Shown here: positions 1-64,000 of the stretch, in pieces | Layout: every line of letters begins with the position of its first letter | How positions within the stretch are numbered: the first letter of the stretch is position 1 | Virus record (IMG/VR): IMGVR_UViG_3300020411_003736 | Coordinates: 32,001 to 96,000 of that record | Direction: 5' to 3' (one strand) | From: a virus | Length of the DNA: 64,000 bases | Translations under genes and position numbers: made by a program | Notes under the pieces: generated by a model | Told to the model about the DNA's origin: nothing | Seen by the model: the letters and a program-made list of their open reading frames with translations, nothing else | Database searches by the model: none

Positions 1-162
1 GAAGAATGGATGTGGGGAATCATCTTTATAAAAGATTCCTAAAGCATATCTACAAGAAGAAGATTTATGAGTATAATGTTTTTCAACAATTATATTCTTT
101 GCTTGTTTCTTAGGTATTTGTTGTAGATATACTTTTGATTTATCTACATATTTTTCTTCCAT
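1..162 (-). CDS. Mom-like (GNAT-fold) DNA modification protein, N-terminal part (runs off the window)
   Basis: Hand translation from the ATG at 162: MEEKYVDKSKVYLQQIPKKQAKNIIVEKHYTHKSSSCRYALGIFYK... The IVEKHYTH motif parallels FIEKHHYSH in 53694..54317. Confidence 0.6.
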   Translation of the reverse strand, partial: MEEKYVDKSKVYLQQIPKKQAKNIIVEKHYTHKSSSCRYALGIFYKDDSPHPFF

Positions 163-197
163 ACCATATAACTCGGTTATCGTTCACTTAAAATTTG

Positions 198-269
198 AGC
201 GGTGTTAGAGAATCGAACTCCACCTTCTTCGTTGGAAACGAAGTGTATCGCCTTTGATACTTCCACCGC
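198..269 (-). tRNA. tRNA-Gly (anticodon TCC)
   Basis: Minus strand reads GCGGTGG...CTTCG TT-TCC-AA CGAAG...TGGAG TTCGATT CTCTA ACACCGC T. Cloverleaf with TTCGA T-loop, one acceptor-stem mismatch, CCA not encoded. Confidence 0.9.
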
Positions 270-351
270 AAATCAATGGGTAACTCTGTTGTCTTTTATT
301 CTTGAATTCTAGTGGAGAAAAAAGATCGATCGAATTACCCATAAAACTTTA

Positions 352-770
352 TTGGAATTTAGGTGGGATGTGAGATTAACGATTACTCACAACTTTCAGC
401 TCAGATTTTTTATACCTTGTACCTAACACCTATCAGCTACTATAGTTCTTTGTAATGAATGGTTAGTTCACGTAACAAAGTGAGTACAACCTCTGTGTTA
501 TTACCTTATCTCTCTGAGTTTAGATTATTCAGTCATAAAGTGGGATTAGGTTTTATCCGACCCACAACAAGGTCAAAGAATCGTGTTCTTTATTTTTCTG
601 AAAGTACATTAGATGGTAGATGTCTCTACAGGACAGTTAAACCTCTACAACATTTAGCAGAGTTCCAAGCACCATACTTCATCTTAGATTCCCTTATGAG
701 CTTCAAAGTATACTCATTATTCAGGCAATCCCATACAGAGTTAATTACTCTCTGTACTTTCCTATTCCAA
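352..770 (-). ncRNA. Large ornate structured RNA (possibly ROOL/GOLLD-like), next to the tRNA
   Basis: Closing helix TTGGAATAGG/CCTAAATTCCAA. Many internal and long-range helices (ACCTTGT/ACAAGGT, CTCAGA/TCTGAG, TAACAC/GTGTTA, TGTGAG/CTCACA, TACAGAG/CTCTGTA). CTGAATAAT occurs twice. No credible sense ORF. Promoter upstream. Confidence 0.65.
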
Positions 771-856
771 ATTTTCAAAAATCAAGGGTTGATGCCAGAA
801 GAACTATGTTCTAACAGTGATGATATACATCCTAATCAACCCATATCTTATATATT

Positions 857-900
857 AATATAAGTATATTTATATATATAAGTCAAGAGGTTTTTTTATT
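857..900 (-). promoter_or_regulatory. Sigma70-type promoter for the ncRNA/tRNA unit
   Basis: A-tract, TTGACT, 18-nt spacer, TATATT. Confidence 0.6.
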
Positions 901-1164
901 TTTTTTTAATCCTAATAACTTTAAATTATGTGATATAAAACCACCAATCTCTTTCTTACCTACCTTGCTTCTATATACATTCTCTAATCGTGTCCATGGA
1001 CAATCTAATGTTCTACTGAATGCTAAATGCATTATCCAAGCACAAATTGGAAATGAAATATAGAATGGTTCACATATCAACACCAATGGTACTGACACTC
1101 CAGCCATGATAAGAAATATCCAATGTGATAATTGAATAAAAAATAATATTAATTTATTTACCAT
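883..1164 (-). CDS. Small membrane protein (DUF2784-like)
   Basis: Two hydrophobic segments followed by CPWTRLEN...R...GFI. Confidence 0.55.
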   Translation of the reverse strand: MVNKLILFFIQLSHWIFLIMAGVSVPLVLICEPFYISFPICAWIMHLAFSRTLDCPWTRLENVYRSKVGKKEIGGFISHNLKLLGLKKNKKTS

Positions 1165-1775
1165 AAGATAAGCGCTTTATCATCCCATTGTTGATATGTT
1201 TTTATATCAAAATTATTTGGATTCAAAAGAGGTCTTGTATTTGATAAAAATTCCATATTGATAGAAATTCTTGGCTCTTCACTCTTACAAGGATTTGGTT
1301 TATGTGACAACCAACCAGGCATAAGAAAGAGATGTTTTTCAAATGGTTTAATTTCTACCTCTTCCCCATTTTCCACCATCAAACTCAATGTACCATCAGT
1401 ATCTGGAACACTTGCATAGTAAACACCATTTACCGAAGCTCTGTTACAATGGTTGTGCCAATAAGAATCATATCTCTTTTTACCATAAGATACATAAGCA
1501 CATCCAAGTGATTTATTGGGATTCATACTCATACAATTTTCAGGTAGATTATTAAACAATTTATGACATCCATGTTTAAAGATATTATAAAGATTTTTCA
1601 TTTCCCATGTATCATCCATTCGTGTATTATAAGTTCCTTCCTCTAAATTGGATCTTTCCTTATTATCCGATTCTATAGATTGTTCCACCAACTTATCATT
1701 AGTTTCATCATCTATAACATCTGATAAATCCAATCTCAATAACCATGGATAGTTTTTTATTGGCAATAAATTCAT
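1158..1775 (-). CDS. Putative 2OG-Fe(II) oxygenase
   Basis: WHNH...GVYY...LFLMPGWLSHKP...RISINM, the pattern of phage 2OG-Fe(II) oxygenases. Confidence 0.75.
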   Translation of the reverse strand: MNLLPIKNYPWLLRLDLSDVIDDETNDKLVEQSIESDNKERSNLEEGTYNTRMDDTWEMKNLYNIFKHGCHKLFNNLPENCMSMNPNKSLGCAYVSYGKKRYDSYWHNHCNRASVNGVYYASVPDTDGTLSLMVENGEEVEIKPFEKHLFLMPGWLSHKPNPCKSEEPRISINMEFLSNTRPLLNPNNFDIKTYQQWDDKALILW

Positions 1776-2350
1776 TTATTGAAATATTTAAAAACTCTAT
1801 TGACATAAAAGTTATCTGATATATAAGCATAACTATATTTTTTTGTAGCAGTTGGACCGTGACTATAGCCTGTTAAAGCATAATACCAATCATCACCAGA
1901 GTTGTGATATAAATCAGAAAGATACATTATACCAACAGTTACATTAACATATGGATCATATAAATCTTCTTTAGGTGTTTTGAATTCACTATATGCTGTT
2001 TCAGGTTTTATCTGCATCAATCCTATAGCACCACTCGTAGATACTGCTTTGTGATCCCAACTTGATTCAGTCATTATAACTGATTTAGCCAAATCATATG
2101 GTACGGTATATTCATCACATAAGGCATGGATATAAATCAACACATGCTTTAGTTTGGATTTATTTAATGATGAATTTATTTGTTCTGCATCATCGGAAAA
2201 GTTTGGTTTGGGTTTTTCTATTTCAACTAAATTATCAATCTTACGAACTACAGTTTTTATTGGAACTTCATACATATTTTCCATATAGAAAACTACAGCG
2301 GCAAACGCAGTAAGTATTCCCATTATAAAAGTTGTTTTAGGGTTATTCAT
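1772..2350 (-). CDS. Membrane-anchored lytic transglycosylase (SLT domain)
   Basis: N-terminal TM segment; ESS, GAIGLMQI, NVTVGIMYL and ALTGYSHG motifs. Confidence 0.85.
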   Translation of the reverse strand: MNNPKTTFIMGILTAFAAVVFYMENMYEVPIKTVVRKIDNLVEIEKPKPNFSDDAEQINSSLNKSKLKHVLIYIHALCDEYTVPYDLAKSVIMTESSWDHKAVSTSGAIGLMQIKPETAYSEFKTPKEDLYDPYVNVTVGIMYLSDLYHNSGDDWYYALTGYSHGPTATKKYSYAYISDNFYVNRVFKYFNK

Positions 2351-2804
2351 TATTATCTCCTGTTTTATGTTTCATATCTTGTTTAGTTTTTTCTTTGTGA
2401 CATTTACGACATAAGGTTTGTAGATTCTTCTCATCCCAATATGACCAATCCACCTCATCAGCTGTTTTATTCTTTTGTTCATACAATGGTTTGATATGGT
2501 CTATTTCAAATCGTACATCATAATTACCACATTCAGCACATTCACAATAATCTCTTTTTTTGATATACTTTCTAATATGTTTAGAATTGTATATCATCAA
2601 ATATTGTTCACTACATTCTGGATGCCAACTAGCCCTATTATTTCTTCTACCATATTCATCATTAATAACAGAACCACACCACCTACACTGACCCCTTTCC
2701 TTTATATCATAATAGGAATCAGGCTTAGGTGGATATCGATAATCCTTTTCTTGATAATCGAATTTTCTAGACTTTCTTCCGAGTGTTCTTCTTATCCTTG
2801 GCAT
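2343..2804 (-). CDS. HNH endonuclease
   Basis: CAEC...IDHIKP...NLQTLCRKCH. Confidence 0.85.
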   Translation of the reverse strand: MPRIRRTLGRKSRKFDYQEKDYRYPPKPDSYYDIKERGQCRWCGSVINDEYGRRNNRASWHPECSEQYLMIYNSKHIRKYIKKRDYCECAECGNYDVRFEIDHIKPLYEQKNKTADEVDWSYWDEKNLQTLCRKCHKEKTKQDMKHKTGDNNE

Positions 2805-2961
2805 ACTTTTCGATATCTTCTTTCAAAGAATATAACTCACATCTTGCGGAATCAACATAAGACTTACCATCACTATTACAATCATATTCTGGAATAGAAT
2901 AGTAAGCATCATCTAAAGCACCCTCTATTTCGATTAATTTTTCTAATATTTTATCTAACAT
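2767..2961 (-). CDS. Hypothetical protein
   Basis: ORF with AAGGAG RBS in a co-directional run. Confidence 0.55.
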   Translation of the reverse strand: MLDKILEKLIEIEGALDDAYYSIPEYDCNSDGKSYVDSARCELYSLKEDIEKYAKDKKNTRKKV

Positions 2962-2974
2962 TTTTTACTCCTTA

Positions 2975-3337
2975 TTATAAATAGTTTGGACCTGTCCAAC
3001 TAAACCAATCGGTTCTACCATCGAAGATACTACCTCTAACCCATTTGGCTGGAGCATTCCAACTAGCAGCTTTGAATACATCCCCACACTCATAGGTTTG
3101 TCCTTTGAACACACCAGCTTTTTTAGCTATGAATCCCCAAACCCTACCTTTTTCAATAACCTTATCGAATTTCCTACCAGAGTTTATTTTCAAACCACTT
3201 CTAAATTGATTGACTCTATCTGCATTATTGTGAGGATTCCAATTGGCATAACTATTACCGATTTCGGTTAGTAGGTTTTCCACCGACTCATCGTATTTTG
3301 ATTCGTTTAACACACTATTTAGGTTCATCGTTGACAC
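2975..3337 (-). CDS. Conserved phage hypothetical protein
   Basis: WGFI...GDVFKAASWNAPAK..RGSI motif, common in small early proteins of large phages. Confidence 0.65.
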   Translation of the reverse strand: MSTMNLNSVLNESKYDESVENLLTEIGNSYANWNPHNNADRVNQFRSGLKINSGRKFDKVIEKGRVWGFIAKKAGVFKGQTYECGDVFKAASWNAPAKWVRGSIFDGRTDWFSWTGPNYL

Positions 3338-3608
3338 TCCTATTTGAGAGATTTTCTTGAGAGATTTTTTGCTCTTCGCTGTCTATATATATAGAATTCA
3401 AAATCTCATCTAATGTTTCCCCTGTACCTTCAAAACCAGGTATTATATCTTTCATAAATGGTTCAATGCCAGAATCATTATCAGGAGCTGGATTGGATAG
3501 TATTTCATAATGTTCATCAGGTGTGAGTGGAATACCATCAACATATATTGGTTCAATATCTTCAGCCGACATTTGTTCAAAGATTATAGTTTCAGCTATG
3601 TTTCCCAT
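3315..3608 (-). CDS. Hypothetical acidic protein
   Basis: ORF track; tightly packed with neighbours. Confidence 0.55.
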   Translation of the reverse strand: MGNIAETIIFEQMSAEDIEPIYVDGIPLTPDEHYEILSNPAPDNDSGIEPFMKDIIPGFEGTGETLDEILNSIYIDSEEQKISQENLSNRSVNDEPK

Positions 3609-3610
3609 AC

Positions 3611-3871
3611 TTATATCCCCATCGCTAATTCAGCTTTCATTTCATAGTATTCAGCTGCTGTGTCATCCAACTTTACATAAATAGAATCAGGAACGATTCT
3701 TTGTAATGTTGTCCAATCCTCAGTACTAAGAGCATCAAAGAACTCTTCATTCTCTATGTCGTCAATGTGACAAGCACCATCTACATCATAGTCACCATCA
3801 ACTAACATTGGATAAGTTACACCATTCTCATCAATGACACAACCAACACTATTTAAGTTTTTTAAAACCAT
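3611..3871 (-). CDS. Hypothetical acidic protein
   Basis: ORF track; tightly packed with neighbours. Confidence 0.55.
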   Translation of the reverse strand: MVLKNLNSVGCVIDENGVTYPMLVDGDYDVDGACHIDDIENEEFFDALSTEDWTTLQRIVPDSIYVKLDDTAAEYYEMKAELAMGI

Positions 3872-3873
3872 AT

Positions 3874-4092
3874 CTACCCAACCTTCTTTCTGATGACAGT
3901 GTTATTAAGTAAATAATCCTCTTCCAACCTAGCCATCAACTTATCCCTACCTTCGTGACTCATCCAATTAACCCTATGGAACTTACCATTAACCCACATA
4001 TCAACCACTTTGATTGAATCAGTAACAGTGCTAAAGCAATACTCTACTTTAACATTGTCCTCATTTACAACATATTCAAAAACATAAGTCAT
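3874..4092 (-). CDS. Hypothetical early protein
   Basis: First ORF after the promoter at 4120-4160; AAGGA RBS. Confidence 0.6.
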   Translation of the reverse strand: MTYVFEYVVNEDNVKVEYCFSTVTDSIKVVDMWVNGKFHRVNWMSHEGRDKLMARLEEDYLLNNTVIRKKVG

Positions 4093-4119
4093 TTATTTTT
4101 TTCCTTTTCTTTACCCCTA

Positions 4120-4160
4120 AAGCTACAAAAGAAATACTATACAAGTCAAGAGGTTTTTTT
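4120..4160 (-). promoter_or_regulatory. Early sigma70-type promoter
   Basis: A-tract, TTGACT, 18-nt spacer, TAGCTT, then TAGG. Same pattern as the other copies. Confidence 0.7.
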
Positions 4161-4272
4161 ACTTTTTTTTAATTTTTTTTTACTCGTTTAACTTGTAGTG
4201 TATTAATTAAAAATTTAATACTTTCCTGGATATCTTTATCCATTGATTTAAATAACTTCTGTACTTTTTTAT

Positions 4273-4710
4273 TCATTGGATTTCTTTTAATCCCGTTAGG
4301 TCACTACTGCTTCGTATCTTATCACCTAACCCATCAACCATCTCAATGTTATATTCTTTCATGACCTTTGTTTCAGGTATCTCACCCAATGACCTATCAC
4401 CACCATTGGCGAATATGTCTGGCTTTATGGCAGCTAAAGATTCACATACACTTCTATCTCTATCTATACTGAGAAAGGCTTTATCCACAACCTTTAATGA
4501 TTGTACTATCTTTAACCTATCTTGTTCTGGCATAAATGATTTACCCTTCTTCAACTCACATTGGTAATCATTATTCACTATCACTATAAGTTCACCCCAA
4601 AGTTCATCACCACTTAATGCTCTTTGGTCTGTTAATTTTCTAGCTAATTCTAAATACTCTATATGTCCCACATGTATGGGATCAAAATATCCACTTACTG
4701 CTACTCTCAT
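4273..4710 (-). CDS. Cytidylyltransferase-like (HIGH-family, TagD/RfaE-like) nucleotidyltransferase
   Basis: MRVAVSGYFDPIHVGH...FANGGDR...SSS. Start moved to 4710. Confidence 0.85.
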   Translation of the reverse strand: MRVAVSGYFDPIHVGHIEYLELARKLTDQRALSGDELWGELIVIVNNDYQCELKKGKSFMPEQDRLKIVQSLKVVDKAFLSIDRDRSVCESLAAIKPDIFANGGDRSLGEIPETKVMKEYNIEMVDGLGDKIRSSSDLTGLKEIQ

Positions 4711-4931
4711 ACGAAAGGCGGAGTTTCTTTTTTTATCCACTCTATATCCTCATATCTATTATTACTTTTTGGATCTAATACTTTGCGTTCTATATCCTCT
4801 TTAGATTCCCCATATAGCCAGAATTGTATAACCTTACCCTTTGGTTTAAAAATGTCTATACATCTGGCTCTTATATGATACCATCCTTCTTGGTCTTCAT
4901 CATCTCCCCAAAAAGGATTATTTGTCATCAA
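4707..4931 (-). CDS. Hypothetical protein
   Basis: ORF overlapping its neighbours by a few nt. Confidence 0.55.
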   Translation of the reverse strand: MMTNNPFWGDDEDQEGWYHIRARCIDIFKPKGKVIQFWLYGESKEDIERKVLDPKSNNRYEDIEWIKKETPPFV

Positions 4932-5172
4932 AGAAACCCATATCTTTTAATACAATTAATGCTAAATGATTAGCCATAGCTCTATACTTAGAATGATTAC
5001 CCAACGCATTAATCAGATTAACAAAATATTCAGTAGGAATATGTTCTATCTCAAATTCCATCATAGCTTCACACGCAGTTGCAAATGATTTTAATGCTAC
5101 ATCAACATCTTCAGGTAAGTTTTCTACCACTTTTAATTTTTTAAAAACTTCCGATAAATTTTCTTTTTCCAT
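4918..5172 (-). CDS. Hypothetical protein
   Basis: ORF downstream of a TTGATT-N17-TATATT promoter. Confidence 0.55.
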   Translation of the reverse strand: MEKENLSEVFKKLKVVENLPEDVDVALKSFATACEAMMEFEIEHIPTEYFVNLINALGNHSKYRAMANHLALIVLKDMGFFDDK

Positions 5173-5252
5173 ATCCTAATATACATTATTTCGTTTAATT
5201 AATCAAGCTTTATATTTATAAGTACAACGCGTTAATTTCATAGGAGTTTAAA

Positions 5253-5447
5253 ATGAAATCTATATTATCAGGAATACTTTCTCTCTTTATATTCTTTGGT
5301 GCTGTTCCAACTGCTAATGCTGCAGATATGAACATGGCAGGAATGGAAGAAGTAAAGAAAAAGAAGAAGAAGAAAGGTAAAAAACTTTCCGAAAAAGGAA
5401 AGAAAAAGAAGAAAGGATTCTTCTCAAAAGTATTTGGTTCTAAGTAA
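5253..5447 (+). CDS. Secreted, lysine-rich small protein
   Basis: AGGAG RBS; signal peptide ending ANA-A; poly-Lys tracts. Confidence 0.7.
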   Translation: MKSILSGILSLFIFFGAVPTANAADMNMAGMEEVKKKKKKKGKKLSEKGKKKKKGFFSKVFGSK

Positions 5448-5469
5448 CCAATCACTTTTAAATATACAA

Positions 5470-5503
5470 TAAAAAGCCAGATTATTTTTAATCTGGCTTT
5501 TTT
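5470..5503 (+). terminator. Intrinsic terminator (could act in both directions)
   Basis: AAAAAGCCAGATT-loop-AATCTGGCTTTTTT. Confidence 0.75.
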
Positions 5504-5533
5504 ATATATTTTATTCTCTATATTTATGTATGT

Positions 5534-5797
5534 ATGGAAGAGTATTCTCAGTTTATACCAAAGGGTTCTGGCTCTAATATTAAGTTTGTGGTAAACATAG
5601 TAGGATTATTAGGTGCTATGGCTGGTGGATGGTATAAGTTAGAGAGTAGAGTATCTGATTTGGAAAGACAATTAGAGCAACAAGAAAAAGTTAAATCCAT
5701 ACAGCGTGAAATAGAATTGATGGAGAGAGACCAACAGTTAGAAGAATTAAAGTGGCAGTTTAAATTAGATTCATTAAAAATGGCTAACAATGATTAA
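5534..5797 (+). CDS. Single-TM plus coiled-coil protein (possibly holin-like)
   Basis: Hydrophobic segment followed by a heptad-rich C-terminus. Confidence 0.55.
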   Translation: MEEYSQFIPKGSGSNIKFVVNIVGLLGAMAGGWYKLESRVSDLERQLEQQEKVKSIQREIELMERDQQLEELKWQFKLDSLKMANND

Positions 5798-6026
5798 GTT
5801 AAAAGATTTACTTAACGAGAGATATGTATCAAAAAGGTCTGATACGATTGAAGATGTATATCAATCTGCAGTAGACTCATTAGAAGACTTATCTGATTTA
5901 TTCAAAAAACATGCACCAGAAGAAAGATTATTATCCCGTACTTTAGAAAAACAATCTATGATGGTAAGAAGAATGATAACTAAAAGTAAATCTTATCAAG
6001 ATATTAAGGATATGACAAATGATTAA
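5790..6026 (+). CDS. Putative internal head protein with MIKLKDLLNE leader
   Basis: N-terminal motif shared with neighbours, ending in L-x-E. Confidence 0.55.
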   Translation: MIKLKDLLNERYVSKRSDTIEDVYQSAVDSLEDLSDLFKKHAPEERLLSRTLEKQSMMVRRMITKSKSYQDIKDMTND

Positions 6027-6204
6027 ATTAAAATGGATTCTTGCAATAATTCTTTTATGTGGCGCCTTAGAACCTATTGAAGCTAATGTTAAAGAAGGTA
6101 AGGAACAAATAAAAGAAAAGAAACCAAAGAAACATACGCCAGGATGCAATTGTGGTGAACCACCAAAACCACCAAAGTTTTGGTTTTGGTTCAATTGGAA
6201 ATAA
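6019..6204 (+). CDS. Small secreted protein (MIKLK leader, Pro/Trp-rich tail)
   Basis: MIKLKWILAIILLCGA signal-like segment. Confidence 0.55.
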   Translation: MIKLKWILAIILLCGALEPIEANVKEGKEQIKEKKPKKHTPGCNCGEPPKPPKFWFWFNWK

Positions 6205-6205
6205 A

Positions 6206-6472
6206 ATGATTAAGTTAAAAGATTTACTAATAACATTCTTTCTGTTATCAACATTGAATGGGCAAGAGATACTAAAGGATGGTGTTAAACCAACATCATT
6301 TACTTATGAAGAAGCGGTAGAGATGTTAAAGGCTCGTGACGCTGAGTGGGAAGCTAAAGTTAAGAAGTTGGAAGAGAGAGTATATGTAGATTCTCTTATC
6401 ATAGTTGCAAAGAACGCTCACATTGAATCCCAAAAGAAACAGATAAAGGTATTGGAGTTACTTACAAAATGA
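6206..6472 (+). CDS. Secreted coiled-coil protein with MIKLKDLL leader
   Basis: Start moved to the in-frame ATG at 6206, matching the repeated leader. Confidence 0.6.
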   Translation: MIKLKDLLITFFLLSTLNGQEILKDGVKPTSFTYEEAVEMLKARDAEWEAKVKKLEERVYVDSLIIVAKNAHIESQKKQIKVLELLTK

Positions 6473-7158
6473 TTAAGTTAAAAGATTTATTAAACGAAGG
6501 AAAGTACACAGTTTATTTTGATGTTGGTTCACCTGGCTTAATGTCTAAAACTGTTAGTGCAAGAAATGAAAAGGAAGCTGCTAAACAAGTTGCTAGTGGA
6601 TTAAAGGGTGGCGCAAAACTTATTAAAAAAGTGGTAAAGGAAGGAACTGGTCTTACATATAAAAAAGGTAAGACAGTAAAGGTTAAACATAAAACATCTG
6701 GAAAAAGTATTGTTATTATAGATAAACCAAATGTAAGAAGAGAATATGAAAAAATAGGATTTTTTGCTGAAGGAAGTTGTGGGTATGGAATAGATGGAAA
6801 GGTTGGTAAAAAGCCAGCAGGTCCTCATTTGTTAAAAAAGAAGAAAAAAATATTAAAATCAAGAGTACATGAAGCACCAGGTAAATCTGGCAAAGATGAA
6901 TATGTTGGTACTGCTAGAGTTAAAGTAGAGCCTGGTACATATAAAGGTCAAAGAGTTAATTTTCACGATGTATCAATGTATCGTGACCATAAAAAACCAT
7001 ATCATTATTATTTGACAATTAGACTTGCTCACTCTGATGGTAAGAAAGTTGATATGGTGATAAGTACAGGCACACATATTCTAAAAAAAGCTGGTAAGTG
7101 GGCACAAGGATTTATTAAGAGAAGAGTTGGTGGGACTGGTAAAGAGAGATTTCAATAA
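6469..7158 (+). CDS. Basic protein with MIKLKDLLNE leader (putative internal head protein or polyprotein)
   Basis: Leader motif; internal KEG, AEG and HEA junctions; Lys-rich. Confidence 0.6.
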   Translation: MIKLKDLLNEGKYTVYFDVGSPGLMSKTVSARNEKEAAKQVASGLKGGAKLIKKVVKEGTGLTYKKGKTVKVKHKTSGKSIVIIDKPNVRREYEKIGFFAEGSCGYGIDGKVGKKPAGPHLLKKKKKILKSRVHEAPGKSGKDEYVGTARVKVEPGTYKGQRVNFHDVSMYRDHKKPYHYYLTIRLAHSDGKKVDMVISTGTHILKKAGKWAQGFIKRRVGGTGKERFQ

Positions 7159-7298
7159 TGACTAAACATTTAAAAGAAACAAACATGGGTTATTTTAAAC
7201 ATTGGTGGAGAGCTATGAAGTTAAGTGGTGCACTATTTATTCATGCATTCTTACCTGATGTTTTAAGTGATTACGCAAGTAAGGAGTTACAGAAATGA
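7158..7298 (+). CDS. Small protein, DUF6356-like (46 aa, not in the ORF track)
   Basis: MTKHLKETNMGYFKHWWRAMKLSGALFIHAFLPDVLSDYASKELQK. Overlaps both neighbours (TAATG and ATGA). Confidence 0.65.
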   Translation: MTKHLKETNMGYFKHWWRAMKLSGALFIHAFLPDVLSDYASKELQK

Positions 7299-7570
7299 GT
7301 AATGTATTAACATTAACACTAAAGAAGAAATACTTTGACGCAATATTAAGTGGTGAGAAAACAATAGAGTATAGGGATATAACTGATTATTGGAGACCAC
7401 GATTGGAGAATAAAGATTATGATACTATTCTATTTAGGAATGGATATAGTCCTGATTCACCTACAATGACTGTAGAGTATAAAGAATTAACAATAGATAG
7501 ACAATCTAATCCAAACCGATACGCATTAGTGTTGGGAGAAGTATTAGATTCTGCAAATTTGAAGAACTGA
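7295..7570 (+). CDS. ASCH-domain protein
   Basis: LTLKKKYFDAILSGEKTIEYR...YW..RL...ILFRNGY. Confidence 0.85.
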   Translation: MSNVLTLTLKKKYFDAILSGEKTIEYRDITDYWRPRLENKDYDTILFRNGYSPDSPTMTVEYKELTIDRQSNPNRYALVLGEVLDSANLKN

Positions 7571-7599
7571 TAACCTTAAACAAAAGGAGTGAGAAGTAA

Positions 7600-7887
7600 A
7601 TGGGACTATTTGGTAATGACGCTGAGTTAGAAGCTAAGATAACTCAAATTGAACAGAATATATCTGTAATAGAAGAACGGATTACACAACTTAATGTTGA
7701 TGTAGAGAGTTCTTATTCAGATATAAAGAACGATATCCAAAGGTTAAAAACAAATACATTGGAGAGTCTTGAGATACCAGAGCCTGTAGTTACATCCACA
7801 ATAGATGAATCCAAACTAAGTGATTTGGAACAAAGGTTAGAAACAATAGAGAAGAGATTAATGATTGGTGGATGGGCACCTAAGTAG
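7600..7887 (+). CDS. Coiled-coil hypothetical protein
   Basis: AAGGAG RBS; heptad pattern. Confidence 0.6.
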   Translation: MGLFGNDAELEAKITQIEQNISVIEERITQLNVDVESSYSDIKNDIQRLKTNTLESLEIPEPVVTSTIDESKLSDLEQRLETIEKRLMIGGWAPK

Positions 7888-8056
7888 AAATATCTTTTAT
7901 CTTTTTACCACTATCTATATAATCCATAATATAACGCTCTATATCTTTAGGTCTAATATATAACCCAAACATCTTTATTGAACCCTTCTTATTGCTGAGT
8001 AGTTCTTGTTCTAAACACATTCGTTTAAATAGGTACTTAGCTAAATCATCTAACAT
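7880..8056 (-). CDS. Hypothetical protein (58 aa, not in the ORF track)
   Basis: MLDDLAKYLFKRMCLEQELLSNKKGSIKMFGLYIRPKDIERYIMDYIDSGKKIKDIST. Confidence 0.45.
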   Translation of the reverse strand: MLDDLAKYLFKRMCLEQELLSNKKGSIKMFGLYIRPKDIERYIMDYIDSGKKIKDIST

Positions 8057-8070
8057 TCTGCTAATATAAT

Positions 8071-8118
8071 CTATTTACAATCACATCCACAATCGCAACA
8101 TTCACAACACTTACACAT
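8071..8118 (-). CDS. Cys-rich micropeptide MCKCCECCDCGCDCK (metallothionein-like)
   Basis: GGAG RBS just upstream of the ATG; 8 Cys in 15 aa; ATATTTAT motif upstream. Confidence 0.5.
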   Translation of the reverse strand: MCKCCECCDCGCDCK

Positions 8119-8260
8119 AATTTTCTCCAGTTTTATTATACACATAGATAAATATAAAAAAGCTATACTGAAAAAAACCTGGCTCGGTATTCGTGTCGAT
8201 TTAGCGTGGGCCTCACACCTCTTCGATCGGTGGACAACCAAATGAAGATGTCGGTGTGGG

Positions 8261-8450
8261 GGTCGGGTGGTGTTTAGGTGTGGGGTAGTTGGTGGGTGGT
8301 AAAATCGAAACAAAATCGACAACATCGGAAATCGATTTGTAGGTCGGGTGGTGTGTTGTGTAAATGGTTGGTGGGTAGTAAAATCCCCTAAATCGGATTT
8401 GTCGGAAATAGGGCGGGTGGTGTGTTGTGTAAGTGGTTGGTGGATAGGGT
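8261..8450 (+). repeat. Three imperfect G/T-rich direct repeats (GGYCGGGTGGTGT...GTTGGTGG)
   Basis: Copies start at 8261, 8342 and 8411; strong G-skew; noncoding. Confidence 0.8.
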
Positions 8451-8595
8451 GATAGGTGTGATTGGGTTAACCATCACTTTACCATTCTTCACGCCTTCCA
8501 AAATTATTTTTGTTTATTCTTTTTTTAAGGTGTCGTTTATACCACCAAAAAAAATATATCTTTTGTATCCTATCTATTATGTAATGTATAAAATT

Positions 8596-8639
8596 AACCA
8601 TAGTAACTCCCACGCCTTATTGAGACTCAATCTCAATAA
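8596..8639. repeat. Copy 1 of a ~45 bp repeat containing the palindrome TTATTGAGACTCAATCTCAATAA
   Basis: Matches 10610-10658. Confidence 0.75.
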
Positions 8640-8817
8640 ATAATTCTAATTGGTTTGGGTTGGGTTTCATAGGTCGAAACCAATTACCATATTCATCAAT
8701 CCAATTTTCCCAACCATAAGAAGTCATTTGTATTTCTATACATTCCAACATATATGGTGTTAGATTGTCGTGTGATTCTAATGTGATTGGTAATTTACTA
8801 TGTCTTATTTTCTTCAT
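8617..8817 (-). CDS. Hypothetical protein
   Basis: ORF track; C-terminal QLELF (clamp-binding-like) motif. Confidence 0.5.
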   Translation of the reverse strand: MKKIRHSKLPITLESHDNLTPYMLECIEIQMTSYGWENWIDEYGNWFRPMKPNPNQLELFIEIESQ

Positions 8818-8955
8818 TCATTTTTCTTTACATATTAGTAATATCAGATATATCTTATATTACTCATTCGTAAAATGGAAGTGCCTCTTTTTAATAGAAT
8901 AGGTGGGGTAAGAAAAAGGAGGAAACTCACCCCACCACACGATGGGTAAATGAAC

Positions 8956-10104
8956 TTAGTCACTCACCTCATCAAATAATTCTTCATCACTTCCATCACT
9001 CACAAACTTTTGAACGATTTGTTTGACAAAGGTTCTTTCGGAATCAACACCACCACTACTATCGTATTGTGGGTAGATTGTGATATCCGCGGATTCTTCC
9101 AAAGTGAATCCATCAAATAATAGTGATACTATTTCAACAGAAGTTCGAGTTGAGATACCACTACTAATTCGTGGATTATCATTTAGTGATTCCATTCGTG
9201 TCATATGAGATATTTTACTTACATTAGAAACTAATGTCTCATCTACAGATGGAAACATATATCTGAGTAATCCGAACTCTTCTTCTTCATTTAGTAAATC
9301 CATTTCAATAGTAGTGAACCTATCCATAAGTGCCTTATCTAATTGTCGGGTCGCGGTATACTCATTACCTATGTTCGCCGTGGCGACAAATGTAACTCCA
9401 TCAGATACCTTTATTGTATCCGAACCATCTTTTTCATCCAACCTTAAATATCTTTGTCCATAATCCAAAACAGACATTAGGATATTCCACGCATCGGGAT
9501 GTGCCCGCGTCAACTCATCCAATAGTATGATTGAGTTTGGAGTTTGTATCGCCTTTACAAAAAGTGATTCCGAAAAGTAAGTTCCTTTTTTGGAATCGAA
9601 ATGTGTATTTCCAATTAGGGTACTTCGTGGATCTTGTGTACTTCCCAAATTGAAGTAGAAAGATTCCCTATCCAAAGAATTGATTAAGGATTTCGCCGCG
9701 AGTGTCTTACCACACCCCGCTTGCCCTGTCATCATAATATTCTTACCTCTAATCGCAGACCTTATGAGATATTTCCACTTCAACTCTTTCATCACCAAAT
9801 CTTTTGGTTTGAGTTTATATGAAGTTGAAATGAAGTTCATCACTTCTTCGTGTTCAGATGGTATTTCGACATCCGAAGATGGTGGTGTAGTATATGTACT
9901 TCCCATACTATCGAATTGTGACATTGGGACTTTCCACCAATATATCCTTCCACCCTTCCCAACTCTTTGTTCTAAGGCCATACCCGCGTTAAAGGCGGAT
10001 TTTCGTGTGGATGTGAGAATCTCTGAAGTCCTTTTGACTCCATTCTGATCCCACGCATTGAATCTGTTCCCACTTTTTTCAATTTTAACGATTGTTGAAT
10101 TCAT
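8956..10104 (-). CDS. MoxR/CbbQ-like AAA+ ATPase
   Basis: Walker A GQAGCGKT, Walker B ILLDE, ATANIG and LDKALMDRF. Confidence 0.9.
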   Translation of the reverse strand: MNSTIVKIEKSGNRFNAWDQNGVKRTSEILTSTRKSAFNAGMALEQRVGKGGRIYWWKVPMSQFDSMGSTYTTPPSSDVEIPSEHEEVMNFISTSYKLKPKDLVMKELKWKYLIRSAIRGKNIMMTGQAGCGKTLAAKSLINSLDRESFYFNLGSTQDPRSTLIGNTHFDSKKGTYFSESLFVKAIQTPNSIILLDELTRAHPDAWNILMSVLDYGQRYLRLDEKDGSDTIKVSDGVTFVATANIGNEYTATRQLDKALMDRFTTIEMDLLNEEEEFGLLRYMFPSVDETLVSNVSKISHMTRMESLNDNPRISSGISTRTSVEIVSLLFDGFTLEESADITIYPQYDSSGGVDSERTFVKQIVQKFVSDGSDEELFDEVSD

Positions 10105-10131
10105 CGTTTTTTCTCCTTTTTCTGATACCTA

Positions 10132-10170
10132 AATTTACTCACTAAATACTATATGAGTCAAGCTTTTTTT
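10132..10170 (-). promoter_or_regulatory. Early promoter of the AAA+ ATPase
   Basis: AAAAAAAGCTTGACT-N18-TAAATT-TAGG. Confidence 0.75.
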
Positions 10171-10189
10171 TCACTTTTTTTCAATAAAT

Positions 10190-10540
10190 CGCGAGGTGGG
10201 GAAGAGGTCTTATTGACATCGCCTTCCTCACCCACCGAAATTTTCAGAGGGAATTAGTCGTCACCATTCCCTCTATATCTTAACTCACCGAATGACTATT
10301 CCCGTCGGAATTCATTACAAAGTGTTTAAGAAGTCTTTAAAAAATCTTTGGGAGTCTTTGTCAATGAGTTCTCCCTTTTCTCATCACCTCTGAAAATTTT
10401 ATCATCACCACGAGGATTTTTATGATGATGGTTGGTACATTCTACTCCTTAGTTCGTATTTACCGGCCCAACTCGGTGAACTTCAAATAGGGTATCATTT
10501 AAGTCATCTAAGTCTCAATTCCTTTTTTTTATCTCTCTCA
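10190..10540 (-). ncRNA. Candidate structured ncRNA
   Basis: Has its own promoter (10550-10590), no ORF of note, several hairpins, complementary loops and a 13-bp long-range helix. Confidence 0.5.
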
Positions 10541-10549
10541 TTACACCCA

Positions 10550-10590
10550 AATGTACCCATAAAATGCAATATGAGTCAAGGTTTTTTTTC
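10550..10590 (-). promoter_or_regulatory. Early promoter upstream of the candidate ncRNA
   Basis: A-tracts, TTGACT, N18, TACATT. Confidence 0.7.
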
Positions 10591-10609
10591 ACTTTTTTTC
10601 ACTTTTTTT

Positions 10610-10658
10610 TACCATAAGTTATCCCCCCCACGCCTTATTGAGACTCATTATCAATAAG
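10610..10658. repeat. Copy 2 of the repeat, with palindrome TTATTGAGACTCATTATCAATAA (Fur-box-like)
   Basis: Shares CCCACGCCTTATTGAGACTCA with 8609-8629; a partial inverted copy lies at 10696-10712. Confidence 0.75.
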
Positions 10659-10975
10659 TGTAACTATAGTAATATTAAGACTTACGACACGCATTTTGTT
10701 GAGTCTCAATAACATTTGAGTAATTAATCCAAAACTCTAAGTTATGGTAAAGTGTGGAATATACATAAAGTTATCCTTAAAGTCAAGCTTTTTATATCGA
10801 TATATTGTTTTATATACCAAAAATTTTAAAGTGGCGTGCGTGTGTCCATAGTATTTTGGATTCTATAGTATATTATATTAACCCTAATTAAAATATATAT
10901 TAGGGTTTTATGAAGTGGGTAATTGTGGTTTAAAGTGGTAACTTATGGTTAAGTACCACTATTATAAGGTATATC

Positions 10976-11191
10976 TTAATCTTCTATAAAATATTTGACT
11001 AAAACGGCGAGTTTATCCTCATATTCTGCCATTTTCTCTAATTCTTTTTCGATTGTCTCCATAGTATCTGGATGTTCCGCCACACCCACACCATTTTCAA
11101 TCATTATATTGATATTAACTTTATGTTTATTAATTTGGGATTCAAAGTAATCTTTCAATCCTTCCATTATATCATCTCTAAAGTTATTCAT
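10976..11191 (-). CDS. Conserved phage hypothetical protein
   Basis: HKVNI...NGVGVAEHPD..ETIEKEL motif, typical of marine T4-like phages. Confidence 0.7.
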   Translation of the reverse strand: MNNFRDDIMEGLKDYFESQINKHKVNINIMIENGVGVAEHPDTMETIEKELEKMAEYEDKLAVLVKYFIED

Positions 11192-11364
11192 ATCCTCACC
11201 TCTCTCAATGTCTTAACATATTTCCACGCATCACCCATTGTTTTGGAAATGTACTCTTTCGCATCTTCTTCATTTAGTGCGAGAAATGTGTACCCTTCAT
11301 CGGTTCTCCACCTCTTATAGTGTGAGAATTGTTTTGATTTTTTATCTTTCTTTTGTCTCTTCAT
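11188..11364 (-). CDS. Hypothetical protein (58 aa, not in the ORF track)
   Basis: MKRQKKDKKSKQFSHYKRWRTDEGYTFLALNEEDAKEY...; ATGA overlap with the next gene. Confidence 0.5.
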   Translation of the reverse strand: MKRQKKDKKSKQFSHYKRWRTDEGYTFLALNEEDAKEYISKTMGDAWKYVKTLREVRI

Positions 11365-11387
11365 ATTATGTGTCTAACTTCCTTATT

Positions 11388-11600
11388 TTATTTGTTTTTA
11401 TTTGTGAGTGAAATTTGGGTTCGAATCCATTCATCATATATCTTATCTATCTGTTCATCATCATATCCTCTCTTCTGGAATGCATCTTCTCTACTCATAT
11501 ATGTCATAGGTACATCGGATAGATTATACTCCCTACCATATGTATCTACAAATATTCTTTCCTTTAACCATTTAGGTTTATACTCTCTGTATGTTATCAT
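11388..11600 (-). CDS. Hypothetical protein
   Basis: ORF track; tightly packed. Confidence 0.55.
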   Translation of the reverse strand: MITYREYKPKWLKERIFVDTYGREYNLSDVPMTYMSREDAFQKRGYDDEQIDKIYDEWIRTQISLTNKNK

Positions 11601-11601
11601 C

Positions 11602-11805
11602 TTAATTCATGTCCTTTTTAACTTTAGGTTCATAGTATACTTTATCATAACAATTTAAACATAATTGTCCACACCCTTCTATATATCCCAATCTGAAATC
11701 CAAATGTTCATCTATGTCAAATTGAGTTTCACAATCACATATCACGCATTTATCTTTAGGTTTTATCTCTTCTTCTATTCCAATTGTCATTAATGGTTTT
11801 CTCAT
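11602..11805 (-). CDS. Small zinc-finger-like protein
   Basis: CVIC...YIEGCGQLCLNC. Confidence 0.65.
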   Translation of the reverse strand: MRKPLMTIGIEEEIKPKDKCVICDCETQFDIDEHLDFRLGYIEGCGQLCLNCYDKVYYEPKVKKDMN

Positions 11806-12050
11806 TTTACTAAATTATATCCTTCTATTAAATCCTCTACTTCATCTGTATTAGGAAATCTCCCAACCTCTTCCTTACTAAACAACATAGATGTCGCGTT
11901 ATTTGTGTGTAGAAACTTTACATTAAATATTCCATCCGAACCTTGTATTAAATCTACTTCTACTCCGAATCTATTTACTAAACTTTCCCTTAAACTAAGG
12001 GCTTGAAATTCATACCCTCATTGAGTACAATACTCTATAGTGATTTTCAT
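11802..12050 (-). CDS. Rdx-family (SelW/SelT/SelH-like) selenoprotein with CxxU motif (UGA at 12020-12018)
   Basis: MKITIEYCTQ-U-GYEFQALSLRESLVNRFGVEVDLIQGSDGIFNVKFLHTNNATSMLFSKEEVGRFPNTDEVEDLIEGYNLVK. The in-frame TGA sits at the catalytic CxxU position; a SECIS-like hairpin follows. Confidence 0.85.
11987..12001 (-). promoter_or_regulatory. Putative bacterial-type SECIS hairpin
   Basis: CCCTTA-GTT-TAAGGG stem-loop starting about 16 nt after the UGA; apical loop begins with GU. Confidence 0.55.
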
Positions 12051-12148
12051 CTATTTATCCATTTATACATTCTAAGAATCTTTTTAATATTCTTTTTATC
12101 TTATTCCTTTCACCTCTATTTCTTTCCCATAATAGAAATAACTCTTCT

Positions 12149-12334
12149 CTAAGTTTTGCCTCCGCTGACTCGCTCATTACTCTCTAATTCCTTTAACTCT
12201 TTTTCCAAACCTTCAATCATCCAACCATCCAAATGTCCTTTGGCTGTCAATTGTTGTTTGATGTGTTCTATTCTTTCCTTTCTCTTTAACTCTAAGGACA
12301 TCCCCTCTATCCAATTAGAAACTTGCTTCATCAA
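12149..12334 (-). CDS. Hypothetical protein
   Basis: ORF track. Confidence 0.5.
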   Translation of the reverse strand: MMKQVSNWIEGMSLELKRKERIEHIKQQLTAKGHLDGWMIEGLEKELKELESNERVSGGKT

Positions 12335-12570
12335 CCTCTTAACTCATAGTCTGAATATAAATCATCTTCCAATTCATCTTTCTTCTTACCTAATCTCCTA
12401 ATGATGTCCGACTCTTCCTTATCGGGACTAATACTTTCGGTTTTTTGTGCTATGTCAATACAATGAACCAAAAACTTCAATTGTTTTTCACTTAACGCAA
12501 TTCCATAACTTTTCTCCACATTTGGATTCATATAATTATGAACTTCACCAATTGTAAATTTCTCTTTCAT
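12331..12570 (-). CDS. Hypothetical protein
   Basis: Start probably MKEKF at 12570 (GGAG RBS, stop/start overlap). Confidence 0.55.
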   Translation of the reverse strand: MKEKFTIGEVHNYMNPNVEKSYGIALSEKQLKFLVHCIDIAQKTESISPDKEESDIIRRLGKKKDELEDDLYSDYELRG

Positions 12571-12815
12571 TATTCTTTCTCCAAGGTTATTCCGCATCCT
12601 TCCAACAACTCATCTAATGATATACCATCATCATATTCTTTACATTTTTGCATTTCTTCTACTAAGGGTACTAAAAACTTTTCATTTATTTCGGGCCGTT
12701 CTTCTATCAATCCCATAATAACAATTAATAATTGATTCATCACATCCCCATTCACCACATACTTATTTTCTCTAGCAAATGAGTAATAATCATAAAACTC
12801 GTTGTTAAACATCAC
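12570..12815 (-). CDS. Hypothetical protein
   Basis: ORF track. Confidence 0.55.
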   Translation of the reverse strand: MMFNNEFYDYYSFARENKYVVNGDVMNQLLIVIMGLIEERPEINEKFLVPLVEEMQKCKEYDDGISLDELLEGCGITLEKE

Positions 12816-12821
12816 ATCATC

Positions 12822-13184
12822 TTAAGCTTGCCCAATCTTATCATTCATTAAATCTTCCATAATTTGTTTCATCATATGGATTTCTTTAATTTCTTCAAAA
12901 CTCAATGCTTCCATCTCTTCTTCATTATGTTGTAACAATTGAGCTTTACTGATAACATCCACCAAATCTTCCGTAATACATTCTAATGAATCTTTTGTAG
13001 TATCATCTATATTAGAACCTTCTACAATTAATTCAATCAACCTATCTACCACGGTAGTTAGTTTTTTAGTGTCTAATTTTGGATTTGTTAAAGTATTTCT
13101 CATATCAACTATAAATATCTTCTTTTTCATACAAACCTGAGAACTATTTCGTATATATAGTGCCCCAACAAATTTTGGCTCCAC
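12822..13184 (-). CDS. Hypothetical protein
   Basis: ORF track; start uncertain. Confidence 0.55.
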   Translation of the reverse strand: MEPKFVGALYIRNSSQVCMKKKIFIVDMRNTLTNPKLDTKKLTTVVDRLIELIVEGSNIDDTTKDSLECITEDLVDVISKAQLLQHNEEEMEALSFEEIKEIHMMKQIMEDLMNDKIGQA

Positions 13185-13188
13185 TCTC

Positions 13189-13659
13189 TCATTTGAGAGG
13201 CATTTTCCCCCAACCCGTTAAATTTCTCGCTTTCAACCCACTCTCAAAATTATCAACCCAATCTTTTGATTCTTTAAGAGTTGGTATGTTCCCCTTACCA
13301 TTTAACCTTTCCATTTCTTTTCTGTATATTTTTATTGCTTCTATCTTCATACCCTTCTGTAATTTTTTTTCTATCTGATACTCCAATTGTGATTGAAAAG
13401 AACCATCAACTTCGCCATTCCACACCTTACGCCTATATTTCCAAATGATATTAGCCCTTCTCATTATATCTGCAATTTCTTCCTCTGTTAATTCATCATA
13501 ATTCGCAGCAACATTCGCTGTCATTACATAAGCCTCAGAGGAAAATGAAGAGAATAAATGATCATCGGTAGGTTTTATGTCTGGCTCTGTTGCCTTACAT
13601 AACTTTAATAACCTCTGGAGTCTTTCATACATCCATTCTTTTTTGTTACTACTAGGCAA
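13189..13659 (-). CDS. Protein with a C-terminal ribosomal L7/L12 CTD-like motif
   Basis: KIEAIKIYRKE...TLKESKDWVD resembles the bL12 pattern KIxVIKxVRxxxGLGLKEAKDLVE. Confidence 0.55.
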   Translation of the reverse strand: MPSSNKKEWMYERLQRLLKLCKATEPDIKPTDDHLFSSFSSEAYVMTANVAANYDELTEEEIADIMRRANIIWKYRRKVWNGEVDGSFQSQLEYQIEKKLQKGMKIEAIKIYRKEMERLNGKGNIPTLKESKDWVDNFESGLKARNLTGWGKMPLK

Positions 13660-13830
13660 TTATTTAACTATCTCATCCAATTTCAATTTTAACCTACTAA
13701 CCCAACTACCTTCTTTCTGAATCACCACAACATTTTCACCATCTATACTCTCGACCTCATACAAACCATCAATCCCAACCTTTAAAACTTTTACCCAATC
13801 TCCTACTTTTATTTCCTTTTTTTCTTTCAT
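13660..13830 (-). CDS. Small KOW/SH3-like protein (56 aa, not in the ORF track)
   Basis: MKEKKEIKVGDWVKVLKVGIDGLYEVESIDGENVVV...; GGAG RBS. Confidence 0.5.
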   Translation of the reverse strand: MKEKKEIKVGDWVKVLKVGIDGLYEVESIDGENVVVIQKEGSWVSRLKLKLDEIVK

Positions 13831-15798
13831 TTATTTCTCCAAAAACATATTGTTCATTGTTTTAGCCACTTCCATCATATTTGTGGGATTGATAAAAGTC
13901 GCATCCCTACCATACATTCTACTAAAAGTAGTTTTTTCATTCTCATAGGAATAATCACTACTGATAAAGTAACTCAATATTTTGATTCCATTATTTCGAA
14001 GTTGCTTCACCATTTTTTGAGTATGTTTCACAGCTTCTGTGCCTGAATAATGAATATCATTATTACCAAACCAAGGAGCCCCATCTGAATAATTGATGAA
14101 GTAATTATCATCACTATTTGACAAACCTAAAAAGTGATTCATCATAGCTTCGTAACATAGTGACTCTGGAGTAGTTCCACTAGTTCTAAGTGATGGCCAT
14201 AGATTCTTAACTTTACTTATCTTATCTTTTTGTGAATCATACGCAATCAACAGAACAGGATTATTTTCATTAGTATATCTCATACTCACAACAACTCTAA
14301 TGTTTCCAGCCATCTCAGCCGCTTTAATGATTGCCACAGTAGAGGTAATTGCATTTTCCCACTTCTTACCATTCATAGAACCTGAACCATCAATAGAAAT
14401 ATGAAGATTAGCTTTATTATATCTTTCTGTAAAGGTTTGTGAAAAAACTCTCTCATTACCAAATCCCAACTCAGAAATTAATCTTTTGTCTATTTTACCA
14501 GTATCTTGACGAGTGAAAATTAAATCTCTCTCTTCCCCACGAACCTTTAATTTCTTACCTAACATAGTTCCCAAACGAAGACCCTCAAGAATTGGTTTCC
14601 CATAATGTGAATCCCATACATCATCACCACCATACAACCAAGGTTTTTGAGCAAAATGAAAAGCATTACTATCTATTAAATCTTGAGTAAGATTAGGAAT
14701 AACAACACATTTTGTTTTTCCCATATATCCACCATCACCAACCTCAACCATCTCAGCACCACTTTTTGCAACAGAATTAACAATCTGAGCATCTCTTTTG
14801 GTTAGTTTGGATTTTGGTGTTTTTCCATCCATAAAATCTTTAGCTTTTTGAACAGCATTGATGAGTGATTTCTTTTGTCTATCTGATAACTCTTCAAAAT
14901 CTACAGAATCACCTTTTTCACCATCTTCAGCATCACCCGACTCAGCATCATCTCCTGGAGTCATTTCAGCATCACCAATATCAATAGTAGTTCCACCACC
15001 CATTTGAGAATCACTTTCTTCATTCTCTCCATCACCATTTTGTGACTCCGGCTGACCATTACCATTTTCATCATTGGTAGATTTAACAGAACCAACTATT
15101 GAAAATACCATATTTGAAACTTCTCTAGCCAAATCAATCACACCTTCAGGACTCAATCTCAATACATTTTTCAAATCCATCAAATTGTATATCTCACGAA
15201 GTTTTGGAAGTGCGTCTAAATCTGATTCCTTTGGAGCCATAAAACCTAAGATACGAAACTCATAACTTTCGATATCATACTCACGATACATACCTGATTT
15301 CAAACCCTTCCTAATGGCGTTATTTCTGAAATACTTCTTATAAAGACTGTGGTAGTAACCTTTGTAGCCAGGTGAAGATTTGAAAACCTTAGTATCGATT
15401 CTCCTATCCTCAATAAAGTTAATCATATTTTTGAAAAAAGCCCTTTGTTCATAAGTCCAATCCTCAGGAGTTTCTCTAATAGCGTCAGCCAAAAGTTCAA
15501 AATCACTAAAGGCAATGTGACTACCTTCGTGAAGAGCCAAACCAACTACATGGTCAAAATTCTTATCATTAATATTAGCAGAAATAGTAACATTCTTACC
15601 ATCTGTGTAACTATCTCCTCTTTGTGTATATTTAACAGGAATATTTTGTCCACTTACAATACGAACAAAATTTGCGATAGCTCTCTGATTAGAAGCCATC
15701 TGAATGTAATCTTTCTTTGGTTTTTCCTTTTCGATACCCAACAACTCATCAATGTCAGTATCATATTTATCAAACCAAAAATCCGAATAATTTTTCAT
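13831..15798 (-). CDS. VWA-domain protein with N-terminal HExxH domain (CobT-like partner of MoxR ATPases)
   Basis: LALHEGSH, IEDRRID, acidic linker, MIDAS motif DGSGSM...TP...SDG. Confidence 0.9.
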   Translation of the reverse strand: MKNYSDFWFDKYDTDIDELLGIEKEKPKKDYIQMASNQRAIANFVRIVSGQNIPVKYTQRGDSYTDGKNVTISANINDKNFDHVVGLALHEGSHIAFSDFELLADAIRETPEDWTYEQRAFFKNMINFIEDRRIDTKVFKSSPGYKGYYHSLYKKYFRNNAIRKGLKSGMYREYDIESYEFRILGFMAPKESDLDALPKLREIYNLMDLKNVLRLSPEGVIDLAREVSNMVFSIVGSVKSTNDENGNGQPESQNGDGENEESDSQMGGGTTIDIGDAEMTPGDDAESGDAEDGEKGDSVDFEELSDRQKKSLINAVQKAKDFMDGKTPKSKLTKRDAQIVNSVAKSGAEMVEVGDGGYMGKTKCVVIPNLTQDLIDSNAFHFAQKPWLYGGDDVWDSHYGKPILEGLRLGTMLGKKLKVRGEERDLIFTRQDTGKIDKRLISELGFGNERVFSQTFTERYNKANLHISIDGSGSMNGKKWENAITSTVAIIKAAEMAGNIRVVVSMRYTNENNPVLLIAYDSQKDKISKVKNLWPSLRTSGTTPESLCYEAMMNHFLGLSNSDDNYFINYSDGAPWFGNNDIHYSGTEAVKHTQKMVKQLRNNGIKILSYFISSDYSYENEKTTFSRMYGRDATFINPTNMMEVAKTMNNMFLEK

Positions 15799-15829
15799 TT
15801 GTTTCCTTTTTTATTTCTCATTTCGACCA

Positions 15830-15870
15830 AATATAACGATAAAATGCAATATGTGTCAAGCTTTTTTTTC
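15830..15870 (-). promoter_or_regulatory. Early promoter
   Basis: AAAAAAAAGCTTGACA-N18-TATATT. Confidence 0.75.
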
Positions 15871-15874
15871 ACTT

Positions 15875-16192
15875 TTATTTAATTTGTAATTCTTGTAACC
15901 ATTTTGGTACATTCTCCTTCATATAATGTTGTATAACAAATGCTTCAACCATATGAGTAAAAAACCAAATAAATGTAAGTATTGGTACATATATCCTAAA
16001 ATCCAATTCTAAATATCCCACACCAAACCAAGTCAGAAATAACATACCAACCGTTTTAGTTAAAAATCCCATTCCAGTAAAACCCAAACTCATCAAATTA
16101 CCACGTGCCACCACTACATACAAACCCATAACTAAATGTAATAAGTTTAATATAATTGGTGCTAACACACCTAATAAAATATATTCAATCAC
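15875..16192 (-). CDS. Membrane protein (3 TM)
   Basis: Hydrophobic segments. Confidence 0.65.
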   Translation of the reverse strand: MIEYILLGVLAPIILNLLHLVMGLYVVVARGNLMSLGFTGMGFLTKTVGMLFLTWFGVGYLELDFRIYVPILTFIWFFTHMVEAFVIQHYMKENVPKWLQELQIK

Positions 16193-16490
16193 TGTTTTCC
16201 CCTATATTAGTAGCTACCAAACGACCTTTATAACATTGACTATAAAATTTATACAACCTATTACATATTTTCATTTCATTGGTAGTTAGTTTCTGTTGAT
16301 TTTCTGGCAACCCATCATCACTTAGTATTCTATCTAATTTCTGAACAAATTTAAAGTCATCTTTCCACTCAACTCCGTTTCTAGATGGAATAGAGTAGTC
16401 GTAGTCTGCAGCCTTTTTGATTTTATTATCCTCTGCCCACACAATCATAGTGTGTTCTAAATGTCTAAGTTTCTTCAGATTTTTGTTCAA
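16185..16490 (-). CDS. Hypothetical protein
   Basis: ORF track. Confidence 0.55.
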   Translation of the reverse strand: MNKNLKKLRHLEHTMIVWAEDNKIKKAADYDYSIPSRNGVEWKDDFKFVQKLDRILSDDGLPENQQKLTTNEMKICNRLYKFYSQCYKGRLVATNIGENSD

Positions 16491-16585
16491 CTTCTACCTC
16501 ACATTTTTCACCAGTTGTTTCAGATACAAATCTATATATTTTTGTCTTTGGTTTTGGTTTTTGTAAAAACCATTTTTTTAACCAT

Positions 16586-17095
16586 TTAAAAATCACCTGG
16601 CGCTACCTGAAATGTATTCAATCCCAAATCTCTCCACATCTTCACAACCTTATCTCTATCATCTACAACCAGAAAAACATCATTGATATCTACGAAAGTA
16701 TCTAACATAGCTTTCTTTAAGATTTCATCTGGCATATATCTCATATCTGGTGTAGCTGGATTACCATCAGCAATCGGCCACGAGTCTGCTTTAAATTTAT
16801 CTGGTCTCATAACTAAAAGGTCAAATGGTACATTGTGTATCTTTAACCAATCTTTAGTAGCAAAGAAACCTCTATCGTTTCTACCACTAAATATAACTAT
16901 TTTGAATCCATCATTTTTAAATAGTTGAGCCATCTTGATGACTGGTACATTAGGTGTATCCCAATCCATAATAGAAGTAGGTGAGGCAAATATTTCCCAA
17001 TCCAACTTACCATTAGGTTTAAGAGACTTATCTCTCCTAACATCAATATTAGCAAGAGTTCCATCCAAATCAAATATAACTGTATTTTTACTCAT
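16586..17095 (-). CDS. HAD-family phosphatase (PseT/PNK 3'-phosphatase-like)
   Basis: FDLDGT, FSGR, MRP...DEILK and DDRDKVVKMWR. Confidence 0.85.
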   Translation of the reverse strand: MSKNTVIFDLDGTLANIDVRRDKSLKPNGKLDWEIFASPTSIMDWDTPNVPVIKMAQLFKNDGFKIVIFSGRNDRGFFATKDWLKIHNVPFDLLVMRPDKFKADSWPIADGNPATPDMRYMPDEILKKAMLDTFVDINDVFLVVDDRDKVVKMWRDLGLNTFQVAPGDF

Positions 17096-17153
17096 TATTT
17101 CCCCTTTAATCCATTTACTAAAAATAACAATAAAATAACATACAAGTCAAGTT

Positions 17154-17507
17154 TTATTTAAAACTCTTTTTATTTTTATTTACTATGTAAGTGTATCCCC
17201 ATTCACCATTCTCATCTTTCCTATAAACTACTTTGATATCTTCCCAATGGAAATGAAAAGCACAATATTGTGTCAATTTCTGATTGTGCTGTGGGAATAT
17301 AAAACTATCAAAATTATCTCTGTATTTATGTTGCTCTCCCTTATAATCAATAAGTGGATAACTCGTAATCTTTGTGGGAACTCTTGCTATTGGTACACCC
17401 TTATGTGTTGTATTTTTTGCACAACCCTTCAGTAGTAATACAATTATTAAAACTATCAGTAAATAAAAAAAAGATAATAAATCCTTTAAATCAAAATTAT
17501 TCTTCAT
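17154..17507 (-). CDS. Putative lipoprotein
   Basis: Hydrophobic leader with LKGC lipobox. Confidence 0.55.
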   Translation of the reverse strand: MKNNFDLKDLLSFFYLLIVLIIVLLLKGCAKNTTHKGVPIARVPTKITSYPLIDYKGEQHKYRDNFDSFIFPQHNQKLTQYCAFHFHWEDIKVVYRKDENGEWGYTYIVNKNKKSFK

Positions 17508-17766
17508 CTTCTGGCTTCTTCCTCGGTTTATTAGTCCAATGCCCCTTTACCAATTCCACATCTGCAAAATCATACCACATTTCATCACCACCATTTCCTA
17601 ACATAATATAATACATTTCATTCTTCATATCTCTTTCCTGTATGAAGCCGAATGTCTCTTTCCTTATCGGACCAATTGATGTGTATTCAGTTGTAAATAT
17701 CCTACAAGGATTTCTCCTACTACCTTCTAAAATTGATTTTTTCTTTTTCTTTTTGAAAAATGCCAT
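17497..17766 (-). CDS. Hypothetical protein
   Basis: ORF track. Confidence 0.55.
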   Translation of the reverse strand: MAFFKKKKKKSILEGSRRNPCRIFTTEYTSIGPIRKETFGFIQERDMKNEMYYIMLGNGGDEMWYDFADVELVKGHWTNKPRKKPEDEE

Positions 17767-17798
17767 ATGTAACCTTTATTTTAATTAAAAAAACTTTT

Positions 17799-18050
17799 TT
17801 ATGATCCGAAATAACTCCATATTCTATCAATCATAAGAGCCATAAAACCAGTACCTAAAATACCTCTCCACTTAGCAGTATTTTCTCTAAATTGAGTATT
17901 CTTCTTTGTCTCAGCCCACAAACCTTCATGTGGATTAAATAGATTCTCTTTGATAAATTTGATATCTTCATGCATCTTTATCCTATCACGTTCGGCCTGT
18001 TCCATCCGTTCTATTATCACATTCAAATCTTTTTTATCTTGCCCATTCAT
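17799..18050 (-). CDS. Coiled-coil plus C-terminal TM protein (XhlA/holin-like)
   Basis: Domain architecture only. Confidence 0.5.
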   Translation of the reverse strand: MNGQDKKDLNVIIERMEQAERDRIKMHEDIKFIKENLFNPHEGLWAETKKNTQFRENTAKWRGILGTGFMALMIDRIWSYFGS

Positions 18051-18129
18051 TGTATTGTTCCATTAGTTGTAAATAAATATAAAATCATATCTGTATCGTT
18101 GTATTTCCTTGCTTGGAAAATATAGAAAA

Positions 18130-18648
18130 TTAAGCTTTTCCAAATTGCATCATTATCATTTGTTCAAGTTGTGGTTTGTTCTCTTCAGGAGTATTGTGCC
18201 ACTGTAATACCAAGGATTTCATCATTACATCAATCTTATTTTTGGTCATCTCTATCTGTACACTCAAATAAGAAACCTCATCTATTTCTTCTTCAATGTT
18301 TACATCATACTTTTGAGCCATATCAATCAAACCATCCAAATCATAACTGTCAACATCATCTTTTAACTTTTGGAAATCCTTATGACTTCCAGTCTTCTTA
18401 TCAGGATGAACCTTTTGAGCTAACTTCTTATATATGACATCAACTTCTTCTCTTCTTTCGACTTTTGGTTTTTCAGCTTTAGCCTCCTCAGCCGCCTTCC
18501 CAGTTCTCATCATATCTAACTTATCTCTGAAATATTCATCAAAGCCCTTTTGAGCTTGTTCGAATATAGCCTGTTGATACTCCAATTCAGCCTTTAGATA
18601 TTTATACTCAGCATTCAGTTTTCTTTTCTCTAACTCTTTATCAATCAT
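18130..18648 (-). CDS. J-domain-containing protein
   Basis: YKKLAQKVHPDK...FQKL. Confidence 0.75.
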   Translation of the reverse strand: MIDKELEKRKLNAEYKYLKAELEYQQAIFEQAQKGFDEYFRDKLDMMRTGKAAEEAKAEKPKVERREEVDVIYKKLAQKVHPDKKTGSHKDFQKLKDDVDSYDLDGLIDMAQKYDVNIEEEIDEVSYLSVQIEMTKNKIDVMMKSLVLQWHNTPEENKPQLEQMIMMQFGKA

Positions 18649-19399
18649 TAAATAGTTCTTTGAACAAATCGTTAGCTTTCTTAGATTGTTCCGATACTGC
18701 TTTCTTCTCTTTTGGTTTCTCTTTCATTTCATTGGCATAAGCACCACGTTTCCACCTATCAAATTCAATATGAGTAGCCATCATATCAGCTTGATGTAAT
18801 ATGTAAGCAATATTGGTTTTCAATGACCTTTCAGGTGTCCAACCTATGAAGTAACTTTTATTAGCCTCTTCATAAAGTCCATCTGTCAATTTTAACCCAA
18901 TGTACTCATTCTCTGACATATTGATACCAAAGTGTTGTAACAAAAACATAGCTCTATCAGTTACAGTCATATACTGTAAGTTAGGATTATGTTTGTATAT
19001 CAGACCTTGATTCTTACGATGCCACTCCGAATCATTTATGGAATAATAATCCTCAGCCAAATCCCCAATCTTACCTAAGTCATGATGCATAGCCGCAAAT
19101 ACTAATTCCTCTTCTGTGAAGTTTATTGTAGCACCATTATCTTCCCACAACTTATAGATTTGTTTAGCACAATTAATAACATGCAACACATGATCCACAT
19201 ATCCACCAGCATAAGCATTATGGTAGTGCTCCCTACCACTCGCAGGAGCTATTGACATCCTTTCCTCAAAATAATCATACATTTCACGCAATTTAGTATG
19301 TCTTTCGTTATCGTCTGTATCTACGAAAGTATCATCTATAATTTGCATTAACTCTTTCCAATTATCCACAATATCTTCTGATGTTAATTCTCTTATCAT
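18641..19399 (-). CDS. HD-domain phosphohydrolase
   Basis: HNAYAGGYVDH...HHDLGK...HQAD. Confidence 0.85.
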   Translation of the reverse strand: MIRELTSEDIVDNWKELMQIIDDTFVDTDDNERHTKLREMYDYFEERMSIAPASGREHYHNAYAGGYVDHVLHVINCAKQIYKLWEDNGATINFTEEELVFAAMHHDLGKIGDLAEDYYSINDSEWHRKNQGLIYKHNPNLQYMTVTDRAMFLLQHFGINMSENEYIGLKLTDGLYEEANKSYFIGWTPERSLKTNIAYILHQADMMATHIEFDRWKRGAYANEMKEKPKEKKAVSEQSKKANDLFKELFND

Positions 19400-19995
19400 A
19401 AAGAAACCTCTATTCCTATTTTACCTTTATAAAACTCTTTACCTTGAAGTTTGGATACTTCACCTAAATTATACAACCTAATCTTATCTGTAAGTTTCCA
19501 ACTAACTTTGAACTTATCTTCAAATTCAAAATTATCTAAACGGGTATCACCATTTTCATCAGGTGGTAAATATCCATCAAATGTTGCTTCAATTTCTATC
19601 TTATCATCAAAGTATTTTTTCTTTTTACTCATACCAATTGAAGCAAATGTTTCAAAGTTTTTGCTGAATACATTGTCATCATCATTACGACTTGTAAATC
19701 CATATGACCAATCTTTCCATTTATGTCTCCAGTCAAGTTTAAAATATTTGACACCTTGACTTTCTTTATTCATATACTCTGGTTTGAAGTAAATACCATC
19801 CTCAATCTTAACCCATATCAAATCATCAATATAAGGTTTACCAAGTTCCCTTTCCCACTGACGATTGAAATAGTATGCTGGGTGACTAACACCAATACTA
19901 ACTTCGTAGTCATCAGGATTAGGTTGAACATTTGGTGTTCTAATTGCGAATGAACTAAATAACATCACACCCGCTAATAGACTGTCCAATATCAT
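19396..19995 (-). CDS. Secreted, probable outer-membrane beta-strand protein
   Basis: Signal-like N-terminus; alternating aromatic/polar strands; C-terminal YKGKIGIEVSL. Confidence 0.45.
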   Translation of the reverse strand: MILDSLLAGVMLFSSFAIRTPNVQPNPDDYEVSIGVSHPAYYFNRQWERELGKPYIDDLIWVKIEDGIYFKPEYMNKESQGVKYFKLDWRHKWKDWSYGFTSRNDDDNVFSKNFETFASIGMSKKKKYFDDKIEIEATFDGYLPPDENGDTRLDNFEFEDKFKVSWKLTDKIRLYNLGEVSKLQGKEFYKGKIGIEVSL

Positions 19996-20125
19996 TATTT
20001 TTTTCTCCTGGTATATTTTCTTTTTGTAGTTTTTCTTTTAGAAGTTTTAACTCTCCGCTCATCACCACTTCTCTTATCAACACCAATCCAATTCATTAGT
20101 GTCTCAATTGCTTTCATAAAGTTAT

Positions 20126-21490
20126 TCATTTGTCTCTCCATTCATAACCATGTTTAGTAAATTTAATCTCATCATACTTCCTAAGAGCGTGTCTATAACC
20201 ATTCCAACCTATTCGAACTCCCCATCCAAGGTATTCCAAAAGTTCTTTTTTGGTTACAAATCTTTTCCTCTCTATAAAGTCTTTTATTTTAAGAACACTT
20301 TCAGTTTCTTGTACTGGTTTAAAGTCAAAGACAGTATCCCAACCATTGAACCATTTAGATATTCTCTCTTCCCACATCATATTTTTAGCCAATGTAGTAG
20401 TGTCGTAATCTATTTTATTATCCAACATTGAATTAAATTTGTTCTTAAAATCTTCTCTGTCGTCATATAAATATGGATAGGGATCATCAACTACACTAGT
20501 CATTTCAGGATAACATAGTTTGTTAGGTAGTAGATATGGAACACCAACAGAAAAACCATCAGTAGTTGAAATACTCCAAGCAGAATACTTCTGAAATGTT
20601 CCCACTCCAAACTTCACATTGGATAGAAAATTCATATAGTCATCTCTCGTATCAATACTAACTCTCTCATTCCAAGGCCTATCAACCTGTGTCAATGTGG
20701 TGTAGACTTTGAAGTCCTGCCTTTGTTCCCATATCTCATCAACAACCTTTACGAACCATTCCCATCCAGTATATCCAGCACCTCTATGATTGAAAACCAC
20801 AGTCTTATCTTTGTATTTGTCCCGTACATTAATCCTATCCACACCCAAATAATGAGGTTGAATGATTTCATGCAATCTGTTGATAACCTTATCATTCCAA
20901 TGTAGAGCTGCGTTCTTAATGGTAAGTTGTTTTAACCAATCGCTATTAACTCCACACTCATCCATCATAAGCAATCCAGCCACACTTTCATACAAAGCTC
21001 TAGCAGGAAAATCCTTATGAACTCCAGCCCTATCACCATATGGTGCATTTTCAGGAACCTCAAACCAATGTGAATAACCAATAAATTTAGGTTTAAGATT
21101 TGAATTGTTATACAGACAATTAGCCATCTGTAGTGTATGTTCTGGCAAATGTGAATACACTATGTCAAAATCATTTCTCTTCCAATCCACATGCGACATA
21201 AATTGTTTTGTGTCAAAATGTTGTCTCATCGTATTGATGTATGTTGGAAGTGTGTACATCCTCTGTTCTACATTAGGGAAATTCAGAGACTTAACAAACT
21301 CTGGTATTAATAATGTGAAATGTATCTTCCATCGTTTGCTCATATATGGTATGGTGTGTCTCAACACCTCAACCAAACTATCAGCCTCTAAGTTATCACG
21401 ATAGGTATAGTTACCATATAACAATATCTTATAATCATATTGTTCATGCTCATACCTATCATCTAAGTAATCATTTATATCTCTTATCAT
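20126..21490 (-). CDS. GT-B glycosyltransferase (possibly DNA-modifying)
   Basis: DIVYSHLPE, VVFNHR and WSISTTDGFSVGVPYLLP...YPE, a GT-B C-terminal signature. Confidence 0.7.
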   Translation of the reverse strand: MIRDINDYLDDRYEHEQYDYKILLYGNYTYRDNLEADSLVEVLRHTIPYMSKRWKIHFTLLIPEFVKSLNFPNVEQRMYTLPTYINTMRQHFDTKQFMSHVDWKRNDFDIVYSHLPEHTLQMANCLYNNSNLKPKFIGYSHWFEVPENAPYGDRAGVHKDFPARALYESVAGLLMMDECGVNSDWLKQLTIKNAALHWNDKVINRLHEIIQPHYLGVDRINVRDKYKDKTVVFNHRGAGYTGWEWFVKVVDEIWEQRQDFKVYTTLTQVDRPWNERVSIDTRDDYMNFLSNVKFGVGTFQKYSAWSISTTDGFSVGVPYLLPNKLCYPEMTSVVDDPYPYLYDDREDFKNKFNSMLDNKIDYDTTTLAKNMMWEERISKWFNGWDTVFDFKPVQETESVLKIKDFIERKRFVTKKELLEYLGWGVRIGWNGYRHALRKYDEIKFTKHGYEWRDK

Positions 21491-21498
21491 ATTCCTTC

Positions 21499-22854
21499 CT
21501 ACTTTACTTCTGGCACATTACAATCACGACAGATAACTTTGGTGTTCTCTACAGTGGTAGCACCACCAGCAGAATGTGCATCTATATGTCCTTTCACTGC
21601 GTCACCGAAACGAAGTGTACATCCACAATCCTCACAAACCTTATTACCTTTACCATCATCATTTTGTAACCATAAATTAAATAAATCTCTATCCGAAATA
21701 ACTCTCAATGGATCAACACCAATCACACCATCGCAACTATCTAACTCATTAAGTAAAAATTGCAATCTAATCTCTAATCCCCTTGAATCAGAACCTAATC
21801 GTGTCTTTTGGTGATAAGCTGTCTCCTCAATACCCATCTTCTTCTGCTCATCACTAACCATTGATAATCTATTGTGTGTAACAAAAAACCAATCAACAAA
21901 CTTATTCCAATGTTTGACTCTCAATGACTTATCATTTAATATATGATTTGTTATGAGAGTTAAATTTAAAATAACACCTAAGTTTATACTCTTCTTATAC
22001 TTCTTGTTTTCCAACATGGTGTATAACTTATCTAAAACTTTATCAACTTTTGTGCTGATAAAGTGATTTCTATATTCAGGTTTCAAATACATATCTTTCA
22101 AAGTTTTTGCTGAAAGACCAGATTCTTTACCTATACCCAAAACAATAGCAGTAATCTTAGCTAACAACTCATCTTGTGCCATCTTCTTAAATGTCAATGA
22201 AGTATACAATGATTTAAGAGATTTACTATCCCTCTTAAATAAATTATGTAATTCAAACTTCGTACCCTTCCACTCATTATCTAATCTAGCAGTTCCACGA
22301 ACATAAGCAGCAGGTGCGGTATTTATCGCATTTCTCTTTTCAGCTTCTGTCATAGCATTAAGGTCATTTAAATCACAAAACATCTGCATTATCTCAGCTT
22401 CATTTGAAGAATGAGTCAACACCAATCTTAATTCGGATGAGAGAAACTTCTCTGCTAAGTGTGGGTGATTATTCTTCACATCAGACCAATTCATACCACT
22501 AAGATCATAATTATCTCTTAACTCATAATCTACCACAACACATGTACCCAATTTAAATTTGTCATTAAGAAAATCCGTAATGGTTCTAAATCTCTGTTGT
22601 CCATCTATCATTTCTGTTATGGAATGTAAAGCGCTTATTCTATTTCCACCATCCATAACCATATACTGATCATCAACTCTAGCGTATAAATTAGGGATGA
22701 CACGATTACCCTCAAAAATACTACCAATGAGTTTTTGTTGCCAACCCTTCCTTTCATGTGCGATGTAATCTCGCTGATAGGCTGGGTTTAAATTTATTGT
22801 TTTTGATATCGTTTCGATATCCTTTATGTTTATCACTTTAAGTGAACTCTTCAT
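21499..22854 (-). CDS. DUF262 (GmrS/ParB-like) domain fused to a C-terminal HNH nuclease
   Basis: PAYQRDY, IDGQQR, F..LN; CEDC...GHIDAHSAGGATTVEN...CRDCN. Confidence 0.8.
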   Translation of the reverse strand: MKSSLKVINIKDIETISKTINLNPAYQRDYIAHERKGWQQKLIGSIFEGNRVIPNLYARVDDQYMVMDGGNRISALHSITEMIDGQQRFRTITDFLNDKFKLGTCVVVDYELRDNYDLSGMNWSDVKNNHPHLAEKFLSSELRLVLTHSSNEAEIMQMFCDLNDLNAMTEAEKRNAINTAPAAYVRGTARLDNEWKGTKFELHNLFKRDSKSLKSLYTSLTFKKMAQDELLAKITAIVLGIGKESGLSAKTLKDMYLKPEYRNHFISTKVDKVLDKLYTMLENKKYKKSINLGVILNLTLITNHILNDKSLRVKHWNKFVDWFFVTHNRLSMVSDEQKKMGIEETAYHQKTRLGSDSRGLEIRLQFLLNELDSCDGVIGVDPLRVISDRDLFNLWLQNDDGKGNKVCEDCGCTLRFGDAVKGHIDAHSAGGATTVENTKVICRDCNVPEVK

Positions 22855-22973
22855 TTGTTTATTTTCCTATGTTTGGCTATTATTATGTAGGACAATCATT
22901 TAAACCATTTCAATAAATGGTATGATTCTTAATCCCTTTGACATATACTCTGCCAATATAGAGTATAATTTTT

Positions 22974-23186
22974 TTAATCTAAAATCTTATCATCAATGTT
23001 TCTAAGCAAAATCCTAACCTTATTATTGTCAACATCCTCATTTTCTTGCTTAGTGATATCCCATTCAACCAATGTACCCTCTTCCCAATCCAACTCATCA
23101 TATATCGCTTTTGGTATGGTGAAAATCAATTCCTCTGTTTTGAAGATTTCATCATTTACTAATTTCTTTTCTACTTTTATTTTCAT
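22974..23186 (-). CDS. AbrB/MazE-like small DNA-binding protein
   Basis: FTIPKAIYDELDWEEGTLVEW. Confidence 0.65.
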   Translation of the reverse strand: MKIKVEKKLVNDEIFKTEELIFTIPKAIYDELDWEEGTLVEWDITKQENEDVDNNKVRILLRNIDDKILD

Positions 23187-24379
23187 CTACCTACCTCATT
23201 TAAATACTTTGCCTTTGTTTGATTCCAACTCTTACCAACAACATCAGCATAAAATAACTTCTCAGGTTTCAATCTACCCTCATCAAATAACTTACTATAT
23301 CTTCTGATAGCTTTTGGTTTCCACCAATTGTTTATATAATCCACATCATCAACATACTTCTTCTTCATAATAAGTTCATCCTCATAGATGTTACCCTTTA
23401 GAAACTCTCTACCATTCTCATATATATCTGAATAGTAAACACCTCTTTTGAAACCATGATCATAATTTGAAGCTCTTAAACCCAACTCTTTAAATATCAT
23501 ATTAATGATAATACTCTTCACTCCAGTCTTTGGACCAGCAACTCCCTCTTTTTGTGTGGTTCTTTCTAAATACTCTTCTCTCTTATTCTCTTTAATCCAA
23601 TCATGCCAAACCTCATAAAATGAATCATCTGGCTTCAATGCAATCCTACCAGCAGATTCCCCAAGAGTTTTCCAATGTGGAATTCCATTATACATTGAAT
23701 GTACACCATAAAGAGCAGTAGTGGTAATACCAACTAAAGTTTCATTATAAAGTTCTTCCCATTTATTTCTTATAACAGAACTTGTAGTCATAGCTGCAAC
23801 CAACTTACCACCTAAGAAATTAAATCCCAAAGGTTGTGTACAACATATAGTAGTAGCAATAGAAGTATGTCTCAATTTACCATCAGTTAATTTATCTTCT
23901 TTTGTCCAACCAATATGTTTATCTCTGACACCTATTGCAACTACATCAGACCCCAAACATACCACACCTAATACTTTCTCTGTGTTTCTATCTTTGATAA
24001 AGAACTTTAGATTTCTACCAGGATTAGCAGTAAACTCCATACTATGAATCAACTTCCTTACTGAAACCCAAGTATCTGTAGCTTTGGCATCCCCTTGCTC
24101 AATATATTCCACATAAGGGTTTAACTCTTCTATCTCTTTTATAGTTTGTTGTTTGTTGTTTATGTCAGTGGGTGTCCACAACATATAACCGACATTGAAA
24201 AACTTATTTGCCTTCTTTACCATTTTGTAGGCATCTTTGTTCAGTTCCTGCCACTTTTTATATAAAGTAATCTCTTCAACTGACATAGCCTTCAACATAT
24301 TCATATTATCGATAAACTTATCCCGCTCCCGATCGTAATTAAACTCATCCGGATCGTCAAAAAAATCATTGAACGCCAC
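23183..24379 (-). CDS. DUF4338 / Druantia DruA-like protein
   Basis: PGRNLKFF...LGSDV..IGVRDKHIGW...QPLGFNFLGGKL...TTTALYG...Y...W..LGES.G. Confidence 0.75.
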   Translation of the reverse strand: MAFNDFFDDPDEFNYDRERDKFIDNMNMLKAMSVEEITLYKKWQELNKDAYKMVKKANKFFNVGYMLWTPTDINNKQQTIKEIEELNPYVEYIEQGDAKATDTWVSVRKLIHSMEFTANPGRNLKFFIKDRNTEKVLGVVCLGSDVVAIGVRDKHIGWTKEDKLTDGKLRHTSIATTICCTQPLGFNFLGGKLVAAMTTSSVIRNKWEELYNETLVGITTTALYGVHSMYNGIPHWKTLGESAGRIALKPDDSFYEVWHDWIKENKREEYLERTTQKEGVAGPKTGVKSIIINMIFKELGLRASNYDHGFKRGVYYSDIYENGREFLKGNIYEDELIMKKKYVDDVDYINNWWKPKAIRRYSKLFDEGRLKPEKLFYADVVGKSWNQTKAKYLNEVGR

Positions 24380-24455
24380 TAAGAACCTTTTATTTGAAAT
24401 ATAACCATAATTTAACTTAAAGACATTTATTCAAAATGTCAAGCTTTTTTTTACT

Positions 24456-24635
24456 TTATTTTGATTCAGCTACAGATGCTTTACGATACTCAGTAACAAG
24501 TTTCTTAATCTCACCAACTGCTTTACGAGCTCTTCCACCAGCGGCTTTGTTACCTTTCTCTACGAACTTATGATGATCAGCTTCAAAAGCATCCCATTGT
24601 TCTTTCATCTGAGCAAATAATTCTGCACTACTCAT
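24456..24635 (-). CDS. Histone H1-like (Hc1-type) DNA-binding protein
   Basis: KFVEKGNKAAGGRARKA...YRKASV. Start moved to MSSAEL (AAGGA RBS). Confidence 0.75.
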   Translation of the reverse strand: MSSAELFAQMKEQWDAFEADHHKFVEKGNKAAGGRARKAVGEIKKLVTEYRKASVAESK

Positions 24636-24740
24636 TATCTTTTCCTTAATCTGAATTACTTTTTTCTCAACTATAACTGGTTTTTGTGGACCTACACCAC
24701 CCCCCAACTTATTTCTCCTATTATAGTTGTTAATTAATAA

Positions 24741-25244
24741 TTACGCCTTTTCTTCAGCCGGCTTATCAATTAAGTCACCAGCTTTACCAGCTTTTTCTTC
24801 TTCAATTTCTTTCTTAGCTTCTGCTTTGAAATCTTTTTTCTTACCACCATGATAATCGTAAGCGTGACCTTCTTCAATCAGAATGTCATTTATACTTACC
24901 AATCCATCTTTATTTCTATCAACATTTTCTGATATCTCATGACCAACTACTGATGGGTCTACAAATATTTCTCCCAACACTCTACCGAACTTACCTGTGC
25001 CATAAGATACAATCTTAAATACACCAGCTTCCAATAACTCTTTATTTCGAGCCTTAGCTGCAAGTCCTTTCACCTTCTCTTCTTTATCACGAGTTCTACT
25101 TTCCCAAGTATCAATACCCATATATCTAATTCGTTTTTTAATTTTTAAATCGAAACCTAAATCAATATAACAATCGATTGTATCCCCATCTAAAACTTTT
25201 ACAAGTGTGCCATTATACTCAAATGACGCTGGTTTCTTTGCCAC
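24741..25244 (-). CDS. Thermonuclease (SNase-like) family nuclease
   Basis: VLDGDTID...IRYMGIDTWE...GKFGRVLG...LIEEGHA. Confidence 0.85.
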   Translation of the reverse strand: MAKKPASFEYNGTLVKVLDGDTIDCYIDLGFDLKIKKRIRYMGIDTWESRTRDKEEKVKGLAAKARNKELLEAGVFKIVSYGTGKFGRVLGEIFVDPSVVGHEISENVDRNKDGLVSINDILIEEGHAYDYHGGKKKDFKAEAKKEIEEEKAGKAGDLIDKPAEEKA

Positions 25245-25256
25245 ATAATTTCTCCG

Positions 25257-25712
25257 TTAAAGGCGATGATTTAAATAATCTTCCCTTTCCTTTACAGCCT
25301 TTTTCAAAGCTGCTTTCTTTTCTTTCTCTCTATCTATAAGTATTTGAGTTTTGGTTCTTCTTTTGGGTTTTTTCTTAACTTTTACCTTTGTAGGTGATAA
25401 TGTACCTTTTAATTCAGGCACCTCTTTACCTTTATGATAAACTGTTCCATCCTTATCAACGAACTCAGCCATCCAATGCCAACCAGCAGGTCGACCTGTT
25501 TTTACTTTGACAGGTTTGTTTTGTTCGGGGAACATTTTGTGTAGTCTAGCCATAAGAGCCCTACTACCTATTACGGATACTGCATCTGTACTTACATTAG
25601 CAACAGGATCACCTGTTATTTTGCAATCCATATATGCTACCCCATCTATAGTGTAACCACCATTCATTTCGAATCTCCTTTCTTTTTGTTCATTTGTTTC
25701 TTTATGTTTCAT
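25257..25712 (-). CDS. Hypothetical basic protein
   Basis: GRPAGWHWM.EFVD.DG.VYHKG motif; Lys-rich tail. Confidence 0.65.
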   Translation of the reverse strand: MKHKETNEQKERRFEMNGGYTIDGVAYMDCKITGDPVANVSTDAVSVIGSRALMARLHKMFPEQNKPVKVKTGRPAGWHWMAEFVDKDGTVYHKGKEVPELKGTLSPTKVKVKKKPKRRTKTQILIDREKEKKAALKKAVKEREDYLNHRL

Positions 25713-25758
25713 AATCCTAACCCAATATAGATATATATAACTATAAAAGTCAAGACAA

Positions 25759-25944
25759 TTAAATCATTTCATACTCTGCATCTATTATTTTCATACAAAT
25801 ATATAATTCATTACCATTTCTTAAAATGGTGTCGGCCAATGAGTACTGTGCCTTTAACTCTTCATTGGAATATTCAGTATTGACCGACACCTTTCCGAGT
25901 ATCATATAACTCACATCATTTACATTGATGATCTTTTTTACCAC
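25759..25944 (-). CDS. Hypothetical protein
   Basis: ORF track. Confidence 0.55.
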   Translation of the reverse strand: MVKKIINVNDVSYMILGKVSVNTEYSNEELKAQYSLADTILRNGNELYICMKIIDAEYEMI

Positions 25945-25951
25945 TCAATCC

Positions 25952-26428
25952 TTAACTTATTTTGACTGAATGTTTTTGGGGCTTGGCGGGCTCCATTTTC
26001 GGAATTTCTATTGATAGTACACCATCCTTAAAATTGGCTTTTATAGATTCACCATCAAGTAATTCACCCAATGTGAAAGATCGTTTAAATGATGAGGCCT
26101 TTAACTCTCTACGAAGCACTTTAGCACCATTCTCTTCAGGTACTCCATGTTTATCACCTGAAATGGTTAAGACTCCTTCCTCAACATCAACATTGAGTTG
26201 CTTCTTATCCAAACCAGGTATTTCGGCAACAATACCAACTTTGTCATCGTATTCATAGACATTTACCTTTGGATAAGCTGTACCTTGATATGGTTTGACA
26301 CCTACTTGGTCTATGATTTCTGGAAATTGAGTTTCCACCATAGTGTCAAACATTTTATCAAATGGGGTTAAAAAATCATCCCTATCTGGAAAAGGGAAAT
26401 TGCGTGTATTAAAAACTAATTTAGTCAT
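25952..26428 (-). CDS. Small heat shock protein Hsp20
   Basis: AEIPGLDK...LTISG...FKRSFTL...ANFKDGVLSIEIPK. Confidence 0.92.
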   Translation of the reverse strand: MTKLVFNTRNFPFPDRDDFLTPFDKMFDTMVETQFPEIIDQVGVKPYQGTAYPKVNVYEYDDKVGIVAEIPGLDKKQLNVDVEEGVLTISGDKHGVPEENGAKVLRRELKASSFKRSFTLGELLDGESIKANFKDGVLSIEIPKMEPAKPQKHSVKIS

Positions 26429-26556
26429 TTTTTTCTCCTATGTGTTAACTTTTTAGTCTAACTAATTACCATCCCACTCTGTGGCGATAGCACTCGGTAT
26501 ATTATATACAATAACTATACCTTATATAAATATATGTCAAATTGACAAAATGTATG

Positions 26557-26826
26557 TCATTTTTTACTTTCAGTTATTGGTGCATCCACATCCAAATAAG
26601 ATTCCTCATCCTTCCACCATTCATATTGTTTACCTTGTCTATCAGCTAATTCTCTTTGTGTGTCGTAATGTTGTTCACTCATTACTTTCCATAACTTATC
26701 AAACTCTTTTTCTTCCATTTGTTTGATACCCATAAAATATGTTTTAGCACCAGAAATACCAACACCGCTAGCAATTTCACATCTACTAACTACCTCATCT
26801 GTTTTATTAACCAATACCCATTTCAT
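26557..26826 (-). CDS. Hypothetical protein
   Basis: AGGAG RBS; ORF track. Confidence 0.6.
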   Translation of the reverse strand: MKWVLVNKTDEVVSRCEIASGVGISGAKTYFMGIKQMEEKEFDKLWKVMSEQHYDTQRELADRQGKQYEWWKDEESYLDVDAPITESKK

Positions 26827-26839
26827 ATGTTTCTCCTAA

Positions 26840-27304
26840 TCATTCATTGTCAACTACTCTCACATGTAATGAATCTACAAAGTGGTCTCCATGATCATCT
26901 GTGTAACCACATATAACTGTAATTCTATACCCTATAAAATTTTCCCAAACTGCAAACATAACATGAGCATTCCCATCTTCATCTGTCATAGATGATGGAT
27001 TAACTAAACTAACCCACTCATTATCGATCTGATACATATAATTTGAATCCCACATTAATCTCTGTGACCATCCACAATTAGTTGAGGCATCCAATCTCGT
27101 ATAAGTTTGTGCTAAATCTGCATTAAATTCTAATTCATAACTTTCATCTGTTTCATTATATGGTAATGTGCTGGATATATCTAACCCACAATCACAATCC
27201 TCAACCATTTCCATTTCTGAACCCATTGGATTTTCTGAACACCCTATCAGTGTCATAACAAAAAAACCTAATAGAAAAAACAATATAAACCTATAACTAT
27301 TCAT
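26840..27304 (-). CDS. Lipoprotein (probable Ig-like fold)
   Basis: LIGC lipobox; TDEDGNA motif. Confidence 0.65.
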   Translation of the reverse strand: MNSYRFILFFLLGFFVMTLIGCSENPMGSEMEMVEDCDCGLDISSTLPYNETDESYELEFNADLAQTYTRLDASTNCGWSQRLMWDSNYMYQIDNEWVSLVNPSSMTDEDGNAHVMFAVWENFIGYRITVICGYTDDHGDHFVDSLHVRVVDNE

Positions 27305-27381
27305 TTAAAACTCCCTTTTAAAAGTTACATAATATCCAGCCAAAAAATAAAAATATAAAAATACCATTGTAAAAACTACCA

Positions 27382-27549
27382 TTAGTTACCACCTACCACT
27401 ATAGCATTTGGAAACTTTTCTTTTAGTGATTTCATTTTTTTCTTCACTACCTCTTCCACATCATATACAGCATCAGGTACAACCTCTACACCATTTATAG
27501 TGATGGTTTCCATAGGATTTTCAAGTTTCCTAAACTTATATGTTTTCAT
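27382..27549 (-). CDS. Hypothetical early protein
   Basis: Start moved to MKTYKF, downstream of the promoter. Confidence 0.55.
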   Translation of the reverse strand: MKTYKFRKLENPMETITINGVEVVPDAVYDVEEVVKKKMKSLKEKFPNAIVVGGN

Positions 27550-27575
27550 TGTTTTTTCCCCTTTTTTCATACCTA

Positions 27576-27615
27576 AAGCTAACAATAAAATGTAATACAA
27601 GTCAAGTCTTTTTTT
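27576..27615 (-). promoter_or_regulatory. Early promoter
   Basis: TTGACT-N18-TAGCTT-TAGGT. Confidence 0.7.
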
Positions 27616-27710
27616 TACCTTTTTTGAATATTTTTTCCCACCTTTTTGCCCATTCTTTTGGTGATATTTTTACTCTTGATTTATCACCCTTACCTGCATC
27701 TGAATATTTT

Positions 27711-27974
27711 TTATTCATCTTCATCTTCTACAAATTGGTCATAACCTTGCATTGGACTAACTTCTGGAGGTGTATCTGTCATTCTCATTATCTTTGTTCT
27801 CTCCTCTTCTAATTTATGAATCCAATCGTTTAACAAATCAATAATTTTATTTTTAGTTACTTCATGATCGTCATTATCCAAAATCTTATCAACCCACTTT
27901 TTATAAGTTCCCAAAAAACCAGACAGCCATATAGCAATTTCAGCCCTCTCTTCAGGCCAGGATCTTTGTCCCAT
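27711..27974 (-). CDS. Hypothetical protein
   Basis: GGAG RBS; ORF track. Confidence 0.6.
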   Translation of the reverse strand: MGQRSWPEERAEIAIWLSGFLGTYKKWVDKILDNDDHEVTKNKIIDLLNDWIHKLEEERTKIMRMTDTPPEVSPMQGYDQFVEDEDE

Positions 27975-28542
27975 AATTAGTCTCCGTAGATTACTTTTAA
28001 GTTGTATGAAGCGTCAGTTACCCAGGTTGGGTAAAGGTAGGTGGTATGTGTTTTCTCTTTTGTTACTAAATAGTCAATTATAATTTCCATATTAATCTCC
28101 ACTAATAAATATCAATTCCCATCTCAATAAGACTTATCATTTATTTTATCCATCATCCTCTGAAGATCAAGTTTCAGATTTTTTCTAGACTTTAACTTAT
28201 CCCGTTTGCTTTTTATAATTTGCTTTATTGGAATTGGGTGTGTGGACATCCTAAGTGTTTTTTTCTTTTTCTTTCTCATCTCTTTATATAATTTACTAAC
28301 TTATGAATTGTATTCAATAATAAATATAATATATTACTTACCACCATAACAAACAAAATAAAAAGTTTACTCTCTATAACCTTATAGTACATATCAACCC
28401 AACTCTCCGCAATCTCTGGAGTAGTTTTCTTAATTTCGTTAATTATCTTCGACATCTTTCAGATCATCAATTAGAAGTTTTACAGCATCCCAATCTTTAT
28501 CATTGACAGCCCACTGAAGTCTTTTTATTATCATTTCTTTTG

Positions 28543-28803
28543 TCATATCAAATTACTATACTTTTGTAACTTTTCTTTTTTATATTTCATCCTTTTCATG
28601 ATATCTTTTGGATGAATCAATTCCTTTTCAAGCAACATATTTATCATAACTTGCACATCACCAACTTCTTCTATGAGTTTTTCATTATCATAATAATCTT
28701 CGGATCTTATAGCCTTAGAACATGCTTCAACCAACTCTCCACATTCTTCCATTGTAATCATTAACAATTCAGTATTATATTCTAACTTATCATTTATTAC
28801 CAT
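28543..28803 (-). CDS. MazG-like NTP pyrophosphohydrolase
   Basis: MEECGELVEACSK...LIEEVGDV. Confidence 0.75.
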   Translation of the reverse strand: MVINDKLEYNTELLMITMEECGELVEACSKAIRSEDYYDNEKLIEEVGDVQVMINMLLEKELIHPKDIMKRMKYKKEKLQKYSNLI

Positions 28804-29075
28804 GACCACCCCATTATTACAAAGTGAAAATATGAATATCCAGCAACAATCCAAAGAAAGCCTTTATAATATTCCATTCTAACATCAGCATCTGTTACCA
28901 TTTTTTTGGTATACATATCTTCTTTAGTTATTTTTCTATTTCCAAATACATCTCTAGCCATAAAAACCCCACATTATTAATTTATATAAAAGATACCAAC
29001 CTAATGCTGTTCCAATTGGCATTAAAATTAACCAGACAAACACTCCAAGCCAATCTACCTTTACTTTAGAATCTC

Positions 29076-29498
29076 TCATCCTTCTTCCTCATGTGGTTTG
29101 CCATGCCAAGGATATAATTCAGCATCATCCTCATCATCAAAAACCATAGGTTTGTCTTTATCTGATTCATCTACATCTTCTGCTATATTAGGATTAATTC
29201 CAGCAGAATTATTCGATTCCACCTCTAATTCACAACCCAAATGATTATAAGCAGAGCCGATGTAATCAAAATCTACATCAAAAGTATTTTTACCACATAT
29301 AGAACATACCCACTTTGCTCTCTCAGCTATTTCTTCTAAATCTTTTTCTTGCCCACCATCAAGTATCATTCTTTCCAAATCATCAATAGTTTCTTCCAAT
29401 TCCAATTTTTGACGAGTATTATTATCCTCTATCTCATCCTTCAATGTATATAATCGAGCCACTATTCTAACTAAATCTTCTTTCATCACGGACTCCAT
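29076..29498 (-). CDS. Hypothetical acidic protein with a Zn-binding motif
   Basis: CSICG...HLGC. Confidence 0.55.
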   Translation of the reverse strand: MESVMKEDLVRIVARLYTLKDEIEDNNTRQKLELEETIDDLERMILDGGQEKDLEEIAERAKWVCSICGKNTFDVDFDYIGSAYNHLGCELEVESNNSAGINPNIAEDVDESDKDKPMVFDDEDDAELYPWHGKPHEEEG

Positions 29499-29643
29499 TT
29501 CCCATCATCTTTATATTCATGTTGATATGATTTAATACCTTCATATAACCAATGAATGTATCTTCTAACTCTAGCACCCAACTCCATATCATTTGGATAT
29601 TTATCAACCATTTCTTTTATTATTTTTCTTACGGTTTTCATAT

Positions 29644-30054
29644 CTATGCTCCCACATAATTGGTTGTTCTATACCAATCAGGTTTCATTGCGATTTTCTC
29701 TTCTATCCTTTTTCTAATAATTTTATAATCCTCAACCTTTGGCATCCAATCTTTCCACAATTCATCAGGCCATTGTTCCCGTTTAAATACTCTTTCCGAA
29801 TCCGGCTTCATCCCGCGTAACCTCATCTCCCTTACCAATTCATTATAACGCTTAGACAAATACTTACCCTTATTATAAAAAAACTTTACATGACCAGTAT
29901 TCAATGTGTATCGTTTTGGAATACTATCAATATCCCAACTCTTTGATTTGAGACTCCGTTGTAATGCTGAACCAACCATAAATATCTCACGATACTCAGC
30001 AATTAAATGTTGGTCTGTCAATTCAGATGGATGTACAATATTAATTCTAGTCAT
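29644..30054 (-). CDS. denV: Pyrimidine dimer DNA glycosylase (endonuclease V)
   Basis: MTRINIV...LTDQHLIAEYREI...YTLNTGHVKFFY...KPDWYR. Confidence 0.92.
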   Translation of the reverse strand: MTRINIVHPSELTDQHLIAEYREIFMVGSALQRSLKSKSWDIDSIPKRYTLNTGHVKFFYNKGKYLSKRYNELVREMRLRGMKPDSERVFKREQWPDELWKDWMPKVEDYKIIRKRIEEKIAMKPDWYRTTNYVGA

Positions 30055-30081
30055 TGTTCTTAATATACTCAATAATTTTAT

Positions 30082-30831
30082 TTAAGTCAAGTCCAAATTT
30101 ATCTCATGTTCATCTTCATATGTTTTTAATATTCTCTTAACCAATGGATGTCTGATACAATCATCTCTCGTAAACTGATGATGGGCCACACCTTCGACAT
30201 CTTTTAATCTGAACCAAACATCATAGAACCCACTCTTTTCATAATTGACAACTCCATTGGCTTTGTACTTATCACATTGGCTCATATCACCTTGTATAAT
30301 CATCTTACAATTCTCTGATAATCTAGTCATCAATGTCTTTATCTGCATTGGTGATACATTTTGAGCCTCATCTAATATCACATAACAATTCTCTAAGTTT
30401 ACACCTCTGAGAAAATTCAATACTCCTATTTCAATTTTACTGTCATGTACCATTTTAGCTGCTTTATCCTTACCAATTATCTTATCCAATATGGTAAAGG
30501 TTGATTCGTTGTATTGTTGTATCTTCTTATCTAATTCACCAGGTAGGTATCCTAACTTATCTTCATTACCAACATCAACCGTAGGATTTATGATTATGAG
30601 TTTGTCATAACCCGTACCTCTCCTAAGTACATCTTGCAATGCCTTATAAATTGATACATAAGTCTTACCAGTTCCAGCAATACCATGACACAATATTAAT
30701 TGATTATCAAAATTACAAAGTTTCTGATATAATAACTTTTGATTTTCTGTTTTAGGTTCAAAGTTATTTACAATTTTTGGTATCTGTCCAATTGGTGTTT
30801 TATAAACTCGCTCTTTCTTCAATTTAACCAT
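30082..30831 (-). CDS. phoH: PhoH-family ATPase
   Basis: GIAGTGKT, LGYLPG, FLRG, ILDEAQN, GD.SQ.D and RHPLV. Confidence 0.92.
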   Translation of the reverse strand: MVKLKKERVYKTPIGQIPKIVNNFEPKTENQKLLYQKLCNFDNQLILCHGIAGTGKTYVSIYKALQDVLRRGTGYDKLIIINPTVDVGNEDKLGYLPGELDKKIQQYNESTFTILDKIIGKDKAAKMVHDSKIEIGVLNFLRGVNLENCYVILDEAQNVSPMQIKTLMTRLSENCKMIIQGDMSQCDKYKANGVVNYEKSGFYDVWFRLKDVEGVAHHQFTRDDCIRHPLVKRILKTYEDEHEINLDLT

Positions 30832-31187
30832 TCCCTATCAAAATCCCAACTTGCTCCTGTGTATGGCACTCTAACTAAATGATATAATTTGCCATCTATA
30901 GAAAAAATTTCATTTTTATGTTGTGGATTTACAACTTCAAAAGCTATTCTTTCATAAATCATCTCTAAAGTTTCTTCTCTTTGTATATCTATAGGTATTG
31001 AATTAAGTGAATATGGATGAATTATAGTAATACCAAGTTCTAAATTACTATCTGGATGATAATCATTTGGTGATAATATATAAGGTATCATTTCTGGTCT
31101 CACTTGCCCAGTCAGTTTTGCTGTACAAAAAAGGAATGTACTAATTGCAATTAAAAGATGAACTAACGATATATTTATTTTTTTCAT
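30819..31187 (-). CDS. Secreted hypothetical protein
   Basis: MKKINISLVHLLIAIS... signal-like N-terminus. Confidence 0.55.
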   Translation of the reverse strand: MKKINISLVHLLIAISTFLFCTAKLTGQVRPEMIPYILSPNDYHPDSNLELGITIIHPYSLNSIPIDIQREETLEMIYERIAFEVVNPQHKNEIFSIDGKLYHLVRVPYTGASWDFDREWLN

Positions 31188-31822
31188 TATGACTCCACTA
31201 AAACCCAACCCCTTTCCAATAAGGGTATTGCTTTTTTATATTTAACAACCTTTGAATCAGGACCACAAGCAATTAATACCTTCTGATTCCTACCTATTTT
31301 CTTTTCAACTCTGACAGTAGTATCCACTTTCCTATCCATACATACTACACCATTCAAATGATCAATCTCATGTTGAACACAAACTGATTCTAACAATCTC
31401 TGTTCCCTATCATGTTCTTTTGCTTTTTCTGCTTCCCAAGTACCTTTTGCACTTTCACCAACATCACAACCACTAAAAATCCAACCACTTTCTGATTGTG
31501 CGGTTTTTATGTGGACTGTTTCGTATCTTTTGGTGTGTACTCCTTTACCAGGATAAGATAAACATCCTTCATAATAATCTATCTCATTATGTTTCTCAAC
31601 GATTTTAGGATTTATTAAAACTATCGGCTCGCGTACATTAACAACAGCAACAGCAGCATCGATACCAATTTGGTTAGCAGCCAAACCAATTCCATCTTTA
31701 TTTTTGTTGAGGATCCTAAATAATTCTGTTGCAATTTGTTCACCTTCTTCAATTGAAACCTCTCTCAGTTTTTTATTAATAACTGGATTGTGTTCTTTAA
31801 AACAATTTATAACCTTTTTCAT
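31187..31822 (-). CDS. def: Peptide deformylase with an extra C-terminal domain
   Basis: GIGLAANQ, EGCLS and QHEIDHLNG. Confidence 0.92.
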   Translation of the reverse strand: MKKVINCFKEHNPVINKKLREVSIEEGEQIATELFRILNKNKDGIGLAANQIGIDAAVAVVNVREPIVLINPKIVEKHNEIDYYEGCLSYPGKGVHTKRYETVHIKTAQSESGWIFSGCDVGESAKGTWEAEKAKEHDREQRLLESVCVQHEIDHLNGVVCMDRKVDTTVRVEKKIGRNQKVLIACGPDSKVVKYKKAIPLLERGWVLVES

Positions 31823-31852
31823 GTATTAACTTACATAGAAAATCTATGATTG

Positions 31853-32041
31853 TCAAGTATTTTTTGGATCTAACTTTCTGATACAATGGGTGGGTACATT
31901 TTTTATAACTTCCTTTGTTTCCAGTACCTTAACAACATAAACGCCACCAGCTTCATCTAATATTTCAACCCTTTGTGTTTTATGTATCACACCATCTGGA
32001 GACATTATCTCTTTTGTCGCTATACCTATTTCATTCTTCAT
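31853..32041 (-). CDS. Hypothetical protein
   Basis: ORF track. Confidence 0.5.
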   Translation of the reverse strand: MKNEIGIATKEIMSPDGVIHKTQRVEILDEAGGVYVVKVLETKEVIKNVPTHCIRKLDPKNT

Positions 32042-32206
32042 TTTTTAATAACTCAACTTTATTTTGTTTTATTGTAAAAAGTTTACCAATTTTAGTTTCA
32101 ACCTGATAAGTTTTGGATAGTTGATCTAACACATTTATTATAACTACATCACCTTTGTAAAGTGCGCCATCAGATGTAAAAACATCTTCTTTCATTTTTC
32201 CCTTCA

Positions 32207-32710
32207 TTAAAAATTCCCTGCTGATGGAAACCAGCCGTTAAATGATAAAAAACAATTTGGGCACAATAATCTCAAATTAGACATCTCATAATTATCTCTT
32301 TGCCCATCAATAAAATCCAATCTCAATAATACCTCATCTTTACCCAAAACTACTTCATTATAAGAACAAGAACTACACTCTTCTTCAATCCAACCTTCAC
32401 CAATTAATCTGTTTTTTAAATACTTCATGCTCAACTTATTCTTCCTATCCTTTTTCGCAAGTATCTGATCCAATGGTTTTCTATATTTCCCATAACCTTT
32501 CTTTATACCAAATCCATGTGGGTTTAAATTATTTTCCCACAAATCATACATCCTAGCATATTTTCTGAAAGTCAAATAGTTTATACCCAACCATCTAGCA
32601 GCGGCAGAATTTGATTTTGTTTGAGATTGAGCATCCTCAATCATTTTCTTAGTTATAGATAATTTCTTTCCAGGTATTCTAACGGGTTTTTCGAAACTAC
32701 GACTTGACAT
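32207..32710 (-). CDS. HTH plus degenerate HNH-like zinc-finger protein
   Basis: SNSAAARWLGINYLTF HTH; CSSC...LDFIDG...NLRLLCPNC. Confidence 0.65.
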   Translation of the reverse strand: MSSRSFEKPVRIPGKKLSITKKMIEDAQSQTKSNSAAARWLGINYLTFRKYARMYDLWENNLNPHGFGIKKGYGKYRKPLDQILAKKDRKNKLSMKYLKNRLIGEGWIEEECSSCSYNEVVLGKDEVLLRLDFIDGQRDNYEMSNLRLLCPNCFLSFNGWFPSAGNF

Positions 32711-32921
32711 ACACCTTTTCTTGAGGTTCTAACTTTATCTCTATCTGTTCCTTCACATCAAAGGCAGTGCCTTCATCTATCTTTCTGTATTGTTTACTCG
32801 CCGCGCTTTGTAAAACTCTAAATACATCACCTCTGTTGAGTTCTGAAAAAAAGCTTTCTTCCCAATCACTACCAATTGATGGCGGATCGTATCGGTCTTG
32901 AGCATGATCATTTGTACTCAT
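32697..32921 (-). CDS. Hypothetical protein
   Basis: ORF track. Confidence 0.55.
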   Translation of the reverse strand: MSTNDHAQDRYDPPSIGSDWEESFFSELNRGDVFRVLQSAASKQYRKIDEGTAFDVKEQIEIKLEPQEKVYVKS

Positions 32922-33131
32922 TTATAACTCCTCTAGTTTTTTAAGTTGATTGATAACATCTCTGACATTATCTTGAACCATATCAAATGGATTAACACGA
33001 TTCTTTTCTGTGACATTTACAGTTGAAACATTGCCATTTTCTACTTTATATAAATCAATGTTCAATTTATCATACATTATGTCCATTACTTTTCTTATTC
33101 TATCAATCTGTTCTTTCATTTTTCTCTCCAA
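32922..33131 (-). CDS. Hypothetical protein
   Basis: ORF track. Confidence 0.5.
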   Translation of the reverse strand: MERKMKEQIDRIRKVMDIMYDKLNIDLYKVENGNVSTVNVTEKNRVNPFDMVQDNVRDVINQLKKLEEL

Positions 33132-33339
33132 ACTCTAATATTAATTGTTTTTCATTTTCTTCTTTTTTTAATTCGTCAGGTACTTCGTCAAATTCGTCAT
33201 TCCACCTCAATAAAAAATCACCGATATCACCATTCAATTTTTGAAGTTCACCAAATGCTAATTTCCTAACAAAATGTTTTTCTTCTTTATCTACAACAGT
33301 GGTCATCAAATTACTAATATATAAACCTAATTTATCCAT
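33103..33339 (-). CDS. Hypothetical protein
   Basis: AGGAG RBS. Confidence 0.55.
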   Translation of the reverse strand: MDKLGLYISNLMTTVVDKEEKHFVRKLAFGELQKLNGDIGDFLLRWNDEFDEVPDELKKEENEKQLILEFGEKNERTD

Positions 33340-33371
33340 TATATAACTCCTATTACACTTATAAATATAAC

Positions 33372-34568
33372 CTATTTGTCATAAACGATATAATCTTTTT
33401 CATATGTCCTCAGTGAATTGATGTAAAATTTAAATATATCCAACTCCAACTCCCCTATCTCACCAGAATCTTTTAGTATTGATGATAAATTTGCAATAAC
33501 ATTAAAATGATGTTGTTGAAATTTATTACAATCAAATTCCACACACACATCATGTAAATCTGATATCTTATTATGACCATATAAAAATATTCTCTCATCC
33601 AAATCAAAGTCTGTATTTGGTTGTTCTTCTCTCTTATATTCCGTCATATAATCCGAACCAAAATCTAAATATATTTTACTACACCAAGGTTCTAAAACCT
33701 TCAACATCTCTTTATTGCAATTATAAGCAACAAAACCTATATCATATTTAGGTTGAACTATTGGTAACATCAAATCAGTATGTTGAACTTGACTACCCCA
33801 CTTACGAATGAAATCTCTGGTTGAATTATTCATCAATTGTTGCCACTCTTCACTCTTCTGATTATGTTCTTGTGTCACCTTTCCATGTTGAAATTGTCCA
33901 CCCCTACCAGTCAAATGGTAAACCAAACTATTCCAAGGTTGTATGAACTCAAACCCAGCCAAAGACAACCTATTGAACACATCACTGTCCTCTCTCGCAG
34001 AACGAAACATATAATCATGACCACCTATCTTTAGGAATTCATCTTTATACATCATCCAAGGTGCAAAGATACCATTAGTTACCTTATCATCTTCAAGCCT
34101 AGCAGTCACATACTCATTGAACTCATTGTGTTTAAAATCTTCTGGCCACATTCCAAAATCTTCTAATATCTTTTCCCCAGCATTTGGATGTATCGGTGGT
34201 TCTATACGAGTCGAACAAACTACAGTATTTTTCTTTAAATGTTCATAAGCTTTTAAGTCCGCATGTTTACCCAACATCATATCCGCATGAAATATCATAA
34301 ATATATCTGTTTTTGAATTCTCTACACAAAAATCATAAGCCTTACCTATCCCATATAAATCTGCTCCAAGTCTTGGATTTATGTCATATGTGAAATTATA
34401 TTTTTTAACATTATCAGCACACCACTCAACAGTGTTGTCCTCATCAGCATCTACAAAAACGAAAATGTCATGATCATCTCTGTAAGCATTCTCTCTTATA
34501 GATGGAATACAAGTTTTTAGATACCTTAAATTATTTTTACTCGGTATACAAAATGTTATTTTTTTCAT
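33372..34568 (-). CDS. Glycosyltransferase family 2
   Basis: ITFCIPS.N...FHADM...REDSD...VYH. Confidence 0.85.
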   Translation of the reverse strand: MKKITFCIPSKNNLRYLKTCIPSIRENAYRDDHDIFVFVDADEDNTVEWCADNVKKYNFTYDINPRLGADLYGIGKAYDFCVENSKTDIFMIFHADMMLGKHADLKAYEHLKKNTVVCSTRIEPPIHPNAGEKILEDFGMWPEDFKHNEFNEYVTARLEDDKVTNGIFAPWMMYKDEFLKIGGHDYMFRSAREDSDVFNRLSLAGFEFIQPWNSLVYHLTGRGGQFQHGKVTQEHNQKSEEWQQLMNNSTRDFIRKWGSQVQHTDLMLPIVQPKYDIGFVAYNCNKEMLKVLEPWCSKIYLDFGSDYMTEYKREEQPNTDFDLDERIFLYGHNKISDLHDVCVEFDCNKFQQHHFNVIANLSSILKDSGEIGELELDIFKFYINSLRTYEKDYIVYDK

Positions 34569-35235
34569 ACATTACCTCTGCTATTTCAAATTGCCATTGA
34601 TAATCAATATCGAATGCTTCATAACCATTTATTGGATATAAAACTGGATCATTTTTCTTTCTCCAAGAACCACACCACTTTCCTTTACCTATTGATTCCA
34701 TCAAAGAACCATACAAACAATGAGCTGCCTGATAAGTTGATTCCACTGCTTTCGAATTCAACAAATCCTGCCCCTCTGGCCAATCATTCAACATAATACC
34801 TTCTTTATTCCAAAAATATTCTTTCTTATCTATTACAGCAAACATACCATCATAATCTGATTGGATATATGATTCAATAAATCCTTCAATGGTTTCTTCT
34901 TTAAGAAGTGGGTTACATCCAGCTACCATAACCACATACTTAAATGGTAATTTATTATACCACTCAAACATCACATCTATGCCAGAATCTATATTTGCTG
35001 ATTCATAACTTCTTTCAAATATATTTATTGGATATTTATTTCCAACATCAATAAGTTCTTTTTCATTAGCCGACAAATATATTTGATTATTCGGTATAAT
35101 GTCAATGTTAACTAATTTCTCTAACACTAAATCAACCAATGTAGTTCCAGCAAAATCTTTAATCATCTTTTTGGGAACTCTTTCAGAATTTAATCTAGAT
35201 TGAACTATGAATAATATATCTTTAATATCCTTCAA
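34537..35235 (-). CDS. neuA: CMP-nonulosonate (CMP-NeuAc/KDN) synthetase
   Basis: SRLNSERVPKKMIK.FAG...NPLL...FDID. Confidence 0.8.
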   Translation of the reverse strand: MKDIKDILFIVQSRLNSERVPKKMIKDFAGTTLVDLVLEKLVNIDIIPNNQIYLSANEKELIDVGNKYPINIFERSYESANIDSGIDVMFEWYNKLPFKYVVMVAGCNPLLKEETIEGFIESYIQSDYDGMFAVIDKKEYFWNKEGIMLNDWPEGQDLLNSKAVESTYQAAHCLYGSLMESIGKGKWCGSWRKKNDPVLYPINGYEAFDIDYQWQFEIAEVMYEKNNILYTE

Positions 35236-35525
35236 ATTTCTTCTATCCTCTTTGTCTTATCACATATTAATAAATCGTATACCGGCTTCTCACCAGCTGA
35301 TAATTCATGATGTTTACAACCCCACTCATCTAATTGTTTTTTGGTAACTTCATACCAATCTATTCCAGTTCCACTACCTCTCGCAGTCCAATACTTTATA
35401 TGATGTCCATCATCATACAACTTATTAATTTTATTTATATTCTCATAAATTGGTTCAGCATTACCATAGTCTCCATTATAATCACCTGAACATATTGTGT
35501 CGTCTATATCAACAAAGATAATCAT
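35232..35525 (-). CDS. Small HAD phosphatase (capsule-biosynthesis type)
   Basis: VDIDDTI...WTARG...KP.YD.LICDK. Confidence 0.8.
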   Translation of the reverse strand: MIIFVDIDDTICSGDYNGDYGNAEPIYENINKINKLYDDGHHIKYWTARGSGTGIDWYEVTKKQLDEWGCKHHELSAGEKPVYDLLICDKTKRIEEI

Positions 35526-36580
35526 TTGAAATCATCAACCTTTATCAACTCATTTTTACCATAGTTCCTCTGAACTTTCTTTCCTATAATTCCACCTAAC
35601 TCTTCCCACTTCATCCCATCTCCAGGACTTATCATATGTACATCACTTTCATCCAAAACATGCCCAATGTGTAAAAGTTTATTAGTTGCCAAAGACCTTT
35701 CTAATTTATTTGATGCTAACTCCACAGACTCATGTTTAAAAACAATTTTATCACCCAAAGATTTTTCAAATGTTCTGATATTGTGTACCAACTCTTTCAT
35801 TTCATGTGGTTCAGTAGAACCTATTTGATCTGTACCTTTCATTTTCTTATCTAAGGTGACATGCTTTTCAATTATTTTAGCACCCATAGCCACAGCAGCT
35901 AAAGGTATATGCCACCCAATCGAATGGTCTGAATAACCTATGGTGCATCTATCTCCATACTTTTCATATAATCTCTCTATCGACAATAAATTTAAATTAG
36001 AAAACTCTGCTGGATATTGTGATAAACAATGTAATATACTTATCTCTCTATTTTTATTATCCAATATATCCAAAGCAACATCAATCTCATGCTCCCCAAC
36101 CATACCCGTTGAAAAAATAATATCATTATCCGTCTTACTAATTTCATTCAACAAAGGTATATTGGTTACATCTCTTGAAGCTATCTTTATCTTATCAATA
36201 GTAGTCATATTTGCCAACTCCACTGTTTTTGGCGAACACAATGTATCAACAAAATCAACACCCTTCCCCCGTACATAATCTGACAGCTCACAATGTTGTT
36301 CATAAGTAAACTCCAAAAACTCTCTATGTTCACCATAAGTTTTTCCAAAAGAATTTGGACCCAAATAAGGACTATCCATCATCTCTTCAGTCAATTCCTC
36401 ACCCAAATCTCTCTTTGTCAACTTTATAGCATTTATAGTATTTAACCTATCACCAGTAGTCTCGTCGTATGAATAAACAACAAGCTGATCAATTAACTTT
36501 TTACATATGTCAATATCCCCATTGTGATTTTGACCTATTTCGGCTATAATATAGGTTTCATTATCATTTTTCACAAACAT
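35522..36580 (-). CDS. neuB: N-acetylneuraminate / nonulosonate synthase (NeuB family)
   Basis: IIAEIGQNHNGD, KIAS, STGM, LHCLSQYP, GYSDH, IEKHVT; C-terminal SAF/AFP-like domain. Confidence 0.92.
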   Translation of the reverse strand: MFVKNDNETYIIAEIGQNHNGDIDICKKLIDQLVVYSYDETTGDRLNTINAIKLTKRDLGEELTEEMMDSPYLGPNSFGKTYGEHREFLEFTYEQHCELSDYVRGKGVDFVDTLCSPKTVELANMTTIDKIKIASRDVTNIPLLNEISKTDNDIIFSTGMVGEHEIDVALDILDNKNREISILHCLSQYPAEFSNLNLLSIERLYEKYGDRCTIGYSDHSIGWHIPLAAVAMGAKIIEKHVTLDKKMKGTDQIGSTEPHEMKELVHNIRTFEKSLGDKIVFKHESVELASNKLERSLATNKLLHIGHVLDESDVHMISPGDGMKWEELGGIIGKKVQRNYGKNELIKVDDFK

Positions 36581-36589
36581 ATCATACTC

Positions 36590-37534
36590 CTACTTACTAA
36601 AATACTTATCCACTTCTTCATAATATTTTATTACATTATCTATAGATAAATCATTTTTAACTTTTCGCATTATATCTTTAGCTAAATTCCACTCCTCTTT
36701 ACCAAAAGTTTTTTTAACCTTTTTTATCATCTCAACAACCTCATCATATTCAGATGTTTCCAACAAATAAGGATAATCAGGATATGGTTCTGATAATAAA
36801 TCCCTTATGGTCCAATCATTAGTAGTAATCAATACGGAATCCATAGCTGCTGATGTTGACAACTTTGTAGCTGGTTTCATACAATATTCCCAAGATTTCT
36901 TTTTTCTAATACTCAATTGACAACCATTTAACGGACTATCTAAAAAGATTCTACAAACTCCTGGAGGACCACCCTTTCTCCAATCATCTAAAAAACCTTC
37001 TTTCTGTAATTCATTTAAATGTAAACAATTCTGATTTTTGTTACCCTCAGAAGCATCTGTACCTAAAAAGTAAAAGTATGGTTCGTTATAATACCCCTTC
37101 GGAAACCACTCAAATCTCATATCCCAATGGTGTGGTATCACAAAAATTGGTTTACTTTCATCATAATCAACATTATCTCTCCACCATCTCTTTTGCCTTT
37201 TGTTATTTACAATATACCCATCAAAAAAATCTTCTCTGATGTTCGGTAAAAAATTAGGAACTTCTTTATTTTCATTTGGATTGAATTTATCCTTATCAGT
37301 CAAATCAACGACATCAAAAACTAACTTGTTACCATTATTTTTTAAGTGTGTTAATAAATCAAAATTATTCCACATCAACTTTATGACAATAATAATTTTA
37401 TTTTTTACATTAATATTATCACCATAATTTAAAATCAATGGTTCATATTGCCCAGTAAGTTTGTGTGATATTTGACCACCTCTAAGTCCAGTAGAATCTG
37501 ATATACCTCCTTGACTAAATAAAAGATTTGACAT
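36590..37534 (-). CDS. Glycosyltransferase-like protein
   Basis: LRGGQI...FDVVD...IPHHWD...KPATKL, a GT-B-like pattern. Confidence 0.55.
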   Translation of the reverse strand: MSNLLFSQGGISDSTGLRGGQISHKLTGQYEPLILNYGDNINVKNKIIIVIKLMWNNFDLLTHLKNNGNKLVFDVVDLTDKDKFNPNENKEVPNFLPNIREDFFDGYIVNNKRQKRWWRDNVDYDESKPIFVIPHHWDMRFEWFPKGYYNEPYFYFLGTDASEGNKNQNCLHLNELQKEGFLDDWRKGGPPGVCRIFLDSPLNGCQLSIRKKKSWEYCMKPATKLSTSAAMDSVLITTNDWTIRDLLSEPYPDYPYLLETSEYDEVVEMIKKVKKTFGKEEWNLAKDIMRKVKNDLSIDNVIKYYEEVDKYFSK

Positions 37535-38219
37535 CTAAAACTCCTCTCAACTTATTAGTATCCATCGTAACATTAGCCGGCATACCAATCCCATCAACAG
37601 CTTCTACATCTAACTTAGTTCTCTTAGCTAAATCATACATTGTCTTAACATCTGTACCAACATTATAAACTCCATAAGAATCGTTTTCTATCAACCTAAC
37701 ATAAAGTTTACTTATCACAGAAACATAGTCAAAATTACCCTTCTGATTTTTCCAAGCCTTAGGATATATAAATGGTTCTTCCTTATGTGTTCCTCTGAGC
37801 AATAAAAACTTTTTTAACTTCAATTGAATATAAGCATCAGATAATAATTTTGTGTAACCATACCAATTATTACAATGCACAGGAACATCACTCTCTGAGG
37901 CATTATCAACACTGTGTGTGTATATGTAATCAGTTGATATATGGGTAAGTTTCATATGACAGGCCTTTGTAGAAATATAATCAACCAAATCCACCACACC
38001 TTTATAATTAACATCCCAATGAACTTCTCTATCATCACTATAGGTATCGGTATTTGCTATACAATTTATAACCTCACTATAAGATAATATGTATTCAGAA
38101 TAAGAATTAAAATCAGTAAAATCGATACCATCTTTTTTTCTACTAATATAGTCCCAACCAGTTAACTCATGTAACTTCGAACCCAATATACCATCACCCA
38201 ATATCAACCTACTCTTCAC
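37515..38219 (-). CDS. RmlD-like NAD(P)-dependent sugar reductase
   Basis: LGDGILG, HISTDY and YGYTK. Confidence 0.85.
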   Translation of the reverse strand: MKSRLILGDGILGSKLHELTGWDYISRKKDGIDFTDFNSYSEYILSYSEVINCIANTDTYSDDREVHWDVNYKGVVDLVDYISTKACHMKLTHISTDYIYTHSVDNASESDVPVHCNNWYGYTKLLSDAYIQLKLKKFLLLRGTHKEEPFIYPKAWKNQKGNFDYVSVISKLYVRLIENDSYGVYNVGTDVKTMYDLAKRTKLDVEAVDGIGMPANVTMDTNKLRGVLDVKSFI

Positions 38220-38421
38220 TAAAAACCTCTACACAAAGAACATTAGCATCATTCACCATTACAATTCGACCATCTTTCAATTCCAACTTAGTCATTTGAC
38301 CTTGTTTAATTTTTGAAGTAGAGACACCCTCAAATGTCCTCTTAACTCCACCCACAAAATGAATTATCTGAGTTACATATTCGCCTTTTTCTTTCAATGA
38401 TGATTGTAAATCCTTCATCAA
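38209..38421 (-). CDS. Hypothetical protein
   Basis: ORF track. Confidence 0.55.
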   Translation of the reverse strand: MMKDLQSSLKEKGEYVTQIIHFVGGVKRTFEGVSTSKIKQGQMTKLELKDGRIVMVNDANVLCVEVFSEE

Positions 38422-39698
38422 AATTCCCCTAAAACATTTTTTATAAAAAGAAAAACTTCTTTTGTATAGTGTGGAGCAGCGCCAATGAAAAATACCTTAT
38501 TTAATACCTCATTACTTAATGGATAATCACCCCACTCATCTAAGTCGGAATAACCAGGATGTAATAATATATTACCAGCAAAATAATTTCTGGTTTGTAT
38601 TTTATTCTTTTCTAAATGACTCACCAATCTATCTTTATACTCTTTATTTTCACAAATAATAGGAGTCCCAAACCACGATGTTTCAGCATTTGGCAATTCT
38701 TTTGGAACTTTTACATCCAATAAAGCCTCTAACATTTCACCTAAAACTTTTTTTGAATGTCTTCTTCTGATATGAATCTCATCAACCTTTTTCATCTGAG
38801 CTAATCCAATAGCACCCTGAAAATCCAATGGTTTTAAATTATATCCTAAGTTAGTAAAGATATATTTGTGATCCATTATACCATCATAATTCGGCAACCA
38901 ATTATCAAATCTATTACCACAAGTTCCATTAGGTAACAGATTAGCAGGACCCACACAATAGCAATCCCTACCCCACCAAGCCATACTTCTTGCCGTAGAT
39001 ACAATTCTCTCATCATTACTACAAACCATTCCACCTTCACCTGTAGTTATATGATGTGATGGGAAAAATGAACAGCTCCAAGCTATACTATAATCCACCA
39101 ATAATTTATCATCCCACTTAGTTCCAATGCTATCACAACTATCTAATATAATTTCTATATTGTATTTATCACACAAATCCATAATCTTTTTCATATCGGG
39201 TGGATTACCAAGAACTGGTGATACGAATATAGCTTTTGTCTTATTAGTTATTTTTTGCTCTATCAAATTAACATCAAAATTAAGTGTATCAAATTCTATA
39301 TCAATAAAAACAGGTTTTAAATTATGTTGAACTATCGGTGCTATCGTTGTTGGAAATCCAACAGGTGATACAATAATTTCGTCACCATCTTCCCACTCTA
39401 ATACTTTTTTAATCGCACCTATCATCACCAAATTAGCAGAACTACCGCTGTTGACCATCAATCCATATTTCGTATTAAACTTTTGTGCAAACTTCTTTTC
39501 AAACCTATGTACATATTCACCAGAACTTAACCACTTACCAGTTAAAAATCCCTTTAATGCCATTTTTACTTCCTCATCATCCCAATAAGGACCAGAATAA
39601 AATACTGGAGTTCTACCTGGTATAAAATCGCTAAAATCATTATGTATAAAATTTGGTTTGATTGTTAAATCATTTATTATGTTTTCTATATTCTTCAT
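38418..39698 (-). CDS. DegT-family PLP/PMP enzyme, RfbH/DdhC-like sugar 3-dehydrase
   Basis: NSGSSAN, SFFPSHHITTGEGG (His in place of the PLP Lys), GRDCYC...TC cluster. Confidence 0.85.
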   Translation of the reverse strand: MKNIENIINDLTIKPNFIHNDFSDFIPGRTPVFYSGPYWDDEEVKMALKGFLTGKWLSSGEYVHRFEKKFAQKFNTKYGLMVNSGSSANLVMIGAIKKVLEWEDGDEIIVSPVGFPTTIAPIVQHNLKPVFIDIEFDTLNFDVNLIEQKITNKTKAIFVSPVLGNPPDMKKIMDLCDKYNIEIILDSCDSIGTKWDDKLLVDYSIAWSCSFFPSHHITTGEGGMVCSNDERIVSTARSMAWWGRDCYCVGPANLLPNGTCGNRFDNWLPNYDGIMDHKYIFTNLGYNLKPLDFQGAIGLAQMKKVDEIHIRRRHSKKVLGEMLEALLDVKVPKELPNAETSWFGTPIICENKEYKDRLVSHLEKNKIQTRNYFAGNILLHPGYSDLDEWGDYPLSNEVLNKVFFIGAAPHYTKEVFLFIKNVLGEF

Positions 39699-40549
39699 TA
39701 ATTTAAAATACTCTTTTGTTTATCGGATAACATTTCATACTCATCTGACCGATAATCAATTTCTGTAACTCCTTCCTTATTAAAATTGACAAAATCAGGA
39801 CTTTTTTCCCCAACTATCGTATAAGCGTTTTCCCCCAAATAACAACCAGATAACATACATCTCATTCCCTCATTAACCATACCACCTTTATGTAATCCAT
39901 GTGTGTTAACAAAATAAATCGTACCAACCGGACCCTCAGCAGTAGCCACATCTTCTTGTGGTGGTTCAAAATAAATAGGCCACCCTCTACCATAGTTATT
40001 ACCTATAATATTATCAGTAATTGACGCCCACTTTCCACCAAATTGACTCTTCTTAATATAATTCAAAGCACCATTCGAAGGACCAATATCATTCAAATAG
40101 ATAAAGGCTTTAAATATACGAAAATCCTCTCCATCACGATGCCAGGCCTGTGAACCCAACTCCTCTTTAAATGGATTCTGAGAATGTATGTATGAAAATA
40201 CATTTCTTAATTTTGGTTGTTCTCTATGAAAATACTCAGCCATATCTATCAATGTATCTGTTAAATATATATTTATTACATCACCATCATTAAGATTCAA
40301 ACCTCTACCCAAAAGTTCATTTTGTGTTATCTCAAACCATTTGTATTTATCTCTTATGGGCGTTCCATTAGCTAATAAATTCATTCGTTCAATGATTTGT
40401 GGATTCTGTAAATATACATCATTATAAAAATCCACAACATTGTTAAATAAATCCTTTTCCTTTTTGGTAAAAATTTCGGATATATGTGATTTAGCAATAC
40501 CCTCAACCAAAACCTCATCAACTATTTTTTTATGTATATCTTTCAACAA
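39698..40549 (-). CDS. PhyH-like 2OG-Fe(II) dioxygenase
   Basis: WHRD...FIYLND...NG...HKGG...R. Confidence 0.75.
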   Translation of the reverse strand: MLKDIHKKIVDEVLVEGIAKSHISEIFTKKEKDLFNNVVDFYNDVYLQNPQIIERMNLLANGTPIRDKYKWFEITQNELLGRGLNLNDGDVINIYLTDTLIDMAEYFHREQPKLRNVFSYIHSQNPFKEELGSQAWHRDGEDFRIFKAFIYLNDIGPSNGALNYIKKSQFGGKWASITDNIIGNNYGRGWPIYFEPPQEDVATAEGPVGTIYFVNTHGLHKGGMVNEGMRCMLSGCYLGENAYTIVGEKSPDFVNFNKEGVTEIDYRSDEYEMLSDKQKSILN

Positions 40550-40558
40550 AATATTCCC

Positions 40559-41887
40559 CTATGAATGAAAAAAATTCATTGAATAAGTTAACTTTCTCTG
40601 ATACACCTCAGGATATCTACTGAATCTTATATGTGAACCTATCTCAGCATTATTCCAATGTGCATATTTTGGACCCTTCAACAATCTGTAAAATAATTTA
40701 GGATTCAAAGAATAAGAAAAATGATTTCCACGATTATCTGTGTAATCAATCACATCATAACCACTTTCATCACCAAAAATTTTCAACAATTTATTATTTG
40801 GTAAATCTATATATATGTCTATATCAGTAACAAAGGATAATTCTTTTCTCTTTTTATCATATCTTTTATACGCCTTTGGTACTAATTCCATAACATCATA
40901 TAAAGATACATCATGATCATCATCATAGTCAAGCTTTTCCTTTGACAAAATGTTTTTTATATAATCATATCTCTCTTCAACATCATAATGTTGATATTCA
41001 GCTGAAACCTCTTCTGTTACTAAATCAAATGATTCCTTCGGATTCAACAAAAAACCACCACTACCATAATGATTGGTAAAATATTCCAACGCATCAGGTA
41101 GTTCTGGTGTACATTTAAATTTTTCCAGCTCACCCATCGGACCACAAAGAGTATAAGTTCCGGCATATGGCATATAATGTTTGGGTTTTAATATATCCAA
41201 AAATCCCATTCCCCAATCTAAAAATTTTTGTCTTTTAATTTCCCCATACTTATTTATCTTATCATCATCGGAATAATCAATCCAACATTGTGGATAAGAA
41301 CCAGCTCCAGTGTATCCAACCAATAATAAATCTATATCACCAAATTTGCTTTTAACATCTGTAATTGTTTTTTCAGTTAATGGAAATTGACAATCATTTA
41401 TTTGAATTATTTTTTTATCACCAGTAGTTAAAACTGAAAATGTATCTATACCAACTGACTTATCTAATGGTGTCATCTTACCACAACCAAAAAATTTAAA
41501 ACACTCTTTCGGATCACAACCATCAGCAGCATAAACATAAAGTTCAAAACCATCTGATAATTTAAAACTATCTCCATGTTCCATCTCTATTACATTTTTA
41601 CCCATTCTTTCCAAATTCATCTTTACAAATTTATTATCCCAATTATGTATCAAAATAGGAATATCATTTGATATCATTTTAAGAGTCTCTTCATGACAAT
41701 GGTCTGGGTGTATATGTGAAATATGTATATAATCAACATCATCAAAACTTTTCATATCAATATCCAACTCTGGATAAGATGTCCAAGATCCATAATAAGC
41801 CTTACCAACTAACCAGGGGTCAAACAATATTTTAGTACCATTGTGTTCAACCATTGTAGCTGTATTATTATAATAATTTAAGTTCAT
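40559..41887 (-). CDS. CMP-Neu5Ac hydroxylase-like metallo-beta-lactamase-fold protein (no Rieske domain)
   Basis: FDPWLVGKAYYGSW, ISHIHPDH, NDC, YTGAGSYP and YMPYAG resemble the CMAH catalytic domain. Confidence 0.7.
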   Translation of the reverse strand: MNLNYYNNTATMVEHNGTKILFDPWLVGKAYYGSWTSYPELDIDMKSFDDVDYIHISHIHPDHCHEETLKMISNDIPILIHNWDNKFVKMNLERMGKNVIEMEHGDSFKLSDGFELYVYAADGCDPKECFKFFGCGKMTPLDKSVGIDTFSVLTTGDKKIIQINDCQFPLTEKTITDVKSKFGDIDLLLVGYTGAGSYPQCWIDYSDDDKINKYGEIKRQKFLDWGMGFLDILKPKHYMPYAGTYTLCGPMGELEKFKCTPELPDALEYFTNHYGSGGFLLNPKESFDLVTEEVSAEYQHYDVEERYDYIKNILSKEKLDYDDDHDVSLYDVMELVPKAYKRYDKKRKELSFVTDIDIYIDLPNNKLLKIFGDESGYDVIDYTDNRGNHFSYSLNPKLFYRLLKGPKYAHWNNAEIGSHIRFSRYPEVYQRKLTYSMNFFHS

Positions 41888-43106
41888 TTTCCTCTAAGTA
41901 TGTAACTATGCGATTGGAAGCCATACCATCATTATAATCATCAAATAATTTTAATAATTCTGAGTAATCTTTTTTTGACTCATCAGTCAAAAATTTCAAA
42001 TCATAATCATAATTGTATGTACCTTTATTAATTATATCCTTTACTCTCTCATTATCCTTTTTAAATAATTCTATTCTATCAAAATCAACTAAATTCTTAA
42101 ATTCATCTATCGTTTCTAATTCATGAACTCTCATCCAAAATTTAGCAGAACCATCTCCCGCCCCAACAGAATCCTCTTCTAAATAAACATTTACATCATT
42201 TCCCCTATCCAAATAAGTACAATGATTATTTATGTTAACTACTTTTTTATTCATAAGTAACGGTGGATACATAACCGAACCAATAACTCCTATATGTATA
42301 TCACATATCGAATACATAGAAAACAAATCAAAATGGTCTCTAATAACATTAACATTCTTCACTCTAAAATCAGGCAGAAAATCGTTCATCCACATAGAAT
42401 TAAATGGTTCACCTGGAAATGGTTTATAATGTATTTGATAATCGTCAGTTATTTTATCAGATAAATTTTCTAGCAATTCAAATGCTATATTTCTATCCAT
42501 ATTTATCAATCCATAAAATAAAATTTGTTTCTTATTTTTATCTATACCATACTTCTCATAAACTTCATTATTTACACCACCCAATATATTATTATCATAA
42601 CAAGGGTTGCCAACAACTATAGATTTATCGAAACCATCAAAATCAACCAACTTTTTTCTATTCTCCAAACAAAAATCACTATGGTCAAAAAATAAATCAA
42701 TATCACTTTGTGGATATTTTGTTCTTGATATTGCTTCCAATCTAGATTCAATCACATTAGCTATTTGAGTATTAACTTCAACTAAAATTATTTTTGTATT
42801 AAATTTCTCTTTAAACTCTCTCAATACGCTTTGTTCAGGATCCCACCTTTCTCTATGCACAATCAAATATTGTGGTTTAAATGGTAGTGGTATATTAAGC
42901 GTATCTGATATCAACTCTCCTTTAAAATCATATTCTGTTCCACTAGAATCATACATATATTTTTCCATTTCACTTTTCGGATAAGCTGTGAGATTATTTG
43001 GATTATATAAAAAAAATGATTCATGTCCTCTTTTTAATAATTCAACATGTATTGGACTTAAATATGCAATTCCTTTGGAATCTGATGAAAATAATAGAAT
43101 ACGCAT
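41868..43106 (-). CDS. GT-B glycosyl/sialyltransferase-like protein
   Basis: VVGNPCYD, YKPFP.E, GSV...LMNKKV and DGMASNRI, as in TagF/capsule-type enzymes. Confidence 0.55.
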   Translation of the reverse strand: MRILLFSSDSKGIAYLSPIHVELLKRGHESFFLYNPNNLTAYPKSEMEKYMYDSSGTEYDFKGELISDTLNIPLPFKPQYLIVHRERWDPEQSVLREFKEKFNTKIILVEVNTQIANVIESRLEAISRTKYPQSDIDLFFDHSDFCLENRKKLVDFDGFDKSIVVGNPCYDNNILGGVNNEVYEKYGIDKNKKQILFYGLINMDRNIAFELLENLSDKITDDYQIHYKPFPGEPFNSMWMNDFLPDFRVKNVNVIRDHFDLFSMYSICDIHIGVIGSVMYPPLLMNKKVVNINNHCTYLDRGNDVNVYLEEDSVGAGDGSAKFWMRVHELETIDEFKNLVDFDRIELFKKDNERVKDIINKGTYNYDYDLKFLTDESKKDYSELLKLFDDYNDGMASNRIVTYLEENELKLL

Positions 43107-43107
43107 A

Positions 43108-43644
43108 TTAAACTTTTACAGCCAACACTCCCAAATTTTTTATGGGTGTTCCCCAATACTGTGGTTCTAACTCTGGATAAAATTCATCAGTTAAATCATA
43201 CTGCCATTCTCCAGCGTCAAATGTATAAGCATCAAATCCCAAAGCTTTAAAGTCTTTAGCCAAATCAACATCTGTCCACATATTCTGATGTGCCATAAGT
43301 GGATTCCAAGCTACATAATCAGCAGGTGGAAATAATGTTTTCTTCATAGACCTAAATGGTAACTTACCATCAATCCATAATTTAATCACATATCCACCAT
43401 CCGTATGTATAACTTTAATACTACCACCTTCTTTTAATTTCCTTTGCATATCCAATAAAAATTGTTTATACTTTGGTATAGGCACATGTTCCAATGTATG
43501 TTCAAGAAAAAATTCATCAACAACACCATCCTCTTCTATGAACCCATCTAAATCTAATATATCATGATTTACATCACAATCATCCTCTAAATTCACATGT
43601 ATATATTCTGTACCTCTTCCTCTACCACCTAAATTATATTTCAT
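43108..43644 (-). CDS. SAM-dependent methyltransferase-like protein
   Basis: NLGG.G...HTLEHV...LKEGG.I. Confidence 0.65.
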
Positions 43645-44600
43645 GATAATAATCCTATATCATTTTCTACCATTCGACTTACCATTTCTTCAAATGATGT
43701 TTTTGGTGTCCATCCTAATTCAACTCTGGCTTTCGTTGAATCACCACACAAAACATCCACCTCAGCAGGCCTCATATATCGTGGATCCTGTTTTACATAG
43801 TGACTCCAATCTCCAACACCAACACAATTAAAAGCTGCATCTAAGAAATCTCGTATTGAATGTTCTACTCCAGTCGCAATCACATAATCATCTGGCTTAT
43901 CTTGTTGTAACATCAACCACATACATTCTACATAATCTGGTGAATATCCCCAATCTCTTTTTGAATCTAAATTACCTAATGTTATATGATCCTGTAATCC
44001 CAAATGGATACGAGCGACACCATCAGTTATTTTACGAGTTACAAATTCTTTACCACGTCTCTCTGATTCATGATTAAATAAAATACCACTTACATTAAAC
44101 ATATCATAAGACTCTCTGTAGTTCTTTGTCATCCAATGAGCATATAGTTTAGCAACTCCATAAGGTGAACGAGGATAGAAAGGTGTGTTCTCATTTGCTG
44201 GATTCTCTACCATCTTACCAAACATTTCAGATGTTGACGCTTGGTAATATTTCACATCTTTACCATACTCTCTGATTGCCTCTAGCATTCTTAATGCACC
44301 CATTCCACTAACATCGCTTGTTTGCTCTGGTGTGTTCCAACTCTCCCCAACAAATGATTGTGCTCCTAAGTTGTAAACCTCATGTGGATTTGACTCCCTC
44401 AATACTCTGACCAATGAATTCTGATCTGTTAAATCACCATTAACGAAAGTTATCTTACCTTCAAGATGACCTGTATTAGTTCTATTTTTTGTTGATGAAC
44501 GCCTCTCCATACCATAGACTTCATATCCCTTTTCCAATAGTAAATCAGCAAGATAACTTCCATCCATACCATTTACACCCGTAATTAATGCTCTCTTCAT
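43641..44600 (-). CDS. gmd: GDP-mannose 4,6-dehydratase
   Basis: [35 protein letters not shown] and [11 protein letters not shown]. Confidence 0.95.
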
Positions 44601-45385
44601 TATAAAAATCTCCTTGCAATTCTATTAAATGTTGTATCATTACTCATTATCTCTTTAACTGATAAATCCTTTAAGTAAGGATCCCAAGATATAGATTCCC
44701 ACACATGGTGGCAATAAGCACCATCCAATTGTATATCTTGTTCAAACATCAACTTAATACCAACTTGACTAGCAGTAGGTTCGTTGGAATGATAGAGTGG
44801 ATAATGAAAACTACTATATGGTTCTATATGTAAAAGTTCTGGATATTGCTTTGATAATATAAATGGCATTTGAACTGCATGTTCAGCCCAATATTGGTCT
44901 CTACCTTTAGACCTATGTGATTGATAACTCATCAACCAATGTTTAAGAAACTCACTATCCTTTTCTGCCAAAATAACACCATCACAAAGCCCCTCAACAT
45001 TTCCATCAGGTGTACCTTGTATTCCCAAAACACATTTGTTTTCCAACAAATCAGTAAATGGTTTCACCGATATCGTATCAACATCCATATAGATACCACC
45101 CTCTTCTAAAAGAACTTGTAACCTTATCACACCAGTTTGATGTGCTACATGTAAAAGTGGATTTCCAAAAATCTCTTTTGGTGGTTCTATCTTTACAAGC
45201 TCCAAATCATTTTCTATTTTTTCAAACCATTCACCACTCGGCTTATGTTTATAATAAAGATAAGCTTTCTCTGGCTTATTTAATTCTATAGCCGATTTGA
45301 CTGAAAGGTAATGGCACAACTTCCACGGTTTACCACCAAAATCTTCAGACAAACCAAAAACAAAATGCATTTTATTTGGTATCAT
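44600..45385 (-). CDS. GT32 (DXD) glycosyltransferase
   Basis: MIPNKMHFV...[17 protein letters not shown]. Confidence 0.85.
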
Positions 45386-46226
45386 AATTAACCTCTAATT
45401 TATCTGGCACACAAATCAAATTATGACCAGAAAGTAATTCATCATTTTCCATTAAGACCACTTCATCCCCCAAATTTTCTATGTCTAATTTATTAGCAAC
45501 TTCATCATAAGCTGTATAACCAATATTATTAATGACATTCATCATTTCTCGCATTTCTATAGAGTTCAGTCCAGTATAGATTTCCGTTATTATTACAGGA
45601 GAATCTCTATATATTATATCAACAAGAGTCTTTAAAATGTCTTTATCATGTCCCTCTGTATCAATTTTTATTAAAGAAACTTCATTGTCAATTAAACTAT
45701 TTTTTTCTAAAAAACTATCTAAATTTACACCCCAAACATCTATAGGTATCTGATGACCAGTAACACCTACACCAAAATCAGTTCTCTCAGCATAACCACC
45801 ATTACACAACCCATCATCTGAATAATGAAATCTCAATGGACCTTCATCATCAGATACAGCATAATTAAATGGAATTATGTTTGGATGTAATTCTGCATTT
45901 TTTTCTAAAACCTCATAAGTAGCAGGATTACATTCAAATGAAATAACTTTATCAGCAAATAAAGAATAAGCCACAGACATATTACCACTCTGTGCACCAA
46001 TATCAATAACTGTAGAATTTGGTTTTATGATTTTAGAAATATTATTTAATATCTCATCCGTAAATAAAGAAATTAATTCCCATTCACCTTGCATTGGATG
46101 TAACCATCTATGATACTTAAAAGTTATTCCATTTCTTTCCAACTCAACAATTTCCGTATCATAATGATTATTGGTTTCCTTCAAAACATTTAAGAATTCA
46201 TCCCTATAACCTTTCATGTCTTGCAT
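45372..46226 (-). CDS. FkbM-family methyltransferase
   Basis: IDIGAQSG, SFECNP and IKIDTEG. Confidence 0.88.
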   Translation of the reverse strand: MQDMKGYRDEFLNVLKETNNHYDTEIVELERNGITFKYHRWLHPMQGEWELISLFTDEILNNISKIIKPNSTVIDIGAQSGNMSVAYSLFADKVISFECNPATYEVLEKNAELHPNIIPFNYAVSDDEGPLRFHYSDDGLCNGGYAERTDFGVGVTGHQIPIDVWGVNLDSFLEKNSLIDNEVSLIKIDTEGHDKDILKTLVDIIYRDSPVIITEIYTGLNSIEMREMMNVINNIGYTAYDEVANKLDIENLGDEVVLMENDELLSGHNLICVPDKLEVNYDTK

Positions 46227-46227
46227 A

Positions 46228-46863
46228 TTAAATTAACCCACTTATCTCTTCATTATAAAATTTATTCTGTTCTACTTGTTTATCTATCGTCTTTGGGTGT
46301 AGTATACAAAATGGTTTATCTGTTGGTAAGGTTGAATAGGTTTTATATCCAGTTATCATCTCATGTACTTTCTTTTCCCAACGGATGTTAGGTCTATTTT
46401 TAAACAACCTACCTTGCCAATCAGGAAAGTTTATCCAACCATTTTCATTCAATCTGTATCCATACATCCTACAATGTTGTTCTGTTATTCCATCCACAGT
46501 ATTTATTCTTGGCACCCAAAATAAATCAATAGTTGGATTACCATCAATAATTTCATGAACATTCTGAATCATCCACCTACTTATCATCTCATCAGCATCA
46601 AGATTAAAACTATACTCACCATTACACATACCTTTCAAATGATTCTTTTGTGAAGCAAAATCTTTCAATAGACTTCTTTGTTCAAATACTATATCATGTG
46701 CTGATACATAGAAATCTAATATCTGTTTTGTCTTTTCATTATCTGAAAAATCGTCTAATATGACTATTTCATCATTGGGATTTTTCCACTTTACTAAGAA
46801 CTTTAATAACTTCTCCAAAGTCTTATCTTCATTGTGTGTTAATATAGAATAACTTATTTTCAT
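46228..46863 (-). CDS. Glycosyltransferase family 2
   Basis: LDDFS, LDADE, PDWQGRLF and VHE. Confidence 0.88.
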   Translation of the reverse strand: MKISYSILTHNEDKTLEKLLKFLVKWKNPNDEIVILDDFSDNEKTKQILDFYVSAHDIVFEQRSLLKDFASQKNHLKGMCNGEYSFNLDADEMISRWMIQNVHEIIDGNPTIDLFWVPRINTVDGITEQHCRMYGYRLNENGWINFPDWQGRLFKNRPNIRWEKKVHEMITGYKTYSTLPTDKPFCILHPKTIDKQVEQNKFYNEEISGLI

Positions 46864-47342
46864 TAATCAAAAGGACTTCCACCTGGTTTGTGTATGTATT
46901 CTTCTTGTATCGAAATAACTTTCATAGACGATAACTTTGGTGTCTTATAACTACGATAGGATCTAACAAATACATTATCAGCTTTAATTATGTCATGATA
47001 AAATCTATCATTGTCCATATCTGTTGGTTCTTTTGGGTGTGAAATTTTTATCCTAAAATAATCTTCTTTCAATCTGACTAAATTTTCCATTCCAGTCTCA
47101 CCCTTTCTAAAATCGATAAAATAAAATAATCTTTTAAGTTTTGATGGTGGTAAATAATTTAAATTCAAACCTTCTATAATTCTTTTCTTTGGATCACGAT
47201 GTAAAAAAAGAAGAATGGGTTTTGGATCAGTAACATTAGGTACAGAATAATTAAATGTCAGTATCATTCCAGGCAACAACCTTCCCAATGTCATTGTCTG
47301 TTGTTTAATTATTATTTTACTATTGTTGTATCTCGTTGCCAC
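46863..47342 (-). CDS. T4 gp2-like DNA end protector (tentative)
   Basis: PGMILTFNY...DPKPILL...GLNLNYLPP. Confidence 0.5.
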   Translation of the reverse strand: MATRYNNSKIIIKQQTMTLGRLLPGMILTFNYSVPNVTDPKPILLFLHRDPKKRIIEGLNLNYLPPSKLKRLFYFIDFRKGETGMENLVRLKEDYFRIKISHPKEPTDMDNDRFYHDIIKADNVFVRSYRSYKTPKLSSMKVISIQEEYIHKPGGSPFD

Positions 47343-47721
47343 TATGACTTTCCATTGTTCTTACTATATTAAAAGCATCACTAAAATGTGGCATCTCAAC
47401 CTTTGTAGACTCCGTTCCCAACTTAGTTATAATATGCCATATCAATTTCCCATCCTTAACATCAGGCGTTATATAATAATTTTCACTTGTAAAAACTCCC
47501 GGCAACCAATTCCTACCACCTATATTTTTACAAATAGATTTGAATTTATCATCTAAATCATCAGTTAATTTATCTTTATAATCACTACTTGACGCATACC
47601 CACAATGGACACACTGCATACTTTGTCTTTCATCACCAAGTAAAATTAAAGTGTCTTCTTCATTCCCCTCTTCCACACAGCAAGGACACTTTACTTTCAA
47701 TCTCATATCATCGAAACTCAT
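47320..47721 (-). CDS. Zinc-ribbon protein
   Basis: CPCC...CVHCGY. Confidence 0.6.
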   Translation of the reverse strand: MSFDDMRLKVKCPCCVEEGNEEDTLILLGDERQSMQCVHCGYASSSDYKDKLTDDLDDKFKSICKNIGGRNWLPGVFTSENYYITPDVKDGKLIWHIITKLGTESTKVEMPHFSDAFNIVRTMESHSGNEIQQ

Positions 47722-49085
47722 ATCTTCTTCAACTTTGGTAAATTAAGTTTTTTAGGTGTAGATGATTCATTAGAATCTCCCACCTTTTTCAATTTAGGTA
47801 ATTTCAAAGAAACCTGCTTTGGTACATTTGCAATTATATCATCAATAATTTTACTAAAATCATTAGCCATCTTTTCTAAAGAAAAATCTTTTCTATTCTT
47901 TTTACCAAGCCTCTTAGCTTTTTTTAAAATACTACTATGATTTTTATGTAAAAGTCTTAATTTTCTTTTTACATCATCTTCATTAACATCATACCACTTA
48001 GATTGTTCAACTACTATTGGATGCCAAACATTCGATTTTGGAACTTCTTTTAATTTACCCTGTATTATCAATGCCTCAGATGGATTTAAGAAATCCATGT
48101 GACCACTCCAATTTGGAGCAATTACAGGTAAGTCACAACAACTAGCCTCTAACATCGGCCTTCCAAATCCTTCACCATGTGTACAAGTTAAGAAAGCCTT
48201 TACCTTAGAATGATTATATAACATAGCCATTTGTTTAATTGTCAAATCCCCATGTATCAAATATACATTAGGAATTTGAAAATCTCCAAATTGTTCCATA
48301 ATACCTTTTATTTTTTTTGTTGTCTCATGTTTATCCATAATTGAAAAACCAGAACCATTCGTTTTTAACAACAATGCGGGCATCTTATCTTTTGGAACAT
48401 TTGTAAATGCTTCCAAAAATGTTTTTATCATCAAAGAGATATTCTTTCTATCCTCTCCATAACCACCCTTTCCCCACAAACCAACATGTAAATAAACAAA
48501 ATTTTCTTTTTTTAATAATTCATCCAAATCATACACAAATTTTGATTTCACATCCTTCAAATCAAATGGTTTATAAACATCAATATCAACACCTTCCCCC
48601 AATACAGAAATTGGTTTAGTTAATTTATGCTCTCCCAATTTTACTTTTTGACCATTCCTATCATCTGTCTTATCATAAACAGTTCCCGTAAAAGTTTTAG
48701 CAGTAAACTTTGATGGTACTATATTTAAATTCATTTTATTACACCCCTCAATGAATTCAGGAGAAACTATATCAGTCTCAACACCAGCAGTTATACCTAA
48801 ATTATATTTACCAACTTGAGCAAATTCATTAGGTATTCTTATATCAATATAAATATCTGGTTGAGAATCTAAATTGGTTTCTACTGATAAAACATCCAAT
48901 AACTTTTTATGCCTTGGTACTTCTTTATCTAAATGATTTCTAGGTGTTTCCCCCCACTTTGTATCAATACACTTAATATCCAAATCCTCTCTATCCATAA
49001 TCGAATAAAACAGAGAGCGAGCATGATCACCATAACCACTTCTTGTATTAAATGGTGCTGTCATAACAACTTTTGTTTTCATATC
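47718..49085 (-). CDS. Glycosyltransferase family 4-like
   Basis: SGYGDHAR, RKN and GEGFGRPMLEA...PVIA..WSGH.DF. Start probably MKTKVV. Confidence 0.88.
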   Translation of the reverse strand, partial: DMKTKVVMTAPFNTRSGYGDHARSLFYSIMDREDLDIKCIDTKWGETPRNHLDKEVPRHKKLLDVLSVETNLDSQPDIYIDIRIPNEFAQVGKYNLGITAGVETDIVSPEFIEGCNKMNLNIVPSKFTAKTFTGTVYDKTDDRNGQKVKLGEHKLTKPISVLGEGVDIDVYKPFDLKDVKSKFVYDLDELLKKENFVYLHVGLWGKGGYGEDRKNISLMIKTFLEAFTNVPKDKMPALLLKTNGSGFSIMDKHETTKKIKGIMEQFGDFQIPNVYLIHGDLTIKQMAMLYNHSKVKAFLTCTHGEGFGRPMLEASCCDLPVIAPNWSGHMDFLNPSEALIIQGKLKEVPKSNVWHPIVVEQSKWYDVNEDDVKRKLRLLHKNHSSILKKAKRLGKKNRKDFSLEKMANDFSKIIDDIIANVPKQVSLKLPKLKKVGDSNESSTPKKLNLPKLKKI

Positions 49086-50443
49086 TTCTCCATATAATAT
49101 CTTTGCCTCGGTTCCCAATTATCAAAAGCGCCATCCATAGAATCTATAAAATTTTGTCCCATAGCTTTAGCTGTCATTTGATTTTCTTCACAAAATTTCT
49201 TACCTAAACCACCAAGTCTTTTTCTCTCATCTCTACCCATATCATAAAACTCACGAAGAGCAATGGCAGCATCTTCAGGCTCACACCTATCATCCCAAAT
49301 ATATGGTGTCGGTGGTGAACCTTGTAATGAACGACTTGTCGGCCATACAGGTTTTACCCATTCTCCGTGTTCTTTATAACGGCCTTTATGATTACTACCA
49401 AGTTCAACATAATCATCTGGTGTCAATAAGTTTCCATCATCATCTCTAAATCCACATTGGTCTTGTAATCCACCTGTAACATTAACAATAATTGGTGTTC
49501 CAACTGTAAGTGCTTCAGCACTACCCAATCCGAACCCTTCATTACTCGCTAAATTAATATAAACATCCGCTGAATTAAAAACTAAATTCATATCCCCATC
49601 TTCAAAAGAATTATTATGTATATGGTGTGTGAAACAAACATCATATTCTGGCATTAAATGCTTCATCAGTCTTGGTAAATCAGTTCCATTTTCATCGCTT
49701 GGTGTACAATGAAATATCAATACACATTCTTCCCTTTGTTCAGGAGTTAACTCATCCATAAAGTATTTATAAGCCATAGCCACATCACCAGGTTGCTTTC
49801 TTCTGATGTTTCTGTTACTATAAAGAATTCTAAATTTTTTATCTGTTAACCCAAATTTATCATTAAACTCCAACAGAGAATTATCATCATCATCCACTTT
49901 TTTATATCTTCTATCTGAAATACCGTGTGGCACATAAGTAATTTGCCAATCTTCATAATGTGGTAATAGTCTTTTATTAATACCATATGTTTGTTTTGAT
50001 ATACCCATTAATAAATCACTACTAAGATAGTAATTGGTATTGTATTGTGGATCTGGCAAATCATCCCAAATATTATAATAGAATATTGGAATATCCCTAC
50101 GAATTTCTGCCTCTATATTATAAAGCCAAGTCCAAAACCTTGGATCTGTATAATGTAATATAGCATCTGGTTTTTCTCTTTCCAATATAACTCTAACTAT
50201 ATCAGGATTACCATAACCACTCGTAGGATATATTGTTAACTTAGCATCCTTAACACCTGAAATTTCAGCTATAGCTTTATCCATATTAACAACATTTCCT
50301 TCTTCAGGATGTTTTATTGCACCAGCTAATTGTACCCAATCATATTGGTGAAGTGTCTCAACAACAATATCCTTAGATACAGTAGCTATTCCACTATGCA
50401 TTCTTAAATCATCAGACATCAATAATATCTTCTTCTTAGCCAT
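49079..50443 (-). CDS. Glycosyltransferase family 4-like
   Basis: NRNIRRK and NEGFGLGSAEALTVGTPII..TGG. Confidence 0.88.
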   Translation of the reverse strand: MAKKKILLMSDDLRMHSGIATVSKDIVVETLHQYDWVQLAGAIKHPEEGNVVNMDKAIAEISGVKDAKLTIYPTSGYGNPDIVRVILEREKPDAILHYTDPRFWTWLYNIEAEIRRDIPIFYYNIWDDLPDPQYNTNYYLSSDLLMGISKQTYGINKRLLPHYEDWQITYVPHGISDRRYKKVDDDDNSLLEFNDKFGLTDKKFRILYSNRNIRRKQPGDVAMAYKYFMDELTPEQREECVLIFHCTPSDENGTDLPRLMKHLMPEYDVCFTHHIHNNSFEDGDMNLVFNSADVYINLASNEGFGLGSAEALTVGTPIIVNVTGGLQDQCGFRDDDGNLLTPDDYVELGSNHKGRYKEHGEWVKPVWPTSRSLQGSPPTPYIWDDRCEPEDAAIALREFYDMGRDERKRLGGLGKKFCEENQMTAKAMGQNFIDSMDGAFDNWEPRQRYYMEKI

Positions 50444-50591
50444 ATAACCTCACTTCAAAATTAATCTTTTAATAATTTCTTTTTTACTTTTTTGTTGTCT
50501 TTGAGTAAATGTTCTTCAATCCTCAAAAGTATATCACGAATTTCTTTTAAAATTCTATCATTCCCCGCAGTTCCCATTCCACTGGGTTTCA

Positions 50592-50792
50592 TTAGAATTG
50601 ACTCCCACTTACATACAAAGCATCATATGTTTCAAAATTTTCCTTTATAGCATTTTCTCTTAAATACATATGCATTGATCTGTTTACAAGTTTTTGTAAA
50701 TTCATAGATGAATTGACAGTTTTTGTTTTGAAATCTCTATACAGACTTTCTATAACCTTTACGGATGTAAGTTTTACCTTAGTATCTTCCAT
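50592..50792 (-). CDS. Small ribbon-helix-helix-like protein
   Basis: LTSVKV...LQKLVNRSMHMYL; AGGAG RBS. Confidence 0.55.
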   Translation of the reverse strand: MEDTKVKLTSVKVIESLYRDFKTKTVNSSMNLQKLVNRSMHMYLRENAIKENFETYDALYVSGSQF

Positions 50793-50829
50793 TTATAACT
50801 CCTATTATACATATATAAATATATATATA

Positions 50830-51246
50830 TTAATTAATAATAAGAGTTTTTTTTCCAAATTTTTTAGCATAATTTATAGTTGACATAGTACCTGGTGAAT
50901 CAACTCCTCTTGGAATAAATGCCACTACATATTCCGAATGAATAGCAATCTGTTTATTACGAGCAAAAAAGTTTTTGACACTATAAGGTTTACCATAATT
51001 TCTTTCGTGTAGTGGACAATATAAATTATGAGCTTGATGTGCTGGTGGATATTCTTCATATTGTAAACCCAGTTCAAGAGCATATTTCTTAGCGTAATAG
51101 TCAGCTCCTTGTTTACACCCACCACTAACTATTATAGTATCAGTACCTTTTTCATTCTTTAACTTAAAAATAAATTCTTTAATCTTCTTTCGGTTTTCGT
51201 ACTTACGACTACCGACAATCCCCACTTTTAAAGTATCTTGCCCCAT
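50830..51246 (-). CDS. SLOG/DprA-like (YspA/DUF2493) protein
   Basis: IVGSR...IVSGG..GAD...ARN..I...SPGT..TI.YA. Confidence 0.8.
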   Translation of the reverse strand: MGQDTLKVGIVGSRKYENRKKIKEFIFKLKNEKGTDTIIVSGGCKQGADYYAKKYALELGLQYEEYPPAHQAHNLYCPLHERNYGKPYSVKNFFARNKQIAIHSEYVVAFIPRGVDSPGTMSTINYAKKFGKKTLIIN

Positions 51247-52097
51247 TCACAATGCTCCGTATCATAAAATTCACAAAACTTACAAGCGTTGCCAGGTTTT
51301 GCTGGATAATTTCTTTTAGTATTATAATCCCCATTAGACTCAAATACCAATTCACGAAACTCATTAAATGCCTTATTAACTTTATTAAGAGTAACACTAC
51401 CATGAGCTGGTTCAAATCTTTGCATCCTACTTACTGGCCAATCAGGATCTTTTGGTATTTTTCTTTTAAGTATGAGAAATTCTACAGATATATCATCCAA
51501 TGGTACATCAAACTTATCTGCATAGAATTGTTTATAAAGAATTAATTGTGATGTTTTATAAAAATCTTTTTTCTGATAATGTGTCCAACCACGGGTAGCA
51601 GTTTTCAAATCAATTATTTTTATCCCACCATTAATCTTATTCTTTATCACCACATCAAGAAAACTTCTAAACTCCACACCATCTTGTAACTTTGTAAATA
51701 TAGGAAGTTCAATGCCAACCAACTCATAATTCTTTTTCATAAAATACTTAGCACGATGTTTTTTAAAATCTTTAAGTATCTCTACCCCATCTTCATAGAA
51801 CTCCACCAACTCACTTTGAGTGCAGACATCAACATTATGTTCTTCTCTAATTTTAGTGAATTCCTTTATCATTTCATTTTTCAACATCAACTCCAAAGGT
51901 AGCCTTTCAGCATCCTTTATAGTATTGTCATAAAACTCACTAAGATAACTCTGAACCACAGTGTGGACAGCAGAACCAAATATGGTGTAAATATTACCAC
52001 TACCTATACTAAGTTGATCTATATATCTAAGCTTCCATTTTAGATTACATTGATTATATGCACTAAATTGAGAATGTGATAAAGATTTTAAACTCAT
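51228..52097 (-). CDS. PD-(D/E)xK nuclease, Cas4/RecB-like
   Basis: LSHSQ...C, FGSAVH, E...D...IIDLKT, QL.LY and CKFCEF...C. Confidence 0.85.
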   Translation of the reverse strand: MSLKSLSHSQFSAYNQCNLKWKLRYIDQLSIGSGNIYTIFGSAVHTVVQSYLSEFYDNTIKDAERLPLELMLKNEMIKEFTKIREEHNVDVCTQSELVEFYEDGVEILKDFKKHRAKYFMKKNYELVGIELPIFTKLQDGVEFRSFLDVVIKNKINGGIKIIDLKTATRGWTHYQKKDFYKTSQLILYKQFYADKFDVPLDDISVEFLILKRKIPKDPDWPVSRMQRFEPAHGSVTLNKVNKAFNEFRELVFESNGDYNTKRNYPAKPGNACKFCEFYDTEHCEWGKIL

Positions 52098-52693
52098 ATT
52101 ATCTCATCTATTAATCCATACTCCAAACATGTTATAGCATCCCACATCAAATCATGTTTTAATATTTCATCTAATTTCTTCATAGGAAGTTTGGTGTACT
52201 TTTTATAAACATCTTTAATGGTTTTCATCATTAAATCTAAGTTCTTTTTCTCATCATCAAAATTAGCGTATGTCCCCCAAAATTGAGTTGAAACCTGATG
52301 AATCAACATATATGAATTTCTGCTCATATATCTTTTTTTACCAACAACCGACATGAATGTAGCAGCACTAGCAGAAAACCCATCAACATAAGTTTCTACT
52401 GGGACCTTACATCTCAATATTGTATCCATCGAAGAAATGCCAGCAACTACAGAACCACCGCCGGAATTTATATATAATTTAATAGGTGGTGGTTGTATAT
52501 CAAGATTTAAAGATAGTGTTAAAGCTTTTGTCTCCAATTCACTTATCTTTTTATTTAACTCACTACAGGCATTTCGATTTACACCAGAATAGAAATAAAT
52601 CTTATTATCCTGTACTGATATATGTTTTTCTGTAGCCTCAGCACCACTTTTTCTAGGTTGTGTGGTTTTCTTTTCACCCCAATGTCTTTCCAC
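52094..52693 (-). CDS. clpP: ClpP-family protease subunit
   Basis: LYINSGGGSV, ASAAT, LIHQ and GLIDEI. Confidence 0.88.
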   Translation of the reverse strand: MERHWGEKKTTQPRKSGAEATEKHISVQDNKIYFYSGVNRNACSELNKKISELETKALTLSLNLDIQPPPIKLYINSGGGSVVAGISSMDTILRCKVPVETYVDGFSASAATFMSVVGKKRYMSRNSYMLIHQVSTQFWGTYANFDDEKKNLDLMMKTIKDVYKKYTKLPMKKLDEILKHDLMWDAITCLEYGLIDEII

Positions 52694-53232
52694 TACTTTT
52701 CTCCTTCTACATATTTTTCTGCTGATTGTATCATACCATTGACTGCATCATCAACCTCTTCTAAAAATCTATCTGTCTCTGCATCATAATCGAGACCTTC
52801 TTCTTCACATTCGTCTTCCCAAAGTCTTTCTGGCGAATCATCCTCATACCATTTAAAGCCTTTTTTACTACCATATCCACCAACTAGGAAATCATCACTC
52901 TCTTCATCCGCTGTGAACTTTACCTTAACATCTTCATCCAATTCCGCCATCTTTTCTACAAACCTCTCCATAAACCCTTCTGGAAAACTCCAAGCCGAAC
53001 AGAAAGTAATATGAGTTTCATTATTATAGTCATCCATATCCTCAACTAATATCCATTTAGGACCTATCTTATCCATTGGATACTTTTCATATTTGCCAAA
53101 GATAGGTTCTACTGTACCACGAATATGTGGTTCATTCCAACCTGATAAGTCACCGTACCAGTCCCATAGTTTTTCATGAACTTCTTTTTTCTCCGAAATA
53201 ACTTCTGTTCTAGTCCATACATGATTAGCCAT
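52693..53232 (-). CDS. Hypothetical acidic protein (DUF1281/ferredoxin-like fold possible)
   Basis: MANH start; F.SAWS.P motif. Confidence 0.55.
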   Translation of the reverse strand: MANHVWTRTEVISEKKEVHEKLWDWYGDLSGWNEPHIRGTVEPIFGKYEKYPMDKIGPKWILVEDMDDYNNETHITFCSAWSFPEGFMERFVEKMAELDEDVKVKFTADEESDDFLVGGYGSKKGFKWYEDDSPERLWEDECEEEGLDYDAETDRFLEEVDDAVNGMIQSAEKYVEGEK

Positions 53233-53648
53233 TATTTACCCCACTTATTGTTCTTAACTATTGTAGCCATAATACCATAGTTTGATACATCTAAATAAGC
53301 ATCCTCTAATGGTTCATCTACAGCCGAATTTCTTTTACTCATCAACATATTTTTAAGTCTTTGTATTTTATCATTCATCCTAAACCAAAGACCTGTAAGT
53401 GATAAATGTACTTCTTCTGGTGTAATCAATTGAGTACCGACTGATATATTACCTGGACCATAATCATGTTGTTTTCTACAAAACAATTCATATTGTTCTC
53501 TTTGCAACCTTTTGAATTCTGTAGTCATTTCGGGCCATTCCTTTTCCATTTGTTCTACAACTGGATGGACCCCATTGACACTTTTTCTCTCTACATCATC
53601 AGCAGGATCTTTGACTGTAGGTTCTAATTCTCTTTCTCTAATATTCAT
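53232..53648 (-). CDS. DUF1599 (nucleotide-modification-associated) protein
   Basis: KQHDYG...RMNDKIQRL...EDAYLDVSNY.IM. Confidence 0.8.
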   Translation of the reverse strand: MNIRERELEPTVKDPADDVERKSVNGVHPVVEQMEKEWPEMTTEFKRLQREQYELFCRKQHDYGPGNISVGTQLITPEEVHLSLTGLWFRMNDKIQRLKNMLMSKRNSAVDEPLEDAYLDVSNYGIMATIVKNNKWGK

Positions 53649-53693
53649 TATAACTCTCCAAATTACATTTTAATATACAACATTTTTCATATA

Positions 53694-54317
53694 TCATACA
53701 AGCTTTTTTATTTTTCTTTTTATTTTTTTATTTAAATAATAAACATATATATTTTTTGGTGCTCTATCTTTAAAAAATATATTTTCGTCACCACTATCAT
53801 AGCGCCGTTTTATCTCCCTACTATATGGTCTGTACTTTTGATTCATAGACCTACTATGCATTTCTTTCCCATCTACCATCAAAACAGTACCTTTAGCAGT
53901 TTCACCCAAATACTCAAAGTTAGTGGCTTTATATATCACACCATCATGACCATAATGCGTATCAGCAAAAGAAACCACAACTTCCATATCTGTATATTGT
54001 TTTAACCATTTAAATGTTTGTCCTATGAAATAACTTTCTGTATTCTTAGGCGTATCATCTATACAAACTAATCTTCTAAGTTCCAAACACTTAGTTGGAT
54101 TGATTGGATTGTATTTAGCTGCAGTAGATGGCATTGATGGGTAAGCATACATCATAGCTCCAATCATTGTTGGCAATCCAAAATTACCTTCTCTGAATAA
54201 ACCAAAGTGGTATAGAGATTGAACTCCATTTACATTATGTGAATAGTGATGTTTCTCTATAAACTTAGCTATCGATTTCCTCGGTACTTCTTCAACTGTA
54301 TATTCTGTTACAGACAT
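53694..54317 (-). CDS. Mom-like (GNAT-fold) DNA modification protein
   Basis: FIEKHHYSH...LELRRLV...KNTESYFI...VSFAD...GH.GVIYKATNF.YLG. Confidence 0.8.
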   Translation of the reverse strand: MSVTEYTVEEVPRKSIAKFIEKHHYSHNVNGVQSLYHFGLFREGNFGLPTMIGAMMYAYPSMPSTAAKYNPINPTKCLELRRLVCIDDTPKNTESYFIGQTFKWLKQYTDMEVVVSFADTHYGHDGVIYKATNFEYLGETAKGTVLMVDGKEMHSRSMNQKYRPYSREIKRRYDSGDENIFFKDRAPKNIYVYYLNKKIKRKIKKLV

Positions 54318-54665
54318 TTATTTTATGAAAAGATGTGATAATTGAATTGCTATAATTACTACAGATAAAAATAAACTAATCAATGTTCTGTTATCAGGTG
54401 TCTCTCCTAATATCATCCAAGTAAGTATACCAAAAACAAGAGTAGCCATACCAAATCCTATTGGTCTGACATACCAATAGTTTCCAAAGTATTCATAATA
54501 CCACTTAGTCCCATAGTAAAAACAAAAACTTATTGGTACACCACCAAGAGCAATCCAATAAATACTCTTTGCCCATTCATATTTGAATTGCCCCTGCATA
54601 TGAAACCAAGCTATGATGTGTCCAATAAAGGATACACCTAATGCTAATAACAATTTATTCAACAA
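54318..54665 (-). CDS. Small multi-TM membrane protein (DMT/SMR-like)
   Basis: Four hydrophobic segments; LGETP motif. Confidence 0.6.
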   Translation of the reverse strand: MLNKLLLALGVSFIGHIIAWFHMQGQFKYEWAKSIYWIALGGVPISFCFYYGTKWYYEYFGNYWYVRPIGFGMATLVFGILTWMILGETPDNRTLISLFLSVVIIAIQLSHLFIK

Positions 54666-55545
54666 CTAACTCCTCTTTTATATATTTTATTATATCACCT
54701 TCTGGATTCCAATCTAATATATCTTTAGCTTTTGTATCTGTACACAAAGTCTCTCTCATTTCTCCTGGAGTAGCATCAATATACTTAGCTGTCCACAATG
54801 CATCAAAAGCAACTGCTATATCATTGATTGAATAATTTTTACCTGTTCCCAATTCAAATATTTCACCTGAATATCTCATATCAACAGCACCATGCATTGC
54901 TTCCATACACTTAACCATACCATCCACTATATCTCTCACATCCACAAAATCTCTTCTTTGTTCTCCATCACCCGTAATTGTCAATGGCTCTCCATCATTA
55001 TATTGCCTTTCAAATATACCCAACACATTACAATACGCACCCTCAGTTGCTTGGTATGGACCATAAGCATTATAAAATCTACAGATACAACTCGGTATAT
55101 TAAATAACTCACTATACATTTTAACTATCTCTTCAGCCTGCCATTTTGTAAATGTATATGGATTGATATACTTATCCCCATGTACAGAAGAAGTTCCAGC
55201 ATACACCACAGGTATTTTGTTTCGTCTCGCATCTTCCATTATATTAACAGTGGAATATAGATTAGATTTAAATGTTTGTTCGGGATCGTCAAATGATGGT
55301 TGAATACGGGATAGTGCGGCTAAATGAAATATAACATCTGGCTTATCTTGAAAAAACGAATAATACTTTACTTCTGATAGATCAACATCAAAGTATTGAC
55401 AACCTTCCACTTCATTTTCCTTCTTACCAGTAGAATAGTTATCTAAACTAACAACTCTATGTCCATCTTTTAATAATCTCTTTATTAGATTAGTACCAAT
55501 AAACCCTGCACCACCTGTAACTAAACACTTCATTTTTATCTCCAA
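54655..55545 (-). CDS. NAD-dependent epimerase/dehydratase
   Basis: VTGGAGFIG, YTFTK, RFYNAYGP and GDGEQRRDF. Confidence 0.92.
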   Translation of the reverse strand: MEIKMKCLVTGGAGFIGTNLIKRLLKDGHRVVSLDNYSTGKKENEVEGCQYFDVDLSEVKYYSFFQDKPDVIFHLAALSRIQPSFDDPEQTFKSNLYSTVNIMEDARRNKIPVVYAGTSSVHGDKYINPYTFTKWQAEEIVKMYSELFNIPSCICRFYNAYGPYQATEGAYCNVLGIFERQYNDGEPLTITGDGEQRRDFVDVRDIVDGMVKCMEAMHGAVDMRYSGEIFELGTGKNYSINDIAVAFDALWTAKYIDATPGEMRETLCTDTKAKDILDWNPEGDIIKYIKEELVVE

Positions 55546-55796
55546 GGTAACATAGTCATGCCAATCATATTAAGTAGATACTCTATTACAACTACACCTA
55601 TTAAACCACCACCCAATTGCCATGCCCACCATTTCCAACCTTCTAAACTATCAACCCATTGACGAGTTTTAGAGTTTCTTGCCTTATCATATAGACCACT
55701 ACTCTCACCTACTCGTTCAGCCCAATAGTTTGGGTCTGTCCATTCTTTTAATTTTATTAACGGCCAACATATTGTCCGTAGTATTTTCATTATCAT
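55536..55796 (-). CDS. Small membrane protein
   Basis: C-terminal TM segment. Confidence 0.55.
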   Translation of the reverse strand: MIMKILRTICWPLIKLKEWTDPNYWAERVGESSGLYDKARNSKTRQWVDSLEGWKWWAWQLGGGLIGVVVIEYLLNMIGMTMLPWR

Positions 55797-56212
55797 TTTA
55801 ACCCCATGGATTTCATTTCTTTTTTAGACTTACCATATTCTCTTACTATGGATTTCAAATCATCTTTACTCAATAAATCATAATAATCTAAAGCCTGATT
55901 GGTGCTTATCTCAAAATAATCTACCAAATAGCCAATCAAATCTTTATTCACTTTTCTTTTGTTGCCACTAATATATTTTAAATATTCTTTCCCCTTCGGT
56001 AAAAGGTTACAATAGAATCGGTACACAGCACTATGTGGCATTGTTCCAATTGTGAATTTCTGAAAGTGATTGACTATTGGTAAATAATCCTCTTTCATAC
56101 TCAAATATCTATTAATCATAAAAGGACTAAAAGACTTTTTATCATCATCAGTAAAAGAATCCCAATCCCTCTTACCAACAAAAAGTTCATTAATCCATTT
56201 AAATAAGTTCAT
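55793..56212 (-). CDS. Clamp loader small subunit (gp62-like)
   Basis: FSPFMINRYLS...Y.FY...LPK; synteny with gp44/gp45. Confidence 0.75.
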   Translation of the reverse strand: MNLFKWINELFVGKRDWDSFTDDDKKSFSPFMINRYLSMKEDYLPIVNHFQKFTIGTMPHSAVYRFYCNLLPKGKEYLKYISGNKRKVNKDLIGYLVDYFEISTNQALDYYDLLSKDDLKSIVREYGKSKKEMKSMGLK

Positions 56213-56438
56213 CTAAATCACCCAATGGTAGAATTTCACCACAATTCCCACAATTAAATACTTGTACGGGTGCGATAACTTCCTGACCAGTTGGTGACAT
56301 AATTGCCGATATCTTTTTTACCACATAACCTTGTATAAAAATTTTATTATTACATTCATTACAAGTCATAGTTTCAGCATCACTCAAATCAACTTGAACT
56401 TTTTGTTTAGGAAGTGGTTTCATTGGTTTTGTACTCAT
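56199..56438 (-). CDS. Zinc-ribbon protein
   Basis: CNEC...SPTG...CGNCG. Confidence 0.7.
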   Translation of the reverse strand: MSTKPMKPLPKQKVQVDLSDAETMTCNECNNKIFIQGYVVKKISAIMSPTGQEVIAPVQVFNCGNCGEILPLGDLDELI

Positions 56439-57346
56439 TATATTTTCCTTATCATATTTGACACAGTAGCAATAAAATTAATCTCTTTATCTGGTACTAA
56501 AACATCTTGATATAATCCATTTGAAATCTCTGCTATAGCTTCAGCAACCCTATCACCAGCAAAGTTATCCACTTCATCATACATCAATCTAAATAGTTCT
56601 GTAAAATCTGTAAAATTATTATTAGCTACCATCTTTCTTATTGTTCTTATATCATCACGATTCTTCAAAGACTCAATGAATAACAACTTGAACTCATTGT
56701 TTAAAAGTCCTTCCTTATCAACTCTAAGCTCTCCATCAATACATTGTCTTTGCAAATCATTAATAACCTTTCGTAAATCTGGATAACCAGCAGTAACTAT
56801 CAATGCTAAATCATCCAAATTAAAATTGACACCCTCTTCTTCTAAAATATTTTTAGAATGTAATGCAACTTCTTTCTTACTCGGTGGTATTATCTTATAT
56901 GTTTGACATCTACTTTGTAAAGGATCGATAATCTTTTCAACATAATTACAAGTCAATATAAACCGACAATGTGAAGAAAATGTTTCCATCAGATTCCTCA
57001 ACGCTGGTTGAGCAGAATTTGGATTTAGATAATCAGCCTCATCCAATATCACTATCTTCATTGGTTTAAAACCAACCGAAGAAGCGAATGTCTTTAACTT
57101 ATCTCTAACCAAATCTATGTTTCGTTCATCCGAAGCATTAATATAGAGATAGTCACACTCTACATTATTGGTTATTATCTTCGCAAGAGTTGTCTTCCCA
57201 CCACCAGCCTTTCCATAAAGGAGCAGATGTGGTACATTCTGCTCCTCTATAAATCTAGCAACTTTAGTTTTTAAACTCTCATTACCTACATAAGTTGATA
57301 GGTCTTTTGGGCGATATTTTTCAACCCATAATCCATGTGAACTCAT
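56438..57346 (-). CDS. Clamp loader ATPase subunit (gp44/RFC-like)
   Basis: LWVEKYRP, GKAGGGKT, NASD, LDEAD and LQSRC. Confidence 0.93.
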   Translation of the reverse strand: MSSHGLWVEKYRPKDLSTYVGNESLKTKVARFIEEQNVPHLLLYGKAGGGKTTLAKIITNNVECDYLYINASDERNIDLVRDKLKTFASSVGFKPMKIVILDEADYLNPNSAQPALRNLMETFSSHCRFILTCNYVEKIIDPLQSRCQTYKIIPPSKKEVALHSKNILEEEGVNFNLDDLALIVTAGYPDLRKVINDLQRQCIDGELRVDKEGLLNNEFKLLFIESLKNRDDIRTIRKMVANNNFTDFTELFRLMYDEVDNFAGDRVAEAIAEISNGLYQDVLVPDKEINFIATVSNMIRKI

Positions 57347-57347
57347 A

Positions 57348-58064
57348 CTATGTAGTTTGTTGTGATACTAAATAATACTTAGCAACAAAGTCATCAATTT
57401 TGAACTCAACAAAAGCAAGCCCTTTAGCAGATACATTCAATGTAGCTTTAGAACACTCTTTGTTAGCACTCAACACTTCCTTAAATAAATCAGCATTGAA
57501 TATAACAGGATTCTCAAGATCAACAGCACCACTTTGTACAGCAATACTAATCCTATTAGAATTCATATCAGAATATCCAATTGTTACTTCAACTCCACCC
57601 TTAACAGGTGTAATTGCAAAAGTCTCCACATCTGATAAAGCAGCTTTACCCTTAATAAAAGAATTGATGAATTGTGAATCCAATTTCAACAAAGTACCAA
57701 ATTCAGGCATCTTTTTCATTTCTGGTACATCAGGTATAACACCAGTTGCAGCCAACACATAATCTACAGAAAGTGATGAATCAGAAAAGTTAAAATTTAC
57801 TGGTTCTCCATCTACTTCATTTATTTTAAAATTCACGCTATCAGAAAGTGTTGATAACATCTTTTGTAATAAAGAAGTGTCATATACGCCGACTTCAAAT
57901 TCAGGTAATTTTTGTTTACCTAAAGTAAGTTCACCAAGCAAACTCTTATCACCTGATATAAATCTGGTTGAAAGTTTAGTTCCATCCGAATTCCATTTGA
58001 CGGAATTTACATTCCCACCAAGATGGTATTTTTGGATGAAAGAATTCAATGATAGTTTATTCAT
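57348..58064 (-). CDS. Sliding clamp (gp45-like)
   Basis: Size, beta-rich pattern, GLAFVEF...YYLV C-terminus and synteny with the polymerase and clamp loader. Confidence 0.75.
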   Translation of the reverse strand: MNKLSLNSFIQKYHLGGNVNSVKWNSDGTKLSTRFISGDKSLLGELTLGKQKLPEFEVGVYDTSLLQKMLSTLSDSVNFKINEVDGEPVNFNFSDSSLSVDYVLAATGVIPDVPEMKKMPEFGTLLKLDSQFINSFIKGKAALSDVETFAITPVKGGVEVTIGYSDMNSNRISIAVQSGAVDLENPVIFNADLFKEVLSANKECSKATLNVSAKGLAFVEFKIDDFVAKYYLVSQQTT

Positions 58065-58120
58065 ATAATCTCCTATGATTTATATTTTGTTAATTTACAC
58101 ATTTTTTTTCAATTTGTCAA

Positions 58121-60655
58121 CTAAAAAAATCTTTCTACTGTATTTTCTTTATCTACAGGCATATCCCAACTCAGAGCATCATAAAACATCTTTATCTTCT
58201 TTGTTAATGCCCTATCAAATAATTTATCCCTATCTATATATTTCTCTATAAAATCCATCACTTCTTCAGGATCGTCATAACCTTTATATGCAATAGCATC
58301 CAATTGATATGGATTGTTCTTTAAATACACCCATTTAATTTTACTATGGTCTCTAATAGGTTCTAAATGATTAGCTTTAAAATATTTTAATAAATCATTA
58401 TAAGAAACCGAAGCCTTTACATGTACTGGAGCTCCAGATTTCATTGTGGTAAACATATCCTTACCCTTACCTTTTTGTGAATATTTCTTAATTCCCTTTA
58501 CTCCACTTGGTAGAGATATATCAACAATATCATTGGAATCTAAACTCTTTTTAAACTTCAATATAAACTCATCTATCTTATCTTTCTCAATGTTATGTAA
58601 AATAGCCTTTAATACATTGGTCATAAACTTTTGAAATGCTGGTGGGAATGAACTCCTTACAATATCCAAACCCTTAACATCAAGTTTCTCTACTTCCAAA
58701 CCACCATCATTAATAATCCATTGACCATATCTCTTTTTAGTAACCCAAAAGGCAGACTTAGCAATAACTTCTTGCTTAATATCAAATCTATGTTCACCCC
58801 TTACATTTAAAAACTTCTGAGCAAAATAATTATAAGACTTATTAATATAACTCTGTACCTCATCAGCAATTTCTAATATCTGTTTAGTCATAAACTTATC
58901 ATCACTCAAATCTGCATTAGGAAATCTCTGTTTAACCAATGGTATGGCAGAATAGAAAACCGAATCAGTATCAGTATAGATACAATAATCCTCTTTAGTT
59001 TTTAAACTCTGATTGTAATAATGATTGGCAATCTTCTCTGTGAATTGAATTAACTTCACACCTGTAGTAGTGGTAGCCTCAGCATTATCTATGTCATAAA
59101 ACCTAAAGACTGTCAAACCCAATACCCCATAGAAACTATTTAAGAGAATCTTCTGAACATATTGTCTTCTATCGAAATAACCATGTAACTCATCATTACC
59201 CTCTTTACCATACTTCTTTGCCAAACCTCTATACTCCACCCTTTCATTAAACCACTTCTCAAGTATTGCAGGTATGATACCTTTTTTATCCAAATGATAC
59301 AATATCCCATTTGAAGATATAGACACCTCATTCTTACTAAAGAAATCTTTTAACTCACCAGTAGAAAATCTACGAATTATCTTTTCACCCTTTCTAACTG
59401 TATATGTCTTTTCCTCTTCTTTTAAAAATTCTTCAGCATCCCAACCTTCAATTTTACCTATCTTTGTTTCAGGTGATATATTGAGTGTCATAATAGTGGA
59501 TGGATACATAGAAGTTAAATCTAAATCAAATACCCACTCATACCTACCTGGATTTGGATCTTTCACATAAGCACCACTAAATCTACCAGCAGAATCATCA
59601 TATTTAGCATTATGTCTTTTACTTGGAGCAACTAAACCAAGACTTCTCAAATAAGTCAACATAGCACCTTCAATGTATCGAGAACTAAAGTAAACCTCTT
59701 CATAAGGTATCCTACCCATATGTGATACAGCCTTAGCCAAATCAATTAACTTTAACTTCTTTTCCAATGCTACAATAATCTTAACATCAACTAAATTATA
59801 TTCAACAAACTTTTCAATATCATTTTCTAATAATTGGTCTAATGTACCTTCATACTCAACCTTACCCATACCAACTTCTATCTGACCTATATAATCCAAT
59901 CGATAACTAGACCTATTGACATAAGTGAATTTCTTATACAACTCCAAATAATCTAACGAACTAACACCAGCTATTCTATATCTCTTTTTGTTCTGATTAT
60001 ACACAACTTTACCTATTGGTGAAAGAGCATTAGCTACTTCCAAACCCATAACTTGAGCTAATCTATTATACAAATAAGGTATATCGAAATTATCACTATT
60101 CCAACCCGTAACTATAGTTGGTTTAAAATCCATCCAATACTTCATCAACGCCCGTAACAATTCATATTCCGAATCAAAAATAAATACATTTTTTCGTGAA
60201 GTGGATATTTTTTTATCATTACTCCTGAAGTTTTGGTTGTTACCTAATACATAAACTTTATATTCTTCATCTATATTGTTATAAAGTGCGACAGAAGTGA
60301 TTTTATTCTTAGCTTCTTCTGGCATTGGGAAACCATCTGTAACTTCAACCTCAATATCAAAATACAACTCACGGTGATTTTTGGATGGTTCATCAGAATC
60401 AGGATATCTATCAATTAAAATACGAGTATCTAATGGTATATCAGATTCAAATACTCTACCACTCGTAAAATCCTCTTCGGTCCAATAATTAACCTTTTTT
60501 AACTTATCTCCATAGATGGAACGATATTGCCCACCACCATCTTTAACATAAGCATAATTTTTATATATAAAATTCTGATAACCAGCTACATCATCCCAAA
60601 GATGAACTTCTACTTGATTATTCGCTCGTTTCTCAGACCAAATATTCTGATACAT
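58121..60655 (-). CDS. Family B DNA polymerase (T4 gp43-like)
   Basis: Exo motifs FDIE, GWN...FD and YN..D; Pol motifs DLTSMYPS, KILLNSFYG, YTDTDS and KKRY. Confidence 0.96.
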   Translation of the reverse strand: MYQNIWSEKRANNQVEVHLWDDVAGYQNFIYKNYAYVKDGGGQYRSIYGDKLKKVNYWTEEDFTSGRVFESDIPLDTRILIDRYPDSDEPSKNHRELYFDIEVEVTDGFPMPEEAKNKITSVALYNNIDEEYKVYVLGNNQNFRSNDKKISTSRKNVFIFDSEYELLRALMKYWMDFKPTIVTGWNSDNFDIPYLYNRLAQVMGLEVANALSPIGKVVYNQNKKRYRIAGVSSLDYLELYKKFTYVNRSSYRLDYIGQIEVGMGKVEYEGTLDQLLENDIEKFVEYNLVDVKIIVALEKKLKLIDLAKAVSHMGRIPYEEVYFSSRYIEGAMLTYLRSLGLVAPSKRHNAKYDDSAGRFSGAYVKDPNPGRYEWVFDLDLTSMYPSTIMTLNISPETKIGKIEGWDAEEFLKEEEKTYTVRKGEKIIRRFSTGELKDFFSKNEVSISSNGILYHLDKKGIIPAILEKWFNERVEYRGLAKKYGKEGNDELHGYFDRRQYVQKILLNSFYGVLGLTVFRFYDIDNAEATTTTGVKLIQFTEKIANHYYNQSLKTKEDYCIYTDTDSVFYSAIPLVKQRFPNADLSDDKFMTKQILEIADEVQSYINKSYNYFAQKFLNVRGEHRFDIKQEVIAKSAFWVTKKRYGQWIINDGGLEVEKLDVKGLDIVRSSFPPAFQKFMTNVLKAILHNIEKDKIDEFILKFKKSLDSNDIVDISLPSGVKGIKKYSQKGKGKDMFTTMKSGAPVHVKASVSYNDLLKYFKANHLEPIRDHSKIKWVYLKNNPYQLDAIAYKGYDDPEEVMDFIEKYIDRDKLFDRALTKKIKMFYDALSWDMPVDKENTVERFF

Positions 60656-60687
60656 TTAGATTATAAAATCCCCATTTTCGATATGTA

Positions 60688-60728
60688 AATTTAACCATAA
60701 AACCATATAGATGTCAAGCTTTTTTTAA
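60688..60728 (-). promoter_or_regulatory. Promoter of the DNA polymerase operon
   Basis: AAAAAAAGCTTGACA-N18-TAAATT. Confidence 0.7.
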
Positions 60729-60760
60729 AATAAAATGGGGGCTATATTTCAAGCCCCCAA
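60727..60760 (-). terminator. Intrinsic terminator after the TonB receptor
   Basis: TGGGGGCT-TGAAATAT-AGCCCCCA-TTTTATTTT. Confidence 0.8.
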
Positions 60761-60769
60761 ATTACCATT

Positions 60770-63502
60770 TTAGAAATTGACCGATAGGCCAAGATTGAAG
60801 TGTCTTGGTGTTCCCAAGAATACTTCGGCATTATGAGCTGCGTGAACTTTGTCACCATACCCATTGTACTTACTGTTATCAACAGCATCTTGTACATAAA
60901 CATCATCAAGCGCATTAAATAAATGTGCAGATAATGTCATATCATAACCAGCGATTTGTGGTAGTTTGTATGATAGATGTAAATCAAGTTTGGAATAACC
61001 TGGGGCTTTCCATACTTGAGCTCTATCTTCTTCACCATCAACTTCACGAGCATCAGGACTCCAATCAGCGTAATTGTCATCATACATTTTGTATAGTCCT
61101 TGGATACTTAGTCCTTCAATTGGTTTCAATGTCAAACCACCAACATAAGCAGTTTGTGGCATATCTCCAACTTTCAACTCATTAAGAGCATAAGTATATT
61201 GAGTAGTCATTTGTCCTACGACCTGACCTTCTTCATTATACTCCATTTCTTGATAATCACCTATTGCGTCACCATCAAAGAACCAATCACCTTTGCTGAA
61301 AACAAAGTCAACATCCACCATTTCATGTAATGCAACTTTTGCTTCAACTTCAACACCAGTATGACTTTGGTTCACACCCTTTAGATAAATAATATCAGTA
61401 TCACCTGAATCACCTTGACCTGTTTCTACAGATTTTGTAAGGTTTCTATCTTTCCATTGAGTGTTATAGAAACTACCTTTAAGATTAACCAAATCACTTG
61501 CGTATTTTCCACCAACTTCAAAGCTTTGAAACTTCTCATTGTCTGGATTAGAAGCGACTGTACCATCATAGGCAATTACATTATCCAAAATCGGTGGTTT
61601 TTCAACATATCCAACATTAGCAAATGCTGACATTCTATCATCAAGATTGAATACACCACCACCTTTCACTTGAAAAGTAGTAATGTTATCAGCAACAACT
61701 TTAGAAGCATCAACTGCAAAATGGTCTAAGTAAGAGTATCCAATAGTAGATATTCCACCCATACCATAAAGGTTGAACTTCTGTATGTCGTATTTACCTT
61801 GTAGGAAAGCACCAAACCAATCAACCGTAGTTTCGTTGTGATAAGCGATAATATCACCTAACCCAACTTTCTTACCATCAGGTGCGTTATCATCAGCAAA
61901 GTCTACATAGTAGTCTCCACCAAGTAAATCACGAACCTCACGAGCGTGTTCGATACCAGCAGTTCTCCAATCAATACCGACTTGTACCTCTAAATCATCA
62001 TTTACATCATAATTTAGTTTGGAAATCAATCCATAGGTATTTTGTCTGTTAATTGAATTACGAAGTATACCAGTTGACCTATTCTCACTATCTGACCAAG
62101 CTGAATCGATGTTTGCTGAGTTTTCAGCAATCTCACCGTTCCAATCCCATGTCCAAGGTGAACTTGAGTACCAAGCATTCCCTTCGATAGCAGGAAATCG
62201 TTTAACACTCCCATAAGTACCTGTACCACCTCCTGAACCACCACTCCAATACAAGATTGAACTTAGTCTAACTTGGTCATTTACATCATAGAAATGATTA
62301 AGATTGACTAATGGTTTATGAAAGAAATTTTCTCTTTCGTTCAGTAGTGTTGAACTGTACCTATCAGTTGTTCTCGCACCATACATATACCAATATTGTT
62401 GGCCTGTGTATGATGGATCAACGGGTGCCCAGTTCTGATTGAAAAACCTACCAGCTTCATGCTCAAACTTCTCACCTTCAGCGAAAGCCTGAGTATCATA
62501 TCCATCAACATCACCAGCCAACTCTTGTGAATAAGTTGCTATGTTCTGTTTATATAGGTTTTGTCCATGTCTTTGTGGAGCACCAATTGCATATAACTCA
62601 AATCGTTGGTCATCAGATACAGCATAAGATGTACCAAGATAATAAGCCCAAGCATCTGTCCAAGTACCATCAATAAAACCATCACCAGTTTTACGAACAA
62701 CAGTACCACTAACAGCAAGCTTATCACCAATTAAACCTGAGTTATAATTCAAAGTAGATTTAAGGAATCCACCCTCACCTACTTCTTGTTTGAACTTACC
62801 ACCCTTTTCGTGAGCAGCAGGATCGGTGATTATATTCATTGTTCCACCAATGGATGGTGTAGCAAGATTTACAGCTGATAGACCTCTTTGCATCTGAATG
62901 GAAGAAGTAGCATCACCTACACCATCCCAATTAGACCAATAGACCCATCCGTTCTCCATATCATTTTGGGGAACACCATTTATCATTACTGCAACATTCC
63001 GTTGATTAAAACCTCTCACATTTATACGAGCGTCACCAGCCCCACCACCTTGTTGAGTAGCATATACACTTGGCGTAGTATTAAGAATCATTGGAATATC
63101 TTGAGAACCGAGCCTCACTTCCATTTCAACTTTATCTACAGTAGTATAAGCAACAGGTGTCTTTTCGTCAGCCCGTGAAGCCAAGACTTCAAGCTCTGAC
63201 ATTGTAACAGCGTCAACTTCTAATAAGAAATTAACTGTTCCAACTATGTCATTCACCGTAACAGTATTTGTTACTGATGAATACCCAATAAATGAAGCAG
63301 TTACATCATAGTCACCTTGAGCACCAACATCAATAGTGTATTTACCAGACTCGTCTGTTACACCACCTTTATCAGTTCCCTCAACAACCACATTAGCTCC
63401 AACCAAAGGGTTTGATTCCGCATCTGCAACTACACCTACAATGGCTTGACCAAACAAACCTGTCGTGAGTAGTACAGCTACGATTAGATTACGATTATTC
63501 AT
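60770..63502 (-). CDS. TonB-dependent receptor with N-terminal carboxypeptidase-regulatory-like domain
   Basis: Signal peptide; PLVGANVVV.GT..G.VTD..G.Y; plug motif RINVRGF...NGVP.ND; C-terminal TPRHFNLGLSVNF. Confidence 0.92.
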   Translation of the reverse strand: MNNRNLIVAVLLTTGLFGQAIVGVVADAESNPLVGANVVVEGTDKGGVTDESGKYTIDVGAQGDYDVTASFIGYSSVTNTVTVNDIVGTVNFLLEVDAVTMSELEVLASRADEKTPVAYTTVDKVEMEVRLGSQDIPMILNTTPSVYATQQGGGAGDARINVRGFNQRNVAVMINGVPQNDMENGWVYWSNWDGVGDATSSIQMQRGLSAVNLATPSIGGTMNIITDPAAHEKGGKFKQEVGEGGFLKSTLNYNSGLIGDKLAVSGTVVRKTGDGFIDGTWTDAWAYYLGTSYAVSDDQRFELYAIGAPQRHGQNLYKQNIATYSQELAGDVDGYDTQAFAEGEKFEHEAGRFFNQNWAPVDPSYTGQQYWYMYGARTTDRYSSTLLNERENFFHKPLVNLNHFYDVNDQVRLSSILYWSGGSGGGTGTYGSVKRFPAIEGNAWYSSSPWTWDWNGEIAENSANIDSAWSDSENRSTGILRNSINRQNTYGLISKLNYDVNDDLEVQVGIDWRTAGIEHAREVRDLLGGDYYVDFADDNAPDGKKVGLGDIIAYHNETTVDWFGAFLQGKYDIQKFNLYGMGGISTIGYSYLDHFAVDASKVVADNITTFQVKGGGVFNLDDRMSAFANVGYVEKPPILDNVIAYDGTVASNPDNEKFQSFEVGGKYASDLVNLKGSFYNTQWKDRNLTKSVETGQGDSGDTDIIYLKGVNQSHTGVEVEAKVALHEMVDVDFVFSKGDWFFDGDAIGDYQEMEYNEEGQVVGQMTTQYTYALNELKVGDMPQTAYVGGLTLKPIEGLSIQGLYKMYDDNYADWSPDAREVDGEEDRAQVWKAPGYSKLDLHLSYKLPQIAGYDMTLSAHLFNALDDVYVQDAVDNSKYNGYGDKVHAAHNAEVFLGTPRHFNLGLSVNF

Positions 63503-63509
63503 AAATCGT

Positions 63510-63570
63510 CTCCTGTATTTCGTTAACGAAAAGGCACATTTTTCTACAGGTGTGCCATCTGCCTGTCCGC
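63510..63570 (-). promoter_or_regulatory. Candidate translational switch (two alternative pseudoknots) over the RBS
   Basis: CCTGTA can pair with the upstream ACAGG or with TACAGG inside the AGGAG RBS; the GGCACA/TGTGCC helix is shared. Confidence 0.55.
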
Positions 63571-63588
63571 TTTTTATGTATGTGAATT

Positions 63589-63999
63589 TTAATTGGATTC
63601 CCCAACAGGAGGTATTTCATCTACCATAGGAACAATCTCGCAAACATCATTATTGCAAAATTTATCTACATCTGCCTCTTCACCCTCAACACCAACAAAA
63701 CTTAAATATTTAAGTTTTGAAACTTGGTCGTTATATTCATCTTCACTTATTGCTTCGTAGGGCATTTGTTTATAAGCTCCTAATGGATGTCTTGGTAATA
63801 ACGATATACCTTTTAATCTATATTGAAAATATTTCAGAACATGTGGTAGTTCTTCTGCTTCCGTTTCAGGATCGAATGTAGCAGTACAACTTACTTGATT
63901 ATCTGCCCAATGTCGTTGAAGAAAAGCGGCTAAACTGAATTGTTCCCAAATCGAAAGTTCAGCCGCAGTTCTTATACCCTCTCCAACATCAACTGGCAC
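63589..63999 (-). CDS. nrdJ: Class II (adenosylcobalamin-dependent) ribonucleotide reductase, C-terminal part
   Basis: QRHWADNQVSCTATF, LKGISLLP, YKQMPYEAI and C-terminal FCNNDVC redox pair. Confidence 0.85.
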   Translation of the reverse strand: MPVDVGEGIRTAAELSIWEQFSLAAFLQRHWADNQVSCTATFDPETEAEELPHVLKYFQYRLKGISLLPRHPLGAYKQMPYEAISEDEYNDQVSKLKYLSFVGVEGEEADVDKFCNNDVCEIVPMVDEIPPVGESN

Positions 64000-64000
64000 T

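What the first reader, a model, noticed from the sequence alone, without database searches (positions are those of the whole stretch)
8206..12000. ~3.8 kb island that almost completely avoids the trinucleotide AGC/GCT
Seen (hand count): between 8206 and 12000 I find roughly 40 GC dinucleotides, but only three sites with AGC or GCT (9719, and the AAGCTT in the promoter motifs at about 10160 and 10785). Tens would be expected from base composition. The AAA+ ATPase uses only GCG/GCC/GCA for Ala, whereas its VWA partner and most other genes use GCT freely. GATC, GGCC, CCGG and CGCG are tolerated. The island starts at the G-rich repeats. Known: T5 first-step-transfer DNA is depleted of restriction sites. 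Inference: this is the first-injected or terminal segment, purged of a 3-nt core targeted by host restriction. Alternatively it must stay free of the phage's own base modification (Mom-like, glycosyltransferase and DUF4338 genes are present).
Basis: partly seen in the sequence, partly recalled or inferred. Interest (0 to 1): 0.75.

Follow-up and report, generated by a model that had tools for sequence, protein, structure and literature searches.

The report
AGC/GCT-free patch in marine phage
A 3.8-kb stretch of early genes in an uncultured marine T4-type phage has been rewritten so that the three-letter words AGC and GCT (and CAG followed by C, G or T) almost never occur on either strand, and relatives carry similar patches up to 35 kb long, which points to an unidentified agent that reads a very short DNA motif.

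Summary
Window 8204-12000 holds 5 AGC/GCT counts at 3 sites against 63.7 expected. It is also purged of CAGB/VCTG (1 against about 49) within almost the same borders. Codon-resampling, own-codon permutation and Markov-1 controls never reach the observed counts. The AAA+ ATPase gene has 1 and 1 such sites; 160 of 160 homologues have at least 6 and at least 11. The remaining sites are a forced Gln-Ala codon pair and two AAGCTT next to promoter -35 boxes.

The island is a hyperplastic early region of PeSL type (strong promoters plus stem-loops) in a distant T4-type phage whose host is probably a Marinimicrobia bacterium.

AGC/GCT was the only trinucleotide besides the nested GCA/TGC to form deserts in 10 related genomes, where 5 of 10 have them. 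An eleventh contig has a 35-kb desert that includes the DNA polymerase gene. Borders often sit at early promoters.

Best reading: selection on duplex DNA against a roughly 3-bp motif, with the purged sequence spread as recombination patches. The agent is unknown.

The first-injected-end idea is not supported, though termini could not be tested. The Mom-like gene is real but does not co-occur with deserts.

The parts
8204..12000 (.). AGC/GCT-free island (3 sites, 5 counts). The CAGB/VCTG-free span is slightly wider, 8179-12163.
8206..8460 (+). G-rich repeat array (two 39-nt copies plus shorter ones; three GTTGGTGG and three GGGTGGTG). It lies in the convergent intergenic zone at the left border.
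8609..8639 (.). Copy 1 of a 31-nt direct repeat that folds as an 11-bp stem-loop (-13.8 kcal/mol, z -3.7)
8617..8817 (-). 66-aa ORF with no family assignment and no AGC/GCT
8880..8945 (-). Strong hairpin just 3' of the ATPase stop codon (-21.7 kcal/mol, z -3.2); terminator-like
8956..10104 (-). AAA_5 (MoxR/CobS-like) ATPase, 382 aa. It has 1 AGC/GCT and 1 CAGB/VCTG, against 6-45 and 11-40 in 160 homologues.
9716..9730 (-). Walker A codons Thr-Gly-Gln-Ala-Gly. They hold the only coding exceptions (GCT 9719, CAGG 9725). Gln-Ala cannot be encoded without AGC or CAGG.
10132..10161 (-). Early-type promoter P1 (A-tract, TTGACT, 18 nt, TAAATT). A retained AAGCTT abuts the -35 box.
10550..10579 (-). 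Early-type promoter P2. It belongs to a 77-nt repeat shared with P1, and its -35 flank reads CC instead of GC.
10627..10657 (.). Copy 2 of the 31-nt repeat (94% identical). Contigs from public runs break or branch here.
10758..10786 (-). Early-type promoter P3, with a retained AAGCTT next to the -35 box
10976..11191 (-). 71-aa ORF, phrog_1811 (E 7.5e-23)
11188..11364 (-). 58-aa basic ORF
11388..11600 (-). 70-aa ORF with orthologues in G001 and others
11602..11805 (-). 67-aa Cys-rich (zinc-ribbon-like) ORF
11802..12050 (-). Rdx/SelW-family ORF with an in-frame TGA (12018-12020) at the CxxU position. The right border of the island falls inside it.

Best explanation
The island is a hyperplastic early-gene region of a marine T4-type phage. 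It is built from PeSL-like cassettes, that is, a strong host-type promoter, a small gene and a stem-loop.

Shown: its DNA has been recoded to remove the duplex motif AGC.GCT, and here also CAGB.VCTG.
- The removal affects both strands, all reading frames and the non-coding DNA.
- It was achieved mostly by synonymous codon changes, often coordinated in adjacent codons.
- Sites were kept only where coding or promoter function constrains them.
- This 'AGC-free dialect' recurs in the clade as sharply bounded patches of 1.3 to 35 kb at different genomic places.
- There is a graded hierarchy of avoided contexts: AGC/GCT is always avoided, TGC/GCA sometimes, all GpC except GGCC in one case.

Inferred:
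(a) The dialect is produced by selection against an agent that recognises about 3 bp of duplex DNA centred on an A/T-flanked GpC step. The most likely agent is a frequent-cutting or nicking nuclease of the host or of a phage.
(b) The patchy distribution and the borders at early promoters arise because purged and unpurged lineages exchange segments by homologous recombination at the repeated promoter/stem-loop cassettes. On this view the 3.8-kb island is a mosaic patch, or a locally maintained one, and not a marker of the genome end.
For: DNA-level selection:
- The depletion is symmetric on the two strands, and the controls never reach the observed counts.
- 160 of 160 ATPase homologues are unpurged.
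- Against the closest orthologue (82% aa identity), 15 of the 17 motif sites that lie at identical residues were removed by synonymous changes, for example Lys-Ala AAA GCT to AAG GCG.
- The forced Gln-Ala site is retained.

Motif specificity across the clade:
- A scan of 32 trinucleotides over 10 genomes (1.08 Mb) finds deserts only for AGC/GCT, in G000, G002, G004, G008 and G009, and for GCA/TGC nested inside them.
- The single-gap test over 68 sequences gives the same answer.
- G008 49301-56000 has 24 GpC against 115.7 expected, with GGCC spared. Ala falls to 0.9% of residues against 4.2%, and 10 of 14 Ala are encoded as G|GCC.
- G011:C3 has 58 counts in 35.2 kb (1.65 per kb, against 11.9 per kb at the contig ends). 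In its PolB gene GCT supplies 2 of 30 Ala codons, against 26 of 39 in ours.

PeSL nature and mosaicism:
- Repeated promoter and stem-loop units are present.
- Contigs from public runs show promoter-to-promoter joints, and loose ends that diverge at 8186 and 12083 into sequence that contains the motifs.
- Desert borders lie at early-type promoters in G011:C3 (position 3818) and in G004.
- 12 of 147 early-type promoters lie in deserts that make up 2.96% of the sequence (P 1.5e-3, post hoc).
- Genome-wide AGC density ranges from 5.8 to 16.3 per kb among lineages.
- PeSL-mediated shuffling in T4-type phages is published: PMC2839356 (abstract and passages read) and PMC4122927 (abstract read).
- Phage HNH nickases with 3- to 7-bp sites exist: PMC3592412 (abstract and passages read).
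Against: - No nuclease with AGC specificity is known to me, and none was identified here.
- No donor carrying a purged copy of this ATPase was found among 160 homologues. The island genes are no more diverged from G001 than the flanks are (ATPase 82%, flanks 50-83%). In-situ purging is therefore equally possible.
- CAGB/VCTG is purged only in this genome.
- Two AGCT sites survive, which a cutter of AGC should not tolerate unless they are protected or constrained.
- Putative host loci (805 kb, mostly Marinimicrobia MAGs) show no avoidance of AGC (O/E 1.07) or of GpC. A host enzyme would therefore need a matching protection of host DNA, which was not looked for.
- The promoter association rests on 3 genomes and on deserts that were defined beforehand from AGC counts.
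Confidence: 0.4

Rival explanations
1. In-situ selection tied to early transcription of the incoming single-copy genome. A duplex binder of GpC steps blocks the host RNA polymerase, so immediate-early units lose its sites. The binder could be a small-molecule intercalator or alkylator used as chemical defence, or a protein roadblock.
For: - The motif is 2-4 bp with graded flank dependence. CpG is not avoided and GGCC is exempt. That pattern resembles a ligand-affinity series. From recall: actinomycin-type drugs bind GpC and bind GGCC worst, and neocarzinostatin and ecteinascidin favour AGC.
- Deserts start just downstream of promoters, and the retained sites in question lie just upstream of or within the promoter elements (the -35 flank or the -35/-10 spacer): 5 of 13 retained sites in G000, G004 and G008.
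- Deserts are enriched in early promoters.
- DNA intercalators do block phages early in infection (PMC13250531, abstract read).
Against: - The 35-kb desert of G011:C3 covers PolB and other genes not expected to be immediate-early. G008's second desert covers sugar genes.
- Most early-type promoter units of G000 are not purged.
- No producer or compound is known for these hosts.
- The flank order seen here (A > T > C > G) differs from the one I recall for actinomycin.
Confidence: 0.15
2. The island is the first-injected or terminal segment, as in T5 first-step transfer. It is purged because a nuclease, either host restriction or the phage's own host-DNA shredder, is active while only this DNA is inside the cell.
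For: - There is precedent in the T5 first-step-transfer region (bioRxiv 10.1101/866236, passages read) and in the leading regions of Autographiviridae (PMC12455610, abstract read).
- The island has sharp borders, a repeat array at one border, strong host-type promoters and genes that all point away from the putative end.
- A 3-bp cutter makes more sense as a host-DNA shredder than as a restriction enzyme.
Against: - The replication genes are T4-type.
- The collinear relative G001 lacks the purge.
- Deserts in relatives differ in place and size, up to 35 kb.
- Contig depth in 4 runs is about 2x only for roughly 8610-10650. That does not match the island and fits sequence shared among strains.
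- No contig end or end repeat lies here.
Confidence: 0.1
3. The island must stay free of the phage's own base modification (Mom-like adenine modification). The avoided words would be the modification sites.
For: - A Mom-like gene is present.
- Both avoided words contain an AG core.
- Mu Mom's consensus, from recall, contains C-A-G.
Against: - Mom-like genes occur in 3 desert-free genomes and were not found in the held parts of 4 of the 5 desert-bearing genomes.
- 12 of the 22 retained CAG sites match the recalled Mu consensus.
- G001 has a 90% identical Mom-like protein and no desert.
Confidence: 0.07
4. Avoidance of a CRISPR protospacer-adjacent motif in a spacer-acquisition hot spot bounded by the Chi-like G-rich array.
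For: - A short motif that is indifferent to strand is what a PAM looks like.
- The array holds three GTTGGTGG on the strand that would stop a RecBCD-type enzyme arriving from the island side (Chi rules are from recall).
Against: - No PAM of this form is known to me.
- G004's comparable array is 2.3 kb away from its desert and has the opposite polarity relative to the desert genes.
- 35-kb deserts do not fit a hot spot.
- GNTGGTGG is common on the coding strand (55 copies).
Confidence: 0.04
5. RNA-level avoidance of a sequence-specific endoribonuclease, for example a GCU-cutting toxin.
For: - Motif-free messages that resist such toxins are a known concept (recalled).
- Convergent transcription could expose both strands as RNA.
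Against: - Both orientations are purged equally, although all island genes lie on one strand.
- Promoter-proximal and intergenic DNA is purged as well.
Confidence: 0.03

Closest known systems
Restriction-site-free leading DNA: the T5 first-step-transfer region and the early-injected region of Autographiviridae (bioRxiv 10.1101/866236, passages read; PMC12455610, abstract read)
   Same: Local, not genome-wide, absence of a nuclease motif in a block of early genes with host-type promoters, next to a repeat-rich non-coding zone.
   Different: In those cases the motif is a defined 6-bp or Type I site and the block is the physical leading end. Here the motif is about 3 bp, the position at an end is unproven, the replication genes are T4-type, and relatives carry patches elsewhere of up to 35 kb.
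PeSL cassettes and hyperplastic regions of T4-type phages (PMC2839356, PMC4122927)
   Same: Repeated strong sigma70-like promoters plus stem-loops flanking small ORFan genes. Promoter-to-promoter joints appear in natural populations. These units are a vehicle for modular exchange.
   Different: The passages I read do not report any oligonucleotide-free dialect for PeSL regions. Here an AAA+ ATPase that is otherwise a conserved gene sits inside one such unit.
Classical restriction-site avoidance and very short-site nucleases (chlorella-virus CviJI RGCY, recalled; phage HNH nickases with 3-7 bp sites, PMC3592412)
   Same: Counter-selection of a short duplex word on both strands. Enzymes with specificity of about 3 bp do exist.
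   Different: No known enzyme matches AGC with GGCC exempt. CviJI cuts GGCC. Classical avoidance is genome-wide and usually a few-fold, not more than 10-fold in patches with amino-acid composition bent to fit (Ala 0.9%).
Chemical anti-phage defence by DNA intercalators (PMC13250531, abstract read)
   Same: An agent that acts on incoming phage DNA early in infection. Small ligands have 2-4 bp preferences.
   Different: No sequence footprint on phage genomes has been reported there. No such compound is known for the putative hosts.

Membership tests
PeSL-type hyperplastic region of T4-type phages | Phage carries T4-type core replication genes | tested here: met
   PolB matches phrog_262 at E 2e-193 and is 44.6% identical to Microcystis phage Mel-JY01 and about 35% to cyanomyoviruses. 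A gp44-like clamp loader is present.
PeSL-type hyperplastic region of T4-type phages | Repeated strong sigma70-like promoters combined with stem-loops | tested here: met
   P1 and P2 share a 77-nt repeat (79% identity). A 31-nt repeat (94% identity) folds as a stem-loop with z -3.7 for copy 1 but only -0.7 for copy 2. There are 17 A-tract/TTGAC-type promoters in the contig. Promoter activity was not tested.
PeSL-type hyperplastic region of T4-type phages | Cassettes flank small, variable ORFan genes and mediate indels and exchanges | tested here: met
   Three of the island's small ORFs have no hit in the collinear G001. Joints 10181>10634, 10610>15863 and 8817>15908, and loose ends at 10609-10611, are seen in public-run contigs.
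T5-type first-step-transfer region | Lies at the physical genome end, inside a long terminal repeat | not testable with these tools
   Only assembled contigs of public runs were available. The record is a 71% fragment without end repeats.
T5-type first-step-transfer region | Conserved across relatives as an essential injection module | tested here: not met
   The collinear G001 has orthologues but no purge. Deserts in relatives vary in place and size.
T5-type first-step-transfer region | Pre-early genes A1, A2 and dmp | not tested
   No search with these proteins was made. Island ORFs gave no such family hits in Pfam or PHROGs.
Avoidance of Mom-type modification sites | Mom-like gene present | tested here: met
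   Window 53694-54317 matches phrog_1384 at E 3e-59.
Avoidance of Mom-type modification sites | Deserts co-occur with the Mom-like gene across genomes | tested here: not met
   The gene is present in desert-free G001, G007 and G010. It was not found in the held parts of G002, G004, G008 and G009. All of these are fragments, so its absence is not proven.
Avoidance of Mom-type modification sites | Avoided word equals the modification consensus | tested here: inconclusive
   Mu's consensus (recalled) is not avoided: 12 of the 22 retained CAG sites fit it. The specificity of this phage's enzyme is unknown.
Classical restriction-site avoidance | Avoided word is the site of a known restriction enzyme | tested here: not met
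   The word is 3 bp, non-palindromic and purged in all flanks (AGCA 0 of 26.6, TAGC 0 of 18). The palindrome AGCT is what survives. No REBASE search was possible.

The most novel reading that the evidence does not exclude
A so far unknown agent with about 3-bp specificity for A/T-flanked GpC steps acts on the DNA of a widespread clade of marine phages, probably phages of Marinimicrobia. It could be a frequent-cutting or nicking nuclease, or a GpC-binding small molecule used as chemical defence. It is strong enough to flip codon usage, deplete alanine and leave AGC-free tracts of 4-35 kb. The tracts mark DNA that has to function, or has evolved, in the presence of that agent.
Probability: 0.25. 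Interest if true: 0.9.

Novelty: new variant of a known kind. Interest (0 to 1): 0.78.

Why it matters
Motif avoidance is the classic footprint of DNA-targeting defence. Known cases involve 4-8 bp sites and modest depletion. Here a trinucleotide is removed almost completely from kilobases of coding DNA, at the cost of codon choice and even of alanine content. The removal recurs as patches in an abundant group of uncultured ocean phages; this phage is held by 20 public runs from 13 studies. That implies a selective agent of a kind not yet described for phage-host conflict. It also gives a sequence signature, AGC/GCT deserts, by which the agent's reach can be mapped in metagenomes. The mosaic borders at promoter cassettes offer a natural record of how such adaptations spread between phage genomes.

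Tried and rejected
- Termini and coverage: the look-up of sequencing runs returned only assembled contigs. Read laying showed no start or end pile-ups. It showed about 2x contig depth for roughly 8610-10650 in 4 runs, with left limits that differ between runs. I read this as sequence shared among strains or a cassette bounded by the 31-nt repeats, not as a terminal repeat.
- SNP test: 0 of the 11 listed variants in the island create a motif, but only 10% of random substitutions would, so the test has no power.
- RNA families: none in 7500-12600. There is one tRNA-Gly elsewhere in the window.
- Terminator scan: 0 canonical terminators.
- DNA methyltransferase families PF00145, PF01555 and PF02086, thymidylate-synthase family PF00303 and TGT family PF01702: no match in the held 71% of the genome.
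- DUF262-HNH nuclease (21499-22854): present only in G000 and absent at the syntenic place in G001. It was not found in G002-G005, which are fragments, so no link to deserts could be shown.
- Chi-like reading of the G-rich array, and a RecBCD- or CRISPR-bounded zone: not supported by G004.
- Primase-site avoidance (T4 GCT/GTT and DnaG CTG, both recalled): GTT/AAC is not purged, 112 against 140 expected.
- Anticodon or codon-level explanation: rejected, because codon junctions and non-coding DNA are purged too.
- Mutational decay by cytosine deamination: rejected. Ala GCT was replaced by GCG, GCC or GCA, not by the products of deamination.
- G001's CAG-poor stretch is only about 3-fold depleted and includes CAGA, so it is not the same phenomenon.
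- The islands of G002 and G003 are weaker (7-8-fold) and lie in AT-rich sugar-type genes. They may be partly compositional.
- The Microcystis phage Mel-JY01 region was uninformative.
- Literature: a search for AGC/GCT avoidance in phages listed 10 of 30 papers, none relevant. Supplementary files were not consulted.
- The 40-script limit was reached, so no phylogeny of island genes against flanks was built.

Full report
What is there. The window is bases 32001-96000 of a single 130,380-nt viral contig. The contig is 32.5% G+C and has nearly all genes on the minus strand. Between 8204 and 12000 the words AGC and GCT occur at three sites only: GCT at 9719, and AGCT at 10161 and 10786. The rest of the contig predicts 63.7 counts (Poisson 2e-21). 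Of the 2130 AGC/GCT positions in the contig, the two longest gaps (1516 and 1214 nt), the fourth (624) and the fourteenth (442) lie side by side here. The longest gap anywhere else is 625 nt and the mean is 61. GC dinucleotides are still present, 42-43 of them. Only 3 of the 28 in the core 2-kb window are flanked by a 5' A or a 3' T, against 65% genome-wide.

A second motif. An unbiased k-mer comparison showed that CAG/CTG is also depleted, 22 counts against 78.3. Of the 22 CAG sites that remain, 21 are CAGA. CAGC is 0 of 18.6 expected, CAGT 0 of 17.4 and CAGG 1 of 13.2, while CAGA is 21 of 29.1. CAGB/VCTG is absent from 8178 to 12164 except at 9725, so its borders nearly coincide with those of AGC/GCT. 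The apparent loss of GCA/TGC and the excess of CpG words are largely by-products. For example, Ala-Trp can only be written GCG TGG once GCT and CCTG are barred. CAAG and GCAA remain mildly depleted (3 of 16.8 and 1 of 12.0). I leave that unexplained.

Controls.
- With the six island proteins held fixed and codons drawn from genome usage, 5000 resamplings give 30.4 +- 4.3 AGC/GCT (minimum 15) and 16.9 +- 3.0 CAGB/VCTG (minimum 7). One of each is observed.
- Shuffling the island's own synonymous codons still gives 14.6 (minimum 6) and 10.3 (minimum 3). Codon junctions are therefore policed too.
- Markov-1 simulations on the island's own dinucleotides give 23.4 (minimum 7) and 40.4 (minimum 22), against 5 and 1 observed.
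- GCT is the main alanine codon of the phage (1014 of 1759) but is used 0 of 23 times in the island.

The purge is specific to this lineage.
- The 382-aa AAA_5 ATPase gene (8956-10104) has 1 AGC/GCT and 1 CAGB/VCTG.
- Its 80 best homologues from viral contigs have 12-40 and 11-33.
- A further 80 from metagenome contigs have 6-45 and 14-40.
- The closest, L001/G001 (82% aa identity), lies in a contig that is collinear with ours over its whole length and has orthologues across the island. It has no desert; its longest gap is 689 nt.
- In a codon alignment, the G001 gene has 24 motif sites. Seventeen fall at identical residues, and 15 of those are removed in ours by synonymous changes, often paired ones.
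- The two coding exceptions sit in the Walker A codons Thr-Gly-Gln-Ala-Gly. Gln-Ala cannot be encoded without AGC or CAGG.
- The other two exceptions are AAGCTT abutting the -35 box of promoters.

What kind of region this is. The phage has a T4-type PolB and clamp loader. The island holds the following:
- three of the contig's A-tract/TTGACT-type promoters, two of them within a 77-nt repeat;
- a 31-nt repeat that folds as a stem-loop;
- a strong hairpin after the ATPase gene;
- small ORFs, three of which lack counterparts in G001.

This is the architecture published as PeSL cassettes in the hyperplastic regions of T4-type phages. Those cassettes mediate modular shuffling and mini-circle formation (PMC2839356, abstract and passages read; PMC4122927, abstract read).

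Contigs from four public runs of four studies confirm both borders. One 3412-nt contig spans 7198-10610 with 1 difference, and one 4108-nt contig spans 10651-14758 with none. The same runs show promoter-to-promoter joints. They also show loose ends that leave our sequence at 8186 and at 12083 for sequence that does contain the motifs. The 2.4-kb block 5497-7911 to the left is inverted relative to G001.

The same footprint occurs in relatives.
- I scanned 32 strand-collapsed trinucleotides over ten related genomes (1.08 Mb) for stretches of at least 2 kb with at most 15% of the expected count. Only AGC/GCT qualified, in G000, G002, G004, G008 and G009, together with GCA/TGC nested inside the G004 and G008 deserts.
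- A single-gap test over 68 sequences agreed.
- G004 has 2 counts against 45.6 over 2.9 kb. That stretch holds four to five early-type promoters and begins at one of them.
- G008 49301-56000 has lost nearly all GpC (24 against 115.7) except GGCC, while CpG is untouched. Alanine is 0.9% of residues there against 4.2% nearby, and 10 of 14 alanines are written G|GCC. The next 10.7 kb of G008 lacks only AGC/GCT, 17 against 96.9.
- A contig binned in a Flavobacteriales MAG, G011:C3, is in fact a syntenic phage. It has 58 counts in 35.2 kb, against 11.9 per kb at its ends. The tract includes PolB, where GCT supplies 2 of 30 Ala codons against 26 of 39 in ours, and it starts directly after an early-type promoter.
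- Genome-wide AGC density varies from 5.8 to 16.3 per kb across the ten genomes.
- Twelve of 147 early-type promoters fall in deserts that cover 2.96% of the sequence (P 1.5e-3). This test is post hoc and is driven by three genomes.

Interpretation. It is shown that the selection acts on duplex DNA. Both orientations are removed although all island genes share one strand. Non-coding DNA is included. The replacements are not deamination products. The agent is not shown.

The motif is too short and too non-palindromic for any restriction enzyme I know, and the surviving sites are the palindrome AGCT. Phage nickases with 3- to 7-bp sites exist (PMC3592412). Small DNA ligands with GpC or AGC preference also exist (recalled).

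The graded series (AGC/GCT always, TGC/GCA sometimes, everything but GGCC once) suggests one kind of agent met at different intensities. The patches vary in size and place. Their borders lie at promoter cassettes and at junctions that vary among strains, and the lineages differ in overall AGC density. All this fits exchange of segments between purged and unpurged lineages by PeSL-type recombination. I take that as the best account of why the purge is local in this genome, with confidence 0.4.

Against it, no purged donor of this ATPase was found among 160 homologues. The island genes are as close to G001 as the flanks are. Local selection in place, for instance on immediate-early transcription of the incoming DNA, therefore remains a serious rival.

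The leading-end model has real precedents: the T5 first-step-transfer region (bioRxiv 10.1101/866236) and the Autographiviridae leading region (PMC12455610). Nothing here places the island at an end, however. The relatives argue against a conserved injection module, and termini could not be mapped.

The Mom-like gene is real, but it is also present in three genomes without deserts and was not found in the held parts of four genomes with deserts. Putative host DNA shows no avoidance of AGC, GpC or CAG (805 kb of loci that carry the closest homologues of the phage's TonB-receptor gene, mostly Marinimicrobia).

Verdict. It is a new variant of motif avoidance: about 3 bp, near-complete, patchy and recurrent in a clade. 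Its agent is unidentified. The positional explanation is unsupported.

Noticed in passing
window 11802-12050 (-), TGA at 12018-12020: An ORF with an in-frame TGA matches the Rdx/SelW family over its full length (PF10262, E 5e-16), and the TGA sits at the CxxU position. It is a candidate phage-encoded selenoprotein. A weak hairpin starts at the UGA (z -1.2). G001 and G005 have weak homologues.
   Followed up: partly
window 60770-63502 (-): A 910-aa TonB-dependent receptor (CarboxypepD_reg plus Plug domains) is carried by the phage and absent from the collinear G001. Its 80 best genomic homologues (52-73% aa) are mostly in Marinimicrobia/SAR406 MAGs, which suggests a host from that uncultured phylum.
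   Followed up: partly
window 21499-22854 (-): A GmrSD_N (DUF262) plus HNH nuclease (PADLOC NsnA, E 6e-15) is inserted between genes that are 91-92% conserved with G001, which lacks it. The gene next to it (23183-24379) is DruA/DUF4338-like.
   Followed up: partly
window 5497-7911 and 6469-7285: A 2.4-kb block of plus-strand ORFs is inverted relative to G001. Contigs of 3 of 4 public runs show a junction from 7285 back to 6469, which is a tandem copy or a circle of an 817-nt unit holding a 229-aa ORF of unknown family. Several alternative joints occur at 6467-6469.
   Followed up: no
window 8610-10647: The segment between the two 31-nt repeats (ATPase plus a 66-aa ORF) has about twice the contig depth of its flanks in run X2, 96-101 against 53-61. 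The other three runs show a similar excess with different left limits. It could be a duplicated or excised cassette, or simply sequence shared among strains.
   Followed up: partly
G008 (L181) contig 49301-56000: This is the most extreme island found. Almost every GpC is removed except GGCC, and alanine falls to 0.9% of residues. All 8 ORFs tested there have no Pfam family.
   Followed up: partly
G011:C3 (L207+L287+L288): A 44-kb contig binned in a 'Flavobacteriales' MAG is a phage contig syntenic with this one (PolB 56% aa, TonB receptor 73%), so it is probably mis-binned. It carries a 35-kb AGC/GCT desert.
   Followed up: yes
window 33372-55545: A large sugar-nucleotide cluster is present: NeuB-like synthase, cytidylyltransferase, GDP-mannose dehydratase, epimerases, an aminotransferase, an FkbM methyltransferase and several glycosyltransferases. 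It is partly different in G001.
   Followed up: no
window 10185-10341: Strain variants in runs X6 and X7 skip 52 nt or repeat 104 nt inside the 870-nt non-coding promoter zone. The zone 10494-10724 is conserved with G001 at the nucleotide level.
   Followed up: no

What the first reader, a model, noticed from the sequence alone, without database searches (positions are those of the whole stretch)
11802..12050. Phage-encoded selenoprotein: Rdx/SelW-like CxxU gene with in-frame UGA and SECIS-like hairpin
Seen: ATG AAA ATC ACT ATA GAG TAT TGT ACT CAA TGA GGG TAT... gives MKITIEYCTQ*GY, then 71 open codons with G..GIF.V, LFSK...GRFP...EV. The terminal TGA overlaps the next start (ATGA). A CCCTTA-GTT-TAAGGG hairpin begins about 16 nt after the UGA. 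The ORF track misses the gene. Known: I.IEYCxxU/C.Y, GxFEV and SK...RFP are hallmarks of the Rdx (SelW/SelT/SelH) family, and bacterial SECIS elements lie just 3' of the UGA with a G(U) in a small apical loop. TGA is an ordinary stop elsewhere in this window. Inference: the phage borrows the host SelA/B/C/D machinery to make a selenocysteine redox protein, or uses UGA read-through as a selenium-dependent control on the translationally coupled zinc-finger gene downstream. Phage selenoproteins are, to my knowledge, rarely described. This also constrains the host to a Sec-utilising bacterium.
Basis: partly seen in the sequence, partly recalled or inferred. Interest (0 to 1): 0.88.

Follow-up and report, generated by a model that had tools for sequence, protein, structure and literature searches.

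The report
Phage-encoded SelW-type selenoprotein gene
An uncultured marine T4-like phage carries a small redox-protein gene whose internal UGA "stop" is almost certainly read as selenocysteine through a co-evolving RNA hairpin and the host's machinery, something I found described in no paper for a virus of bacteria.

Summary
It is an 82-codon Rdx/SelW-like gene (Pfam PF10262, 59.1 bits against a cut-off of 22.6) with UGA as codon 11, in the CxxU motif.

- **TGA is real and conserved.** Contigs from three independent studies keep it. So do 13 of 13 related IMG/VR viral contigs, 80 of 80 metagenome loci and 80 of 80 bacterial genome loci.
- **SECIS hairpin.** A 6-bp hairpin starts 16 nt after the UGA. 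It co-varies: 95.9% of cells pair against 79.5% in shuffles, 0 of 500 shuffles as high. Its first loop base is G in 86 of 86 sequences, as the bacterial SECIS consensus requires.
- **Not a code change.** TGA ends 35 of 142 ORFs in this phage.
- **No phage-borne machinery.** I found no selA, selB, selD or tRNA-Sec in the 130-kb fragment (about 71% complete), so the host must supply them.
- **Host lead.** A phage TonB-receptor gene points to Fidelibacterota (Marinimicrobia). selA passes its cut-off in 84 of 121 sampled genomes of that phylum.

This scan has already reported SelW-type phage selenoproteins on other DNA (e1-6085436, e1-6164750). Incorporation of selenium remains unproven.

The parts
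11802..12050 (-). SelW-like (Rdx family) selenoprotein gene: 82 codons plus a terminal TGA, with the CxxU motif at codons 8-11
   Evidence: Translation with TGA=U. Pfam PF10262 at 59.1 bits against a cut-off of 22.6. TIGR02174 at 40.9 bits against 34.2. AlphaFold2 model with pLDDT 89.4 and TM 0.76-0.80 to solved SelW-related proteins.
12018..12020 (-). In-frame UGA, codon 11, the proposed selenocysteine codon
   Evidence: Unchanged in contigs of runs X3, X7 and X9, which come from three studies. TGA sits at the homologous codon in 13 of 13 viral, 80 of 80 metagenome and 80 of 80 genome loci. Among 69 representative proteins this column is C in 23 and W in 26; I infer the W calls are TGA read under code 4.
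12027..12029 (-). TGT codon for Cys8, the resolving cysteine of the CxxU motif
   Evidence: The column is nearly invariant in alignment A1.
11987..12001 (-). SECIS-type hairpin CCCUUA-GUU-UAAGGG: 6-bp stem, 3-nt loop, loop G at 11995 and U at 11994. It starts 16 nt after the UGA and lies within codons Ala17 to Glu22.
   Evidence: Covariation over 86 sequences: 95.9% of cells paired against 79.5% in shuffles (0 of 500), with 81 cells changed on both sides against 23.2. Within the phage-linked set, 144 of 144 cells pair. The loop G is invariant in 86 of 86 sequences. Hairpin energy is -5.0 kcal/mol alone and -6.3 in context.
11602..11805 (-). Downstream 67-aa CxxC...CxxC ORF whose ATG overlaps the selW terminal TGA as ATGA. 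It is a neighbour, not a conserved partner.
   Evidence: No Pfam or PHROG match. Not adjacent to selW in any of 5 related viral loci. One metagenome locus, L099, has a homologue about 400 nt further downstream.
12055..12177 (-). Upstream 40-aa ORF that ends 4 nt before the selW ATG. It belongs to a run of abutting small co-oriented ORFs between the cobT-like and cobS-like genes.
   Evidence: A homologue follows selW in L007. No family match.

Best explanation
This is a real, expressed-as-written gene for a small thioredoxin-fold redox protein of the SelW-like (Rdx) family, with selenocysteine in its CxxU active site. It is carried by an uncultured marine T4-like phage.

Proposed mechanism:
1. 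The phage mRNA is translated by the host ribosome.
2. When the UGA at codon 11 reaches the A site, the hairpin 17-31 nt downstream presents its loop G-U about 22 nt from the UGA.
3. The host's SelB-GTP-Sec-tRNA(Sec) binds that hairpin and inserts selenocysteine.
4. Translation runs on for 71 codons to a second UGA that has no hairpin and acts as a stop.

The phage fragment encodes no Sec machinery, so the host must supply SelA, SelB, SelC and SelD, and these must stay active during infection. The protein most likely reduces or exchanges disulfides or sulfenates on unknown partners during infection. It would then be an auxiliary redox gene, like the Hsp20, PhoH and CobS/CobT genes around it. 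The host is probably a Sec-using member of the FCB group, with Fidelibacterota (Marinimicrobia) as the best lead.

Shown by computation: family membership, fold, conservation of the TGA, covariation of the hairpin, and the use of TGA as an ordinary stop elsewhere. Inferred: SelB binding, selenium incorporation, the redox role and the host.
For: **Family and fold**
- Pfam Rdx E = 5e-16, covering residues 2-76 across the TGA.
- TIGR02174 is above its cut-off.
- PDB sequence hits 2ojl, 2ljk and 2fa8 align their CxxC to C-T-Q-U.
- The AlphaFold2 model (pLDDT 89.4) has beta1 at 2-8 and alpha1 at 14-28 with the motif between them. Foldseek's top hits are SelW-related crystal structures at TM 0.76-0.80.

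**The TGA is real**
- Contigs of X3, X7 and X9 (three studies) cover the gene with no difference at 12018-12020.
- A 96%-identical protein, P0002, from a separate JGI contig was called with W at both TGAs.

**The TGA is conserved**
- TGA at this codon in 13 of 13 IMG/VR contigs, 80 of 80 metagenome loci and 80 of 80 genome loci.
- dN/dS downstream of the TGA is 0.13-0.42 in 10 of 11 pairs; the eleventh is saturated.
- The column alternates between C (23 proteins) and W, which I read as TGA (26 proteins).

**SECIS hairpin**
- Covariation holds.
- The window differs from L003 by two compensatory, synonymous third-position changes.
- G26 is present in 86 of 86 sequences and U27 in 74 of 86.
- Loop size, stem length, loop G and the 22-nt spacing fit the published bSECIS model quoted.

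**Not a code change**
- 35 of 142 ORFs end in TGA.

**Phage context**
- T4-type DNA polymerase and cobS-like gene.
- The flanks of 18 of 34 low-GC metagenome loci and of 5 of 5 viral loci match other genes of this phage.
- The window sits in a 16-row clade made only of phage-flanked rows, support 96/82.

**Host machinery is plausible**
- The phage TonB receptor is 63-66% identical over its full length to genes in the phylum of G006.
- selA passes its cut-off in 84 of 121 genomes of that phylum.
- 5 of 5 of those genomes that I checked have a TGA-containing selW.
Against: - No experiment shows selenium in the protein.
- No RNA evidence was obtained for the gene. The one RNA run laid covers only 12581-12700.
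- The window's hairpin is weak: -5.0 kcal/mol alone and -6.3 in context. The consensus model asks for -7.5 or lower.
- The unconstrained fold of the 60-66 nt after the UGA prefers another hairpin that uses the same CCCUU. That alternative is not conserved in relatives.
- No Sec machinery was found in the phage, but the record is only about 71% complete.
- The host is not identified. The TonB-receptor argument is similarity of one gene. The comparison phylum (that of G007) is also rich in selA (116 of 151), so Sec use does not tell the two apart.
- The selW genes of the five Fidelibacterota genomes checked belong to a different sequence subtype from the phage clade.
- No phage relative with Cys at this site was found, so Sec/Cys alternation is seen only at family level.
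Confidence: 0.85

Rival explanations
1. UGA read-through without selenocysteine. The UGA would be decoded as Trp, Cys or another residue by near-cognate or suppressor tRNA, or the host would read UGA as sense. The hairpin would act only as a generic read-through stimulator.
For: Gene callers wrote W at this position in 26 representative proteins. The window's hairpin is weak. No Sec machinery was found in the phage record.
Against: TGA ends 35 of 142 ORFs in this phage, so the host does not read UGA as sense in general. The only tRNA in the record is tRNA-Gly(UCC). The site is the catalytic CxxU/CxxC position of a family known for Sec forms. The hairpin has the position, loop size and invariant loop G of the SelB-binding bSECIS model. 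All 160 bacterial and metagenome relatives share the same architecture. 4 of 5 SelW-bearing bacterial genomes tested have tRNA-Sec above the Rfam cut-off.
Confidence: 0.07
2. The UGA-SECIS unit serves mainly as a selenium-dependent gate on the translationally coupled zinc-finger gene downstream (ATGA overlap).
For: The terminal TGA overlaps the next ATG. Ribosomes that fail at codon 11 would therefore not reach the coupled start.
Against: None of 5 related viral loci has a homologue of the zinc-finger ORF next to selW. In one metagenome locus, L099, a homologue lies about 400 nt away behind another ORF. In many relatives selW instead follows an SNase-like gene and ends in TAA or TAG. The SelW protein itself is under purifying selection. 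Any gating is therefore a local by-product.
Confidence: 0.05
3. Dead gene: the TGA is a true stop, or a sequencing error, in a decaying host-derived selW remnant.
For: Under table 11 the frame is closed after 10 codons and no ORF is called.
Against: Three independent assemblies have the same TGA. The 71 codons after it stay open in every relative, with dN/dS of 0.13-0.42. The hairpin keeps pairing through compensatory changes. The full Rdx profile is matched.
Confidence: 0.03

Closest known systems
Bacterial SelW-like selenoproteins (Rdx family: Pfam PF10262, NCBIfam TIGR02174 CXXU_selWTH). [quoted passage not shown]
   Same: The length (about 75-85 aa), the N-terminal IEYCxxU motif, the GGxFEV and FSKxxxGRFP blocks, the predicted fold, and the position and shape of the in-ORF SECIS hairpin all match.
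   Different: The gene is carried by a T4-like phage genome. No bacterial representative genome gave more than 48% identity. The phage-linked sequences group together in the tree. They use an A+U-rich version of the hairpin within codons A-L-S-L-R. The window's protein also has a 5-residue insertion (HTNNA region) that only its nearest relatives share.
E. coli fdhF-type Sec recoding: an in-ORF SECIS bound by SelB. The bSECIS consensus model is as quoted in the 2026 review PMC13188914 (passages read).
   Same: There is a UGA followed by a small hairpin inside the ORF. A G then a U open a 3-nt apical loop. The UGA-to-loop spacing is 22 nt (allowed range 16-37) and the upper stem is 6 bp (allowed range 4-16).
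   Different: The hairpin energy of -5.0 to -6.3 kcal/mol is weaker than the model's limit of -7.5. The trans-acting factors are not encoded with the gene and must come from another genome, the host's.
Selenoproteins of eukaryotic viruses: the glutathione peroxidases of molluscum contagiosum and fowlpox viruses. This is recalled from memory. I saw only the search listing of the review PMC6769590.
   Same: A virus encodes a selenoprotein and relies on the host's Sec machinery.
   Different: Those use the eukaryotic 3'-UTR SECIS and a different protein family. This gene uses the bacterial in-ORF SECIS in a virus of bacteria.
Cys-based redoxins of T4-like phages (thioredoxin and glutaredoxin of the NrdC/NrdH type; recalled, not searched here).
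   Same: A small thioredoxin-fold CxxC-type auxiliary redox protein encoded by a T4-like phage.
   Different: This is the Rdx family rather than Trx or Grx, it has selenocysteine in place of the second Cys, and its partner and substrate are unknown.

Membership tests
Rdx / SelW-like family (PF10262, TIGR02174) | Profile HMM score above the curated cut-off over the whole domain | tested here: met
   PF10262: 59.1 bits against 22.6, residues 2-76, profile 1-73 of 74. TIGR02174: 40.9 bits against 34.2.
Rdx / SelW-like family (PF10262, TIGR02174) | CxxC/CxxU redox motif between the first strand and the first helix | tested here: met
   C8-T-Q-U11. In the model the strand is 2-8 and the helix 14-28. 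The motif aligns to the CxxC of 2ojl and 2ljk.
Rdx / SelW-like family (PF10262, TIGR02174) | Thioredoxin-like beta-alpha-beta-beta-beta-alpha fold | tested here: met
   This rests on a predicted model only: pLDDT 89.4. Foldseek TM is 0.76-0.80 and rmsd 1.6-2.2 A to 2ojl, 2fa8, 2obk, 2oka, 2p0g and 3dex. Mouse SelW (2npb) is also hit.
NCBIfam NF041051 SelTWH_Campy (equivalog) | Score above the equivalog cut-off of 88 bits | tested here: not met
   64 bits is below 88. The gene is not a member of that narrow equivalog, only of the wider family.
Bacterial selenoprotein gene with in-ORF SECIS (bSECIS model quoted in PMC13188914) | In-frame UGA at a position where homologues have Cys | tested here: met
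   Among 69 representative proteins, 23 have C, 26 have W (I infer TGA called under code 4), 2 have S and 18 lack the N-terminus or motif. At DNA level TGA is present in 13 of 13, 80 of 80 and 80 of 80 loci.
Bacterial selenoprotein gene with in-ORF SECIS (bSECIS model quoted in PMC13188914) | Apical loop of 3-9 nt on an upper stem of 4-16 bp, with G in the first two loop positions, usually followed by G or U | tested here: met
   The loop is GUU on a 6-bp stem. The loop G is present in 86 of 86 sequences and the next base is U in 74 of 86.
Bacterial selenoprotein gene with in-ORF SECIS (bSECIS model quoted in PMC13188914) | [quoted passage not shown] | tested here: met
   A 16-nt spacer plus a 6-nt stem arm gives 22 nt. 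This is the same in all 86 aligned sequences, with no gaps.
Bacterial selenoprotein gene with in-ORF SECIS (bSECIS model quoted in PMC13188914) | Minimum free energy of -7.5 kcal/mol or lower | tested here: inconclusive
   The hairpin is -5.0 kcal/mol alone and -6.3 in context. The 60 nt folded with the hairpin enforced give -8.1. The result depends on which stretch the criterion is applied to. This A+U-rich phage version is the weakest I saw.
Bacterial selenoprotein gene with in-ORF SECIS (bSECIS model quoted in PMC13188914) | The structure is maintained by compensatory change | tested here: met
   In 86 sequences, 4 of 6 pairs change on both sides and 81 such cells are seen against 23.2 in shuffles (0 of 500); slid controls pair in 35-58% of cells. 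In the phage-linked set of 24 distinct rows, pairing is 100% and 3 pairs change on both sides.
Bacterial selenoprotein gene with in-ORF SECIS (bSECIS model quoted in PMC13188914) | SelA, SelB, SelC and SelD available in the translating cell | tested here: inconclusive
   None was found in G000 or in related phage fragments (G001-G005 for selD and tRNA-Sec; G001 and G003-G005 for selA and selB). The host is not known. In the best candidate phylum selA passes its cut-off in 84 of 121 genomes.
Bacterial selenoprotein gene with in-ORF SECIS (bSECIS model quoted in PMC13188914) | Selenium found in the protein at the UGA position | not testable with these tools
   This needs 75Se labelling or mass spectrometry.

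The most novel reading that the evidence does not exclude
A whole clade of abundant, uncultured marine T4-like phages has domesticated the ocean's commonest selenoprotein family together with its recoding signal. These phages probably infect Sec-using FCB-group bacteria such as Fidelibacterota (Marinimicrobia). If so, they depend on the host's SelA/B/C/D staying active through infection. Selenium supply would then become a factor in phage fitness. Part of what metagenome surveys have counted as 'bacterial SelW-like selenoproteins' would in fact be viral. Selenoprotein genes with intact SECIS elements would also move between hosts and phages.
Probability: 0.5. Interest if true: 0.8.

Novelty: new variant of a known kind. 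Interest (0 to 1): 0.7.

Why it matters
Selenocysteine decoding needs a dedicated tRNA, three enzymes or factors, and an mRNA signal. A virus of bacteria that writes Sec into its own genes shows that this recoding system is open to foreign mRNAs. It also shows that the system is kept running during lytic infection.

- **Host range.** The gene constrains the host of an uncultured, widespread phage group to Sec-users. It therefore argues against Pelagibacter, whose 135 complete genomes lack selC according to the preprint read.
- **Auxiliary genes.** It adds a trace-element dependence to the list of phage auxiliary metabolic genes.
- **Annotation.** Standard gene callers miss or truncate such genes in viromes.
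- **Prior reports.** A 2026 review of prokaryotic selenoproteomes does not contain the words phage, virus or viral. A 2021 survey says selenoprotein families have few or no viral sequences.

Tried and rejected
- **PHROGs.** No family matched SelW or its four small neighbours at E <= 0.01.
- **Cultured phages (INPHARED).** Neither megablast of 9000-16000 nor tblastn of the protein gave a match. The best polymerase relative is Microcystis phage Mel-JY01 at 44.6%, which is too distant to name a host.
- **Word-based protein search.** It found only one close protein, P0002.
- **Alignment A1.** It was too diverse for a locus scan (error). I used the closer alignment A2 instead.
- **L009.** This was a spurious hit.
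- **Other recoded genes in G000.** Two scans of my own found nothing convincing. Two TGA-plus-hairpin hits lie antisense to long ORFs, and the remaining candidates have low-complexity translations.
- **Rfam.** It reports only manA RNA in the window. I ran no SECIS model.
- **Sub-threshold tRNA-Sec hits.** In related phage fragments these are ordinary tRNA-Cys, tRNA-Gly and tRNA-Ala.
- **Promoter, terminator and T4 late-motif scans.** They gave no more than chance, so I make no statement on timing of expression.
- **RNA run X19.** Its single contig covers only 12581-12700, so it says nothing about transcription of the gene.
- **Sec use as a way to tell host phyla apart.** This failed, because both sampled phyla are rich in selA.
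- **Fidelibacterota selW as donor.** The five genomes checked carry another sequence subtype. The cellular contigs closest to the phage clade (L109-L113 type) resemble a Fidelibacterota genome only through one flanking gene, at 76% identity.
- **Papers.** PMC147357 is not held. PMC8659212 had no useful passage.
- **Supplements.** Supplementary tables were not opened. They include the GOS Table S1, the pelagimyophage Table S5 and the Actinomarina tables. They could list phage SelW genes or the 78-aa Actinomarina selenoprotein family, which I could not compare.
- **Not attempted.** I ran no complex prediction and no ESM Atlas search.
Full report
**What is there.** The finding's coordinates are right, but the gene runs on the minus strand from 12050 to 11802.
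- With TGA read as U it encodes 82 residues. They begin M-K-I-T-I-E-Y-C-T-Q-U-G-Y and contain GSDGIFNV and LFSKEEVGRFPNTDEV.
- The internal TGA is codon 11 (12020..12018).
- The terminal TGA (11804..11802) overlaps the ATG of a 67-aa CxxC...CxxC ORF as ATGA.
- Under table 11 no minus-strand ORF of 30 aa or more covers the stretch, so ordinary gene calling misses it.

**What protein it is.** The translation, with C standing in for U, matches two family models.
- Pfam Rdx (PF10262): E = 5e-16, 59.1 bits against a cut-off of 22.6, over residues 2-76 and profile positions 1-73 of 74. The match spans both sides of the TGA.
- NCBIfam TIGR02174 (CXXU_selWTH): 40.9 bits against 34.2. The narrow Campylobacter equivalog NF041051 scores 64 bits, below its cut-off of 88.
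- Sequence search of the PDB finds 2ojl, 2ljk (MIEN1) and 2fa8, with their CxxC aligned to C-T-Q-U.
- An AlphaFold2 model built on 28 sequences has mean pLDDT 89.4. Its order is strand 2-8, helix 14-28, three strands, then a C-terminal helix.
- Foldseek's best PDB hits are the solved bacterial SelW-related proteins 2ojl, 2fa8, 2obk, 2oka, 2p0g and 3dex (TM 0.76-0.80, rmsd 1.6-2.2 A). MIEN1 and mouse SelW follow.

The gene therefore meets the membership tests for the Rdx/SelW-like family.

**The TGA is real and conserved.**
- Logan contigs from three runs of three different studies cover the whole gene. X3 has no differences. X7 and X9 have two differences inside the gene, at 12005 (Gln16 to Glu) and 11871 (Glu60 to Asp). 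None differs at 12018-12020.
- A 96%-identical protein from a separate 2.5-kb JGI contig was called with W at both TGAs.
- At DNA level the homologous codon is TGA in every locus examined. That is 13 of 13 IMG/VR viral contigs (7 of them seen earlier). It is also 80 of 80 metagenome loci (79 by pattern, L166 by eye) and 80 of 80 loci from bacterial species-representative genomes. Each of the two sets of 80 is the best 80 of 470 and 512 relatives.
- Among the 69 proteins from the exhaustive representative search, the column holds C in 23, W in 26 (I infer TGA called under code 4) and S in 2. The other 18 lack the N-terminus or motif. The family thus shows the Sec/Cys alternation expected of a selenoprotein site.
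- Between the window and 11 phage-linked relatives, dN/dS for the codons after the TGA is 0.13-0.42 in 10 pairs; one pair is saturated. dS is high, so these values are rough.

**The hairpin behaves as a SECIS.**
- In an ungapped alignment of the 60 nt from the TGA in 86 sequences, columns 20-25 pair with columns 29-34.
- 95.9% of cells form standard pairs, against 79.5% in shuffles (0 of 500 as high).
- 4 of 6 pairs change on both sides, in 81 cells against 23.2 in shuffles (0 of 500).
- Sliding the 3' arm by 1-3 columns drops pairing to 35-58%.
- The first loop base is G in 86 of 86 sequences and the next is U in 74 of 86.
- Within the 26 phage-linked sequences (24 distinct), all 144 cells pair and 3 pairs change on both sides.
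- The window (CCCUUA/UAAGGG) and L003 (CUCUCA/UGAGAG) differ by two compensatory changes. Both fall on synonymous third positions of the Ala/Arg and Leu/Leu codons.
- The 2026 review PMC13188914 (passages read) gives the bacterial SECIS model: loop 3-9 nt, stem 4-16 bp, G in the first two loop positions usually followed by G or U, 16-37 nt from UGA to loop, and MFE of -7.5 kcal/mol or lower. The window's element meets the first four, with a 3-nt loop, a 6-bp stem, G-U in the loop and 22 nt of spacing.
- Its energy is -5.0 kcal/mol alone and -6.3 in context, or -8.1 for the 60 nt with the hairpin enforced. The energy criterion is therefore borderline.
- The unconstrained fold prefers a rival hairpin that includes the UGA itself. 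That pairing is absent from relatives. A ribosome sitting on the UGA would also melt it; this last point is inference.

**Not a changed genetic code, and no phage-borne machinery.**
- The window is bases 32001-96000 of a 130,380-bp IMG/VR virus record, classed as linear with CheckV completeness 71%. G+C is 32.5%.
- TGA ends 35 of 142 ORFs of 80 aa or more, and coding density is 90% under table 11.
- The record has one tRNA, Gly-UCC.
- It has no match to tRNA-Sec (RF01852), selD, selA or selB.
- Related phage fragments are also negative: five (G001-G005) for selD and tRNA-Sec, and four of them (G001, G003-G005) for selA and selB.
- As a positive control, 4 of 5 SelW-bearing bacterial genomes give tRNA-Sec above the cut-off, and the fifth scores 46.5 bits against 47.

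**It is a phage gene, and one of a phage clade.**
- The record has a T4-type DNA polymerase (phrog_262, 2e-193) and a cobS-like ATPase.
- The gene sits between a cobT-like VWA gene (13831-15798) and the cobS-like gene (8956-10104), in a run of abutting small ORFs.
- I picked 34 low-G+C loci by eye from the 80 metagenome loci. 18 of them have flanking ORFs that match other genes of this phage at E < 1e-6. So do 5 of 5 viral loci.
- In the careful tree (154 rows, 75 columns, so many forks are unresolved), all 24 phage-flanked rows fall in one 32-row group (ultrafast bootstrap 99, SH-aLRT 78). The window lies in a 16-row clade made only of phage-flanked rows (96/82).
- Rows from Alphaproteobacteria MAGs are the nearest outside group (98/89) (quick tree).
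- The gene's place in the genome is not fixed. In many relatives it directly follows a homologue of the SNase-like gene at 24741-25244. Here it lies 12 kb away from that gene.

**Host.** This part is a lead, not a result.
- The phage's 910-aa TonB-dependent receptor (60770-63502) is 63-66% identical over its full length to genes in many genomes of the phylum of G006. 79 of 121 genomes match at E <= 1e-30.
- G006 is the genome holding L053, titled Candidatus Neomarinimicrobiota, a name the NCBI taxonomy gives as Fidelibacterota in the FCB group. That this phylum is the SAR406/Marinimicrobia group is recalled from memory.
- In the phylum of G007 (the genome of L079, titled uncultured Cytophagia) the best identities are 49-55%, with 45 of 151 genomes at E <= 1e-60.
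- In the phylum of a gammaproteobacterial MAG, 0 of 151 genomes match at that threshold.
- selA passes its curated cut-off in 84 of 121 genomes of the first phylum. This includes the genomes with the best receptor matches.
- 5 of 5 of those that I checked carry a TGA-containing selW, though of another sequence subtype.
- selA also passes in 116 of 151 genomes of the second phylum. That count includes two unpublished genomes, G274 and G217.
- The cellular contigs whose SelW is closest to the phage clade (L109-L113 type) carry a type-IX-secretion sorting domain, GST, DUF512 and Der genes. One of these genes is 76% identical to a Fidelibacterota genome.
- A 2026 preprint (10.64898/2026.04.03.716425, passages read) states that 135 complete Pelagibacter genomes lack selC. 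This argues against a SAR11 host despite the pelagiphage-like gene content.

**How it most likely works.** Host SelB carrying Sec-tRNA(Sec) binds the hairpin while the ribosome pauses at codon 11 and inserts selenocysteine. Translation then continues to the second UGA, which has no hairpin behind it. The product is a CxxU thioredoxin-fold redox protein that acts during infection. Because the UGA comes so early, a failed decoding event costs only a 10-residue peptide (inference). The partner and substrate are unknown. The neighbours are typical auxiliary genes (Hsp20, PhoH, SNase-like, CobS/CobT-like) and do not point to a specific pathway.

**Rival explanations.**
- A dead gene is excluded by conservation and purifying selection.
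- Sec-independent read-through is unlikely, given the SelB-type hairpin and the ordinary use of TGA as a stop.
- A selenium gate on the zinc-finger gene is not conserved.

**Novelty.**
- Four full-text searches found no report of a selenoprotein encoded by a virus of bacteria.
- The GOS selenoproteome paper has no occurrence of phage or virus.
- The 2026 review has none of the three words.
- Supplementary tables were not seen.
- Within this scan, however, follow-up agents have already reported SelW-type phage selenoproteins on other marine T4-like phage DNA (e1-6085436, e1-6164750). They have also reported other phage Sec families, and one phage carrying selA, selC and selD (e1-6151041).
- The protein family and the recoding mechanism are both known. 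What is new is their carrier and the dependence across two genomes. I therefore class it as a new variant of a known kind.

**Limits.**
- There is no evidence of transcription or of selenium in the protein.
- The hairpin energy is borderline.
- The phage genome is incomplete.
- The host is inferred from one gene.
- Phylum names come from record titles and tree labels, because the genome search tool names no groups.

Noticed in passing
window 60770-63502 (-): The phage's 910-aa TonB-dependent receptor is 63-66% identical over its full length to genes in many genomes of the phylum holding a 'Ca. Neomarinimicrobiota' MAG (Fidelibacterota). Identity is 49-55% in the phylum of a 'Cytophagia' MAG. 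Nothing matches at E <= 1e-60 in 151 genomes of a proteobacterial phylum. This is a host lead for the uncultured phage group.
   Followed up: partly
window 365-558 (-) and 197-269 (-): A manA RNA (RF01745, 70.8 bits, full length) lies beside the record's only tRNA, Gly-UCC.
   Followed up: no
window 24741-25244 (-), and L097, L100, L102, L104, L006, L008: In many related phages the selW gene directly follows a homologue of this SNase-like gene. In this phage the two are 12 kb apart, so the small selenoprotein gene has moved within the auxiliary-gene region.
   Followed up: partly
L109-L113, L124, L130 (metagenome loci): A tight group of low-G+C cellular contigs carries a TGA-containing selW that groups with the phage clade rather than with other bacterial rows. 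Their flanks hold a type-IX-secretion sorting domain, GST, DUF512, Der, rhodanese and ferredoxin genes. This may mean exchange between phage and host, in either direction.
   Followed up: partly
window 12020-11990 (-): In this phage only, the bases GAGGGUA, which overlap the UGA, can pair with UGCCCUU. That is an alternative hairpin mutually exclusive with the SECIS stem, and the unconstrained fold prefers it. It is absent from relatives.
   Followed up: partly
L100, L188, L189 (related phage loci): In these relatives the selW frame ends in TGA and would stay open for about 14 further basic codons before a TAA or TAG. This is probably just a stop, but I did not check it for a second recoding signal.
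   Followed up: no
genomes sampled from the phylum of G007: selA passes its curated cut-off in 116 of 151 sampled genomes of the phylum holding an 'uncultured Cytophagia' MAG. This is far more than I expected for that group. Two of the genomes are unpublished (G274, G217).
   Followed up: no
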